A stretch of DNA of 64,000 bases from Calditrichia bacterium (GTDB lineage: Bacteria; Calditrichota; Calditrichia; JAJRVZ01), in the NCBI GenBank assembly GCA_963777955.1, contig CAVZSQ010000022.1, positions 1-64,000 on the forward strand, read 5' to 3'. Shown in pieces: positions 1-64,000 of this stretch. The notes under the pieces are model-generated. The model was not told where the DNA came from. It searched no databases and saw nothing but the letters and a program-made list of their open reading frames with translations. Numbering within the stretch: the stretch's first letter is position 1; each line of letters starts with the position of its first letter. The translations under genes and the position numbers were made by a program.

Positions 1-502
1 CGAAGACGGCGGCCCGCAGCGACCCGCCCCGCGAGCCCCGGTGCCAGGACTCCACGCTGGCGATGCTGGCCTTGGCTCCGGAGGCGTTCAGCGCGTCGAA
101 GACATTGGCGTGGGACTTCTCCTGGCGGTCCATGCCGAGGGCCCTGGCGTCGGCCTGCAGCGCGTAGGCGCCGTCGGCCCCGCTCTCGATGGACCGGAGG
201 ATGGGCACCACGGTGGCCGCCCCGCCCCGCCTCGCGAGGGCCGCGAGGATCCGCGTCTTGAGGGTGACCCGGTGGGACGGCACGGGGCCGCCCGCGTCCT
301 CGAGCTTCTTCGCCCAGACCGCCGCGTGGGCCCGCTCGGCCTCGGCCAGCTCGCGGAAAATGGAGGCTTTCTCCTCGTCCTTCTCCGAAGCCGCGATGGC
401 CTCGTAGAGGAACGCCGCGTCCGACTCCTCCGCCAGGTTCCTGCGAAATCTCTTCAGGTCAGCCTTTGAAGTCGGCACCGGCTTCTCTTGGTGTTCCTTC
501 AC
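1..502 (-). CDS. Rubrerythrin/ferritin-like N-domain + VIT1/CCC1 iron/manganese transporter family protein (3' end runs off the window)
   Basis: Manual translation from GTG at 502: MKEHQEKPVPTSKADLKRFRRNLAEESDAAFLYEAIA...FRELAEAERAHAAVW...EKSHA...ESWHRGSRGGSLRAAVF. ExxH motifs precede the LRAAVF(G) start typical of VIT1 domains. Not in the ORF track. Confidence 0.8.
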   Translation of the reverse strand, partial: MKEHQEKPVPTSKADLKRFRRNLAEESDAAFLYEAIAASEKDEEKASIFRELAEAERAHAAVWAKKLEDAGGPVPSHRVTLKTRILAALARRGGAATVVPILRSIESGADGAYALQADARALGMDRQEKSHANVFDALNASGAKASIASVESWHRGSRGGSLRAAVF

Positions 503-540
503 CAGCTCTCCAGCTCCCAGCTCCCCAGCTCGATCTCAAA

Positions 541-627
541 TGGTGCCGGAGACCGGACTCGAACCGGTACGGCCTTTCGGCCGAGGGATTTTAAGTCCCT
601 TGCGTCTGCCAATTCCGCCACTCCGGC
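541..627 (-). tRNA. tRNA-Leu (anticodon TAA), CCA encoded
   Basis: Reverse complement GCCGGAGTGGCGGAATTGGCAGACGCAAGGGACTTAAAATCCCTCGGCCGAAAGGCCGTACCGGTTCGAGTCCGGTCTCCGGCACCA has an acceptor stem, D-loop GG, anticodon loop CTTAAAA, long variable arm and T-loop GTTCGA. Confidence 0.97.
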
Positions 628-823
628 ACGGCCTCAGTATATCGGCGGGCGCTGGCCTCGTCCACGCCGCACCGGCAACTCCCGGTCTTTTCGCCTGGAC
701 TAGGCAAGGCGTAGAATCCATTCGGGGCATCCACGCTAGGTGCCGGAGGCGGTGCTCGGGCGGTTTCCCTGGCCACGTGGCCAAGTCGGGCGCAATGCCT
801 CCAAAGGAGCGGGAGGGCAGTCC

Positions 824-1339
824 ATGCGCATCAGAGCGGCGACTGGTGTTTGTGCGCTGGGCGTTGGACTTTTCCTGCTCGCCGGCTGCATGCCCCCTAA
901 CCAGCAACCCAAAGAAGGCGGGCGGTCTTTCCAGCCTTACCTGGTCGCGATCTCTGTCGCGGACAGGGAGGCCTCGATCGGCTGGTACGTGGACAACCTG
1001 GGGTTTCGCCTGGAGGACAAACGCGATTTTCCGGAGTACAAGCTTCGGGTCGCCATGTTGGAGCGCCAGGGCTTCTTCCTCGAGCTCGTGGAACTGGCTG
1101 GATCGGTACCCCCGGACCACTGCGTCCACGGCATCGACAACCCGGCCCTGCTCCGCGGTTTCGGCAAGCTGTCCTTCGAGGTGGAGGATGCCGCCGCCCT
1201 GGCGAAGGAGCTGAAGGCCCGCGGAGTCCGCTTTCAACTGAAACCGGGTGAAGACCGCGAGCCCGGGAGCATCAGCTTCATCGTCCTCGACATCGACGGG
1301 AACTGGCTCCAGTTCAAGCAGCCTCCGAAGGGGGGCTGA
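824..1339 (+). CDS. VOC/glyoxalase family protein with a lipoprotein-type signal
   Basis: MRIRAATGVCALGVGLFLLAGC (lipobox); VAISVADREASIGWYVDNLGF...LELVE...LSFEVEDA...DIDGNWLQF is the VOC pattern. Confidence 0.8.
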   Translation: MRIRAATGVCALGVGLFLLAGCMPPNQQPKEGGRSFQPYLVAISVADREASIGWYVDNLGFRLEDKRDFPEYKLRVAMLERQGFFLELVELAGSVPPDHCVHGIDNPALLRGFGKLSFEVEDAAALAKELKARGVRFQLKPGEDREPGSISFIVLDIDGNWLQFKQPPKGG

Positions 1340-1379
1340 ACAGGAAGGGCCTCGGAACCCGCGCCTGGGGAGGGCCGCC

Positions 1380-2117
1380 ATGCAAGTGCGCAATGCCGTG
1401 ATCCTGTCGCTCTTCGCCAGCCTCGTCTGGGCCGCACCGGCGCGGGAGCCGCTTCGGTCCCAGATCCTCTTTCTGCGCGCCTTCCACGGCAGCGAGATCA
1501 CGGTGAAGTCGGGGGAGAGCTGGCTCGCCCTGATCCAGGACGAGTCGGGCAAATCAGAGCTGAAGCCGGTGAGTCTTCGGGTGGAGGCCGTCGCCGACGA
1601 GATCGCGGGGGACAAGGGCGGCCGGAAGACCGGCAAGCGAACCTCGCTGGACGGGGTGCAAGGGGAAGTCATCTTCTTGCTGAAGGACGCTCCCGGCGTG
1701 AAGCCGGGACCCGCAGAGACCTTGTTCATTCGCCAGGTCCTCGCCCCGAACAGGCCGGTGAAGCTGAGCCTTCCCTCCGGCGGCGCCTACGAGGTGGTGC
1801 TGTCCTGTTCAGCGCCGGTCACGAAAGACCCGGTGGAAAGAGGTGCCGGGAAGCTCATCCTCAGGCAGGGAACGGCCTCTCAGGTATTGGCGACCTATTC
1901 GGTGGCCTACGTCGGCGGCGAGTACGACAGCCTTGGCAGCGGCGCCCACGCGGAGATCCTCTGGGCCGGCGACATCAACGGCGACGGCAGGCTGGACCTC
2001 CTCCTCGACCTCACGACCGAGTACTACGTGTTCAAGGCCACGCTGTTCTTGTCGGTCGCGCCCGAACGAGGGGAACTCGTGAAGAGGACGGCCGTGCTGC
2101 AGACGGTGAGCTGCTGA
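1380..2117 (+). CDS. Secreted hypothetical protein with an FG-GAP-like Ca-binding motif
   Basis: Signal peptide MQVRNAVILSLFASLVWA; C-terminal WAGDINGDGRLDLLL. Confidence 0.6.
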   Translation: MQVRNAVILSLFASLVWAAPAREPLRSQILFLRAFHGSEITVKSGESWLALIQDESGKSELKPVSLRVEAVADEIAGDKGGRKTGKRTSLDGVQGEVIFLLKDAPGVKPGPAETLFIRQVLAPNRPVKLSLPSGGAYEVVLSCSAPVTKDPVERGAGKLILRQGTASQVLATYSVAYVGGEYDSLGSGAHAEILWAGDINGDGRLDLLLDLTTEYYVFKATLFLSVAPERGELVKRTAVLQTVSC

Positions 2118-2195
2118 GGGGAGCGGCGGACCGGCTCCTTCCAGCGGAGAAGCACGGGGTTGATCGCGGCCCCGCCTTTGCACCCTCACGGAAGT

Positions 2196-2408
2196 ATGCG
2201 ACTCGAGATGAACAAAGAGATGATCGGCACCGCTTGGATGGACGAGGACGGCACCATCCGGCTGCAGCTGCGGGCCACGGGAGACGGGGGGCTCCTGGGC
2301 GACGCCGAGTTCCTCTACCCCCCCGGCCATCCGCAGTACGAAAGCATTCTTCAGCACCTGGGCGGTCTTGAGGCCGGGCAAGAAAAACCGGTGCCGCCTT
2401 GGGAGTAA
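2196..2408 (+). CDS. Small hypothetical protein
   Basis: Intact ORF with coding-like composition (IGTAWMDEDGTIRLQLRA...YPPGHPQYESILQHLGGL...PVPPWE). Confidence 0.6.
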   Translation: MRLEMNKEMIGTAWMDEDGTIRLQLRATGDGGLLGDAEFLYPPGHPQYESILQHLGGLEAGQEKPVPPWE

Positions 2409-2510
2409 GGGATCGGCCTCAGAAGCAGCGGCTGCCCGAACGGGCCTCCCGATCATAGTGTCCGCCCTGGCCTTCGCCTGGCGGGTAATGAGGCTCCCTG
2501 TGGTCAACCG

Positions 2511-5500
2511 CTATGGCGCGCAGGTGCTCTGCGAGGCCGGGATCGGGGCCCCGCTGCTGGCGTAGCCGCTGACGCCCTCCACGCCGTTGCCGACGGCGGT
2601 GACCAGGTAGTACCGGCCGGCGTCCGAGGGAAGGATCGCCGCACGCATCTCCCCCGTGCCCAGGTCCGTCACGGTGGCGTTGCACATGAAGCCTGAGCCG
2701 GGGGTGCTCCCGTGGCTGTAGTAGGACCCGATGGTCCCCTCGTAGACGTTGTACCCCGAGGCCGACGGGATCTTCTCGAAATACAGGTAGTAGGAGCTAC
2801 CGCTCTTGACGAGCCGGGCGGGCAGCGGGCTTGCCTGCGGCGAGACTTCCGTCGTGTCGCAGAACGAGATCGTCACCGCAAGTTCCTCGGAGGTGAACGT
2901 GCAGCCAGTCCAATAGGTATAGCTCACGGTGTAGGAACCGGAAATCGGGACGGTGTAGGAGTCGGAGGTGGCGCCCGCGATGGTGTTCGTGTTCAGGTAC
3001 CACTGGTAGTCGCTCTGGCCGGTGTCGGTGGTGAGCGTGACGGTCTCGCCGGGGCAGGTGTTGGCCGTGGGGCCGGAAATGGAGGCCATGAGAAGGGGCC
3101 AAACCGTGAGCCAGGCGGCGTTCGATGTGGCGGGCGGCGGGCAGGCGCCGGTGACCACGCAGCGGTACTGGTAGTTGTCCATCCAAGAGCCGGCTGCGGT
3201 GATCGTCAACGTCGAGGTGGACACGCCGGAGTACACGCCTCCGTTGGACAGGTCGGCGAAGCCGCCGCCCGCGCTCTCCTGCCACTGGTAGCTGCTGATG
3301 CCGCCCGAAGCGGTCACCGAGAAGGTCGTATTCTGGCCTTCGCAGAGGGTCCGATTCGACGGGTGCGTGGTGATGCTCGGCGGCCCCGGAGAAACAAAGA
3401 GCCATGCGTGATTGGAGGTGACAGAGGTCCCGCAGGAGCCGGTTACGACGCACCGGTACCAGCAGTCGTCGATCATCCCGTCCACCCCGGTGAGGCTCAG
3501 CGTGGCGGTGCTCGAACCGCTGTAGATCCCCCCGTCTGAGAGGTTCTCAAAGTCACCGCCATGGTCCCAGTCGCAGTTTACCTGCCACTGGTACGTGAGG
3601 CCGGCGCCCGTGGCTGCGATGCTGAACGTGGCGTTGCCTCCCGTGCAGACGGCTTGATCCGCGGGGTGGGACGTGATCGACGCGGGCAGGGCCCATCGGG
3701 CGATGCGTGAGGAGACGATCCACCCGGCGGTCCCGAAGTCCCCGCCCGCGTGGAGGTAGCTCCCGCTCGGCGCCAAAGTGCGGACGGTGCCGTCCGTGCC
3801 TGACCCGAGAGAGCTCCAGGTCGAGCCGTCCCACGTGGCGATGCGGTTGGCCGCCGCGCCACCTGCCGTCGTGAAGCCGCCGGCCGCGTACAGAGGCTGC
3901 TGTTCGGGCCGTCCCAGGTCAGAGAGTAGACGGTACTGCCCGCCCCCGTTCCCAGAGCGCTCCAGGCGGACCCGTCCCACTTGGCGATGCGGTTGACCGT
4001 CGCACTTCCGGCTGTCGTGAAATCTCCCCCCGCGTAGAGGCTGGCCCCGTCCCACGCCAGGGCGTGGACATAAGGAGCAGAGCCTCCACCCATGCCGCCG
4101 TCCAGCCCGCTCCAGGCCGAGCCGTCCCACTTCGCGATGTAGTTGACCGTCGCGCTCCCCGCGGTTGTGAACCAGCCCCCCGCATAAAGGCTGCCGCCAC
4201 CCCAAAGCAAGGCGCGGACATAAGGATTTGAGCCTCCGCTCACCCCAGAGCCCAGGGCGCTCCAGGCCGAGCCGTCCCACTTGGCGATTCTGTTGGCCGG
4301 TGAGCCGCCCGCGGTCGTGAAGGCGCCCCCTGCGTACAGGGTGCCTCCGTCCAATGCCAAGGCGTACACCGTGCCGTTCATCCCCGATCCTAGGGCGCTC
4401 CACGCGGCCCCGTCCCACTTGGCAATTCCGTTGGCCGACACGCCTCCCGCGCCCCCGAACGAGCCGCCCGCATAGAGGTTCCGCGCCGCCCCAGGCCAGG
4501 CTCCAAACGGTGCTGCTTGTCCCCGTACCCAGGGCGCTCCAGGAGGTCCCGTCCCACTTGGCGACGTAGCTGGCGACCACTCCTCCCGCCGACGTGAAAG
4601 CTCCTCCCGCGTACAGGTTGGATCCGTCCCACGCCAGGGCGTAGACGGAGTCTCCGATCCCATCACCGGGCGAAGGCAAAGGGGACCAGGCCGATCCGTT
4701 CCGCTGCGCGACGTAGTGGGCCGTGTCGCCACCCGCCGCGGTGAAGCTGCCGCCCGCGTAAAGGCTGCTGCCAGCACCAGGCCAGGGCATCTACCTGGCT
4801 GTGGGCCCCTGGGCCCAGGGCACTCCAGGCGGACCCTGCCCCACCTGGCGACGCGGCTGGCGGCGACGCCGCCGGCGTCCGTGAAGCTGCCTCCTGCATA
4901 GAGGTTGCCCCCGCCCCAGGACAAGGCGCGGACGGTGCTGTCCATCCCCGATCCCAGGGCGCTCCAGGCGGCCCCGTCCCACTTGGCTACGCGATTGACC
5001 GTCGTGATCAGATCATGAGTCACCGTGAAATCGCCACCGGCGTAGAGGTTGGAGCCGTCCCAGGTCAGGGCGTAGACGGCGTCGTTCAGTCCGGGTCCCA
5101 GGGCGCCCCAGGCGGAGCCGTTCCACATCGCGACGTAGTAGACCCCCACCCCCCCCGCCGCCAGGAACTCTCCCCCCGCGTAAAGGTTGGTCCCGTCCCA
5201 CGCCAGGGCGTAGACAGTGGCGGTCGTCCCCGACCCCATTGCGCTCCAGGCCGACCCGTCCCATCTGGCGACGTAGTAAGCCGGTGAGGAGCCTGCCACC
5301 GTGAAGCCGCCCCCCGCGTATAGCTTGTTGCCAATCCCATCCCAGGCCAGGGCGTAGACGGCGTCGTTCATCCCCATGCCCAGGGCGCTCCAGGCTGACC
5401 CGTCCCACCTGGCGATGCGGTTCACCGACACTCCTCCCGCCGTTGTGAACGCGCCGCCCGCATAGAGGGCGCCGCCGCCCCACGCCAGAGAGTGCACGGC

Positions 5501-7084
5501 GCCGTCCGTGCCCGAACCCAGAGGGCTCCAGGCCGCTGCTATCGGGTCCCACTTGGCGATGTGGTTAGCGGCGACGCCGTACGCCGCCGTAAAATCCCCC
5601 CCCGCGTAAAGGTTGGATCCGTCCCATGCGAGGGCTCGGACGAGGCCGTTCACCCCGTCGCCGGACGAAGACAGGGCACTCCAAGCGGAGGAATACCACC
5701 GGGCGACGCGGCTGGCGGCGATTCCCCCCGCCGTCGTGAAATCGCCCCCTGCGTACAGGCCGCTGCCGTCCCACGCCAAAGCGAGCACATATCTGTTCGT
5801 GCCGCTTGCAAGGACGCTCCAGGCCGACCCGCTCCATTGGGCCACGTAGGATGCCGGCAAACCTCCCGCCATCCAGAAATACCCCCCCGCGTAGAGGGTG
5901 CTGCTTGGGCCGTCCCACGCCAGGGCAGACACCGTGCCGCTCGTCCCCGAACCCAGCGCACCCCAGCTCGATGTAAACGGGTCCCATCGGCCGATGTAAC
6001 TGGCCGATACGCCCCCGGCCGTCGTGAAGATGCCCCCCGCGTAGAGGGCACCCCCGCCCCATGCGAGGGCATAGACGCTGCCGTTCATCCCAGATCCCAG
6101 GGCGTTCCAGGAAGTCCCGTTCCATTGCGCGACATAGCCGGCCGGGTTGCCTCCCGCCGTCGTGAAGTTACCACCCGCGTAGAGGTTGGCCCCGTCCCAC
6201 GATAGGGCATAGACGGTGTCGTTCACCCCGGATCCCAGGGGGCCCCAAACTGTCCCATACCAAATGGCGATACGGCTGGCACCACTAGACCCTGCCAGCG
6301 TGAAGCTACCCGCAGCGTAGAGCTTGCTGCCCGTCGAGTCCCACGCCAGGGCAAAGACGGTGCTGTTCGTCCCCGACCCCAACGAACTCCAGGCCGACCC
6401 GTCCCATTTGGCGACACGGAGGGCCGGCACGCCCCCCGCCGTCGTGAAACTCCCCCCCGCGTATAGCGCGCCGCCGCCCCACGCTAGGGCGTACACCGTG
6501 TTGTTCACCCCCGCTCCCAGGGTGCTCCAGGTCGATGTGGTGGGGTCCCACTTGGCGACGTAGTTGGCCGTGACGCTCCCCGCAGACGTGAAGGCGCCCC
6601 CCGCGTAGAGACTGGCGCCGTCCCATGCCAAGGCGTACACAGCGCCGCTGGTCCCTCGCGGCCTGAAACGCGTGGCCCAGCAGTCGTCCCCCTCGGCTTC
6701 GGGCGCGGGGCCCGCCTCGAACCGCGGCTCTTCGCCGGGTCTGCTCACGAGCTGGAACCCGGCTGGGTCGATGCTCCCTTTGATCCCCTCCGGGGGAAGG
6801 TCCAGAGTGCCGTCGGGCCGCAGGAACTGCGAGAGGGGTACGCCGCGCGTCCTGCCCGGCTCACCACTGGCGGCCGTGCAGCCCAGGGCCGAAGGGCTCT
6901 CGACGGGTTCGTTCAGTCCGCCGCTTGGGAGCGCAGGAGCCTCTTGGGTCTTGGCCGGTCCCTCGGGGGGGTGTTGCTGCGCCACCGGCGAGAAGGGGGA
7001 TAAGCCCCCAAGCCAGAAAGACGCAACAAGGGTGGCAATCCCGCAGACGAAACACATGTCGCCAGCTCGCTCTAGCGCCCGCAT
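2511..7084 (-). CDS. Large secreted protein: 21 beta-propeller blades, Ig-like domains and a C-terminal domain (several indel frameshifts)
   Basis: N-terminal hydrophobic leader; ~46-aa repeats (VYALAWDGxxLYAGGxFTTAGGxxAxxVAKWDGSAWSALGSG) spread over ORFs 3578..7084 and 2511..4790; Ig motifs ITSHP...ATFS...YQWQ...YRCVVT. Confidence 0.8.
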
Positions 7085-7224
7085 GGATCCCTCCTCTCAA
7101 TTTGTGGCCATTTTACTCCCTGGAACAAGCGGCTGCAAAGGCCCGAGACAGGGTCACGAAGGCGGGGTTTGCCCGCGCCCGGTGGTAGGTCCTGCGAGTT
7201 TTGCCGTTTCTACAGCTGCGGCAC

Positions 7225-8419
7225 TCAGGGTCGGTTCAAGAGGGACATGATGTCGGCGGGCGACCGCCGCTGGCGCAGGAGGTCCGCCATGATGCGCATG
7301 GGGCGGTCGATGTGGGTGAAGAAGGCCTTGTAGCCCTCGCACAGGTAGTTGAGGCCCGGCTCGCCGTCGGGCGTGGTGAGGATGCGGTCCTTCGGGCAGC
7401 CGCCGTTGCAGACGAAGCGCACGGCGCACTCGCGGCAGAAGCGCGGCAGCGTGTCGCGCTTGTCCAGGCCGAAGCGGCGCTGCTGCGGCGAGGCGACCAG
7501 CTCGGCCAGCGGCGTCTCGCGTGATGTTGCCGAGCCTGTGCGCGGGCTCGACGAAGTGGTCGCAGGCGTACAGGTCGCCGTTGTGCTCCAGCGCGAGGGC
7601 GTCGCCGCAGGTCTCGGCGAAGACGCACAGCGTCGGAGGGCTGCCCGAACCAGACCGCCCAGCGCCACGTCGAAGATCTGCACGAACACGCGGCCCACGT
7701 CGCGGCGCACCCACTCGTCGAAGACGGCGATCAGGAACTCGCCGTACTGCCGGCCCGGTGACCGAGCGGTCGCGTCACCGCGTCGCCCTCCCGGAGTCCT
7801 GGCTCGTCGGCTCGACGACCGGGATGAACTGGATCATCGGCGCGCCGACCTCGTCGCGCAGGAAGCGGTAGACCTCCAGGCCGCGGCCGGCGTTCGCGGC
7901 GTGGACGCAGGCGAGGATGTTGAACTCCACCCGGTGCTTCTGCAGCAGCGCGACGCCGGCCATCACGCGGTCGAAGGTGCGGCGCGCCGCCCTTGTCGCG
8001 CGCGGTAGGCGTCGTGGCACGTGGCGCGGGCCGTCGAGGCTGACGCCGACCAGGAAGTCGTTCTCCGCGGAAGAACCGGCACCACTCGTCGTCCAGCAGC
8101 GTGCCGTTGGTCTGGAGCGCGTTGTGGATCCGCATGCCCGGCTTGCGGTACTTCGTGCTGCAGCTCGACGGCCCGCCGGAAGAAGTCGAGCCCCATCAGC
8201 GTCGGCTCGCCGCCCTGCCAGGTGAAGGTCACCTCGGGCGCGCGATGCGCCTCGATGTGCTGGCGGACGAACGTCTCGAGCAGCTCGTCGGTCATGCGGA
8301 AGCCGCTGCCGGGGTAGAGCTCCTCCTTGGGGAGGTAGAAGCAGTAGGCGCAGTCCAGGTTGCAGACCGCGCCGCGCGGCTTCGCCATGACGTGGAAGGC
8401 GGGCGGCGCCGCGGCGCAT
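7225..8419 (-). CDS. Anaerobic sulfatase-maturating enzyme (radical SAM/SPASM), copy A, frameshifted
   Basis: AKPRGAVCNLDCAYCFYL (CxxxCxxC), FTWQGGEPTL, VGVSLDGP, LYACDHFV and the SPASM motif CRECAVRFVCNGGCPKDR...YLCEGY. Confidence 0.9.
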
Positions 8420-10213
8420 CAGCGCCCGGGCGTGCGCGGGCCACCGCGCGTCTGCCGCGGGCTGTCCATCCGTGGCCTGTCACGCTGACGGGTGGTGCCG
8501 GTCTCGGCCATCTTCGGCTCGAGCTTCGCCACCATCTCGGCCGTCTTCGCGGCGTCGTAGTACGGGGGTTGTCCGGGGTTGGCCATGTTGTGTACTCGAG
8601 CGGGTCGTTCTCCAGGTCGTAGAGCTCGTAACTGCGACGGCTTGCTCGGGCCGTCGGGGTCGAAGTACATCGACGATCTTCCACCGCGCCTCGCGCAGGC
8701 AGCGGATGTGCGCGGGCTGGCCGACGATCGGGGTCCTCGCGCGAGCCGATCGTCTCGTCGGTGGTGAAGTAGGATGGAGTCCTGCACGGTCTCGGTGGGG
8801 TGCGCCGGGTTGTCGGCGGCGTCCCGGATGATCGGCGTGAGGTCGCGCCCCATGAAGTTCGTACGAGCCTCTCCGGCGGCACGCCGGCGAGGGTCGCGAG
8901 CGTCGGCATCACGTCGATCAGCGAGGCGAGCGCGTCGGTCTCGACGGGGCTCGGGAAGAGCATCGGGTTCGAGACCACCAGCGGCACGTGGATCGTCTCC
9001 TCGTAGGCGTTGTAGGCCTTCTGCCGCATGCCGCCGTGCGAGAGCCCCATCTCGCCGTGGTCGGCGAGGGCGAAGCACGAGCGTGTTCGTCGCACAGACC
9101 GGGGTTGCCCTCGAGCGCGTCGAGGACGTGCCGATGTGCCGGTCGGACTCGTTGTGCAGGTAGGCGTAGAAGTTGACGTACTTGAGTCGGGTCCGTCGAC
9201 GTCCTCGCAGGGGTCCGAGAGCCTGCGGCAGCGACCAGAAGACGGTGGACTCGGCCTGCGCCTGGGGCTTGTAGTTGCCGAGCTTCGGCTCGTCGAACGT
9301 CGGCGGCAGCTCGATGCCCAGCTCGAAGCAGCCGGGCTCGTCCTCGCGCGTAGTTGTCGCGTCCCCTCGTAGGGAGGGATGTCGCTGTAGCTGGGCTGGT
9401 TCCGTGTACTTCGGGTAGCCCATGATGTCGTGCGGGTTGACGAGGCAGACGAAGAGCGCGAACGGCGCTTGGCGCGTGGGGTCCACGTGCGCGCAGGAAC
9501 TCCGCCGCCTGGTCGGCGTACAGGCCGTCGTTGTCGACGTCGCCGCCGCCGAAGTACGGCGGGGTAGTGCTCCGCGGCGTCGGGCGGCAGCCACCCCTGG
9601 AACCCGTACTGCTCGAGGTCGCGCGCGGCTCTGCACCGCCACGGTGCCGCTCGGGTCCTTGCTCATGTGCCACTTGCCGCGGTACTGCACGTCGTAGCCG
9701 GCGTCCGGCAGCATCCTGCGCCATGTTCTGGGTGTCGGGCTGGAGCGTCGGCTGCGTCAGGTGGTACTGGCTGCCGTCGACGTCGGGGCCGCCGTACCTG
9801 CAGGACCTCGGTGACGCCGTGCTGGGCCGGGTAGAGGCCGGTGAACAGCGTCGCCCGGCTGGGCGAGCACATCGCGGCGTTGCAGAAGTGCGCGCGTGAA
9901 GGTCAGCCCGTGCTCGGCGAGCCGCGCCCGGTTCGGGCAGGTGCTCCTCGGCCCACCCGTCGGGCCAGTGCTGCGGGTAGCGCTCCTGGTCGGTGACGAG
10001 GAAGAGGAGGTTCGGGCGGTTCCAAGGCCGGGCGGCGGCTTCGGGCGATTCGGGCCGCTCGTCTTCTCCCGCTTCGCTGCCCGATGCCGCGGCACCGCCG
10101 AGGGAGGTCAACGCCACACCCGCAGCCAGCGCCGCCCCGCCCTTCTTGAGGAACTTCCGCCGGCCGAGATCCGCGTCTGGAGGCTTTGGCTAGCCGGACG
10201 ACTCGTCAGTCAT
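8419..10213 (-). CDS. Tat-exported Cys-type sulfatase, copy A (frameshifts; in-frame TAG at codon 8)
   Basis: RBS + ATG at 10213; GRRKFLKKGG Tat motif; PNLLFLVTDQER; MCSPSRATLFTG (CxPxR); [29 protein letters not shown] overlap with the maturase. Confidence 0.85.
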
Positions 10214-10416
10214 GGTTCGCTCCTGGGGTATGTGGCGGGCTCCTGCCAAACTGCCGGATGAGGTCTGTCCGCTTCCTCGATCCCCCCGATCGCGCCCGCC
10301 TCCGCCTGATTCTACCTCCGACTCCAGGCAGGGGAATGCGCAGGATTCCCTTCGTCCCGCCCTCGGGCTTCTTCACCGGCCCCCCAGCTCACGAAGCCGA
10401 AGGCAACCACGGTCTT

Positions 10417-10931
10417 TCACGCCAAAAGTGTTGAGGCGGGCCGTGCGGCAGGAATGATGGAGGCGCCGACCGGCATTGGACCGGTGATGAGGGCTTTGCA
10501 GGCCCCTCCCATGTCCCGGCGGTAGGCGTCGTGGACTTCGCGCGGGCCATCGAGGCTGACTCCGACCAGAAAGCCGCTCTCCCGAAAGAACCGGCACCAC
10601 TCGTCGTCCAACAGCGTCGCGTTGGTCTGGAGCGCGTTGTGGATCTGCGTGCTCGGCTTTCGGAAACGATTCTGCAACTCTACGGCGCGCTTAAAGAAGT
10701 CGAGGCCCATGAGCGTCGGCTCTCCGCCTTGCCAGGTGAAAGTCATCTCGGAGGCCTGTGCGCCTCGACGTGCTGGCGGACGAACCACTCGAGCACCGCG
10801 TCCGTCATGCGCGAAGCGCCGCCGGGGTAGAGCGGCTCCTTGGGGAGGTAGAAGCAGTAGGCGCAGTCCAGGTTGCAGACCGCGCCGCGAGGTTTCGCCA
10901 TCACGTGGAAGGCGGGCGGTGCGTCGGCCAT
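10417..10931 (-). pseudogene. Truncated second copy (B) of the anaerobic sulfatase maturase; N-terminal ~140 aa only
   Basis: [32 protein letters not shown]...WQGGEPTL...GVSLDGPREVHDAYRR. Similarity to copy A then ends at ~10505 and no SPASM domain follows. Confidence 0.75.
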
Positions 10932-11945
10932 CAGCGTTCGGGCGTGCGCGAGGCCCCGTCGCGTCTCCGCCGGGCCTCCTCTCTTGCTTTCACGCTGAGC
11001 GGGTGGAACTCGACCTCGCCCATCTTCCGGTGGAGCCTCCACCATCTCGGCAAGCTTGGCGGCGTCGAAGTACTCGAGGTTTTCCGGGTTCCCCATGTTG
11101 TGCAGCTCGAGGCGGGTCGCTCGCGAGGTCGTACAGCTCGAACTGGGACGGCTTCTCTCCCGAGGGGTCGTAGTACTCGGCCACCTTCCAGCCGGCCTCT
11201 CTCAGGCAGGCGATGTGGCTGGGCTGCCCCACGATCTCCTCGCCCAGAACCTCGTCCGTCGTGAAGTAGATGGAGTCCTGAACCGTCTTGGTGGGGTTCG
11301 CCGGGTTCTCGGCGGCGTCCCGGATGACGGGGGTGAGGTCGCACCCCATGAACTCGTACTGCCCGCGGTTCTGCACGCCGGCTAGTGAGGCGACCGTGGG
11401 CATCAGGTCGATCAGCGAGGCCAGGGCGCGGGTCTTCACGGGGCCCGGGAAGAGCTCCGGGTTCGAGACGACCAGGGGGACGTGGATCGTCTCCTCGTAC
11501 GCGTTGTACGCCTTCTCGCGCATGCCGCCGTGCGCGGCCCCATCTCCCGTGGTCCGCCAGGGCGAAGACGAGGGTCTTCTTCCAAAGGCCGCGGTTGGAC
11601 TCCAGTGCGTCGAGCAGCGTCCCAAAGTGCCCGTCAGAAAGCTTGGTCACGTAGGCGTAGAAGTTCACGTAGTTGAGCCGCATCTGGTGGGAGTGCAGGA
11701 TCCCGAGCCCGTCGGCCCACATGGCCGTGGAGCGGGCCTGCGCCGGGGGCTTGTAGTTGTCCAGTGGCGGCTCGTCCGCCGTTTCGGGCAGGCTGATGCC
11801 CTGTTCGAAGCAGAGGGGCACCTCCTTGCCGTAGTTGTCGGATCCCTCGTAGGGCGGGATGTCGCTGTAGCTGGACTCGTTCCACGTGCTCGGGTAGCCC
11901 ATGAGGTCGTGGGGGTTGGCGAGGCAGACGAAGAGCGCGAAAGGC
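10931..11945 (-). CDS. Sulfatase copy B, C-terminal part; 5' end lost at the junction
   Basis: [18 protein letters not shown]...YVNFYAY...ALADHG...[25 protein letters not shown] is paralogous to copy A and has the same TGATG overlap with its maturase. Confidence 0.8.
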
Positions 11946-11950
11946 TGGTG
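11940..11950. other. Probable chimeric assembly junction
   Basis: On the minus strand the VWA frame ([13 protein letters not shown]) runs directly into mid-sulfatase ([14 protein letters not shown]). Both genes are truncated here and composition changes. Confidence 0.8.
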
Positions 11951-12470
11951 TCGATGGCCGAGCCGATGGCGGTGCCCTCGCCGAGCTGCAGGTCGGCGAT
12001 GGCGTCGGCCACGGCCTGGCGGTCGGTGGTGGGGGCGACCTCGAGCGACGCACGGTGCCGGCGAAGCTGACCAGCCCCACGTTGACCTCGGCGGGAACGT
12101 CGTCGAGGAACGACGTGGCCGCGGCCTTGGCCGCCGAGATGCGGTCGGGCTTCACGTCGGTGGCCTCCATCGACAGCGAGACGTCGATGGCCATGACGAC
12201 GGTGGCCCGCTCGCGCGGCACCTTGACCTCGTGGGTGGGCTGGGCGAAGGCGACCACCAGCGTGGCCAGGGCGAGCAGCTGCACGGCGGCGGTGAGGTGA
12301 CGCCGCCAGCCGGGGCGCTTGGGGGCCACCGACTCGAGCAGGTCGAGGTTGGTGAAGCGCACCGCGTAGGTCGAGCGCCGGCGCTGGAACACGACGTAGA
12401 CGACGGCCAGCGCGACGACGACGAACAGCAGCAGGAGCCGCCAGGGGGAGAGGAACGCCAGGCCGCTCAT
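11946..12470 (-). CDS. VWA domain membrane protein (BatA/Rv1481-like), 3'-truncated
   Basis: [46 protein letters not shown]. Confidence 0.85.
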
Positions 12471-13468
12471 CGGGCCGCCCCCGCGTGCATGGTGGCGCCG
12501 GGGATGGCGTCGACCGGGCCGCTGCCGTGGGCGGCGGAGCGCGAGAGCGCGTCGACCCGGTCGCGGCGACGGCCGACGAAGCGGACGAGGTCGAGCAGCC
12601 AGTCGCGGTCGGTGCGCAGCTGGAGGTGGTCGGCGCCGCTGCCGCGGATCTGGGCGGCGATGCCGGCGCGCTGCTCGGCCGCGGCCGCGGCGTAGCGCTC
12701 GCGGAGCTTGCGATCGCCGGTGGCGACCTCGAGCTCGGCGCCGGTCTCGGGGTCGAGCAGCACGAGCATGCCGACGTCGGGGAGGGCGAGCTCGACGGGG
12801 TCGACGACCTCGATGCAGAGCACGTCGTGGCGCAGGGCGAGCGTGCGCAGCGCCGGCGCCCACGGGCCCGGGTCGAGGAAGTCGGAGATCACCACGACGA
12901 GGCCGCGGCGGCGGGCGGTGCCGGCGATGCGGCGCAGCCCGGTGGCGAGCTCGGTGCGGCCGTCGCCCGGGTTCGAGAGGGCGGTGAGCACCTGGCGCAG
13001 CAGGGCCTGGAGGTGCACCCGGCCGGCGCGGGCGGGGATGGGGGCCGACGCACCGGTGGGGCCGACGGTCATGGCGCCGACGCGGTTGCCGGTGCGGGCG
13101 GTGAGGAAGCCGATGGCGGCGACGGCGGCGAGGGCGAGGTCGCGCTTCTCGCAGTCGGCGGTGCCGAAGTCGAGGCTGGCCGACGCGTCGACGAGCATCC
13201 AGGTCTCGAGCTCGCGGTCGGCGACGGTCTCGCGGACGTGGGTCTCGCGGAGGCGGGCGGTGACGTTCCAGTCGATGCGCCGCACGTCGTCGCCCGGCTG
13301 GTAGGCCCGGATCTCGCCGGGCTCGCTGCCGTGGCCCGGGGTGAGGCCGCGGTGGTCGCCCTGGAGCAGGCCGTCGAGGCGGCGGGTGACCGACAGCTCG
13401 AGGCGGCGCAGCACCTCCGCGGCGGGGGTGCCGCTGATGGCCGGGGCCTCCGGCGTGCGGGCGCTCAC
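12467..13468 (-). CDS. DUF58 domain protein
   Basis: [20 protein letters not shown]...[20 protein letters not shown]...[10 protein letters not shown]...VVISDF. Confidence 0.9.
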
Positions 13469-14492
13469 CAGCCCGCGGCCGCGGTCGGGTCCTGCGAGGG
13501 GGCGACGACCGGGGCGTGGACGGTGGACAGCAGTCGGGCGAGCAGCTGCTCGACCGACAGGCCCTCGGCCAGCGCCTCGTAGGAGAGCACGCAGCCGGTG
13601 GCGCAGCACGTCGGGGGCGACGTCGAAGACGTCCTGGGGCAGGACGTAGTTGCGGCCCCGCATCAGGGCCAGGGCCCGGCCGCCGGCGACGAGGCCGAGG
13701 GAGGCGCGGGGGCTGGCGCCCCAGGCGACCAGCTCGGCGAGCTCGGGCAGGCCGTGGGCGGCCGGCTCGCGGGTGGCGAGCACCAGGCGCACGGCGTAGT
13801 CGGCGACGGCGGGGGCGACGAACACCGCGTCGGCGGCCTCCTGCAGGCGGACGAGGTCGTCGGGCGAGAGCACCTGCGACGCACGGGGGGCCTCGCCGCC
13901 CATGCGGTCGACGATCTCGGCCTCCTCGGCGGCGGTCGGGTAGCCGACGACGATCTTCATGAGGAAGCGGTCGCGCTGGGCCTCGGGCAGCGGGTAGACG
14001 CCCTCGCTCTCGATCGGGTTCTGGGTGGCCAGCACGAGGAAGGGCTCGGGCACCGCGGGTGGTGCCGCCGATCGAGACCTGGCGCTCGGCCATGACCTCG
14101 AGCAGCGCCGACTGCACCTTGGCCGGCGCGCGGTTGATCTCGTCGGCGAGCACGAAGTTGGCGAACACCGGGCCCAACTCGATGTCGAAGGTCTCGGTGG
14201 AGCTGCGGTAGATGCGGGTGCCGACGATGTCGGCGGGCACCAGGTCGGGGGTGAACTGGATGCGGGCGAAGGTGCCGCCGACGACCGTGGCGAGGGTCTC
14301 GACCGCGAGCGTCTTGGCCAGGCCGGGCACGCCCTCGAGCAGCACGTGGCCCCGGGCGAGCAGGCCGACGAGGAGGCGCTCGATGGCCCGGTCCTGGCCG
14401 ACGATGACCTTCTTGACCTCGAAGAGCGCCTGCTCGAGCAGGGCGGCCTCGGCCGTGCGATCGGCGGCGGTGGCGCCGGGCTGGAGGGACAT
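13465..14492 (-). CDS. moxR: MoxR family AAA+ ATPase (frameshifted)
   Basis: [73 protein letters not shown]. Confidence 0.92.
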
Positions 14493-14657
14493 GCGGTTCT
14501 CCTCGGAGGGCGGCACGGGTCGGGGCGTGGCGGTGGCGGTCATGGGCGTGACAAGACCACGAGCAACCGAAGAGCACGATAAAGGCAGTCGAGGGCGTCG
14601 GCGCCGGAGGAGGGGGCGTCGCCGGCGGCGGGCCGGCGGCAGGTACCGTTCCGCGCC

Positions 14658-15339
14658 GTGCGAGTGCTCGTGGTCGACGACGAGGTGGACCTGGCCGAGG
14701 CCGTGGCCCGGGGCCTGCGGCGCGAGGGCTACGCCGTCGACGTCGCCTACGACGGCGACGAGGCGCTCACCAAGGCCTACGTCGAACGACTACGACCTGC
14801 TGTGCCTCGACATCACCATGCCGGGCACCGACGGCCGCGAGGTGTGCCGGCGCATCCGCGCCACCGACCTCGACCCGCCAGCCGCGGGTGCTGATGCTCA
14901 CGGCGCGCGACAGCCTCGACGACCGGGTGGCCGGGCTCGACGACGGCGCCGACGACTACCTCGTGAAGCCGTTCGCCTTCCCCGAGCTGCTGGCCCGGGT
15001 GCGCTCGCTGCTCCGCCGCGACACCGAGCCGCGGCGTCGTCGGTGCTCCAGGTCGGCGAGCTCGTGCTCGACGACGCCCGCCACGAGGCCCGCCGCGGCG
15101 ACCGCCGCCTCGACCTCACGGCCAAGGAGTTCGCCCTCCTGCGCTACTTCATGACCCGGCCGGGGGAGGTGCTGTCCCAGGAGGACCTGCTGGAGCACGT
15201 CTGGGACGAGCACGCCGATCCGTTCACCAACACCGTGCGGGTCACGGTCGGCACGCTGCGCCGCAAGCTCGCCATCGACGACGAGGAGCCGCTCATCGAG
15301 ACGGTCATCGGTCGCGGCTACCGGCTGTTGGCGCCATGA
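14658..15339 (+). CDS. OmpR/PhoB family response regulator (frameshifted)
   Basis: [23 protein letters not shown]...[23 protein letters not shown]...LRRKL...[11 protein letters not shown]. Confidence 0.9.
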
Positions 15340-16644
15340 CCGCGTCGTGGACCCCGGACGACGGGCGCGAGCCCCGCACCGGCGAGCTCCCGGTGATCAC
15401 CCCCGGGTCCGCGGCGCCGAAGGCCGAGGTCCACACCCGCCTGCACTCGCGGGGCCAGCGCCTCGGTGACCGGCTCCCGCCGTGGATGGGCTCGATCCGC
15501 GTCCGGCTCACCGTCGTCTACTCGACCGTGGTGTTCGGGCTCGCCTCGCTGGTGGTGTCCGGCATCTACCTGGGGCTCCGCTACACGCTGGAGAACCAGC
15601 AGGTCGGCACCGTCTACGAGCTGCCCCAGGGCCAGATCGTCGTGGAGTTCAACACGGCCCGGATCATCCAGAACGAGCGCCTACGAGCCGCGCCCTCGAG
15701 ACCCTGCGGGTCTACTCCTTCAGCGCCCTGCTCGCCCTCTTCTTCGTCAGCCTCGGCGTCGGGTGGCTGGTCAGCGGCCGGATGCTGCGGCCCATCGGCC
15801 AGATCACCGGCGCGGTGCGCGAGATCCAGGCCACCGACCTCTCCCGCCGCATCGACCTCGGCGGCCCCGACGACGAGCTGCAAGCGGCTGGCCGACACCT
15901 TCGACGCGATGCTCGGCCGCGTCGACGACGCCTTCGAGAGCCAGCGCCAGTTCATCCACGAGGCCACCCACGAGCTGCGCAACCCGCTGGCGGTGATCCG
16001 CACCAACCTCGAGGTCACCCTGTCCGACCCCGACGCCTCGGCCGACGACCTGCGCCACACGGCCGAGGTGGTCGAGCGCACCACCGAGCGCATGACCCAC
16101 CTGGTCGACGACCTGCTCGTCTACGCCCGCAAGGGCACCCTCTCCATGGAGCGCGAGCCCGTCGACGTCGGCCGCCTCGTCGCCGAGGTGGCCGCCGAGT
16201 TCGCGGCGCCGGCCGAGGCCGCCGGCCAGTTCGTCGAGCGCGAGGCCCCCGGGGCCTCTGGGTCTGGGCGACCGCCTGGCGCTGCGCCAGGCCCTGGCCA
16301 ACCTGCTCGCCAACGCCGTGCGCATCGCCCCGTCGGGCACCACCATCCGGGTCGGGCCGGCCGCGAGGGCCGTGGGTGTGGATGGCCGTCGAGGACGAGG
16401 GCCCGGGGATCGCCCCCGACGACCAGACCGGGTGTTCCAGCGCTTCTGGCGCGGCGATCCCGCCGAGAGCCGGGCCCAGGGCCGCAGCGGCCTCGGGCTC
16501 ACCATCGTGCGCCAGATCGTCGAGGCCCACGGCGGCGAGGTGAAGCTGGCGAGCGAGCTGGGGCACGGCGCGGCCTTCGCGCTCTGGTTCCCGGCCCTGC
16601 CGGCACCGGTACCCGCCGAGCCCGAGCCCGTCGACCAGTCCTGA
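15336..16644 (+). CDS. HAMP-domain sensor histidine kinase (frameshifted)
   Basis: Two TMs, HAMP (DLSRRIDLGGPDDEL), H-box ATHELRNPL, NLLANA, VEDEGPGI, GLGLTIVRQIVEAHGG. Confidence 0.9.
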
Positions 16645-16687
16645 GGTCCTGCGAGGTCGGGGATCCCGTTTCCGGGGTTCCCGGTGT

Positions 16688-16705
16688 GCTTTCGTCGCGC
16701 TTTCG
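16688..16705 (+). promoter_or_regulatory. Candidate response-regulator binding site (GCTTTCG direct repeat, 11-bp period) upstream of htrA
   Basis: GCTTTCG at 16688-16694 and 16699-16705; this geometry is typical of OmpR-family sites. Confidence 0.35.
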
Positions 16706-16824
16706 CGTCGCCGCCGTACCGTGCGCCCCGAGGTCCGGGCACCGGCGTGCCCCACTCGCCGACTCGCCGTCTCACCGCCTCACCGCCTCACCGCCCGAGC
16801 ACCGACCCAGGAGCACGACCGCCC

Positions 16825-18272
16825 ATGAGCTGGGACCACGAGCCGCCGACCACCCCGCCGCAGTCCGGTGAGCCCACCGAGCCCGTTCTCGCCCGCCCGA
16901 CGACACGCGCCCCCCGGTCGAGGCGCCCGAGGTCGACCAGGTCGAGGCGCCGACCGTCGAGGCCGCCGAGCCCGTTCCAGCCGGCCCCCACCGCCGAGGT
17001 GCCGCCGCCCCCGCCGCCGATCCCCCCGCTGCCGGCCGCCGCCGCTCCGCCCGCCGCCACCCCCGGCGAGCCGACGGCCGCTCCCGCGCCGCCCGACCCT
17101 GGGCACGTCCCGCCGCGGCCCCCGTGCCGCCCGGCGGAGGTCCTCCGCCGTCGGCCGCTCCGGCTGGGGTGGGCCGCCCACCCCGCCGCCGCTCCCGCCG
17201 TCGGTTCACCCCGAGCCGCGGCAGCCGAACCGGGCCTGAAGGTCGTCGTCGGCGTGGTGGTCGTGGCCGGGCTGTTCGGCATCGGCTTCGGCGTCCGCTC
17301 GCTCTCGACGACAACGCCACGACGGTCGTGCAGGGCGCCGCCGACGGTCGCCGTCCCCGTCACCATCGACCCCGGCTCCGAGCCGGTCGCCGCGGTGGCC
17401 CAGGTCGTGAGCCCGTCGGTCGTGCAGATCGAGACCACCGACGGCCTCGGGTCGGGCGTCGTCTACGACGTCAGCGGCCTGATCATGACCAACGCCCACG
17501 TCGTCGGCGCCGAGACCACGGTCACCGTGCGCACCGCCGACGGCAACGCCGTCGAGGGTGAGGTCCTCGGCACCGACACCGGCACCGACATCGCCGTGGT
17601 CCGGGTCGAGCGGCCTCGACGCCCCGGCGCCACCCTCGCGGTCGACAGCAAGCCGGCCGTCGGGCCAGATCGCCGTCGCGGTCGGCAGCCCCTACGGGCT
17701 CGACCAGACCGTCACCTCCGGCATCGTGTCCGCCGTCAACCGGCCCGTCGACAACGACAAGGGCGTCGTGGTCAACATGATCCAGACCGACGCCTCCATC
17801 AACCCCGGCAACTCGGGTGGCGCACTCGCCAACCGCGACGGCCGGATCATCGGGATCAACACGGCCATCTTCAGCCAGACCGGTGAGAACACGGGCATCG
17901 GCTTCGCCATCCCGATCGCCACCGCCAAGAAGGCCGCCGACCAGCTCGTCAACGGCCAGTCCGTCGCCAAGGCCGGTCTGGGCCTGAGCGGCCCGAGCGA
18001 CGACGCCCAACGGCGACGCCGGCGCCTACGTCGAGAGCGTCACCGCAGGGCGGCGCCGCCGCCGACGCCGGGATCCAGGCCGGCGACCTCATCGTCGAGC
18101 GTCGACGGCACCCCGATCCGCGGCTTCGACGAGCTGCGGGGCCTCATCAGCTCCCACAGCCCGGGCGAGACCGTCACCGTCACGGTCGTCCGCGACGGCG
18201 AGCGCATCGACATCGAGGTCACCCTCGGCACCTTGAGCAGCTCCGAGCAGCACGCCGACCACGGAGAACTGA
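16825..18272 (+). CDS. HtrA/S1C family serine protease with Pro-rich N-terminus, TM and PDZ (frameshifted)
   Basis: [40 protein letters not shown] and a C-terminal PDZ-like region. Confidence 0.9.
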
Positions 18273-18449
18273 CCAGGGCCGAGATCTCGGGCCGGACTCC
18301 CGTTCCCGGCCCGACGACGGGGGAGGGGCGCCAGCCGATGGCCCCTCCCGTCCGCGTCCGGGGCGGCGTCCGGCGCTGAGCGGCGTGGCAGGGCCGGCGA
18401 CCGGGCCACCCGGCGGCGTCGCTGGACGCCCCACTAGGCTGGCTCGCTC

Positions 18450-19672
18450 ATGGTCGTCGTGATCGTCCTCCTCGCGGTGCTCGTCGTGCTCGTCGGCACC
18501 GGCGCCGCCCTCGTCGCCTCGCGGCGCCGCAACGCCGCGCTCCTCGAGCCGCCGCCCGACGCACCACGGGTGCCGCCGGAGGTCCTCGAAGAGGTCCGCC
18601 GGGAGGCCGCCGAGCGCGAGGCCGCCGAGACCGAGCCCGGTGAGGGGCTCGACGACGACTCCGTCGCCGGCGTCGTGGTCGAGGAGCTCGACCGGCGCGA
18701 CGCCGACGCCGTCGTCGCCGAAGCCGAGGCCGCCCTCGCCGAGGCCGCCGCGGTCGAGGAGGTCGCCCGGCCCCGCTTCCGCGACCGCCTCACCAAGGCC
18801 CGCAGCGCGCTCGCCGGCGCGTTCGGCTCCATCGGGGGCCGGGGCAAGATCGACGACGAGACCTGGGACGAGCTCGAGGAGGCCCTCATCCGGGCCGACG
18901 TCGGCGTCGCCGCCACCCAGGACCTGCTCGAGCACCTGCGCGGCCGGGTCAAGGCCGACGGCCTCACCGACGGCGAGCAGCTCCTCGAGGCCCTCAAGGC
19001 CGAGCTCAAGGAGCGGCTCGTCGCGGCTACGAGCGCGAGCTCGAGTTCAGCCGTCGAGCCGGGCCCGTCGGTCTGGCTCTTCGTCGGCGTCAACGGCGTC
19101 GGCAAGACCACCACCATCGGCAAGCTCGGCACCCGGGAGGCCCGAGGGCGGCATCAAGGTCGTCATGGCCGCCGGTGACACGTTCCGGGCCGCCGCCGCC
19201 GAGCAGCTCGGCATGTGGGCCGAGCGGGCCGGCGCCGAGCTGGTCCGCGGCAACGAGGGCGGTGACCCGAGCGCGGTCATCTTCGACGCCGTCGAGGCCG
19301 CCGCCGCCCGCGGCGCCGACCTCGTGCTCGCCGACACCGCCGGCCGCCTGCACACCAAGGTCAACCTGATGGAGGAGCTCCGGAAGGTGCGCCGTGTCGC
19401 CGACAAGGGCGCCGGCCACGTCACCGAGGTCCTCCTCGTGCTCGACGCCACCACCGGCCAGAACGGCCTGGTCCAGGCCCAGCAGTTCACCGAGGCGGTC
19501 GAGCTCACCGGCGTCGTGCTCACCAAGCTCGACGGCTCGGCCAAGGGCGGCATCGTCATCGCCATCCACGACCAGCTCGGCATCCCCGTCAAGCTCGTCG
19601 GCCTCGGTGAGGGCGCCGACGACCTCGTCGCCGTTCGACCCCGACGAGTTCGTGGAGGCACTGTTCTCATGA
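18450..19672 (+). CDS. ftsY: Signal recognition particle receptor FtsY (frameshifted)
   Basis: GVNGVGKTTTIGKL, AGDTFRAAAAEQL, DTAGRLHTKVNLMEEL, LTKLDGSAKGG. Confidence 0.95.
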
Positions 19673-20198
19673 GGCTCATGACCTTCCCCTGTCAGGCTCC
19701 TGGTCCGGCTGCGTGCGTGCTGCCGATCAAGGTGGTGCTCGCCACCGCCGGCTCACGTTCCGCGCCGGCTTCAAGGCCGGCACCCTGCCGGTCAAGGGCG
19801 CGCGGTCGCGGTCCGCTCGCTCGGGCTCAAGGCCGTGGTGCTGTTCGTCGCGGGCGTGGCCCTCGGCGTCTTCGTCGGGCGTCGTCCTGGGCTCGGCCGG
19901 CGCCGAGCTGGCCGAGGCGTCTAGCCGCCGGCAGCTTCGGCCGTCGACGACACCGGACCGAGCCCGGTGGCGGCCCTCGTCGAGGACACCATCGAGGTCG
20001 TGGAGACCGCCGACGGCGAGATCGTGACCGAGACCGTCACCATCACCGAGGTGCTCGACGAGGCCGCCGAGGCCGCCGACGTCGTCGAGGGCGAGCCAGG
20101 AGCTGGCCGACGAGATCGAGGCCGAGATCGACCAGGCCCTCGGCGTCACCGGCGGCGAGCTGGGCGTCGACGTCCGACGACGCCGACGAGGCCCGCTG

Positions 20199-20199
<1 letters not shown>
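19669..20199 (+). CDS. Hypothetical membrane protein with an acidic C-terminus, between ftsY and ffh (frameshifted)
   Basis: ATGA overlap with the ftsY stop and TGATG overlap with the ffh start; fragments [61 protein letters not shown]. Confidence 0.55.
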
Positions 20200-21724
<1,525 letters not shown>

Positions 21725-21833
21725 TAGCCTGACTTGCTCGCACGCCCCGCGAGCGACACCATTGACGGTCGCTCCCGTGCCGGGCGCGCCCCGTGTTCGC
21801 CCGAACATCTGCGACGAAGAAGAGAGAAACACC

Positions 21834-22121
21834 GTGGCCGTCAAGCTCCGCCTGATGCGGATGGGCAAGAAGAAGCAGCCGACCTACCGCATCGTGGCCG
21901 CCGACGCGCGCTCGCCCCGCGACGGCCGGTTCATCGAGATCGTCGGTCACTACGACCCCCGCCCCGAGCCGTCGGTCGATCAACGTCGACAACGACAAGG
22001 CCGTCGCCTGGCTCAAGCAAGGGCGCCCAGCCCACCGAGGCCGTCGAGAAGCTGCTGAAGATCTCGGGTGCCTGGGACGCAGTTCACCGGCCAGCCCGTC
22101 GCACGGCGCGAGCGATCGTGA
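21834..22121 (+). CDS. rpsP: 30S ribosomal protein S16
   Basis: [42 protein letters not shown]...[12 protein letters not shown]. Confidence 0.95.
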
Positions 22122-22439
22122 GCGACGTCGACGACCGCAGAGACGCCCGACGACGAGCGACGACCGGTGACGACGAGGCCGCGCGGCGCCGCGACTACGC
22201 CACCGCCATCTCGGTGCTCGAGCTACGTGCGTCCGCCAGCTGGTCGAGGACCCCGACGCCGTCGCGCATCGAGCGTCGACGACCGTGGTCGGCGCCCCGT
22301 GCTCAACGTGCACGTCGGCGCCGGCGACATGGGTCGCGTCATCGGCAAGCGCGGCCGGGTCGCCCAGTCGATCCGCACCGTCGTCCGGGCCGCCGCCGCC
22401 CGCGACGGCGTCGAGGTCGACGTCGAGTTCGTCGACTGA
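22118..22439 (+). CDS. khpA: KH domain RNA-binding protein
   Basis: LNVHVGAGDMGRVIGKRGRVAQSIRTVVRAAA...VDVEFVD; located between rpsP and rimM. Confidence 0.85.
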
Positions 22440-22940
22440 GCTCCGGTCGACGCCTGCCTCGAGGTCGGCCGGATCGACCAAGGCCCACGGGCCTCCGGGG
22501 CGAGGTCGTGGTCACCCTCACCACCGACCGAGACCTCCGCGCCTCGACCCGGGCGTCGGTGCTCGTCGCCGGCGACCGGCCGTCTGGTGGTCGCCGCGTC
22601 GCGTCCGCACCAGGACCGCTGGATCGTGCACTTCGAGGGCGTCACCAACCGCGAGACGGCCGAGGAGCTGCGCGGCGCCGTGCTGCGGGCCGAGCCGCTC
22701 GAGCGACCGACCCCGACGACGCTCTGGGTGCACGAGCTCATCGGCTCGCCGGTGGTCGAGCGTCGACGGCACCGACCGGGGCGTCGTCGAGGCCGTGCAG
22801 GACAACCCGGCCAGCGACCTGCTGGTGCTCGACACCGGCGCGCTGGTGCCGCTGCGTGTTCGTCGTCGGCCGCGACGACGACCGGGCGCCTCGTGGTCGA
22901 CGTGCCCGACGGGCTGTTCGACCTGCTCGACGAGGCCTGA
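22440..22940 (+). CDS. rimM: Ribosome maturation factor RimM (frameshifted; start uncertain)
   Basis: EVGRI.KAHGLRGEVVV, FEGVTNRETAEELRG, HELIG, NPASDLL, VDVPDGL. Confidence 0.88.
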   Translation, partial: APVDACLEVGRIDQGPRASGARSWSPSPPTETSAPRPGRRCSSPATGRLVVAASRPHQDRWIVHFEGVTNRETAEELRGAVLRAEPLERPTPTTLWVHELIGSPVVERRRHRPGRRRGRAGQPGQRPAGARHRRAGAAACSSSAATTTGRLVVDVPDGLFDLLDEA

Positions 22941-22952
22941 GCGGTCGCCGTC

Positions 22953-23699
22953 GTGCGCATCGACGTCTTCACCATCTTCCCGGACATGGTCTCGGGGTTC
23001 GCCGGCGCAGAGCCTGCTCGGCCGGGCCGCGGCACGGGGCCTGCTCGACGTGCGGGTCCACGACCTGCGCGAGCACACCACCGACGTGCACCGCACCGTC
23101 GACGACACGCCCGTTCGGCGGCGGCGCCGGCATGGTGCTGATGCCCGAGCCGATCTTCGCCGCCGTCGAGGCCGCCGAGCCGCCCCGGCCCGCTGTTCCT
23201 GCTCGGCCCCGGCGGGCGCACGCCTCGACCAGGCCATGGCCCGGGAGCTGGCGGCGGGCGAGCGGGTTCTCGCTGCTGTGCGGCCGCTACGAGGGCGTCG
23301 ACGACCGGGTGCGCGACCACCTCGTGCGACGGCGAGCTCTCCATCGGCGACTACGTGCTCGGCGGCGGCGAGGTCGCCGCGCATGGTCGTGCTCGAGGCC
23401 GTGGGCCGCCTGGTGCCCGGGGTGATGGGCAACGCCGACCTCGGCCGGCGAGGAGTCGTTCAGCGACGGGCTGCTCGAGTACCCGCAGTACACCCGGCCG
23501 GCCGAGTTCCGGGGCTGGCGGTGCCCGAGGTGCTGCGCTCCGGCGACCACGCCCAGGTCGCCCGCTGGCGCCGGGCCCAGGCCCTGCGCCGCACCCTGCG
23601 GCCCGTCCCGACCTGATCGAGGCCCGGGGCGGCTCACCGAGGACGAGGCCCTCCTCGACCGCTGGGCCCGACCGGTCGACGGCTCCGACGCGCACGTGA
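22953..23699 (+). CDS. trmD: tRNA (guanine37-N1)-methyltransferase (frameshifted)
   Basis: [61 protein letters not shown]. Confidence 0.93.
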
Positions 23700-23858
23700 C
23701 GACGAGCACGGCTGCGGGGGCGCTTTGCCGTTCCGGGCGAACCCACGTAGCATGCAGGGTCCCCGACCGGAGCCGGTATCCCGTCTCGCCGGGCTCCAGT
23801 CTCCGACCTCGCCGCCGGCACGCCTCGCCGGCTGCTCCCCACGCCAGGATCGACGCAG

Positions 23859-24204
23859 ATGAACGCCACCGATCTCGTCGACCGCCCAGAGCCTCCGCGA
23901 CGACGTCCCCGACTTCGCCCCCGGCGACACGCTGAAGGTGCACGTCCGGGTCGTCGAGGGCACCCGGGAGCGCGTCCAGGTGTTCCAGGGCGTCGTGATC
24001 CGCCGCCAGGGCGGCGGCCTCCGCGAGACCTTCACGGTCCGCAAGGTCAGCTTCGGCGTCGGCGTCGAGCGCACCTTCCCGGTGCACTCGCCGATCGTCG
24101 CCAAGATCGAGGTCGTGAGCCGCGGCGACGTCCGCCGGGCCAAGCTCTACTACCTGCGCGACCGCGTCGGGAAGGCCGCCAAGATCAAGGAGAAGCGCGA
24201 CTGA
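23859..24204 (+). CDS. rplS: 50S ribosomal protein L19
   Basis: [27 protein letters not shown]...[17 protein letters not shown]...[10 protein letters not shown]. Confidence 0.96.
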
Positions 24205-24295
24205 CGCTCGAGCGTCTGAGCGCCGCACCGCCGGTCCGTCCGGCCGGTGCGCACTCCAGCGGACGGCCCGCGGGCCGCACGGGGCGAGGTGAGCG

Positions 24296-24598
24296 GTGAG
24301 CACCGAGGATCTCGAGCAGTACGAGACCGAGATCGAGCTGCAGCTCTACCGCGAGTACCAGGACGTCTGCCCGATGTTCCGGTACGTCGTCGAGACCGAG
24401 CGTCGCTTCTACCTGGCCAACGAGGTCAACCAGACCGTGCTCGACGAGGGTGGCCGCACCCGGGTCGAGCTCGAGCTGCGCGACGCCTGGGTCTGGGACA
24501 TGTACCGCCAGACCCGGTTCGTCAGCCACGTCCGGGTCGTCACGTTCAAGGACGTCAACGTCGAGGAGCTCCCGCGCGACGAGCTGGGGCTGGGTGAG
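24296..24598 (+). CDS. DUF2469 family protein (end approximate)
   Basis: [21 protein letters not shown]...[13 protein letters not shown]...DAWVWDMYR...[11 protein letters not shown]. Confidence 0.88.
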
Positions 24599-24610
24599 CG
24601 GTCGCCAGGG

Positions 24611-24960
24611 GTGACCGCCGGCCGGCGGGCACTGGGCGCCCGGGGCGAGGCGCTGGCGGCCGCGCTGGTACGAGGCGCCGGGGCTACGAGGTGGTCAGCC
24701 GCAACTGGCGCTGCCGCGACGGCGAGCTCGACCTCGTGCTGGCCCACGGGCCGCACGCTCGTGTTCTGCGAGGTCAAGACCCGCAGCTCGAACGCCTACG
24801 GCACCCCGGCCGAGGCCGTCACCCGCACCAAGCAGCTGCGCCTGCGCCGCCTCGGCGATGCGCTGGCTCGACGAGCACGACGTCAGCCCCGGCCGGGGTG
24901 CGCTTCGACGTGGCCTGCGTGGTCGGCAACGACGTCGACGTGATCGAGTCGGCGTTCTGA
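24611..24960 (+). CDS. yraN: YraN/UPF0102 family protein (frameshifted)
   Basis: [30 protein letters not shown]...[19 protein letters not shown]. Confidence 0.88.
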
Positions 24961-24977
24961 GCCCGCGCCGGCCGGTC

Positions 24978-25616
24978 TCAGCCGGGCGCGAGCAGGCGCA
25001 CGACGGCGGCGGTGAGCTCGGGCTCGACCCGGTCGTCGTCGAGGAGCTCGCGCAGGTGGGTGATCGACGCCGCGCCGAGGAGCACGTCGACCAGGGCGGC
25101 GGGCCCGGGGCCGGCCGTGGCCAGCTCGGGCTCGAACCACCGGCGCACCTGCTCCTGGAGCCGGTCGATGCGCAGGGCGAGCAGGGCGGCCCCGAGCTGG
25201 CTGCTGGGGGCGAGGCGCTCGACCGAGCGGGTGAGCGGGGCGGTGCGGTCGGCGAGCTCGACCCGGAGGGCGACCAGGGCGGCGGCCCGCGTCGGGAGGT
25301 CGCCGTCGGGCGGGGTGATCACCAGGCAGTGGGCGATCCGGGGGAAGACCTCGGTGGCGACGGCCCCGAACAGGGCGTCGCGGTCGGGGAAGTACCGGAA
25401 GATCGTGCGCTCGGACACCCCACTGGCCTCGGCGATGTCGGCGAAGGTCGGCACCGGGTTGCCGGCGTCGACCAGCTCGATGGTGGCGGCGACCACGGCG
25501 GCCCGGCCTCGCTCGGCCCGCAGCCGGCGGCCGTCGATGACGGGCTCGGCGGCGCCGCGCGCCTCGAGGGCGGCGATCAGCACGTCGGTCGGCTCGCTGG
25601 CGTCGGTGGTGGCCAT
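24978..25616 (-). CDS. TetR/AcrR family transcriptional regulator
   Basis: DGRRLRAERGRAAVVAA...PTFADIAEASGVSERTIFRYF HTH. Confidence 0.9.
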   Translation of the reverse strand: MATTDASEPTDVLIAALEARGAAEPVIDGRRLRAERGRAAVVAATIELVDAGNPVPTFADIAEASGVSERTIFRYFPDRDALFGAVATEVFPRIAHCLVITPPDGDLPTRAAALVALRVELADRTAPLTRSVERLAPSSQLGAALLALRIDRLQEQVRRWFEPELATAGPGPAALVDVLLGAASITHLRELLDDDRVEPELTAAVVRLLAPG

Positions 25617-25737
25617 TGCCGCCCGACGCTACCGGCTCGCCGGGCGGTGGTCCGATGACGCGACCTGTCGCCTCGGTGCCCGGGCCGCGTGCGGCCCGTG
25701 GGCGGCCTAGGGTCGCCACCGGACCGGGGAGGGTGCC

Positions 25738-26566
25738 GTGGCGACGAGCGGGCAGGAACCGATCATCGACGTGCTGGAGCAGGTGTGGGCGTCGACCTTC
25801 GAGGCCACCGAGGGTCTCGACGAGGCCGAGTGGGCCCGCCCGTCCGAGCTCCCGGGCTGGACGGTGAAGGACTGCCTGAGCCACGTGGCCACGGTCGAGT
25901 CCAACTTCCTCGGCGAGCCCACCGAGAGCGTCCCGGTCTCGCACCTGCCCCACGTGTCCGACCCCGTTCCAGGAGGCCATGGAGGTCGGGGTCGAGGCCT
26001 GGCGGCCGCTCCCCGGCTCGGAGGTCCGCGCCCGTTTCGGCGACATCTACCCCCGGCGGGTGGCCCAGCTGCGGGCGATGACCGCCGAGCAGATGGAGGC
26101 ACCGAGCTGGTCGCCGATCGGCGAGGTGCCCTACCGCGACTTCATGGTCGTGCGGGCCTTCGACTGCTGGATGCACGAGCAGGACATCCGTCGGGTGCTC
26201 GACCGGCCCGGCGATCTGGCGGGTCCGACCGTCGAGCCGGTCCTGCAGCGCTTCCGTGCGGCTCTCGGGGTGATCGTCGGGAAGCGGGCCGGGGCGCCCG
26301 AGGGCACCGGTCCTCGTGATCCGGACCACCGGGCCCACCGAGGTCGCCTGGGCCGTGGTCGTGGAGGGCCGGGCATCGGTGCGTCGAGGTCGACCAGCTC
26401 GACCGGCCCGCCCGACACCGTGATCACCCTGCCGTTCGAGGCGTTCGTGGCCCTCGGTGGTGGGCGCTGGGACCGTGCCCGGGCCGAGGCCGCGGGCGGG
26501 GTGGTGTACGAAGGCGACGCCGAGCTCGGCCGTGCGGTGCTCGACCACATGGCGTTCACGCCCTGA
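25738..26566 (+). CDS. Maleylpyruvate isomerase (MDMPI)-family mycothiol-dependent enzyme (one frameshift)
   Basis: WARPSELPGWTVKDCLSHV...RAFDCWMHEQDIRR metal-binding signature. Confidence 0.85.
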
Positions 26567-26747
26567 CCAGGGCCTTGCTCCCGCCTCTCACGGAGGGCGG
26601 AGGGGGCCTGTCGCCGGGTGGACGGGTCGACTTTGCCGGAACTTTGCCTCCGCCCAACCTCCCGCTGTGATTGACCTCGCAATGATGTGGCCCATACGAA
26701 CCGGGCTGTGACCGCACCCGGGGACCACGACCTTCTGGGAGGAAGTC

Positions 26748-27262
26748 ATGGCAGCAGAGTTCGCCAAGCGCAAGATGATCGTCGCCGCCGCCGTCGGGGG
26801 CGCCGCGCTCCTGTTGGGTGGTGTCGCCGTGGCGGCCGCTCAGAGCGACGACGGCCCGAGCCTGCGCCCGGCCGCCGTGGAGGACACCACCACGACCGTC
26901 ACCGTCGAGGAGACCACGACGATCGTCACGGTCGAGGACACCACCACGACCACCCCCGTCGGCGACACCACCGGCACCGACCGTCGATCTCCGGGGCGAC
27001 GGCACCGTCGACGACCACGGTGTCGACGATGACGACGACGACGACTGCCTGCGGGGCGACGGCACCGTCGACGACGACTGCGACTCCGTCACCGGCTCCA
27101 CCATCGACGACCACGGCGGCGACCGTGATGACGACGATGACGCACGACGACGAGGTCGAGGACGACCACTCGGACCGTCACGACGACTCCGGCTACCGAC
27201 AGCGACTCCGACTCCGACTCGACGACGACGACCGCAGCGGCTCGAACTCCGGCCGCGGCTGA
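26748..27262 (+). CDS. Secreted low-complexity Thr-rich / Asp-His-rich protein
   Basis: RBS GGAGG; signal peptide; EDTTTTV repeats; RGDGTVDD twice; DDHG; poly-Asp; ends RSGSNSGRG. Confidence 0.65.
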
Positions 27263-27310
27263 CACGACCCGATCGGTGGGAGCGGGCCGGCCAGGCCCTA
27301 GCGTTTCGGG

Positions 27311-27972
27311 ATGGCCGACCGCTCCGACATCGAGTTCTTCTTCGATCCGATCTGCCCGTTCGCCTGGATCACCAGTCGATGGATCACCGACGTGGCGCCC
27401 CTCCGGGGCGCCACTGTCGCGTGGCGCTTCATCTCCCTCGCGGTGGTGAACGAGGGCAAGGACTACGCCACCGAGTTCCCGCCGGCCTACCCCGTGCTGC
27501 ACGGCCTCGGGCGCGACCTGCTGCGGGTGGCCGCCGCCGCCCGTGTGGCGGGCGGCAACGAGGCGGTGGCGGCGTTCTACACGGCGGCCGGGCAGCAGCT
27601 GCACGTCGGTGGGGTCAACGTGGGCCTCTGGAAGGGCGAGCCGGTGCCCGGAGGGCCTGGTCGCCGGCATCGTCGCCGACGCCGGCCTCGACCCGGCCCT
27701 GGCCGACGGCGGCCGGCGACACCTCCTTCGACGGCGTGCTCCGCGACGAGACCGAGCTCGCCCTGTCCCGCACCGGCCCCGACGTCGGCACGCCGATCCT
27801 GACCTTCGACCCGGGCCAGGCCACCGAGAGCTCGCTCTTCGGGCCGGTCATCTCGAAGGCGCCCAGGGGCGAGGACGGGCTCGAGCTGTTCGACGCCGTG
27901 CGCACCCTGGCCCGCACCCACACCTTCGCCGAGCTGAAGCGCTCGATGCGCGACCCGATCGAGTTCGACTGA
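27311..27972 (+). CDS. DsbA-like / Rv2466c-type mycothiol-dependent reductase family protein
   Basis: FFFDPICPFAWITSRW...WRFISL...GPDVGTPIL...FGPVISKAP...FAELKRS. Confidence 0.82.
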
Positions 27973-28241
27973 TGGCCGACGTCCGCGGATGTCGAGCCGC
28001 GGCCGAGCGCCCGGTCCCGGTCGTGCTGTGGCGGCCCGGGTGCGGGTTCTGCCGCATCCTGTTCTCGGGGCTCGAGCGCCACGGCGTCGCCCACACCCGG
28101 GTGAACATCTGGGAGGACGCCGGCGCCCGTCGCATGCTCAACGACCGCATCGGCTCGGAGACCGTGCCGAGCGTCCTCATCGGCGACGCCATCATGGTGA
28201 ACCCGTCGGTCGTCGACCTGATCGAGCGGCTCGAGGCCTGA
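27972..28241 (+). CDS. Glutaredoxin/mycoredoxin-like protein
   Basis: WRPGCGFC...VNIWED...ETVPSV...NPS; TGATG-coupled to the previous gene. Confidence 0.8.
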   Translation: MADVRGCRAAAERPVPVVLWRPGCGFCRILFSGLERHGVAHTRVNIWEDAGARRMLNDRIGSETVPSVLIGDAIMVNPSVVDLIERLEA

Positions 28242-28247
28242 GCGCGG

Positions 28248-29256
28248 GTGTCCTCGTCGGTGCGGTGGTGGCGCGCCTCCTCGCGAGCGGCGCTCGTCGT
28301 CGCGCTCGGCCTGGCGGCGGCCTCCTGCAGCGGCGGGTCGGGCGACTCGGCGGCGTCGGCGCCCCCGAGCCCACCGACGCGACGGTCACCCGGCCGGAGC
28401 CGGGCCCGGCGGAGGTGCTCTGCGCCGCCCGCCCGGTCGAGGCCCCGGGCACGGTCGTCGCCGACCGACCTCGTCGAGACCTCGGGCATCGTCGCCAGTC
28501 GCACCCGGCCGCGGTGCTCTGGGCCCACAACGACTCCGGCGGTGGGGCCGAGGTGTTCGCCGTGGGCCTCGACGGGTCCGACCAGGGCCGGGTCGAGCTC
28601 GACGGAGCCGACGCCGTCGACTGGGAGGACATCGCCCTCGCTCGCCGGCGCCGACGGCGGGCCCGACCGGCTGCTGGTCGCCGACATCGGCGACAACCCG
28701 GGCGGCGGCGCGCGGACCACCGCACCCGTCCGCCTCTACCGGCTCGACGAGCCCGCCGCCCCCGGGCCCGGCGCCATCGGCTCGGCCGGGCCCGTCACCT
28801 CCGTCGACCTCACCTACGCCGACGGGCCCCGTGACGCCGAGGCCCTGCTCGCCGATCCGCTCACCGGCGACGTGTTCGTGGTGTCCAAGCAGTGGGACGG
28901 CTCGGGGGCGGGGGTGTACGTCGTGCCGGCCGCCGCCGCCGTCTCGCGCCGCGGCGCCGGCGCCGGTCACCATGGCCCGGGTCGCGACGGTGGCCGGCAC
29001 CGAGGGCCGCCTGGTCACGGGTGGCGACGTGTCGGCCGACGGTCGGGTCGTGGTCCTGCGCACCTACACCGACGTGACCGTGTGGGAGCGCGACCCGTCG
29101 CGCTCGGTGGCCGAGACCCTCAGCGGCGCTCCGACCTGCCGCGTCCCCGTGATCGAACGCCAGGGTGAGGCCGTGGCCGTGCTGGCCGACGGGTCGGGGC
29201 TCGTCACCGTCTCCGAGGGTGAGGGCGCCGCGGTGCTGGTGCGCCGCACACCCTGA
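28248..29256 (+). CDS. Putative lipoprotein with beta-propeller-like motifs, unknown function (frameshifted)
   Basis: LAAASC lipobox; ETSGIVAS, WAHNDSG, DWEDIA, ADIGDN, YADGPRDAEAL, TGGDVS, QGEAV. Confidence 0.65.
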
Positions 29257-29269
29257 ACCGTGAGCCGGC

Positions 29270-30211
29270 TCAGGGCTCGAGCACGACCTTGATGGCGCCG
29301 GCCGCCCGGTCGGAGGCCACGGCGAAGGCCTCGGTGGCGGCGTCGAGCGGGAAGCGGTGGGTGATGATCGTGCCGGGCAGCTCGGGTCGTGCCGCCAGCA
29401 TGGCCGCGGCGACGTCGATGTCACGCGAGGGCCCCGAGCGGTTGTACATGACGGCCGGCACGAGCGTGATCTCCTTCATGGTGACCTCGAGGCCGGGCAG
29501 CTCGACCGTGCCGTCCCAGTAGCTGGCCAGCAGCACCACGGTGCCGCCGGGCCGACAGCGTCGCACCGCGTCGGCCAGCGCCGAGGCCGTGCCCGCGGCC
29601 TCGATCACGACGTCGTAGCCGTCGCCGGGCTCGCCGGCGCCGAGGCGGGCAGCTGCCTCCCTCTGGCGGTCGTGGCGGGCGACGAGGTCGACCGTCGCTC
29701 CGGCGGCCTGGGCGGCCACCAGCGCGGTCTGCCCGATGGTGCCGCCCCCGATGACGGCCACGCGGTCGCCGCCGGTGATGCCGCCGCGCCGCACGCCGTG
29801 GACGGCGACGGCGAGGGGCTCGACCAGGCAGCCGTCGGAGACCGCCACCCCTGTCGGCAGCGGGCTGAGCGCGGAGACGGGCACGAGGCACTCCTCGGCC
29901 ATGCCGCCGTCGTGGCCGACGCCGAACACGATGCCGGGGCCGAGGACACAGCGGTGGTAGTCGCCGGCGACGCACGACGGGCACTCGCCGCAGGGGTCGA
30001 GGGGCTCGACGGCGACGGCCCGGCCGTCGGGCAGGAGCCCGGCGAACTCGTGGCCGAACGTGAGCGGCAGGCCCATGGGGAGCAGGTGGAGGTCGGAGCC
30101 GCAGATGCCGGCCGACGCCACCTTCACCACCACGGCGTCGACGTCGTCGCTGCTCGGCCGGGGCACGTCGACGACGCGCGCCTGACCCTCGATGCACCGC
30201 ACTGCTCTCAT
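29270..30211 (-). CDS. Zinc-binding alcohol dehydrogenase (MDR family)
   Basis: GICGSDLH, GHEFAG, CGECPSC...C, VEPLAVAVH, GGGTIG. Confidence 0.92.
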   Translation of the reverse strand: MRAVRCIEGQARVVDVPRPSSDDVDAVVVKVASAGICGSDLHLLPMGLPLTFGHEFAGLLPDGRAVAVEPLDPCGECPSCVAGDYHRCVLGPGIVFGVGHDGGMAEECLVPVSALSPLPTGVAVSDGCLVEPLAVAVHGVRRGGITGGDRVAVIGGGTIGQTALVAAQAAGATVDLVARHDRQREAAARLGAGEPGDGYDVVIEAAGTASALADAVRRCRPGGTVVLLASYWDGTVELPGLEVTMKEITLVPAVMYNRSGPSRDIDVAAAMLAARPELPGTIITHRFPLDAATEAFAVASDRAAGAIKVVLEP

Positions 30212-30276
30212 GTGGTCCCCCTCGTCGGTCGGGGGGATCGTAGATGCGCCGATGTCGGGCCGAGTGGCCCGGGAGC

Positions 30277-30750
30277 TCAGGAGGGGTCGACCTGCTGGGC
30301 GAGGAACAGGGCCTCGCCGAGGGACGCCACCAGGGCCAGCTGGGTCTCGAGCCAGTCGGCGTGCTCTTCCTCGCCCTCGAGGATGTGCTCGAGGAGGTCG
30401 CGGCTGCCGTGGTCGCCGCGGTCGTAGCAGAGCTCGATGCCGCGGGTGAGGCGCTCGATGGCCTCCTTCTCGACGTCGAGGGCCAGCTGCAGCTTCTCGG
30501 GGACGTCCTCGCCGACCCGGACGGTGCCGAGGCGCTGGAGGTTCGGCACGCCGTCGAGGTAGAGGATCCGCTCGATGAGGGCTTCCGCGTCCTTCATCTC
30601 GTCGATCGACTCGTGCTTGAACTTGGCACCGAGCTTGTCGAGGCCCCAGTTGTCGCACATCTTGGCGTCGATGAAGTACTGGTTGATCGCCGTGAGCTCG
30701 GCGGTCAGGACCTCGTTGAGGATCTCGATGACGTCGGCGTGTCCTTGCAT
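30277..30750 (-). CDS. bfr: Bacterioferritin
   Basis: [16 protein letters not shown]...ESIDEMKDA...[11 protein letters not shown]...[12 protein letters not shown]. Confidence 0.95.
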
Positions 30751-30877
30751 GAGGGGCTCCAGGGTTCAGGGCGGGGGGCCCGCAGGCGTGGCGCCAGCGT
30801 AGGCCCTGGCCGATGGGGCGCGACGCGTCGACGGCGTCTCGCGGATTCGGTCGGCGTCGGCGCGGCGACCGTGGGGA

Positions 30878-31093
30878 TCAGGCGGCGCTGCCGACGCGGG
30901 GACGGATGCCGTAGACGGCCTCCGTCGGCACGCCGAGGCGGCGGGCGACGGTCTCGGCCACGACCGGCAGGCACCCGCCGCAGTCGGTGCCCACGCCACA
31001 GATGTCGGAGACCTCGGGGACTGACCGGGCGCCGTCGTCGACGGCCGCCTCGATGTCCTTGTGGTTCACCACCTTGCAGTGGCAGACGATCAC
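30878..31093 (-). CDS. bfd: Bacterioferritin-associated ferredoxin (2Fe-2S)
   Basis: VIVCHCKVV...CGVGTDCGGC, directly upstream of bfr. Confidence 0.88.
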   Translation of the reverse strand: MIVCHCKVVNHKDIEAAVDDGARSVPEVSDICGVGTDCGGCLPVVAETVARRLGVPTEAVYGIRPRVGSAA

Positions 31094-31145
31094 GTGACCT
31101 CCCGAATGCCGGAGGTGGTTCCCCCGGCCGCTCCGAAACGTGGGC

Positions 31146-31159
31146 TTAGGTTGCCCTAA
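31146..31159. promoter_or_regulatory. IdeR/DtxR-like iron box 1 (TTAGG-N4-CCTAA)
   Basis: TTAGGTTGCCCTAA palindrome ~55 bp upstream of bfd. Confidence 0.65.
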
Positions 31160-31221
31160 CACCGAGGATACGTCAAGCCGACCTTCGGCCCCACCCGGGG
31201 TTGCCAAAGGTCCCGGGTGGA

Positions 31222-31239
31222 TGTTAGGAATGCCTAACA
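31222..31239. promoter_or_regulatory. IdeR/DtxR-like iron box 2
   Basis: TGTTAGGAATGCCTAACA inverted repeat. Confidence 0.65.
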
Positions 31240-31327
31240 CCGGGCCCGGGTCGTCCGCCGTTGAGGGGCGGCCGGTCGACCCGGGCCGAGGTGTCGTGAC
31301 CGCCTCGTGGCGAGACGAACTCCCTGG

Positions 31328-31873
31328 TCAGCCGGGCGGGAGCTCGGCCAGGAGGGTGTACAGCGGGTCGTCGGGGCCACGACGGCTGGGGGTGTGGTCC
31401 TCGGGCGTCGGCCACCGGTTGCCCTCGGCGAGGGCGGTGACCCACTCGGTGGTGGCGATGCGCCGGGCGATCAGCCACGGGCCGCCGTCGCGGCGCTCGA
31501 GCCGGTCGAGGTAGCGGAACCCGACGGTCAGGTTGCGCCTGGGGTCGGGGTCGTCGCTGCGGTGGTGGGAGATGCCGTAGGTCTCGGCCACCGCCACGTC
31601 GCCCGAGATGGTGGCCAGGTGGTTGGCCACGAGGTGCATGGTGGCGTCGTAGCGGGCGAGCAACCGGAACGCCCAGGTCACGAACTCGTCGATGGTGCCG
31701 TCGAACGAGCCGTGGGTGTCGGTGGCGTCGGGGTGGTAGCAGCCGCGGACCAGGGCCTCGTCGAGGCGGTCGATGCCGCGGCAGTACCGCAGGATGACCT
31801 CGTGCACGGCCTGCTTGTCGAGCAGTTCGGCGAGAGCGGCGGGGTCGGGCGCGGCAGGTGAGGGAACGGTCAC
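31328..31873 (-). CDS. SnoaL-like / NTF2 family protein
   Basis: LLDKQAVHEVILRYCRGIDRLD...YHPDA...TMHLVAN...RYLDRLERRDG.WLIARR. Confidence 0.85.
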   Translation of the reverse strand: MTVPSPAAPDPAALAELLDKQAVHEVILRYCRGIDRLDEALVRGCYHPDATDTHGSFDGTIDEFVTWAFRLLARYDATMHLVANHLATISGDVAVAETYGISHHRSDDPDPRRNLTVGFRYLDRLERRDGGPWLIARRIATTEWVTALAEGNRWPTPEDHTPSRRGPDDPLYTLLAELPPG

Positions 31874-31972
31874 GTCTACGGAGCGTAGGTTCCTGGTATC
31901 AACAAGTGGGTCTCCACGGCGGGGGATCGGGCACCAGGCCCGACCCGCACGCCTCGGGCCCGAAGGTTCTCC

Positions 31973-33523
31973 GTGTCCTCTCCCACCGCAACCAGCGCCT
32001 CGTCCGGCGTGCTCACCCTCACCCGCCGCGCCGCGGGCTCGGCGTGGGCCGCGGTCGCCGCGCTCCCGTGGGGGGCGCAGCTGGTGGCCGTGCTCGCCGC
32101 CGCGACGGTGATCGCCCGCTCGCCCGGGCTGCTCTACAACGGGATCTTCGATCGCGACGAGGCCTACCTGAGCGTGATGGGCGACGTCATGCGGGGCGGC
32201 GGCACCCTCTACGTCGACGTCATCGACCGCAAGCCGCCCCTCGTCCCGCTCGCCTACGAGCTGGCCCGCAGCCTCAGCGTCGACATGCGGATGGTCCGGC
32301 TGCTCTGCGCCCTCGCCGTGCTGGTCAACGGCGTGCTCGTCGCCCTGCTGGTGCGGCGCCTCGCCGACAGCCGCAACGCCGCCCTCGCCGGCGGCGTGCT
32401 GGCCGTGCTCGGCACCGCCTGGTTCCTGCCCGCCGACGCCCAGGCCGCCAACTTCGAGCTCTGGGGCCTCGCCCCCGCCACCGGCGCGGTGCTGGCCGCG
32501 GTCATGGCACGCGGCAAGGGGGCCGCGGCCTGGCGGTGGTTCCTCGCCGCCGGTGCGCTCGTCGCCGTGGCGGCCCATGCCAAGCAGCCGTACATCGCCG
32601 CCGGCCTGCCCGTGGCGTTCGAGGCGGTGCGGGCCCACACCGGCCGACGCCGCAACCTCGTGGCCGGCGCGGCCGGTGCCGTGCTCGCCACCCTCCCGCT
32701 GCTCGTGCTCGTCGACCTGGGCTCGCTGTGGCGCTGGGCCTGGGCCGACAACGGCGACTACCTCGACGGAGGGCTGTCCACCGCCCGGGCGCTGGGCGTC
32801 GGCCTCGGGCTCACCGTGGTGTTCCTCTGCTTCCACCTGCCGCTGCTCTACGGCTTCTGGGCGGCGGCCACCCGTCGGGTGAAGCTCGACCCCACGGTGC
32901 TGGTGTGGGCCCTCGCCTCGCTGGTGGTCATCCCGCTCGGCCTGCGCTTCTTCGGCCACTACTACCAGCAGCTGGTGCCGCCTCTCGCGGTGCTCTCCGG
33001 CGTCGCGCTGGCCACGGCCTCCCGATGGGCGTGGCGGGTGGTGGGGGCGGCCGCGGCCGTCGCCACGGTCGTGCTGCTCGTGGTGTCGTTCGCCCACCGA
33101 CCCGACCTCACGAACTACACCGCGCTCGGTCGCTACGTGCAGCGCACCACGGCGCCCGACGACCGCATCCTCGTCTGGGGTGCCCTCCCCGACGTGTACG
33201 TCTCGGCCCAGCGTCAGCCCGCCGGCGTGTTCCTCCACGACGGCTACCTCACGGGCAACTGGGCCAGCCGTTCGACCGTGCTCGACCCGGCGGTCGTGGC
33301 CGAGGAGCCCTTCCGCGAGCGGTGGGAGCTGTTCTTCGAGGATGTCGCCGCCGATCCGCCGGAGCTGGTGATCGACGCCGCCCGCCCGGGCACCGACTGG
33401 GCGGCGTACCCACCCAGCCGTTACCCCCTCGGTGCCGTGCTCGAGCAGTGCTACGAGCAGGTCGCCCCGGTCGACGGCCTGCCGATCTGGCGGCGCGACC
33501 ACGTGGCCTGCCCGACACCCTGA
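31973..33523 (+). CDS. GT-C (ArnT/PMT-like) membrane glycosyltransferase
   Basis: DRDEAYL...LYVDVIDRKPPL, many TMs, KQP, FFGHYYQQ. Confidence 0.75.
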   Translation: MSSPTATSASSGVLTLTRRAAGSAWAAVAALPWGAQLVAVLAAATVIARSPGLLYNGIFDRDEAYLSVMGDVMRGGGTLYVDVIDRKPPLVPLAYELARSLSVDMRMVRLLCALAVLVNGVLVALLVRRLADSRNAALAGGVLAVLGTAWFLPADAQAANFELWGLAPATGAVLAAVMARGKGAAAWRWFLAAGALVAVAAHAKQPYIAAGLPVAFEAVRAHTGRRRNLVAGAAGAVLATLPLLVLVDLGSLWRWAWADNGDYLDGGLSTARALGVGLGLTVVFLCFHLPLLYGFWAAATRRVKLDPTVLVWALASLVVIPLGLRFFGHYYQQLVPPLAVLSGVALATASRWAWRVVGAAAAVATVVLLVVSFAHRPDLTNYTALGRYVQRTTAPDDRILVWGALPDVYVSAQRQPAGVFLHDGYLTGNWASRSTVLDPAVVAEEPFRERWELFFEDVAADPPELVIDAARPGTDWAAYPPSRYPLGAVLEQCYEQVAPVDGLPIWRRDHVACPTP

Positions 33524-33550
33524 CGGTCGGCGCCGGGCAGGTCCGGTGGG

Positions 33551-34309
33551 TCAGTCGACGGCGGTGGTGCCGCCGTCGACGATGAACGACTGGCCGGTGA
33601 TGAACGACGCGCCGTGGCTCAGCAGGAAGGCGACGGGCTCGCCGATCTCGCGGGGCTGGCCGAGGCGGCCGAGCGGGGCGCTGGCCTGGAACCCCTCCTG
33701 GACCCCGGGGACCTGGAGGGCGGGGGCGAGCATGGGCGTCTCGATGTAGCCGGGGCACACCGCGTTGACGCGCACGCCCTGAGGGCCGAGCTGCTGGGCC
33801 ATCGAGCGCACGGCGCCGAGCATGCCGGCCTTGGACGCGCAGTAGGCGGGGATGGCGGCGTTGCCGATCCAGCCCTCGATGGAGGAGATGCCGACCACGG
33901 CGGAGCCGGGGTTGGCGGTGAGCTCGGGCAGCAGCGCCTGCACCAGCATCGGGAAGGCGGTGAGGTTGATGGAGAGCACGAAGTCCCAGCCCTCGCGGCT
34001 GATCGAGCCGACGGGCTCGGCCAGCACGGTGCCGGCGGCGTGCACGAGGCCGCCGATGGGGCCGACCGCGGCGCGGCTCTGCTCGACGGCGCCCGGGTGG
34101 TTGGCCTCGTCGCTCACGTCGACGCCGAGGCCCACGGCAGCCACGCCGTGGGCGGCGGCGAGGTCGGCGGCCGCGGCGGCGGCCCGGTCGGCGTCGAGGT
34201 CCCAGAGCGCGACCGCCCGGCCCTGCTCGGCGAGCGCGGTGGCGCTGGCCAGGCCGATGCCCGATGCGCCTCCGGTGACGATGACCGCGGTGGTGACGTC
34301 GTTCCCCAT
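33551..34309 (-). CDS. SDR family oxidoreductase
   Basis: [28 protein letters not shown]. Confidence 0.93.
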
Positions 34310-34358
34310 GTGTGATCCCCCTGGTGTCGGTGGTGCGGTGCGGTGTGAGCGGGGCCGC

Positions 34359-34940
34359 TCAGCGGCCGGTGGTGTCGAGCTCGTCGAGGTCGGCGAGCAT
34401 CTGGTCGGTGAGGGCGAGCTCGTCCTCGATGCGGCGGCAGGTCCACCGGCCGACGAGGGCCGGGTAGGCCCAGTCCGGTTCGGTGGCCGCGGTGTCGGCC
34501 GACTGGCGGGCGGCTTCGAGTTCGGCCCGGAGCGTGGCCCGGTGGGCCTCGATCTGCTGGCGCAGGCGGTCGGGTGGGGCCATGTGGCCGAGCCAGAGGC
34601 GCAGCATGAGGCCGTGCTTGAGCACGGTGGCCTCGGGGTCGGTCTCGACCTGCCAGCGCTCGAGCGCCTCGCGTCCGGCGGGGGTGATGGCGTAGACCCG
34701 CTTGCCCCGGACGTCGTCGCGGGCGACCACGTGGCTCACCACCAGGCCGAGGCCCTCCAGGCGGCGCAGCTCGGCGTAGATCTGGCTGGTGGCCGGGCTC
34801 CAGTAGAAGAACCGGAGGATGGAGTCGGCCCACTGCTTGATGTCGTAGCCCGAGAGCTCGCGCTCGAAGCTGAGCAGGCCGAGCACCGCCCACGCCGTGG
34901 CGGGGATGGCGGGCAGCTCGTTCCCCTCGTCGGCGCGCAC
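34359..34940 (-). CDS. PadR family transcriptional regulator
   Basis: AVLGLL...SGYDIK...[18 protein letters not shown]...[14 protein letters not shown]. Confidence 0.88.
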
Positions 34941-34990
34941 CGGTTCATCCCACCACACGCCTCGTCCACCTTCAACCAGGAGTACTCCGG

Positions 34991-36434
34991 TCAGGCAGAC
35001 GGGGGCCAGGGGGCGAGGCGGGGCCAGGGCAGTGCCTCCTCGATCGCCAGCGCCAGGCGCAGGAGGGTCGCCTCGCTGCCCATGCGGCCGGCGAACTGGA
35101 GCCCGAAGGGCAGGCCGTCGCCGTCGAGTCCCGAGGGGATCGACATGGCCGGCTGGCCGGTGACGTTGAACACGCCGGTGAAGTCGGTGAAGCGGCCGGC
35201 CCGGGTGAACATCGACTGGAGGTCGTTGGCGTCCAGGTACCCGAGCTCGGGCACCGGCTCGACGATGGTGGGGGTGAGCCACAGGTCGTAGGTGCGGTGG
35301 AAGCTCACCGAGGTCGTGGCTGACCTTCTCCATCGCCAGCTGGGCCCGCACCAGCGCGGTGGCCGGTGCGGCCGAGAGGCCGTCGTGCACCGCCCGGGTG
35401 AGGGCCTCGAGGTCGTCGTCGGCCAGCTCGCGGCCGAGCTCGGCGAGGCGGTCCTCGATGGCCACCGCCGACACCGCGCCCATGATCGTGCTCATCGCCG
35501 TGGTGACCTGGGCCGGGTCGTAGGCGGGGGAGGCCTCCTCGACCCGGTGGCCCATCTCCAGCAGCACCTCGACCATGCGCTCCATGGCGGCGAGCGAGGC
35601 GGGGTGGCCCTCGTTGCCGGCGACCGAGGTGGTGGCGTAGGCGATGCGCAGGGTCTCGGGGGCGGTGGCCAGAGCGGCGGTGAACGACCCCTCGGACGGC
35701 GGCGCCGGTGAGGCGTAGGCGTCACCGGGCACGGGGCCGGCGATGGCGTCGAGGAGGGCGGCGCTGTCGCGGACCGTGCGGGTGACGGCGTGGCCGATGG
35801 CGAGCGGGTAGGGGCCGACGCCCGGTGCCGGCCACGCCGGGGTGCGGCCTCGGGTCGGCTTCAGCCCGAACAGCCCGCACGACGAGGCCGGGATGCGGAT
35901 GGAGCCGCCGCCGTCGTTGGCGTGGGCGGCCGGCACGATGCCGGCGGCGACCGCCGCGGCCGAGCCGCCCGACGAGCCGCCGACCGAGTGGGTGGTGCGC
36001 CACGGGTTGCGGGTCGGGCCGTGCAGCAGCGGCTCGGTGCTGGCGTTCTTGCCCATCTCGGGGGTGTTGGTGTTGCCGAGGATCAGCAGGCCGGCGGCCT
36101 TGAAGCGGCGGGTGAGCTCGCAGTCCTCGGCGGCCACGTTGTCGGCCCAGAGCCGTGAGCCGCGGGTGGAGGGGAGCCCGGCGACGTCGCAGCCGAGGTC
36201 CTTCACCAGGAACGGCACGCCGGCGAGGGGGCCGGTGGGGCCGGCGTCGGCCTCGGCCAGCGCCTCGTCGTACCGGGTGGCGAGCACGGCGTTGAGGGTG
36301 CCGTTGCGGGCCTCGATGCGGGCGATGGACGCCTCGGCCAGCTGGCGGGGCGAGAGCTCGCCGGCGGCCACGAGGCCGGCGAGGCCGACGGCGTCCTGGT
36401 CGTCGAGCAGCGCGTCGATGTCGTGGTCGGCCAT
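34991..36434 (-). CDS. Amidase-signature family enzyme (one frameshift near 35300)
   Basis: GPLAGVPFLVKDL, GGSSGGSAAAVA, NDGGGSIRIPAS.CGLFGLKP, FNVTGQPAMS. Confidence 0.92.
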
Positions 36435-36580
36435 GGGTCCCCCTGCGGTGCGGCGGCGCCCGGCTCGATCGCCGGGGCGCGGTGTGGCCGCAGCTTGGCA
36501 CGGCGCCGGCCGTCCCGATGCGGGCGGCGCTGCTCGGCTGGTCCCGGGGCGGCCTCGGCGGTGCTGCTAGACACGCCGGC

Positions 36581-37366
36581 ATGGCAGACACGGGGGTCCT
36601 GGCCGGCACACGAGCGATCGTCGTCGGGGGCAGCAGCGGCATCGGGCTGGCGACGGCTCGCCTGCTGGCGGCCGACGGATGCCGGGTGACGATCGCCGGG
36701 CGCGACGAGGCCCGGCTCACCGGCGCGGTGGTCGGGCTGGCGGCCGAGGGGCTGGAGGTCCACCCGGTGCGGTGCGACACGCTCATCGCCTCCGACGTGG
36801 CCCGGGCCGTCGAGGTGGCGTGCGAGGGCGACCGGCTCGACATCGCCGTCACCGTGCCCGGCGGCGGCACGCCGATGAACGTCCTCGACTACGAGCCCGA
36901 GCAGTTCTCGGCCGAGGTCGACAAGAACGTGTTCCCGGTCTTCACGCTGCTCAAGTACGCGGGCGAGCGCATGACCGCCGGCGGCTCGTTCGTGGCCGTG
37001 TCGTCGACGGCCGCGGTGTTCTCGACCCGCGGCCTGGCGTCGTACCGCGCCGGCAAGGCGGCGGTCGACGCGCTGGTCGACGTGGCCGCCGACGAGCTGG
37101 GGGAGAAGGGCATCCGGGTGAACTCGGTGCGCCCCGGCCTCACCCGCACCGAGAGCACCGCCGGCATCTTCGCCAACCAGGCGCTGCTCTCCCGCTTCCT
37201 CGAGCAGCAGGCGATCCCCCGGGGCGGCGAGGCGGTCGACATCGGCGCCGCCATCCGCTTCCTCGCCGGCCCCGAGTCGTCGTGGATCACCGGCCAGCAC
37301 CTCACCGTCGACGGCGGCCACACGCTGCGGGCCATGCCCGACATGCGCCCGCCGGCGAAGGGCTGA
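36581..37366 (+). CDS. SDR family oxidoreductase
   Basis: VGGSSGIG, VSS, YRAGK, VNSVRPG, ITGQHLTVDGG. Confidence 0.92.
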   Translation: MADTGVLAGTRAIVVGGSSGIGLATARLLAADGCRVTIAGRDEARLTGAVVGLAAEGLEVHPVRCDTLIASDVARAVEVACEGDRLDIAVTVPGGGTPMNVLDYEPEQFSAEVDKNVFPVFTLLKYAGERMTAGGSFVAVSSTAAVFSTRGLASYRAGKAAVDALVDVAADELGEKGIRVNSVRPGLTRTESTAGIFANQALLSRFLEQQAIPRGGEAVDIGAAIRFLAGPESSWITGQHLTVDGGHTLRAMPDMRPPAKG

Positions 37367-37712
37367 TGGCTGATCGGGAGGACGTGGCCGCTCGGCGAGG
37401 CAGGTCCCAGTCTGCTCGGAGCGACAAGCGGTCCGTCCGTGTCTCCAGCGATAGCGACGCCGCGGACGGGCCGATCGGTGTACGGTGATCCAGGACGTGC
37501 TGACGGCTTCACGTCGACAGGCGAGAGCGATGTCGCTGAGAACTGGAACCACGACGGCCACGGTGGACCCTCCCGAAGGGGTGCCGCCCTCAAGATCCGC
37601 TCAATTGTTCGGTCGGCGAAGGGTGTTGGTCCGGTGCATCCGGTGATGCGCTGGCTAAGGTCGCGCCCCGGCAGACGAGTCGTTCGTCGCCAGCATGTGC
37701 CTAGGAGGCTCC

Positions 37713-38109
37713 ATGGTTCTCGCAGCGGACTGGGGGGTGGGCGAGGTCCTCTGGACCTTCATCTACTTCACCTTCATCTTCATCTGGATCTGGCTCGCGA
37801 TCAGCGTCTTCATCGACGTCTTCCGCAGCCACGACATGAACGGCTGGGCCAAGGCCCTCTGGATCCTGTTCATCATCGTGCTGCCGTTCCTCGGCATCTT
37901 CGTCTACCTGATCGCCCGTGGCGGCAAGATGCAGGCCCACGCCGGTCGAGGCCGCCAAGGCACAGGACGCCGCGGCGCAGGAGTACATCCGCCAGGCCGC
38001 CGGCACCGCCAGCCCGGTCGACGAGCTGCACCGCCTGGCCGACCTCAAGGAGCGCGGCGCCATCACCGACGCCGAGTACGAGCAGATGAAGGCCAAGGTC
38101 ATCGGCTGA
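37713..38109 (+). CDS. PLDc_N + SHOCT domain small membrane protein (one frameshift)
   Basis: RBS AGGAGG; DVFRSHDMNGWAKALWILFIIVLPFLG..VYLIARG; DELHRLADLKERGAITDAEYEQMKAK. Confidence 0.85.
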
Positions 38110-38204
38110 CACCAGGTCGAACCGACCCGGGCCCCGTGCCCGGGTCTGACCTGCATCTGAAGCACCGTGACGGCTCGGGCCGGGAGCGCGCGACGATCTT
38201 CGTC

Positions 38205-39080
38205 GTGACCCCGCCCGAGCCGTCGTCGTATTCCGCCCCGTCCGCCTCCGACCCGTGGGCGCGCGCCGGCCTCAGCGCCGAGCTGATCGGCGAGCGGTTG
38301 GGGGGCGACTTCGACGTCGCCGTCGTGCTCGGCTCCGGCCTCGGCGCCGCCGCCGAGCGGCTGGGCGACGCCTCGATGTCGATGGCCGACGCCGGCTTCC
38401 CGTCGACCAACGTCGTCGGCCACGCCGGCACGATCCTCGCCGGCACCGTGGGCGGCGCCCGCGTGCTGGTGCTCGCCGGCCGGGTCCACCTCTACGAGGG
38501 CCACCACCCGAACGCCGTCGTGCACGGCGTGCGCACGGCCGCCCGGCTCGGCTGCCGCCGCCTGCTGCTCACCAACGCCGCCGGCGGCATCCGCCCCGGC
38601 CTGTCGGTGGGCGACCTCGTCGCCATCTCCGACCACCTGAACCTCACCGGGGCCAACCCGCTGATCGGCACCCACGACCTGCCCCACGAGCGGTTCATCG
38701 ACGTCTCGAACCTGTACCCGCTGGCCCCGACGGTCGCCGCCGCCGGCGGCCTCGAGACCGGCGTCTACGCCGCCCTCCCGGGCCCGAGCTACGAGACGCC
38801 GGCCGAGATCCGCATGCTGGCCACCCTCGGCGCCGACCTCGTCGGCATGTCGACCGTGCTCGAGGCGCTGGCCGCCCACGCCCTCGGCGTGCAGGTCGGC
38901 GGGCTCAGCCTCGTCACCAACGCGGCGGCCGGCCTCGGCGGCGAGCTCAGCCACGAGGAGGTCACCGAGGTCGGGGCGTCCCGGGCCGGCGCGGTGGTCG
39001 ACACCATCGCCGCCGTCTGCGAGGCCATCGCCGCCGACGTGGCCGCCGAGGCCGCCGAGGCCGCAGCGGCGGCCGCGGAT
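38205..39080 (+). CDS. punA: Purine-nucleoside phosphorylase domain, probably fused to DeoC
   Basis: VLGSGLG, GHAG, GRVHLYEG, TNAAGG, GPSYETPAE, VGMSTVLE, VTN, LSHEEV. Confidence 0.88.
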
Positions 39081-39802
39081 CGATCCCCGCCGCGGTCGCA
39101 CCGGCGGTCGTCGCCAGCGCCATCCCCGAGCCGGTCGATCGCCCGTCGCGGATCGTGCTGGCCGGTCGCATCGACCACACCCTGCTGAAGCCGGAGGCCT
39201 CGGCCGCCGACGTCGCCGCCCACTGCGCCGAGGCCGACGACCTCGGTGTCGTGGCCGTGTGCGTGTCGCCCACCCGTCTGGCCCAGGTCGTCGAGCTCGG
39301 GGCCCGCTCGGCGTGGAAGCCGTGCACGGTCATCGGCTTCCCGTCCGGTGCCCACCTCCCGGCGATCAAGGAGGCCGAGGCCCGCCAGGCGGTCTACGAC
39401 GGCGCCACCGAGCTCGACATGGTCATCAACCTGGGGGCGGTCGCCGACGGCGCCTGGGGCCTGCTCACCGAGGAGATCACCCTCGTGCGCCGCACCATCC
39501 CCGCCGGCGTGCTCAAGGTGATCCTCGAGACCGCCGCGCTCCAGCCGTGGCAGATCGAGACCGTGGCCCGCCTCGCCCTCGACGCCGGCGCCGACTTCCT
39601 CAAGACCTCCACCGGGTTCCACCCCGCCGGCGGGGCGACGGTCGAGGCCGTGGCCCAGCTGGCGGCGGTGGCCAAGGGTCGGGCGAAGGTCAAGGCGTCC
39701 GGCGGCATCCGCGACATCGACACCGCGCTCGACATGATCACCGCGGGCGCCGACCGCCTCGGCACCTCGGCCAGCGCGGCGATCCTCGCCGGCCTCGAGT
39801 GA
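39081..39802 (+). CDS. deoC: Deoxyribose-phosphate aldolase domain
   Basis: IDHTLLKP, VIGFPSG, ELDMVIN, LKVILET, FLKTSTGF, VKASGGIR, GADRLGTS. Confidence 0.92.
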
Positions 39803-39851
39803 GCGTCCCGGGCTTCTGACGACCCGTCAGGTCCGGTCGTAGGATCGACCG

Positions 39852-41958
39852 GTGACCCACGGACACCTGCTCTCGCCCGGCTCGATCGGGCCCATGCCGC
39901 TGCGCAACCGCATCGTCATGCCGGCCATGGACCAGAACACCTGCGACGAGGGCGAGATCACCGACCTCACCGTGGCCCACTACGAGGCGCGGGCGAAGGG
40001 CGGCGTCGGGCTGCTCATCCTCGAGACCTCGGCCGTGGCCTGGCCGGTCGGCGCCACGTCGATCCACCAGCCGGCGCTCTCCGACGACCGGTTCGTGCCC
40101 GGGCTCGAGCGCCTGGGCCGGGCGGTGCACAAGCACGGGGCGAAGATGGTCGTGCAGGTCTGCCACCACGGCAAGACCGCCGGCGTCGACGCCATGCAGG
40201 ACCGCGACCAGCTCGTGCCCTCGATGCCGATGCCCCACGAGGACGTCGACATCAGCGCCCTCACCATGGACGAGCTGATGAAGATGGCCGCCCTCACCGG
40301 CGGCAAGCGGGCCACCCAGCGCGAGGCCACGGCCGACGACCTGGCGTGGGTCGTCGACCAGTTCGCCGACGCTGCCGCCCGGGTGCAGGCCGCCGGGCTC
40401 GACGGGGTCGAGGTGCACGCCGCCCACGGCTACCTCATCTCCACCTTCCTCTCGCCGCGCTTCAACACCCGCACCGACGAGTGGGGCGGATCGGTCGAGA
40501 ACCGGGCCCGGCTGATGACCGACGTGATCCGGGCCATCCGCACCCGCTGCGGCGACGGGTTCGCGGTGATCGTGCGCATCGACGGCCGCGAGTACGCCGA
40601 GGGCGGGGTCACCCCGGAGCTGGCCGCCGAGCACGCGGTGCTGGCCCAGGCCGCCGGCGCCCACGCCGTGCACGTGTCGGCCAGCGCGCCCAACGCCCTC
40701 GGCGTGGGCTTCACCGACGGTCCGCTGCCGTGGCAGGCCGACCAGTACGTCGGGCTGGCGGCGCTGCGTGAAGCAGTCGATCGCGGTGCCGGTGATCGGT
40801 GTCGGCCGGATCATGCCCGACGCCGCCGAGCGCCACATCGCCAACGGCGAGCTCGACTTCGTGTCGATGGGCCGCCAGCTGCTCGCCGACCCCGAGATCC
40901 CCTCGAAGCTGCTCGCCGGCCGGGCCGACCACGTCCGCACCTGCATCAACTGCTTCGTGTGCGTCGCCCAGAACTTCTGGGACGGCGCTCCGGTGTGCGC
41001 GGTCAACGCCGAGCTCGGCCACTACGACGAGGGCCCGATCGTGCCGGCCGAGGTGCGCCGCACCGTCGCCGTGGTCGGGGGTGGGCCCGGCGGCATGGAG
41101 GCGGCCCGTGTCGCGGCGCTCCGCGGCCACCGGGTCACCCTGTTCGAGAAGGGCACCGAGCTCGGTGGCACCGCCCGCTTCTCGTCGCTCACCACGCCGA
41201 TGAACGCCGAGCTGGTGCGCTACCTCACCAACTCGATCCAGGACCTCGACGTCGAGGTCCTCACCGGCACCGAGGCCACCCCCGACGCCGTGAAGGCCGT
41301 CGGGGCCGAGGCCGTCGTGGTCGCCACCGGCGCCCGCCGCGACCGGCCCGACGTGCCCGGTGCCGACCTGCCCCACGTGCTCTCCGGCGACGACCTGCGG
41401 GGCATGCTGACCGGCGACGACCCGTCGGCGCTGAAGCGCCTGTCGCTCTACCGGCGCACCGTGGTCGCCGTCGGCCGCCGCACCGGGATGATGTCGAGCA
41501 TGGACCGGGTCCGGGGCCTCTCGAAGCGCTGGATGCCCATCGGCAAGAAGGTCGTGGTGATCGGCGGCGGGCTCGTCGGGCTCGAGCTGGCCGAGTTCCT
41601 GGCCGAGCGGGGCCGCAAGGTCACCGTGCTGGAGGCCGGCGACAAGCTCGGGGTCGAGATGGCCCACCCCCGTCGGGCCCGCGCCCTGTTCGAGGCCCGG
41701 GCCCACGGCGTCGAGCTCGTCACCGGGGCCGAGGTCTCGATGATCACCGCCGACCGGGTCGAGTACCGGGTCGGCGACCGCTCGCTCGCCAGCGACGCCG
41801 ACGCCGTCGTCCTGGCCAGCGGTGTGCACGCCGACCGGAGCACCGCCGATCGCATGGAGGCGGCCGGGTTCGAGGTCCACGTGGTGGGAGACGCCGGCGA
41901 GGTCGGCTACATCCAGGGCGCCGTGCGCAGCGGCCATCTCGTCGGTCGGGCCCTCTAG
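39852..41958 (+). CDS. NADH:flavin oxidoreductase (Old Yellow Enzyme + FAD/NAD domains; FadH-like), one frameshift near 40768
   Basis: LRNRIVMPAM, EVHAAHGYL..FLSP..N.RTDEWGGS.ENR, CINCFVC...C, VGGGPGG, IGGGLVG. Confidence 0.9.
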
Positions 41959-41998
41959 CGCCCTGTCGGTCCGCGTCGGTCGCCTATCCTCGGCACCC

Positions 41999-42580
41999 AT
42001 GGTGCTGGGTGGTCTCCTCGGGGTGGTCGCGGGGATCCTCGCGGTCGGGGGGCTGGCCAAGCTCCGCGGACCGGAGGCCACCGTCCCCATGCTCCGGGCC
42101 CTGGGCCTGCCCGCCTCGCCGATGCTCGCCCGTGCCCTCGGGCTGGTCGAGGTCGGCGTCGGCGTCGCCGCCTTCCTCGTCGGCGGATGGGCCCTCGCCG
42201 CCGCGGTGGCCGTGCTGTTCGTGATCTTCACCGTCGCCGTGCTGCGCCTGCGCTCCGGTGGCGAGGCCGTGTCGTGCGGGTGCTTCGGTCGCTCCTCGGC
42301 CCCGCCCACGATGATCCACGCCGTCGTCGACGGTGTGGCGGCGCTGGTCGCCGTCGCCGCCGCGGTGGCCGACGCCCCCGGCTTCCTCTCGATGCGGCCC
42401 GACCTGCCCGCCGCCGGAGTGCCCCAGCTGGGGCTCACCGTGCTCGCGGTGTGGCTCGGCGTCGCCCTGCTCACCGTGCTGCCGGAGGCGCTCGTCGCCG
42501 CCCGCCGGGTCCCCGCCACCGAGGCGCAGCGCGCCGCTCGTGCCCTGCGCACCTTCAGCCTGGAGTCGCCGCTCCCATGA
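41999..42580 (+). CDS. MauE/DoxX family redox membrane protein
   Basis: GLAKL TM, several TMs and VSCGCFG (MauE CGCxG motif). Confidence 0.82.
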   Translation: MVLGGLLGVVAGILAVGGLAKLRGPEATVPMLRALGLPASPMLARALGLVEVGVGVAAFLVGGWALAAAVAVLFVIFTVAVLRLRSGGEAVSCGCFGRSSAPPTMIHAVVDGVAALVAVAAAVADAPGFLSMRPDLPAAGVPQLGLTVLAVWLGVALLTVLPEALVAARRVPATEAQRAARALRTFSLESPLP

Positions 42581-44777
42581 GCCCCTCTGCTCAGCTCGCC
42601 GACAAGGTCTCGGGCCTCCTCGGCAGCCGGTTCAGCCGCCGTGGGTTCTTCGCCCGCACGGCCGTCGTCGGCTCCGCCGTCGCCGCCAACCCGCTGACCT
42701 ACGCCCTGACCCCCACCGACGCCTACGCCGCGGTCTGCAGCTGCAGCGGCTCGAACTGCGAGTGCGGCTCGATGTGCTGCGACGGCTACACCGAGTTCTG
42801 CTGCACCCTCACGCGGCAACAACCAGTGCCCCCCGGGCGTCGCTGCTCGGTGGCTGGTGGAAGGTCGACGGCTCGGGCTTCTGCAACGGCCCCCGCTACT
42901 ACATGGACTGCAACGCCCCCTGCAACGGGTGCGGCTGCGGCGGCGGCGGCATCTGCAGCGGCGGCGCGCTCGGGCACCAACTGCGGCTGCGGCCTCGGCG
43001 ACTGCAACAACCGCAAGGCCGGCTGCGTGAACTTCCGCTACGGCCAGTGCAACCAGCAGGTCGTCCTGCATCGGCCCGATCCTCTGCCGGGTGGTCACCT
43101 GCATCGCCCCGTGGGAGATCGACGGCACCTGCACGACCACCGCCCGCTACGACGCCACCACCGCCGACCCACGACCGGCCCTGCCTGCACGGTCGATCGG
43201 CGACGTCGAACACCGCGGTGGAGGACCAGCCGTCAACGGCGGTCCCGCCATCGGGTCACCGGCTGGGCGCATCGACTTCGACACCAACGCCTCGATCGAC
43301 GTCCGCGTCTACGTCGACGGCAACTCGCCACCACGGCCACTCGCCAACCGGTGCCCGGTCCGACGTCGCCATCGCCAACCCGGGTCAGGGGCCCGAACCA
43401 CGGGTTCGACGTCACCGTCCCGATCACCTCGGGCGCCCACAACGTCTGCGTGTATGGCTCAACGCCGGCCCGGTCGGCAACGGCAACCCCGCCTCGGCTG
43501 CCGCGACGGTCACCAGGTCGGAGCGCCGTTCGGCAACCTCGAGGGCCTCGACCGTCGGCACGGGCCGATCACCGTCCGGGGCTGGGCCGCTCGACCCGGA
43601 CACCACCGGCCCGGTGAGCGTCCACGTCTACGTCGACGGCAACTGGGCACGGCCAGGGCGTCGCCGACCAGCCCCGCCCCGACGTCGGCCAGGCCTTCCC
43701 CGCCCTCGGCCCGAACCACGGCTTCACCGTCACCGTGCCCCTCGCGGCCGGCGCCCACAACGTGTGCGTCTACGCCATCAACGTGGGCAACGGATCGGTC
43801 AACACCCAGATCGGCTGCGTCACGGTCATCGGGGCAACCCGTTCGGCTCGCTCGACGTGGCCACCGCCACCGCGGGCGGTGTCGACGTCAGCGGCTGGGC
43901 GATCGACCCCGACCAGCTCACCAGCCCCATCGACGTCCAGCTGCGCCTCGACGGCAACCCGGTCAGCACCGTCGCCGCGGGCGAGTCCCGGCCCGACGTC
44001 GGCTCCGTCTACCCGACGGCAGGGGCGAACCACGGCTTCTCCCGATCGTCCCCGCCACAGCCGGTGTGCACACGATCTCGGCGGTGGCGCTCAACGTCGG
44101 GCCCGGCACCAACCAGGTGCTCGCCACCCGCAGCGTCGAGGTGCGCTCGCGGCAGCCCGTTCGGGAACCTCGAGCGCACCTGGACCGGCCCGGACACCGT
44201 CCGGGTCCCGGGCTGGGTCCTCGACCCCGACAACACCGGCCCCATCCAGGTGCAGGTCGACGTCGACGGCGTGGTCGCCACCACCGCCACCGCCGATGTG
44301 TCCCGGCCGCGACGTGGCCGCCGTGTACCCGGGCTACGGCCCCGTGCACGGCTTCCAGGTCGACGTGCCGGCCACCAACGGCCTGCGCCTCGTGCGGGTC
44401 GTGGCCCTCAACGTGGGCGCCGGCTCGCCGGTGGTGCTCGGCGTGCCGCAGCTGCAGGTGGGCGGCAACCCGTTCGGCAACTTCGAGGACGTCGTGGTCG
44501 CCTACGGCCGGGTCGCCGTCGCCGGCTGGGCCATCGACCCCGACACCTCCGATCCCATCGACGTCCACGTGTACATCGACGGCAGGCTGGCCCTCGTCGG
44601 CACCGCCAACCAGTCCCGTCCCGACGTGGCCGAGGCCTTCCCGCTGTACGGCCCGAACCACGGCTTCAGCATCTCGACCCCGATCGCCCGCGGCCGCCAC
44701 GAGGTCTGCGTTTCGCCATCGACCAGGGCCCGGGCACCGAGAACGTGCTGATCGGCTGCCGGACGGTGACCGCATGA
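42577..44777 (+). CDS. Tat-exported Cys-rich protein: MauA/amine dehydrogenase light chain-like N-domain + five ~100-aa repeats (frameshifted)
   Basis: FSRRGFF Tat motif, AYA cleavage site, ~25 Cys, CCDGYTEFCC...QCPPGSLLGGWWK...YYMDC, and repeats with GW.DPD...V.VDG...RPDV...HGF. ATGA overlaps on both sides. Confidence 0.75.
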
Positions 44778-45652
44778 CCGTCCTCGTCGTGCTGCTCGCC
44801 CTCGTGGTGGCGCTGCTCGCCGTGCTGGTCATCGGCCTGCTGCGCAGCCACGCCGAGATCCTGCGCCGGCTCCACGAGCTGGGCGCGGGGATCTACGACG
44901 ACGACGAGGGCACCACCGTCACGTCGCCGACGTCGACCACCGGTGGCGTGCGCTCGCCCGTCGAGCTGCGCACCCGGCCGGGCGTGCCCGAGCCCCGCAG
45001 CGCCGAGGGCCTGGTGGCCACCGACGCCCACGACATCGCCGGGGTGACCCCGACCGGCTCGGCCACCATGGCCGGGGTGGTGGGCACCGGGCACACGACC
45101 CTGCTGGCGTTCCTGTCGAGCGGCTGTGGCACCTGCGCCGACTTCTGGCGGGCGTTCGGCGACGGCGAGGGCACCCGCCTGCCGGGCCGCGACACCCGCC
45201 TGGTGATCGTCACCAAGGGCACCGAGGCCGAGAGCAGCTCGGCGGTCGCCCTGCTGGCCCCCGCCGGGGTCACCACGATCATGTCGACCGAGGCCTACGA
45301 CCAGTACTCGGTGCCGGCCAACCCGTACTTCATCCTCGTCGACGGGCCCACGGGCCGGGTGCTCGGCGAGGGGGCCGCCGCGTCCTGGAGCCAGGTCGCC
45401 ACCCTGCTCGGCCAGGCGGCCGCCGACGCCGGCCTCGCCCTCGACGGCTCGCCGCTCACCCGCTCGGCCCCGGCCGGGCGCATGTCCGGCCCCGATCGGG
45501 CGGCCCGCGCCGACGACGACCTCCTGGCCGCCGGCATCGGCCCCGGCCACCCGAGCCTCTACCCCGACCAGCTGGTGGGTGGCGACGACGCCGCCCTGCC
45601 ACAGACCGACCCCGTCCCCGGCGGCCCCGCCGACCCGGGCCGGGCGAGCTGA
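44774..45652 (+). CDS. MauD/TlpA-like membrane-anchored thioredoxin-fold protein
   Basis: N-terminal TM ending GLLRSHAEILRRLHELG; LLAFLSSGCGTC (CxxC); YSVPANPYFILVD (cis-Pro region). Confidence 0.8.
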   Translation: MTVLVVLLALVVALLAVLVIGLLRSHAEILRRLHELGAGIYDDDEGTTVTSPTSTTGGVRSPVELRTRPGVPEPRSAEGLVATDAHDIAGVTPTGSATMAGVVGTGHTTLLAFLSSGCGTCADFWRAFGDGEGTRLPGRDTRLVIVTKGTEAESSSAVALLAPAGVTTIMSTEAYDQYSVPANPYFILVDGPTGRVLGEGAAASWSQVATLLGQAAADAGLALDGSPLTRSAPAGRMSGPDRAARADDDLLAAGIGPGHPSLYPDQLVGGDDAALPQTDPVPGGPADPGRAS

Positions 45653-45660
45653 GGACGACC

Positions 45661-46135
45661 ATGGCCACGCTTGAAGGCCCACGGGATCGGCGTCGCCCCG
45701 CCGGCCGGCTGGGACGCCCAGATCTACTCCCGCAGCGCCGATCCCCGGATCATGACGCCGCAGGGTGTCAGCGAGATCGTGCCGCCGATCGCCCACGTCG
45801 CCAACTTCGCCCTGCCGCCCGTCCGCGGCGACTTCGGCGGTGGCGCGGTGGAGCTGATGGAATCGGGCGCGGTGTTCATCGCGCTGCTCGAGCACGACGC
45901 CGCCGAGGCCGACACCGCGCTGTTCGTGGGCAAGAGCATCCCGTGGCCGCTGAAGGCCGACGACTTCGACCCCAACAACCTGCAGCGTGGCATCGGCGGG
46001 CAGGCCGGGTGCCAGCGGTTCTTCCTCGTGAACGGCCGGCCGTTCTGCCTCTACGTCGTGATCGGCAGCCACCGCCTCCGGCACGTGCTCGTCCGCGAGG
46101 TCAACGCCGCGCTGGCGGCCGTCACCTTCGACTGA
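45661..46135 (+). CDS. Hypothetical protein, last gene of the Mau-like operon (apparent +1 indel near the start)
   Basis: RBS GAGGA 8 bp after the previous stop; PPAGWDAQI...HVANFALPPVRGDFGGGAVE...GQAGCQRFF..NGRPFCLYVVIGS. Confidence 0.7.
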
Positions 46136-46224
46136 GCGGCCGGCCCGGGGAGTCCCTCGGGCGTGGAGTCGCGGACCTTCGGCCAGGGTCGGCCCCGGAG
46201 GGCCGGGGCTACCCTTCGCGGCCC

Positions 46225-48145
46225 ATGGGCACCTTCGACGAGGTCTACGACCGGAGCATCGCCGACCCGGAGGGGTTCTGGGGCGAGGCCGCCACGGCCA
46301 TCCACTGGGACACGACCGCCGGCCACGGTGCTCGACGCGAGCAACCCGCCCTTCTACCGGTGGTTCCCGGACGGCGAGCTCAACACCTGCTTCAACGCCC
46401 TCGACCGCGGTCGACGGCGGGACGGCGTCGACGAGCTGCGGGCGACCAGGCCGGCGCTGATCTACGACACCCCGGTCACCGGCACGGTGCACGACCTACA
46501 CCTACCGCGAGCTGCGCGACGAGTCGCCCGCTTCGCCGGCGCGCTGCGCGGCGCTCGGCGTCGGCAAGGGCGACCGCGTCGTCATCTACATGCCGATGGT
46601 GCCCGAGGCCGTCATCGCGATGCTGGCCTGCGCCCGGCTCGGCGCCGTGCACTCGGTGGTGTTCGGCGGCTTCGCCGCCCACGAGCTCGCCGTCCGCATC
46701 GACGACGCCCGGCCCACGGTCGTCGTCTCGGCGTCGCTGCGGCATCGAGGGCACGCAGGTCGTCGAGTACAAGCCGATGCTCGACCGGCGCCTCGACCTC
46801 GCCGAGCACGAGCCCGCCGAGCACTGCGTCATCCTGCAGCGCCCGCAGGTCGCGGCCACGCTGGTCGCGGGCCGCGACCTCGACTGGGCCGAGGCCGTGG
46901 CGGCCGCCGAGCCCGTCGACCCGTGCGTCCCGGTCGCGGCCACCGACCCGCTCTACGTGCTCTACACCTCGGGCACCACCGGCAAGCCCAAGGGCGTCGT
47001 CCGCGACAACGGCGGCCACGCCGTCGCGCTGCGCTGGACCATGCCGCAACATCTACGACATCGCAGCCCGGCGACGTGTTCTGGGCCGCCTCCGACGTCG
47101 GCTGGGTCGTCGGCCACTCCTACATCGTCTACGCGCCCGCTGCTGCTCGGGCGCGACGACCGTGCTCTACGAGGGCAAGCCGGTCGGCACGCCCGACGCC
47201 GGGCGCGTTCTGGCGGGTGGCCGCCGAGCACGGGGTGAAGGTGCTGTTCACCGCGCCGACCGCGTTCCGGGCGATCAAGAAGGAGGACCCCGAGGGCGCC
47301 CACCTCGCCGGCCACGACCTGTCGGCGCTGCAGACGCTGTTCCTGGCCGGCGAGCGACTCGACCCCGACACCTACCACTGGGCCGTCGACCAGCTCGGCA
47401 TCCCGGTGATCGACCACTGGTGGCAGACCGAGACCGGCTGGCCGATCGCCGCCAACCTGCATGGGCATCGAGCGCGCTGCCGGTCAAGCCGGGCTCGCCG
47501 ACCGTGCCGGTGCCCGGCTACGACGTGCGAGATCCTCGACGCGACGGGGCGCCGAGGTGCGAGCCGCGGCGACGAGGGCTCGATCGTGCATCAGGCTGCC
47601 GCTGCCGCCCGGCACGCTGCCGACGCTGTGGGGCGACGACGACCGCTACGTCGCGTCGTACCTGTCGACGCTTCGCCGGCTACTACCTCACCGGCGACGG
47701 CGGCTACGTCGACGACGACGGCTACCTGTTCGTGATGGGCCGCACCGACGACGTCATCAACGTCGCCGGGCACCGGCTGTCGACCGGGGCGATGGAGGCG
47801 GTGCTCGCCACCCATCCCGCCGTCGCCGAGTGCGCGGTGATCGGCGTCGCCGACGAGCTCAAGGGCCAGGTGCCGCGCGGGCTTCGTCGTGCTCAAGGCC
47901 GGCGTCGACGTCGAGCCGACGGGCTCGCAGGCCGAGCTGGTGCCGATGGTGCGCGACGAGATCGGCGCGGTGGCGTCGCTTCAAGCGGGTCGACGTCGTG
48001 GCCGCGCCTGCCGAAGACCCGCTCGGGCAAGATCCTGCGCAAGACCATGCGCGGCATCGCCGACGGCCGCGACGAGCCGGTGCCGTCGACCATCGAGGAC
48101 CCCGCCGTGCTCGACGAGATCGGCGACGCCCTCGGCCGCCCCTGA
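46225..48145 (+). CDS. prpE: Propionyl-/acetyl-CoA synthetase (multiple frameshifts)
   Basis: WFPDGELNTCFNALDR, YTSGTTGKPKGVVRD, DHWWQTETGW, GRTDDVINVAGHRLSTG, LPKTRSGKILR. Confidence 0.88.
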
Positions 48146-48224
48146 CCGGCCGCCCCCCGCGTTCTGGTGGAGGTTCCGCGTCACCTGATGACGCGAGGAG
48201 CTCCACCAGAACGGGGTGGGTCGG
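48146..48224. repeat. Long palindromic REP-like hairpin / bidirectional terminator between convergent genes
   Basis: CGTTCTGGTGGAG...CGCGTCA-loop-TGACGCG...CTCCACCAGAACG. Confidence 0.7.
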
Positions 48225-48238
48225 GTGACCCGGGAGGG

Positions 48239-48664
48239 TCAGGCCAGGGAGGCCTCGAGGGTGATGGTGGTGCCGGTGAGGGCCTTGCTCACCGGGCAGC
48301 CGACCTTGGCCTCGTCGGCCATGCGCAGGAAGTCGGCCTCGTCGATGCCGGGCACGGTGCCGACGACGGTGAGGTGGATGCCGGTGATGCCCTCGCCGGG
48401 CTGGAAGGTGACGGCGGCCGAGACGGCGAGCTTCTCGGGGGCGTGGTCGGCCTTGGCCAGGGCGTTGGAGAACGCCATCGAGTAGCAGCTCGAGTGGGCC
48501 GCGGCGATGAGCTCCTCGGGGCTGGTGCGGCCGTTGGGCTCCTCGGAGCGCGACGGCCAGTTGACGTCGAACGTGCCGAGGCCGGACGACTCGAGCGTCA
48601 CCTGCCCCGAGCCCTCGAGCAGGCTGCCGGACCAGTTCGTGGTGGCGTTGCGAGTGGTGGCCAT
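48239..48664 (-). CDS. osmC: OsmC family peroxiredoxin
   Basis: WSGSLLEGSG...TSPEELIAAAHSSCYSMA...AKVGCPVSKAL. Confidence 0.92.
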   Translation of the reverse strand: MATTRNATTNWSGSLLEGSGQVTLESSGLGTFDVNWPSRSEEPNGRTSPEELIAAAHSSCYSMAFSNALAKADHAPEKLAVSAAVTFQPGEGITGIHLTVVGTVPGIDEADFLRMADEAKVGCPVSKALTGTTITLEASLA

Positions 48665-48750
48665 GGATGGTTCCTCCTGGAAGACGGTTCGTCGGTGAGC
48701 CCGGCGATCCTGGCACGGTCGGGGCGGTGGTGCTCGGCCCGCCGGCTCGT

Positions 48751-49264
48751 TCAGGAGAACGGGCGGACGCCGGCGTCGGCCAGCGCCGCCCACGCGAACC
48801 CGATGAGCAGCACGGCCTGGGGGGTGAGCAGGCAGAGCCGGTAGGTGGCCGGTCGGGCCGGGTCGTCGCGCAGGGTGAGGACGACCCGCGCTCGGCGGCG
48901 AGCAGCAGGGCGATGCCCTGGGCGGCCACGATGGCGGCCTGGGCGGTCACGCCCCACCGCCAACCGACGGCGGCGATCGCCATGAGCCCGAGGCCGAAGG
49001 CGGCGAAGCCCTGGTCGAGCGTGGGCGGGGCGAGCGCCAGGGGCCCGGCGTCGTGCGTCGGTCGGCTCGGGGTCGCTCGCCGTCCGGCGGTGGCCGAGCA
49101 ACGCGGCCACGAGGCGTGAGCAGCCCGGTGACACCGACCGAGAACAGCGCCACCGGGAGGATGGCGTCGACCGGCGACTGGGTGCCGAGCTGGTTGAAGC
49201 CCACCACGAAGCCGAAGGCCATCACCGCGTCGGTGACCAGCACCGCCACCGCGGCGGCCTTCAT
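48751..49264 (-). CDS. Hypothetical membrane protein (frameshifted)
   Basis: Hydrophobic segments; ATGA-coupled to the gatD stop. Confidence 0.55.
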
Positions 49265-50063
49265 GAGCGCCGGAGCAGGTCTCGCCACGAACGTCGCGGC
49301 GCCAGCTCGTGGGAGCGGGCCGCCCGGAGGCGCTCGGTGCGCAGGTCGTCGACCTCGTGGTCGTCGAGCGGCGTCAGGGCCTCGGCGCCGACGACCCAGC
49401 CGAGCAGCAGGTCGGCGAGGCGCGGGTTGCGGGCGAGCACGGGACCGTGCAGGTAGGTGCCGACGACCCGGCCGCACACCACGCCCTCGCTGCCGTCGCC
49501 GTTGCCCTCGCCGATCTCGACCGCCGCCAGGGTGGTGCTGCCGGGCCCGGGCACCGTGCGCCCGGCGTGGTTCTCGAAGCCGGTGAGCACGCCGAGGTCG
49601 ATGGTGGCGCCGGGAGGGCCGTCGGGATCGGGGACCGAGGCCTCGGTGGTGAGCAGCTCGCCGACGGCCCGGGGGCGGTCGACCCGGACGGTGTCGCAGT
49701 CGAGCAGGCCGAGCCCGGGCCGGTCGGCGCCGGTGGCGTCGGGGAAGCGGTGGCCGAGGATCTGCATGCCGGCGCAGACCGCCAGCACCACCGCGCCGCG
49801 GTCGACGGCGCGGTGCAGGGCCCGGCTCTCGGCCAGCTCGCGGGTGGCCTGGACCTGCGGGCCGTCCTCGCCGCCGCCGACGAGGTAGAGGTCGCACGAG
49901 TCGGGGGCGGCCTCGCCGGCGGCGACGGTGACGACGTCGACGCCGAGGCCCCGCCAGGCGAGGCGCTGGGCGAGCACGAGGGCGTTGCCGCCGTCGCCGT
50001 AGGTGCCGAGCAGGTCGGGGAAGAGCACGCCGAGGCGCACGGCGGACTCGCGGGCGCGCTCAC
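49261..50063 (-). CDS. gatD: GatD / CobQ-like type 1 glutamine amidotransferase
   Basis: LFPDLLGTYGDGGN, GGGED, VCAGMQILG, GFENH, GTYLHGPVLARNP. Confidence 0.9.
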
Positions 50064-51352
50064 CGGGGCCCTCCGACGAGGTCGAGGTACTCCTGGAAGG
50101 CGGTGTAGTTGGCGGCCACGTCGACGACCGCGCCGGGCTCGTGGCCGGGGGCGGCGGCGGCCCGGCGGACGGCCTCGGTGACCTCGGCGACGGTGACGTG
50201 CTCGACGCCGGCGTAGCGGAGGCGCACGGCCAGGTCGTGGCGGCGCTCGCCGGTGGCCACCACGAGGCGGCCGGCGAGGCGCTCGTAGGCGACGTCCCAG
50301 AGCCACGACGGGTCGTGGCCGTCGGCGATGCGGGCGTTGATGGCCACGACCACCGGCGCCGGGCGCGGGCGTGATGAGGTCGAGGGCCTCGTGCCACCCG
50401 GCCGGGTTCTTGGCCAGCAGCAGCCGCACCGGGCAGCCCGGCGAGCGAGGCGACCCGGTACCGGCCGGCGACCTCGTTCACCGCACCGGCGGCGGCCGCC
50501 GCCCGCGTGGGGTCGGCGCCCAGCGCCGTGGCGGCGGCCAGGGCGAAGGCGGCGTTGACCCGGTTCACCCGGCCGGGCAGGCCGAGGTCGAGCGGCACCC
50601 GCCCGCCGGGGAGCACCACGCCGCCCCTCCATCGTCATCTCGTCGATGGTGACGTCGGGGGTGGGGCGGGCGAGGTCGCAGCCGGTGCAGCGCCAGGCGC
50701 CGGGCTCGAAGGCGATGCGGCCCGAGCAGTTCGGGCAGCCGGCGGCGTCGGAGTTCCAGTCCTGGCCGGTGGCCACCCAGATGACCTCGGGCGCGGCCGA
50801 GGCCGCCCACGTGACCAGCGGGTCGTCGGCGTTGGCCACGACCCGGGCCGGCGGCGTGGCGGTGAGGGCCCGGCGCCAGCGCTCGGCCAGCTTGCGCACC
50901 TCCTGGGTGCGGTCGAGCTGGTCGCGGCTGAGGTTCAGCAGCACCACCGTGCCGGCGCCGGTGGCGGCGAGCACGTCCTCGACCCACCGCTCGTCGACCT
51001 CGAGCACCGCGGTGGCGGCGGGGTCGGCCACGCCGAGGGCGGCGACGATGCCGGGGGTCATGTTGGCGCCGAGGGAGTTGGAGACCACCGGTCGGTCGGT
51101 GCCGAGGGCGGCGCCGATGAGGCGGGTGGTCGTGGTCTTCCCGTTGGTGGCGCTCACGATCACGACCTCGCGGTCGCGGGTGAGCTGGCGCAGCAGGTCG
51201 CCGTCGACGAGCAGGGCGGCACGGCCGCCGATCACGCTGCCCGAGCCGAAGTGCACGAGCTTGGAGGCCCCGGCGACGGCCCGACCGGTGGCGACGGCGA
51301 GCCGGGCCCGGGTCGGCAGGCCGGTCGTGGGGGAGGGGTGAGCGGGTGACAC
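50060..51352 (-). CDS. murT: MurT lipid II isoglutaminyl synthase subunit (Mur ligase + DUF1727), frameshifted
   Basis: SATNGKTTT, LEVDE, LNLSRDQLDR, NADDP, CPNC...CTGC, LAKNPAG, ADGHDPSWLWD, NYTAF. Confidence 0.9.
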   Translation of the reverse strand: MSPAHPSPTTGLPTRARLAVATGRAVAGASKLVHFGSGSVIGGRAALLVDGDLLRQLTRDREVVIVSATNGKTTTTRLIGAALGTDRPVVSNSLGANMTPGIVAALGVADPAATAVLEVDERWVEDVLAATGAGTVVLLNLSRDQLDRTQEVRKLAERWRRALTATPPARVVANADDPLVTWAASAAPEVIWVATGQDWNSDAAGCPNCSGRIAFEPGAWRCTGCDLARPTPDVTIDEMTMEGRRGAPRRAGAARPRPARPGEPGQRRLRPGRRHGAGRRPHAGGGRRRCGERGRRPVPGRLARRAARCGCCWPRTRPGGTRPSTSSRPRPAPVVVAINARIADGHDPSWLWDVAYERLAGRLVVATGERRHDLAVRLRYAGVEHVTVAEVTEAVRRAAAAPGHEPGAVVDVAANYTAFQEYLDLVGGPR

Positions 51353-51401
51353 GACGAGGCGGATGCTACCGGCGACCGGTGGCCCGGTAGGTTGCCCCCC
51401 T

Positions 51402-52115
51402 GTGACGGGAACAGCGAGCAGCGGTGCCGCCGAGGGCGGACCGAAGCGCATCTGGCTGGTGGCGGTGCTGTTCGGGCTGGTCTCCTCGGCGATCCTGGCG
51501 ACCATCGTCATCCTGGCGACGCGTTCGTCGACGACCGAGACCGACCCCCGCCCGACGGTGGCCATCGTCGGCGACTCCATCACCGAGCAGGGCGAGTCGG
51601 CCCTGGAGCAGGTGCTGTCCGACGACTGGCGGCTGAGCATCGACGGTCGGTCGGGCTTCACCGTCGCCGAGCAGCTCCCCGCGGCGCGCACGCTCGGCGA
51701 GCGGGGGCCGAGCCAGGTCATCGTGAACCTCGGCACCAACGACGTGCTGAAGGGGAACGACCTGACGCAGTCGGCCGCCGACCTCGCCGAGGTCGTGGCC
51801 GCGTTCCCGGCGGCGACGTGCATCCACCTCGTCACGATCAACGAGGGCATCGAGATGGCGGGACGCTCCTACGCCGATCGCTCGGCCGAGCTGAACCGGT
51901 CGATCGTCGCGCTGGCCGCCACCGATCCGAGGGTCGACGTGATCGACTGGTCGGCGGTGGTGGCCGCCTACGAGGCCGGTGACCAGGCCGACGGCCCGAT
52001 CCTCACCGACACCGTGCATCCCTCGCCCCGGGGCCAGCTGGCGCTGGCGCTGCACTACGCCGAGGCGCTCGCCGTCGTGCCCGGCCACCCGTTGATCCGG
52101 CGGCGGCCGGCCTGA
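51402..52115 (+). CDS. Membrane-anchored SGNH/GDSL hydrolase
   Basis: VGDSIT, NLGTND, DTVHP and an N-terminal TM. Confidence 0.85.
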   Translation: MTGTASSGAAEGGPKRIWLVAVLFGLVSSAILATIVILATRSSTTETDPRPTVAIVGDSITEQGESALEQVLSDDWRLSIDGRSGFTVAEQLPAARTLGERGPSQVIVNLGTNDVLKGNDLTQSAADLAEVVAAFPAATCIHLVTINEGIEMAGRSYADRSAELNRSIVALAATDPRVDVIDWSAVVAAYEAGDQADGPILTDTVHPSPRGQLALALHYAEALAVVPGHPLIRRRPA

Positions 52116-52139
52116 CAGTCCGACCGGCCTGGTCGTCGG

Positions 52140-52470
52140 TCAGGTGGCGCCCGACGCGGCGAGGCGGGCGGACTGCTCGGGGTGCACGCTCTCGTAGGGC
52201 ATCGGCCGGGCGGCGAGGCCGAGGCTGTGGGCCATGGCGATCACCGACCGGACGATGGTCGTGTCGTCGTGGCTGGCGCCGAGGCCGATCTCCTCGGCCA
52301 CGGCGAGGAAGCGGTCGGGGGAGAGCAGCCGCTCACCCGGGCGGTTCCACGCCAGGAGGGCTTCGTCGCCGAGCGGGCGGAGGTCGTCGACGGCGTACTG
52401 AGGCCGGAGGTAGAGGGAGAGCTCGTCGTGGGCGATGGCGTGACGCAGCCCAGCCTCGAGTCGGAGGATC
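52140..52470 (-). pseudogene. Internally deleted EAL-domain remnant
   Basis: LEAGLRHAIAHDELSLYLRPQ...EALLAW...SPDRFLAVAEEIGL jumps directly to DDTTIVRSVIAMAHSLGL; the central EAL region is absent. Confidence 0.65.
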
Positions 52471-52499
52471 CAGCGGGGCTCAGCGGACGGGGAAGATGC

Positions 52500-53035
52500 C
52501 TGCGGCGAGCAGCAGGTCACCGTGCGCGTCGTCGAGAGCAGCTCGACCCGCACGTGGTCGAGCAGCCCTCGGCAGGCCGCCTCGATCAGGTCGTAGACGA
52601 CCACGAAGCCGTCGTCGCCGCCGGCCCACGGGTCGGGGACCTCGCCGCCCCAGCGGTCGTCGGGCCCGAGGGCGGGATCGAACTCGCGGAGCAGTCGCAG
52701 CCGGGGGTGCAGCTCGGGGTCGGTGCGGTCGCGCAGGTCGGCCAGGTTGGAGCGGTCCATGGCGAGCACCAGGTCGTAGGCCGAGGGCGTCGCCGGGCAT
52801 GAACGTGGCCGCCCGTGAGGTGAGCTCGACACCCCGTCGCGGGCCTCGGCCCTCGCCCGCGCATCGGGCAGCTCGCCCCGGTGCCAGCTCCCGGTGCCGG
52901 CGCTGTCGACGATCGACGCGGCCGTCGAGGCCGGCCTCGGACACCAGCGCGGCCATCACGCCCTCGGCGGTCGGGGACCGGCAGATGTTGCCCAGGCAGA
53001 CGAAGCACAGGCTCACGGGATCGGGGTTCCGGCAT
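52500..53035 (-). CDS. Low-molecular-weight protein-tyrosine phosphatase (frameshifted; 3' end uncertain)
   Basis: FVCLGNICRSPTAE, YDLVLAMD, EVPDPW. Confidence 0.9.
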
Positions 53036-53091
53036 GGGTGGAGTCTGCCGGGCGACGGGGCGCCGCGAGCCATCGACCTACGCTCGCGACG

Positions 53092-54500
53092 GTGGACGAC
53101 CACCATCCGGTCCGGTACGTCGACCGGCACGTCGGCGAGAAGCCGCTGCAGCGCACGGCCGGCGATGGCCGCGCTCGTGCTGGGCGCGGCCGGCCTCGTG
53201 CTGCTCGTGTGGTTCGGCTTCGACAACCTCGGCTACCTGCTGGTGCTGCTCGCCGCCGCGGCCCTGTTGCTGTTCGCCGGGTTCGCCGCCCTCACCTCGA
53301 CCGGCGCGATGCGGCTGATGGCGGTGGTCGCGACCCTCGTCGGCCGTCGGCGTCCTCGTGGCCGCCACCGCCATCCGCTTCGCGTCGCTCGGCCACGTCC
53401 GCGGCACCGGTCTCGCCGCCCTGCTGTGCCTCGTCGTCGCGGTGGCCTGTGGCCGGTACGCGCTGCGGGTGCCGCCGCCGAGCGGCGACGCCGTGTGGGC
53501 GGTGCCCTCCCGCGGGCCGACCACCCGGCACGGGGTCGTCATCGCCAACCCGGCGTCGGGCGGCGGCAAGGTCGGGTCGTGCGGGCTCGAGGAGGTCGCC
53601 CGTGAGCACGGCATCGAGGTGGTGGTATGGAGAAGGGCGACGACCCCGCCGACCTGGCCCACGACGCGGTCCGGCGAGGGGCCGACGCCCTCGGCATGGC
53701 GGGCGGCGACGGGTCGCTCGCCCAGGTGGCCCAGGTCGCGCGTCGACCACGACCTCCCGTTCGTCGTCGTCCCGGCCGGCACCCGCAACCACTACGCCCT
53801 CGACCTCGGCCTCGACCGCGAACGACCCCACCCTCGCCCTCGCCGCGTTCGTCCGGGGCGACGAGCACCGGGTCGACTACGCCACGGTCAACGGCCGCAT
53901 GTTCCTCAACAACGTCTCGCTCGGCGTCTACGCCGCCGCCGTCGAGCAGCCCGAGTACCGCGACGCCAAGCTCGAGACCACCCTGAAGCTCCTGCCCGAC
54001 CTGGTGGAGAAGGGCGGCCCGTGCTTCGACCTGCACGATCGACGTGCCCGAGCACGGCCGCTGGGAGACCGCGGCGCTCATCCAGGTCTCCAACGGCGTG
54101 TACGAGATGGCCGGCAGCGCGTTCGGTCGCCGCCTCCACCTCGACGAGGGCGAGCTCGGCGTCGTGGCCGTCGACATCAGCCACGGCGCCGACCTGGCGG
54201 CCATCACCGTGCTCGCCGCCGCCCGGCACCCCGAGCGCCACGCCGGCGTGTGGCCCTGGTCGACCGACGCGCTCACCATCGGGTCGGGCCAGCGGGAGAT
54301 GGGGGCCGGCGTCGACGGCGAGCACATCGTGCTCGAGCCGCCGCTCGAGTTCCGGGTGGTGCGCCGCGGCCTGCGGGTGCTGGTGCCGCGAGGGCACGGC
54401 GGTCGGCCTGGCCCGCCAGCACCTCGGCAGCACCGGCGGCACCGTGACCGGGCTGCTCGAGGTGGCGTTCAACATCGCCGCCGCCTCCCCGGACGACTAG
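53092..54500 (+). CDS. Diacylglycerol kinase family protein with N-terminal TMs (frameshifted)
   Basis: ANPASGGGK, AGGDGS, VPAGTRNHYALDLG, FLNNVSLG, GVDGE. Confidence 0.85.
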
Positions 54501-54536
54501 ACACACGGCCAGACGACGACGCGGACGACAGGAGCA

Positions 54537-55310
54537 GTGGTGGACGACTTCGGAGGCCGCACCGGCGCGGCGTTGGTCACGGGCGGCAGCGGTGGCATCG
54601 GCGCGGCGATCTGCCGGATGCTGGCCGAGCGGGGCAGCTCCGTGGCGTTCACCTACCGGGCCAACGCCGCCGCGGCCGAGGCGCTCGAGGCCGAGCTGCG
54701 GGCGTTCGGGGTCGACACGTGGTCGACGCCCCTCGACCTCGTCGACGAGGCGGCGGCCGCCGCCGTCGTGCAGGGCACCGTCGAGCGCTTCGGTGGGCTG
54801 CACACGCTCGTGCACGCCGCCGGGCCCCACGTGCCCCAGATCCACCTGAGCCGGGTCGAGCCGTCGGCCTACCGGGCCCAGATCGAGGGCGAGGCCGTCG
54901 GCTTCTTCAACGTCCTGCAGCCGGCCCTTCCCGCCCTGCGCGAGGCGGGCGGCAGCATCGTGGCGGTCACCACCGCCGCCACCCGCCGCTACCCGGTCCG
55001 CGACGGCCTGTCGTCGGGCACCAAGGGAGCGGTCGAAGCGGTCGTGCGGGCCATCGCCGCCGAGGAGGGCCGCTTCGGCATCCGGGCCAACTGCGTGGGC
55101 CCGGGGATGCTCACCGACGGCATGGCGGCCCGGTTGATGGCGTCGGGTGATCTCGACGAGGCCGCCCTCGAGGTCACCACCCGCAACATCCCGCTGCGGC
55201 GCTTCGGCGACGCGGTCGACATCGCCGAGGCGGTCTGCTTCCTCGCCTCCGACCGGGCCGACTTCATCAGCGGCCAGATGCTCGACGTCGACGGCGGCTA
55301 CGGCATCTGA
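54537..55310 (+). CDS. SDR family oxidoreductase with an atypical active site
   Basis: VTGGSGGIG, ANCVGPG, ISGQMLDVDGG; LSSGTK in place of YxxxK. Confidence 0.88.
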   Translation: MVDDFGGRTGAALVTGGSGGIGAAICRMLAERGSSVAFTYRANAAAAEALEAELRAFGVDTWSTPLDLVDEAAAAAVVQGTVERFGGLHTLVHAAGPHVPQIHLSRVEPSAYRAQIEGEAVGFFNVLQPALPALREAGGSIVAVTTAATRRYPVRDGLSSGTKGAVEAVVRAIAAEEGRFGIRANCVGPGMLTDGMAARLMASGDLDEAALEVTTRNIPLRRFGDAVDIAEAVCFLASDRADFISGQMLDVDGGYGI

Positions 55311-55413
55311 GGTCACCCACGGCCCGACGTTCCGGCCACGGTCAGCGCGTGAACAGCTGCTGTTCACGATCCCCTCATGCTTTTCGTGCCCGGATTTCGT
55401 AGGCTCCTGGGCG

Positions 55414-55881
55414 ATGACTCCCCCGGACATGCTCGACGAGCAGGCCGCCGACCGCTCGACCACGCTGCCCACCGGGCCGTCCTGGTCCGATCGGGCCAGC
55501 ACCGACGCCCACCTGCGCACCGAGCTGGTCCACCGGCACCTGGCCACCCGCATCGGTGTCGCCGAGGAGCAGCTCCAGATCCTCGAGGACCACAGCCCCG
55601 CCCCCGAGGTGCTCGTCGCCCGCTTCGGCGCCACGATCACCGACGCCCAGGCCGTGCTCGACCGTGAGCGGGCCGAGGTCGCCGTGCGGGCCGAGCACCG
55701 TCGCCAGGACACCGAGCTGCAGATCTCCGAGCTGCTGGCCAAGGCCCTGGCCGAGGCCACCGCGATCCTCGAGGTGGCCGCCGAGGTGCGGGCCACGACC
55801 GCCACCGCCGCCCGTGGCGCCTGTCGCACGCGGCCGCTGCTCCCGTGGCCCCCGCCGCTGCCGGCGGCCCTCCCGTCGTGA
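55414..55881 (+). CDS. Hypothetical coiled-coil protein
   Basis: Intact Ala/Glu/Arg-rich helical ORF; GTGA overlap with the next gene. Confidence 0.5.
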   Translation: MTPPDMLDEQAADRSTTLPTGPSWSDRASTDAHLRTELVHRHLATRIGVAEEQLQILEDHSPAPEVLVARFGATITDAQAVLDRERAEVAVRAEHRRQDTELQISELLAKALAEATAILEVAAEVRATTATAARGACRTRPLLPWPPPLPAALPS

Positions 55882-56948
55882 GCGAGCCCACCCCGTTCGC
55901 GTCTGGCGTCGGTGCCGGCGGTGTCGACCGACCCCCGGCTGCTCACGATGCACCTCGACATCTGCCGCATGCGGGCCGAGCTCGAGCTGCTCGAGGGCCG
56001 CATCAGCCGCATCCGGGCCAGCGAGGCCGAGGCCGCCGCCGACACCCGGCCCTTCGTCGACCGGGCCCAGGACCTCGTCGACCGCACCGTCGCCTCGCTG
56101 CTCGAGGCCGGTCGGGCCGAGATCGAGGCCACCGACCGCCAGAGCATCGGCGCCGCCGAGGCCCGCATGGCCGAGGCCAACCGCCAGGCCCGCCTGCTGA
56201 TCACCGCCGCCCGCGAGGAGCTGGCCGCCGCCCTCACCGAGCGGGCCGAGGCGGCCGAGCGGGCCCACGGCTCCGCCGCCGACGTGGTCATCCTCCCCGA
56301 CGAGGGCCTCGTGGTGCTGCCCGGGCGACGACCTCGTCGTCCTGCCCGACGAGGGCCTCGTGGTGCTGCCGGGCGACGACGCGGTGATGTCCTCGGCCGA
56401 CGGTCTGGTCGTGCTCCCCGGCGACGACGTCGTGCTGGTGCTCCCCGACCACGACGGCGAGCCGGCGCTCGGCGCCGGTGTCGGCGCCGCGCGGCCGAGC
56501 CGGTGGCCAGCGCCGCGGTCGAGCCCTCGACCGAGCCCGTCACCATCGAGCCGGCCCCGGCCGATCCGGGGTTCTTCGCCGGCGCGGGCTTCGCCCCGCC
56601 GTGCGGCCTCGGCCGCCGAGCCGTCGGAGCCGTCGGTCGAGCGTCACCACGCCGCCCCCGCCTCCGCCTCCTGCTCCCTCCGGCTCCCACCGGTGGGTCG
56701 GCGCTCCCGCCACCGCCCGGCCACGACGCCGGCCGCGCCGCTGCTTCCCTCGGCTCAGCTCCGCCGATGCCGCGTTCGACGTCTGGCTCTCCATGGCCCC
56801 GCCCGCCGAGGCGACGCTCGAGGGCGACGACGAGCTGCCCGAGGTCACCGACGCCGGTCGCCCGGCGTGGCTGCGCCCGATCGAGGCGGTCGCCGCCCTG
56901 ATCCTCGTGGCGCTCGTCGTGGCCGTCGGCCTCGTCCTCGTCGGCTGA
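55878..56948 (+). CDS. Hypothetical protein: coiled coil, short tandem repeats, Pro/Ala linker and C-terminal TM (frameshifted)
   Basis: RAELELLEGRISRI..., VVLPDEGLVVLPGDD repeats, WLRPIEAVAALILVALVVAVGLVLVG-stop. Confidence 0.55.
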
Positions 56949-56993
56949 CGCCGACCCGGCCGGCCGCCCGTCGCGTCAGCCGGGCGTCCGGGG

Positions 56994-58003
56994 TCAGGCC
57001 GCGTCGGGCTCGCTGTCGCCCAGGAGCTCGGGCCCCTCGGCGGTGTCGGTGTCGCTGTCGGAGGCGAACGAGCCCTCGACGGCCCAGGCCAGCGTGCGCA
57101 GCAGCGCCCGGGCGGCGGGCTGCACCACCAGCGGGTCGACGCCGGGCAGGATCGGCAGCCACAGCTCGCGCTGGGCCCACCCGGGGAGCAGGCCGACGGC
57201 GGCCGGGGCGATGACGGCGTAGGCGGGGCGGGCGGCCATGGGCAGCGGCGGGACCATCAACCAGCGGGCGGCCTCGTGGGCCTGTGAGCCGGCCCGCAGC
57301 TCGGGGCGCACCGAGCTGAAGTACGACCGCAGCTCGGCCACCGAGCGGGCCGGCGGCTCGCCACCGAGGCGCTCGCAGACCACGGCCATCTCGGCCACGT
57401 AGCGGTCGGCCTCGGCGGGGGAGAGGGGGTCCGAGCCGTAGCGCTGGTAGGCCCGCAGGAAGCTGTCGACCTCGGCGTGGTGCACCCAGGCGACGAGGTG
57501 GGGGTCGTTGGCGGCGTAGGGCCGGCCGTCGGGCGCGGTGCCCACGACCGCCTGGTGGACCCGACGGACCATGGCGAAGGCGGCGTCGGCCTGCTCGGTG
57601 GTGCCGTAGGTGGTGGTGGCCACGAACACCGCGGTGCGGGCGAGGCGGCGGTCGGGGTGGCGCCGGTAGTCGGAGTGGTCGGCGACGCCGGCCATGGCGA
57701 GGGGGTGCAGCAGTTGGAGCAGCAGCGCCCGGAGGCCGCCGACGAACATCGAGGAGTCGGCGTGGATGCGCCAGGTGACGCTGTCGGGCCCGAACAGCCC
57801 GGGATCGCCGTCGACCGGACGGCTGAGGTCGCGGACCGGCTGGCGGTCGCCGGCGACCATCTGGCGCACGCCCCGGCCGATCTGGTTGCGCACGCCGCTG
57901 ACGGCGGTGTCGACGGCACCGGTGACCGCACCGCTCACCGCGCCCCGAGGGCCGAGGCCGGCACGGTGACCGGGGCGGTGAGACGGTCGAGCGAGAGGTC
58001 CAT
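56994..58003 (-). CDS. Oxygenase MpaB / DUF2236 family protein
   Basis: DPGLFGPDSVTWRIH...GGLRALLLQ.LHPLAMAGV.DHS...VRRVH...YAANDP.L..WVH. Confidence 0.9.
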
Positions 58004-58076
58004 CACCCTTCCGAGGATAGGAGGGCGCGGTGCACGGCCGGTGGTCCGGCGCCACACGTCACCTCCTCCGGCTCCT

Positions 58077-58162
58077 GAGGCACAGACGTGCGGAATCCGA
58101 GTGTCGGTGCCTCGGGAGGGCGACGGCGCGGCGCTCGCGAGGCACAGAGGTGCGGAAACCGA
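58077..58162. repeat. Two 24-bp direct repeats (22/24 identical) with hairpin potential
   Basis: GAGGCACAGACGTGCGGAATCCGA (58077-58100) and GAGGCACAGAGGTGCGGAAACCGA (58139-58162). Confidence 0.7.
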
Positions 58163-58217
58163 CGGTTCCCGCCTCCGGAGGCGTCGATGCCGGGGTGGAC
58201 GTGGTTGACGGTGGGGG

Positions 58218-58345
58218 CCGGGTGTGGTTCGGTGGGCGGCACAACGCAACCTGCCGCCGTGGGGGAAGCCGGTCGAATTCCGGCGCTGACCCGCAACCGT
58301 AGGTGGCCGTCCGAGGGCGGTCACGAGCCGGAATGCCTGCGCCGG
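58218..58345 (+). ncRNA. Cobalamin (B12) riboswitch
   Basis: Core GGGAAGCCGGTCGAATTCCGGCGCTGACCCGCAACCGT followed by B12-box-like GAGCCGGAATGCCTGC; lies upstream of an ECF transporter operon. Confidence 0.88.
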
Positions 58346-58456
58346 GGGGATGCTCCGCCCTTGACCCGTCGTCGGACTGCGGGAGGTGGAGCTCGGTCGG
58401 TCGACGGGGGCTCCCCGTGGGCGGGGTCCGGGTTCGACCGCCCGCCCGGAGGTTCC

Positions 58457-59420
58457 GTGCCCCTCACCCGCCACCGCCGCAGCGTGCCCGTCCGGTGGCG
58501 CGCCCGTGGCCGGGCGTCGGGGGCCGGGCGTCGTGTTCTCCCTGGTGGTGGCGCTGCTCGGCCTGCTCGGGGGCCTGGGGGCGCTGTCGGTGTCGGCCGG
58601 TCCGGCGGCCGCGGCCGGCTCGTGCCGCGGCCCGATCGCCGCCGGCCAGATCCGCGTGGTGATGGTGGTCGACCCGGGCGAGACCGGTCCTCGGGGCCCG
58701 ATGGCCACCTGCCTGGTCGTGGCGGCCGGCACCTCGGGGTCGAAGATCCTGGCCCAACGGGCCGCCGAGCTCGGCCTGCCGTCGCCCCGCTACGCCGGCA
58801 GCGGCCTGCTGTGCGGCCTCGACGGCTTCCCGGCCACGGCCTGCCCGGTGAACAACGGCGGCAGCTTCGCGTTCTGGGCCTACTTCAACGGCTCGGGCGG
58901 CGCCTGGTCGTTCGGCCACGACAACCCGTTCGTCCGCCGCATGGTCGACGGCGAGATCATGGGCTGGCGCTACACCACCGGCTCCACCGAAGGCGACGCC
59001 CCGGCGCCTCGCATCGCGCCGAGCGGCTCGCTGTTCCCGCCCCTCACGCCCGTCGCCACCGCGCCGCCTGCGCCGGCTCCCACGGCGGCGCCTCCGGCGG
59101 GCGGGTCCGCCGGCGGCGCGCTCGGGCTCGGGCTCAGGGGCTGCCGGCGGTGCCGGTGTCACCGATCCGGCCGCCGCCGATCCGAGCGCGACGACCGTCC
59201 CGGCCGACGCCACCGGGGCCGGGGTCGACACCTCGACCACCACCGCCGACGGGGTCGGGTCCACCGACGCGTCCGACGCAGGCCGAGGAGCTGGCCGCCG
59301 CGCCGGCCAGCAGCTCGTCCGACACCGGTCGCTGGATCGGCCTCGCCGTGGCCGTGGCCGCGGTGGGGCGCCCTGGCCTTCGGTGCCGTCACCCGTACCC
59401 GCAGGGCCCGGCGCCCGTGA
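58457..59420 (+). CDS. Secreted, C-terminally membrane-anchored protein; candidate cobalamin-binding component (frameshifted)
   Basis: RBS GGAGG; signal peptide; LLCGLDGFPATAC...FWAYF...W...GWRY; Pro/Thr linker; TM followed by RTRRARR. Confidence 0.65.
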
Positions 59421-60565
59421 GCTCCGCCTCCCGCTCGATCCGGCCCCGTCGCCTGTTGCACCCGGGCGCGTGGTGGCTGTGGGCCGCGGGGTTGGCCGTC
59501 GTGGCCCTGCGCACCACCAACCCGTTGCTGCTCGGGCTGATCCTCGGCGTCGTCGCCTTCGTCGTGGCCAGCCGTCGCAGCGATGCGCCGTGGGCCATGT
59601 CGTTCGCCGGCTATCTGAAGTTGGGTGCGTTCGTCATCGCCATCCGCATGGTGTTCCCGATCCTGTTCGGCAACCGCCTCCCGGGCACCGAGCTGTTCAC
59701 CATCCCGTCGGTGACGCTGCCGAGCTGGGCCGCCGGCGTCAGCATCGGTGGTCCGGTCACGGTCGAGATGCTGGTCGGCGCGTTCTACCAGGGCCTCCGC
59801 CTCGCCGTCGTCATCGCCTGCGTGGGTGCCGCCAACACGCTCTGCAGCCCCTACCGCATGCTGCGGGCCCTCCCGAACGCCCTCTACGAGGCGGGCATGG
59901 CCGTCACCGTGGCGCTGACGTTCGCGCCGCAGCTGGCCATCACCGCCCGCCGGGTGCGCGACGCCCGTCGCCTCCGGGGCCGGCCCACCAAGGGGCCCTC
60001 GGCCTGGCGGGGCTCGATGCTCCCGGTGCTCGAGGGTGCGCTCGAGCGGGCCGTCGCCCTCGCCGCCTCGATGGACTCGCGCGGCTACGGCCGCCACGGT
60101 CAGGCGCCCGCCGCCATCCGCCGCACCGCCGCCGGCCTCACCCTGGGCGGCATGGTCCTCGTCGCCATCGGTGCCTACGGCGTGCTCGACCCGAGCGTGC
60201 CGTTGGTGTTGCGGGCCCCGGCGCTGCTCGCCGGTGGGGTCGCCCTCGCCGGCGCGCTGGTGTTGGGAGGTCGTCGCTCCGACCGCACCCGCTACCGCGC
60301 CGACCGGTGGCTGCTCGCCGAGTGGGTCGTGTCGGTGTGCGGCCTCGTGGCCGTCGTCGGCGTGGTGGTGTCGGGCCGACTCGGCGACACCCTCGATCCG
60401 TCGGTGTACCCGCTCGAGTTCCCCGAGCTCCCCGTCGCCGCGGCCCTCGGCGTGCTCGTCGCCGTGCTGCCCGCCTGGGTCGCCCCTGAGCCGCCCGAGC
60501 TGGCGACCGTGCCGTCGGCGGTCGAGGCCGCGGCATCGGCCGAGGCGCTGGAGGTGGCGGCGTGA
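59417..60565 (+). CDS. ECF transporter transmembrane (T / CbiQ-like) component
   Basis: LHPGAWWLWA, ARRLRG, LAASMDSRGYG. Confidence 0.9.
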   Translation: MSSASRSIRPRRLLHPGAWWLWAAGLAVVALRTTNPLLLGLILGVVAFVVASRRSDAPWAMSFAGYLKLGAFVIAIRMVFPILFGNRLPGTELFTIPSVTLPSWAAGVSIGGPVTVEMLVGAFYQGLRLAVVIACVGAANTLCSPYRMLRALPNALYEAGMAVTVALTFAPQLAITARRVRDARRLRGRPTKGPSAWRGSMLPVLEGALERAVALAASMDSRGYGRHGQAPAAIRRTAAGLTLGGMVLVAIGAYGVLDPSVPLVLRAPALLAGGVALAGALVLGGRRSDRTRYRADRWLLAEWVVSVCGLVAVVGVVVSGRLGDTLDPSVYPLEFPELPVAAALGVLVAVLPAWVAPEPPELATVPSAVEAAASAEALEVAA

Positions 60566-62242
60566 TCCGCTTCGAGCACGTCACCTTCACCTATCCCGAC
60601 GCCGAGGCCCCCACCCTGGTCGACGTCGACTTCGTGGTGCCCGAGGGCGAGCTGTGCCTCGTCGTGGGCACCACCGGCTCGGGCAAGTCCACCCTGTTGC
60701 GGGCGGTCAACGGCCTGGTGCCCCGCTTCTCCGGCGGCACGCTCCAGGGCCGGGTGTGGGTCGACGGCCGCAGCACCGACGAGGTGCCGCCGCGCGAGCT
60801 CGCCGACGTCGTGGGCCTGGTCGGGCAGGACCCCGCCGCCGGGTTCGTCACCGACGTGGTCGAGGACGAGCTGGCCCACGTGATGGAGAACCTCGGCGTC
60901 GCCCCCGACGTGATGCGCCGCCGGGTCGAGGACGTCCTCGACCTGCTCGGCCTGCACGAGCTGCGCAACCGCCCGCTCGGCGCCCTCTCGGGCGGCCAGC
61001 AGCAGCGGGTGGCCATCGGCTCGGTGCTCACCGCCGGGCCCCGGGTGCTGGTGCTCGACGAGCCCACCTCGGCCCTCGACCCCGCCGCCGCCGAGGAGGT
61101 GCTCGCCGCCCTCACCCGCCTGGTGCACGACCTCGGCATCACCGTGCTGCTGGCCGAGCACCGCCTCGAGCGGGTCGTGCAGTACGCCGACCGGGTCGTG
61201 CTCGTGCGGTGGGCCCGGGCCAGCCCGTCATCTGCGGCGAGCCGGCCGAGATCCTCGCCGCCGCCCCCGTCGTGCCGCCGGTGGTCGAGCTCGGCCGCCT
61301 CGCCGGCTGGTCGCCGCTGCCGCTGTCGGTGCGCGACGCCCGCCGGGCCGCCGCCGACCTCCGCACCCGCCTCGCCCCCCTCGTCCCCGCCGCGACCCGT
61401 TCTGGCATGCGTTCCGCACCGCCGGCGGTGCGCAACGTCAGCCAGAACGAGGGTCGGCGGGGCGAGGTCGTGGCCCGGGCCGAGGGGCTGCACGCCAGCT
61501 ACGGGCCGGTGGCCGCCCTGCGCGACGTCGACGTCGAGCTCCGGGCGGGCGAGGTCGTGGCCCTCATGGGCCGCAACGGCGCGGGCAAGTCGACCCTGCT
61601 CTCGCACCTCGTCGGGCTGAAGGTGCCGGGCCGGGGCAGGGTGCTCGTCGGCGGGCGGGAGCCGCACTCGCTGCCGGCCCGCGAGGTCGTGCGCTCCGCC
61701 GGGCTCGTGCCCCAGGACGCGGGCCTGCTGCTCTACCACGACACCGTCGCCGCCGAGTGCACGGCCGGCGACCGCGACGCCGACCTGGCCGCGGGCACCA
61801 CCCGGGCCGTGCTCGACCGGCTCGTGCCGGGCATCGACGCCCGGGCCCATCCCCGCGACCTCTCCGAGGGGCAGCGCCTCGCGCTCGCCCTCGCCGTCGT
61901 GCTGGCCGCCGAGCCGCCGCTGGTGCTGCTCGACGAGCCCACCCGCGGCCTCGATTACCCGGCGAAGCATCGCCTGGTCCGCATCCTCGGCGATCTCGCC
62001 GCCGAGGGCCGGGCCGTGGTGCTCGCCACCCACGACGTCGAGGTCGTGGCCGAGGTCGCCGACCGGGCCATCGTCCTGGCCGAGGGCGAGATCGTGGCCG
62101 ACGGCCCCGCCCGGAGGTCGTCGTGCACTCGCCGGTGTTCGCCCCCCAGGTCGCCAAGGTCCTCGCCCCCGAGCCGTGGCTCACCGTGGGCGAGGTCGCC
62201 GCCGCCCTCGACCAGCTCGCCGGCAGCGGGAGCCCGTCGTGA
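60562..62242 (+). CDS. ECF transporter ATPase with duplicated ABC domains (frameshifted)
   Basis: GTTGSGKST, LSGGQQQR, LDEPT; then GRNGAGKST, LSEGQR, LDEPTRGLD. Confidence 0.92.
61393..61456. repeat. REP-like palindrome inside the ATPase inter-domain linker
   Basis: CGACCC-GTTCTGGC...CGCACCGC-CG-GCGGTGCG...GCCAGAAC-GA-GGGTCG. Confidence 0.65.
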
Positions 62243-63158
62243 CGGCCACCGCTCCGGTGCCCGCGCCCACCCCGACGCCCGACCCCGGCCGCGACCGAGG
62301 CCGTGTCCCAGGCCATGCGGCTGCGCACCCGGTCGTGGCTGCTGCTCACCGCCTGCTCGGTGATCGGCGTGGTCGCCTTCGCCTGGCCGCTGCTCGCCGA
62401 CCCGTCCGGCTCGGCCGGCACCGCCCACTCGGCCGATGCCCCCTGGTTGCTCGCCGTGCTGCTCCCGCTGCTGCTCTGCGTCGTGCTCGCCGAGCTGGCC
62501 GACGGCGCCCTCGACGCCAAGGCCGTCGCCCTGCTCGGCGTGCTCGCCGCGTGCGGGGCCGCACTGCGCCTCCCGAGCGGCGGCGTGGCCGGGTTCGAGC
62601 CGGTGTTCTTCCTGCTCATCCCGGCCGGTCGGGTGCTGGGCCGGGGCTTCGGGTTCGTGCTCGGCGCCCTCACGCTGTTCGTCTCCGCCCTGCTCACCGG
62701 CGGGGTCGGGCCGTGGCTTCCGTTCCAGATGCTGGGCGCGGCCTGGATGGGCTTCTTCGCCGGCTGCCTCCCGCCGGCCAGGGGCCGGGCCGAGGTCTGG
62801 ATGCTCGCCGCCTACGGCGTCGTCGCCGCGCTGGCCTACGGGCTGCTGCTGAACCTGTCGTTCTGGCCGTACGTGGCCGGCGGCGACTCGGCGCTCTCGT
62901 TCGTGCCGGGTGCCGGGCCTGGCCGAGAACCTCCGGCACTTCTGGGCCTTCCACCTGGCCACGTCGCTGGGCTTCGACATCCCCCGGGCGGTGTTCACCG
63001 GGGCCTTCATCCTGGTGGCCGGCCGCCCGATCCTCGGCGCGTTGCGCCGGGCCTCGCGCCGGGCCGCGTTCGGTGCTCCCGTGGCCTTCGTCGAGGCCCC
63101 GCAGGCAGACGCCGTCGCCGCACCCGCCGAGGCCGCCGCGGTTCCGCCGGTGTCCTAG
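62239..63158 (+). CDS. ECF transporter substrate-specific (S) component (frameshifted)
   Basis: DAKAVALLGVLAA, EPVFFLLI..GRVLG.GFGF.LG, GGVGPWLPFQM, TSLGFDIPRA. Confidence 0.88.
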
Positions 63159-63169
63159 CGTCGGAGCCC

Positions 63170-64000
63170 ATGGCTCCCGTCGTCGTCGTCACCCGCCCGC
63201 TGCCCGATCCCGGCGTCGCCGTGCTCGCCGAGGCGGGCTTCGACGTGAGGGCCAACCCCGACGACCGCCCGTGGCCGAGGGCCGAGCTGCTCGCCGCGGT
63301 GGCCGACGCCGACGCCCTGCTGTGCATGCTGAGCGAGCCGGTGAACGCCGAGCTGCTCGATGCCGCCCCGGGGCTGAAGGTGGTGTCGAACTACGCCGTC
63401 GGCTTCGACAACATCGACGTGGCCGAGGCCCGCGGCCGCGGCATCGAGGTCACGACCACCCCCGACGTGCTCACCGAGGCCACCGCCGACCTGGCGTGGG
63501 CCCTGCTGCTCGCCGCCGCCCGCCGCCTCGGCGAGGGCGACCGCCTGGTGCGGGCGGGGGAGTGGACCGGCTGGGGCCCCAACCAGCTGATCGGCCAGCC
63601 CGTCGCCGGCCGCACGCTCGGCATCGTCGGCATGGGCTCGATCGGCCGGGCCGTCGCCCGCCGCGGCCGGGGCTTCTCGATGCCGGTCGTCTACTTCAAC
63701 CGCAACCGGCTCGACCCGCGGTCGAGGCCGAGCTCGGCGCCCGCTACGTCACCCTCGACGAGCTGCTCGCCACCGCCGACGTGGTCTCGCTGCACGCCCC
63801 GCTCAACGACGACAGCCGCCACATGATCGATGCCGCCGCCCTCGCCCGCATGAAGCCCACGGCCGTCATCGTGAACACCGGCCGCGGCGCGCTCATCGAC
63901 GAGGCGGCGCTGGTCGAGGCGCTGCGGGAGGGCCGCATCGCCGCGGCCGGCCTCGACGTCTACGAGCGCGAGCCCGCCCTCACCGACGGCCTCACCGCCC
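63170..64000 (+). CDS. D-glycerate/glyoxylate reductase (D-2-hydroxyacid dehydrogenase), partial
   Basis: VVVTRPLP, NYAVGFDNID, TPDVLTEATADLAW, GIVGMGSIG, NTGRG, AGLDVYE.EP. Confidence 0.9.

Follow-up and report, generated by a model that had tools for sequence, protein, structure and literature searches.

The locus raises the question of what MauE- and MauD-like proteins serve in an operon that holds neither mauB nor mauG. It lies in a window of 64,000 nucleotides (positions 1..64000), the whole stretch of DNA analysed here, which forms the first 64 kb of its contig and is the high-GC, indel-rich, Acidimicrobiales-like end of that contig in a 45%-GC bin. The first 77 kb of the contig have a GC content of about 73%, compared with about 45% for the remaining bin, and the junction sits near contig position 77,000, beyond the window. 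With this difference in GC content the deposited genome is therefore not the host of the operon. The closest relative, L003 from an Acidimicrobiales chromosome, shares 92% nucleotide identity with the window across 4.4 kb. We conclude that the contig is chimeric: a high-GC piece of Acidimicrobiia DNA, to which the window belongs, has been attached to a bin of different origin, and the window thereby exposes a chimeric contig within a reference genome. A search of the deposited genome for mauB and mauG was uninformative because the bin represents another organism; its sole MauG-like match is on a 44%-GC contig.

Four co-oriented genes can be read from the forward strand (41999-42580, 42577-44777, 44774-45652 and 45661-46135), with the two ATGA overlaps and the 8-bp gap before gene 4 that an earlier, sequence-only reading had described. 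Compared to L003, genes 1 and 3 contain zero indels and gene 4 contains one frameshift, near 45670. Gene 2 contains 32 frameshifting indels relative to its 92%-identical L003 orthologue and does not form one open frame in the window. These frameshifts, together with the chimeric contig, could mean that gene 2 is a pseudogene here or that the cluster is an assembly artefact. We assign practically no probability to this explanation, since the neighbouring acyl-CoA synthetase gene downstream also shows 31 indels against L003, and since L003, L004 and others carry intact, syntenic copies of the cluster. Independent short-read contigs of near relatives give identical corrections at 6 places among those listed, and the indels are therefore sequencing errors.

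Gene 1 (41999..42580, forward strand) codes for a 193-aa membrane thiol oxidase of the MauE family, as the first reading had it: the protein matches PF07291 above the cut-off (E 2e-15) and contains Cys-Gly-Cys at 42275-42283. The 292-aa product of gene 3 (44774..45652, forward strand) indeed combines an N-terminal hydrophobic helix with a thioredoxin fold. Both cysteines of its CxxC motif (45125-45136) are invariant in 37 aligned members, and its C-terminus carries a motif specific to the family; the charge bias is weak and insufficient for calling the topology. The gene 3 profile matches MauD from P. denitrificans (95.9%, E 5.6e-9), but the protein scores only 20 bits against TIGR02661 (MauD), which has a cut-off of 188.6. 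We therefore refer to this membrane-anchored protein as MauD-like only.

The four genes of the proposed operon are real, but the system includes a fifth. Intact relatives carry a module of mauE, gene 2, mauD-like, mauF-like and gene 4. The mauF-like gene is outside the window and is detached from the module in the closest relative. Its product matches PF13386 and aligns with MauF over 175 columns (97.6%, E 2.9e-12). At the position of MauF Cys79, 48 of 59 MauF-like sequences have an in-frame TGA (a count that leaves out one unpublished row). A 5-bp consensus hairpin follows the TGA in 59 TGA forms and is found in none of 13 Cys forms, while selB scores above cut-off in five of five TGA genomes and in none of five Cys genomes; the closest relative has a Cys-form MauF-like protein and no selB. 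As judged from these sequences, the MauF-like protein of relatives would often be a selenoprotein, and the module provides a natural Cys/Sec pair for MauF.

The genes travel together across Acidimicrobiia. The domain that follows the leader of gene 2 (the head) occurs in 48 of 151 genomes, as does gene 4, and 47 genomes contain both. This near-perfect co-occurrence agrees with the expectation that the four genes would be found together. The MauD-like and the MauF-like gene are each present in 47 of the 48 head carriers, and the head is single-copy in 47 of them. Where 5 kb or more of sequence is available upstream of gene 4 (55 loci), genes 1 and 3 are present in 55, the head in 50 and the mauF-like gene in 33; in two of two genomes tested that lack a head near gene 4, the head was found elsewhere. 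Among the matches listed from 100 loci we found no other conserved partner beyond lineage synteny, and no oxidase or electron acceptor as a conserved neighbour. A literature search that covered listings and the openings of abstracts, mostly outside subscription journals, turned up no description of the module and no paper on the pairing of gene 4 with the head; the main text of PMC13188914 does not contain the word "Mau".

The joint presence of MauE, MauD and MauF homologues with a MauA-like chain could indicate an ordinary TTQ amine dehydrogenase with mauB and mauG located elsewhere. This alternative has been largely refuted and is now highly improbable. MauB (PF06433) was detected in 0 of the 151 genomes by a search with a working positive control, although these genomes are MAGs and a remote propeller could escape PF06433. 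The MauG family (PF03150) was found in 4 of 151 genomes and in one of the 48 head carriers, there as a partial match. The TTQ light-chain family (PF02975) exceeded its cut-off in 0 of 151, and the head has no second Trp. The claim that no conventional mauB/mauG set partners the module thus stands. Near the operon, queries for MauA, B, D, E, F, G, J and amicyanin gave no tblastn match (E 0.05) over the high-GC 77 kb; the search is insensitive, as it also missed genes 1 and 3. As had been suggested, the module has the appearance of machinery devoted to disulfide maturation of a single exported client.

This client had been described as different from MauA. In fact its head (42724..43192, forward strand; frameshifted by sequencing error) is most probably a remote MauA homologue with the MauA fold, fused to a swappable tail. 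The head comprises about 155 aa, with 26 Cys in the intact orthologue, and was modelled as a 156-aa domain with a pLDDT of 90.9. In a fold search against 48,161 chains the only two that reach a Z of 2 are light chains of TTQ enzymes, one with Z 2.4 and rmsd 3.3 over 70 residues, the other with Z 2.1 and rmsd 4.2 over 80. This structural similarity is weak (Z 2.1-2.6; best Foldseek E 1.7). The profile of the mature domain scores 27.8 against MauA, whereas 40 shuffles of its columns scored no higher than 19.2; another profile comparison, restricted to the mature part, gave 8%. Atlas neighbours of the head contain PF02975 in 13-14% of their members, and the third Atlas match is an AADH light-chain cluster (0.96), with the Atlas recognition value below its threshold; an Atlas search with the mature head alone gave no usable match. 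The head has no match in Pfam, NCBIfam or PDB sequences, and 59 members match neither PF02975 nor TIGR02659. Six weak PF02975 matches and two others were noted; those we inspected were chance matches that lay in a wrong frame or in an unrelated gene. Some homologues of the head contain in-frame stops, which were considered as selenocysteine codons; in the three examined they are true stop codons.

The alignment places Trp45 (codon 42858-42860) and Asp61 (codon 42906-42908) on the quinone-forming Trp57 of MADH and on Asp76, the active-site residue beside it. Both are present in 165 of 165 heads. Trp44, Arg57, Arg123 and others are just as invariant, and the invariance of Trp45 and Asp61 alone is therefore not proof of chemistry. 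Of four key residues in the active site, the head has lost two. The equivalent of Asp32, presumably the second active-site Asp of MADH, is lost: an Asp20 occurs in 86 of 165 heads, and the structurally aligned position 22 is Tyr, Trp or Phe in 165 of 165. Also lost is the cross-link partner Trp108, which corresponds to Gln109 or position 115 depending on the register; any Trp within 103-121 is found in only 2 of 165. Heads contain 16-28 Cys, with an even count in 162 of 165. For most cysteines of MauA the head has a counterpart at the corresponding position. Covariation suggests the pairs 18-90, 88-102, 86-101, 27-154 and 66-116, and indicates extra and rewired pairs in comparison to MauA. The idea of a quinocofactor survives in narrowed form: TTQ is excluded because the Trp108 partner and MauG are missing, and intramolecular CTQ is disfavoured because of the even number of Cys. 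A conserved Asp has a general role in the formation of Trp-derived cofactors, according to the accessible part of PMC7876137.

Gene 2 begins with a twin-arginine leader that has a MauA-type N-terminal extension (42577..42729, forward strand; RR at 42637-42642; inferred cleavage site). The leader profile matches MauA/AauA leaders (95%) with a score of 40, compared with 26 for a generic Tat control of just eight leaders. The tail (43193..44777, forward strand) consists of five repeats of about 105 aa that belong to no Pfam or NCBIfam family; it is probably a beta-sandwich with a role at the wall or surface. In relatives this tail is swapped for SLH, LGFP, propeller, ricin or B-lectin domains, or is missing, as in 53 of 165 gene 2 forms, which are about 205 aa long. 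On a quick tree of 85 sequences tails switched at least 17 times while the head remained constant. The leader is also unusually conserved by position. This conservation and the frequency of short, tail-less forms would suit a RiPP-like pathway, in which gene 2 is a precursor whose leader recruits MauE and MauD as tailoring enzymes; orphan mauE/mauD clusters in Streptomyces have been proposed as RiPP-like in the accessible part of PMC7794033. We consider such a pathway very unlikely, given that the head is a well-predicted fold, that it is fused to anchors of 200-500 aa, and that no conserved protease or modifying enzyme is among the neighbours listed.

Gene 4 (45661..46135, forward strand) had been left as a gene of unknown function. 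It is now a predicted binding partner of the mature head. The fold model of this 157-aa protein resembles PsbP/Mog1/DcrB folds; similarity to MauJ was looked for and not found. The predicted complex of gene 4 with the head scores 0.84, compared with 0.00 for the best of three controls, and the mark applied was reached in 116 of 157 complexes of solved structure but in only 2 of 215 pairs that were mismatched. Complex runs share at least 64% of contacts, with a partner pLDDT of at least 89. The prediction was run on custom alignments, with partners that come from two strains and are near-cognate, and it does not distinguish a permanent subunit from a chaperone. The predicted interface lies on the mature head and includes Trp45, Tyr22 and residues 102-115. 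Gene 4 Asp54 (45830-45832, numbering from 45671), present in 261 of 270 relatives, is predicted to lie against Trp45, and Cys126 (46046-46048), present in 243 of 270, falls at the predicted interface; taken as a whole, the interface of gene 4 shows no higher conservation (0.54) than the remainder of the protein (0.60).

Gene 4 could instead stay in the cytoplasm as a chaperone or cap, in contact with the head only until export is complete, or could inhibit it, leaving the head to work alone outside. A signal-like stretch is absent from 119 of 120 gene 4 relatives, immunity and binding proteins are among the closest folds (Tsi3, TplEi, DcrB, LpqN; Z 4.4-6.1), and gene 4 is predicted to mask a conserved face of the head. 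However, the predicted contacts require a folded, disulfide-shaped head, and the complex shows no confident contacts with the leader, so that a leader-binding chaperone was rejected. We regard the chaperone, cap or inhibitor as a rather unlikely role.

We give about an even chance to the reading that this five-gene, Mau-derived module builds a surface-displayed heterodimer in which gene 4 takes the place of the heavy chain. Gene 2 would be exported by Tat, as its leader suggests. MauE, acting as a DsbB-like oxidase, would introduce 8-14 disulfides by way of the MauD-like thioredoxin, and the MauF-like Cys/Sec membrane protein would probably serve reduction or isomerisation, as judged by homology. 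Once folded, the head would retain the fold of MauA together with the Trp57/Asp76 pair. The prediction has gene 4 capping the Trp/Asp pocket at the MauB site, with Asp54 beside the Trp, possibly in place of the lost Asp32. Having no signal peptide, gene 4 would be carried through Tat by gene 2, and the tail would anchor the pair to wall or glycans. One point speaks against this route, as a 26-Cys protein would have to cross Tat with a passenger before oxidation. The most likely job of the heterodimer would be redox chemistry at an unmodified or singly hydroxylated Trp, not TTQ. It is possible, if doubtful, that the module represents a new enzyme with a protein-derived cofactor on the walls of about one third of Acidimicrobiia, where a MauA-fold Trp becomes hydroxylated or a quinone without MauG and a PsbP-fold subunit donates an Asp and possibly a cross-linking Cys.

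The losses at the active site also fit a non-catalytic head, a MauA derivative locked by disulfides that serves recognition or adhesion and in which Trp45 and Asp61 are structural or bind gene 4 and no cofactor is formed. MauG, MauB and acceptors are absent, the Cys count is even in nearly all heads, and tails are of wall- or sugar-binding types. On the other hand, a single-copy gene with four dedicated helpers, one of them a selenoprotein, would be costly for a passive domain, and a constant domain with changing anchors is the pattern of a catalytic domain. We consider the non-catalytic head unlikely.

Through the predicted complex, the orphan gene 4 family becomes a tractable pair of proteins in which specific residues stand out (Trp45, Asp61, Asp54 and Cys126). 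A TTQ light-chain fold appears to be at work without heavy chain or MauG, and MauD, MauE and MauF, which are poorly understood, gain a second and widespread client. If the Trp is modified, the module would offer a new way of making a tryptophan cofactor, and this in an abundant class most of which is uncultured.

Among known systems, MauE in other phyla has been shown to be a general DsbB-like oxidase (bioRxiv 10.64898/2026.03.05.709764). In the accessible text of that preprint, which mentions neither MauF nor Actinomycetota, MauE has, as here, a CXC-F-G motif and a thioredoxin-fold partner, and is found without MADH; in contrast, MauE in the present module goes with a single client and with three further genes. 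The PsbP/Mog1/DcrB folds Tsi3, TplEi, LpqN, MTC28 and PsbP match gene 4 with Z 5-6 and rmsd 3.6-4.3 over 105-121 positions at 3-15% identity, and unlike them gene 4 has no lipoprotein or signal sequence. These model-based Z values fall in the range of a common arrangement, and likeness to the PsbP fold would reveal no function. The CTQ enzymes LodA, GoxA and QHNDH resemble the head in having a Trp close to a conserved Asp; according to the accessible parts of PMC7876137 and PMC11951088, the Trp of these enzymes is thought to self-hydroxylate with the Asp and no modifying enzyme. The CTQ enzymes have other folds and need LodB, GoxB or QhpG, none of which is listed as a conserved neighbour of the module. 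The head has no spare Cys, and gene 4 Cys126 is at the predicted interface. AauA (PDB 2agl, 2agy) is the best structural match to the head, with Z 2.4-2.6 and rmsd 3.1-3.3 across some 70 residues, and the AauA light-chain cluster is the nearest named Atlas cluster. In the aau-type clusters examined a heavy chain and c-type cytochromes adjoin the light chain, and the head shows the same losses as against MADH. The mauF-B-E-D-A-C-J-G cluster on plasmid 1 of P. denitrificans PD1222 has in common with the module homologues of MauE, MauD, MauF and MauA, the MauA-type Tat leader and the equivalents of Trp57 and Asp76; the single motif Cys of MauF is retained as Cys or Sec. Unlike this cluster, the module is without MauB, MauG, amicyanin and MauJ, and its head is without Trp108 and Asp32, contains 16-28 Cys with extra and rewired pairs, and is fused to tails. 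What the module has of its own is the PsbP-fold gene, the product of which is predicted to bind the head.

Inspection of the sequence upheld four forward-strand genes encoding MauE (gene 1, 41999–42580), a Cys-rich client (gene 2, 42577–44777), a MauD-like protein (gene 3, 44774–45652) and gene 4 (45661–46135), along with the two ATGA overlaps and the gap of 8 bp described in the sequence-only reading. A profile search supported gene 1 as MauE; gene 3 indeed encodes a CxxC protein anchored in the membrane, with a MauD profile match below threshold. The reading of gene 2 is split across all three frames in the window. Relative to an intact orthologue on an Acidimicrobiales chromosome (L003; 92% identity over 4.4 kb), gene 2 contains 32 frameshifting indels, gene 4 contains one and genes 1 and 3 none. 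Since contigs of near relatives from four public runs carry the same corrections at 42812, 42840, 42967–72, 43063, 43165 and 43832, we treated these indels as sequencing errors and used L003 as the working sequence. Errors relative to L003 are unevenly spread along the window, some genes being clean and others full of indels: an acyl-CoA synthetase gene downstream of gene 4 (46226–48145) has 31 frameshifting indels, and a flavin oxidoreductase gene directly upstream of the operon (39852–41958; about 700 residues in L003) has one frameshift near 40764. The latter adjoins the operon in L003 and one other relative (L004) and is no conserved partner across 80 gene 4 loci.

The window opens contig C22, the first 77 kb of which have a GC content of about 73%, the rest and nearly all other contigs about 45%, and the closest relatives in a genomic match search are Acidimicrobiales. 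Therefore, the deposited genome is not the host of the operon, and absence tests were run on the relatives. High-GC contig ends occur in this 45%-GC bin both here (reaching, past the end of the window, to about 77,000) and on contig C15 (346,000–354,898, 62–74% GC). Both are probably chimeric joins with foreign, error-rich sequence, a problem shared by other findings from the same window.

Two protein searches returned 305 and 838 relatives of gene 4. Among the best 80 of 221 confirmed genomic matches, 55 have at least 5 kb upstream; these contain genes 1 and 3 in every case, the N-terminal domain of gene 2 (the head) in 50 and a fifth, membrane-protein gene in 33. Among the neighbors listed around 100 loci, none further recurs beyond lineage synteny. 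Across 151 genomes of the class, mostly incomplete, head and gene 4 each occur in 48 and are shared by 47; 47 of the 48 heads are accompanied by the gene 3 family, which occurs in 52 genomes (three of the additional ones weak), and 47 by the fifth gene, which occurs in 49. Hence, the four genes do co-occur in Acidimicrobiia. In the phylum, 36 of 401 genomes carry the head (two weak, one unpublished). The lack of a mauB/mauG set noted in the window also holds in relatives: MauB was found in 0/151 of these mostly incomplete genomes, with a working positive control, the MauG family in just four (one of the 48 head carriers), and MauA above the cutoff in none. Modules also appear in genomes labeled Acidobacteriota or Gammaproteobacteria (L024, L028, L029, L038, L046 and L073, the last with no head in its short contig). 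In a quick tree, five Acidobacteriota-labeled heads nest among Acidimicrobiia sequences, which suggests mislabeled records rather than transfer.

Gene 2 encodes a Tat leader followed by a 155-residue, 26-Cys head and a tail of five repeats. The head is constant across relatives; the tail consists of SLH, LGFP, propeller, ricin, B-lectin or gene 2-type repeats, or is absent, and changes type at least 17 times (motif-based labels, quick tree of 85). Sequence libraries contained no match to the head. Its confident model (pLDDT 90.9) gave no significant Foldseek match, with the light chain of aromatic amine dehydrogenase (AADH) ranked first. Against 48,161 chains, only light chains of AADH and methylamine dehydrogenase (MADH) reach Z 2, as do six of 239 chains in a second structural comparison, all of this type. 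Profile comparison with 12 MauA/AauA-type sequences gave 94% with the leader; two comparisons of the mature part alone gave 8% and 32%, the second scoring above all 40 shuffles. With gene context helping, we consider the head a likely remote MauA homologue. Contrary to the sequence-only reading, the client is probably not a different substrate but a MauA-related head joined to an exchangeable tail.

Trp45 and Asp61 of the head align with Trp57 and Asp76 of the MADH light chain and are invariant in all 165 distinct heads, in which Asp32 and Trp108 have no equivalent. Since TTQ is a Trp57–Trp108 cross-link made by MauG (excerpts of PMC11951088), the alignment indicates that TTQ cannot form in the head. 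Cys counts are even in 162 of 165 heads and several Cys pairs are gained or lost jointly, which argues that all head Cys would lie in disulfides and disfavors an internal CTQ. A modified Trp may nevertheless form, since autocatalysis assisted by an Asp close by is the proposed route of the first Trp hydroxylation, with GoxA noted as an exception (excerpts of PMC7876137). This narrows the suggested quinocofactor, with TTQ excluded. Several other head residues are equally invariant. A non-catalytic head module is an unlikely alternative.

The good model of gene 4 has a PsbP/Mog1/DcrB-like shape (Z about 6); an assignment as MauJ was rejected on comparison with MauJ. Co-folded with leader and head, gene 4 scored 0.84 against 0.00 for the best control, with at least 64% contact agreement between runs and partner pLDDT of at least 89. 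Of 157 solved complexes, 116 attain the mark for a complex, as do two of 215 mismatched pairs, counts that apply only approximately to our own alignments. The PDB search matches included no similar complex. Confident predicted contacts all fall on the mature head (Trp45 to gene 4 Asp54, Gly108 to Cys126), with further zones at Tyr22 and residues 102–115 and 138–146. In MauA, the matching region borders the active site and contacts the heavy chain; we therefore read gene 4 as a candidate replacement for MauB. That it serves as a subunit at a site retained in the head seems to us an even call. Of 270 gene 4 relatives, 261 keep Asp54 and 243 keep Cys126, but the predicted interface overall is no more conserved than the remaining protein. 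A chaperone or cap is a rather unlikely role for gene 4. A signal-like stretch is absent from 119 of 120 gene 4 relatives. Gene 2 would be exported through Tat; as a subunit, gene 4 would leave the cell as its passenger, the product would be displayed on the wall, and any chemistry would take place at the head.

Profile comparison showed that gene 3 is homologous to MauD (95.9%) and the fifth gene to Paracoccus denitrificans MauF (97.6%); with MauE, their products would act as maturation helpers. A strongly conserved 25-residue motif past the thioredoxin domain of gene 3 (45460–45570), outside the MauD-aligned part, is possibly a docking site. At the position of the MauF motif Cys, the fifth gene has an in-frame TGA in 48 of 59 cases and Cys in 11. 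selB is present in 5/5 genomes with the TGA form and 0/5 with the Cys form, and a short consensus hairpin follows the TGA in TGA forms only. In a comparison of L007:9261–9944 and many other loci, and of L101 and L104–L107, these TGA (putative Sec) forms, which gene callers truncate, mostly lie inside the operon directly before gene 4. The Cys forms are in most cases found in inverted orientation, downstream or at a distance, and the closest relative has one 900 kb from the operon. On a Thermomicrobium roseum plasmid (NC_011961.1; L091:1717–10349), a short MauA-like gene with a 400–450-residue gene behind it is repeated in tandem two or three times, followed by a fusion ending in MauE and by MauD-like and MauF-like genes; the second copy lacks annotation. 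The short proteins keep equivalents of Trp57, Asp76 and Trp108 and have lost Asp32, and no MauG is annotated within the 14 kb examined. This set is a separate MauA offshoot.

The literature searched offered no description of the module. Excerpts of the decRiPPter paper (PMC7794033) remark on orphan mauE/mauD clusters in Streptomyces, and a 2026 preprint (10.64898/2026.03.05.709764) reports that MauE of other phyla substitutes for DsbB via its CXC motif. The module would work like the MauFED-A maturation segment, but it is not a TTQ amine dehydrogenase.
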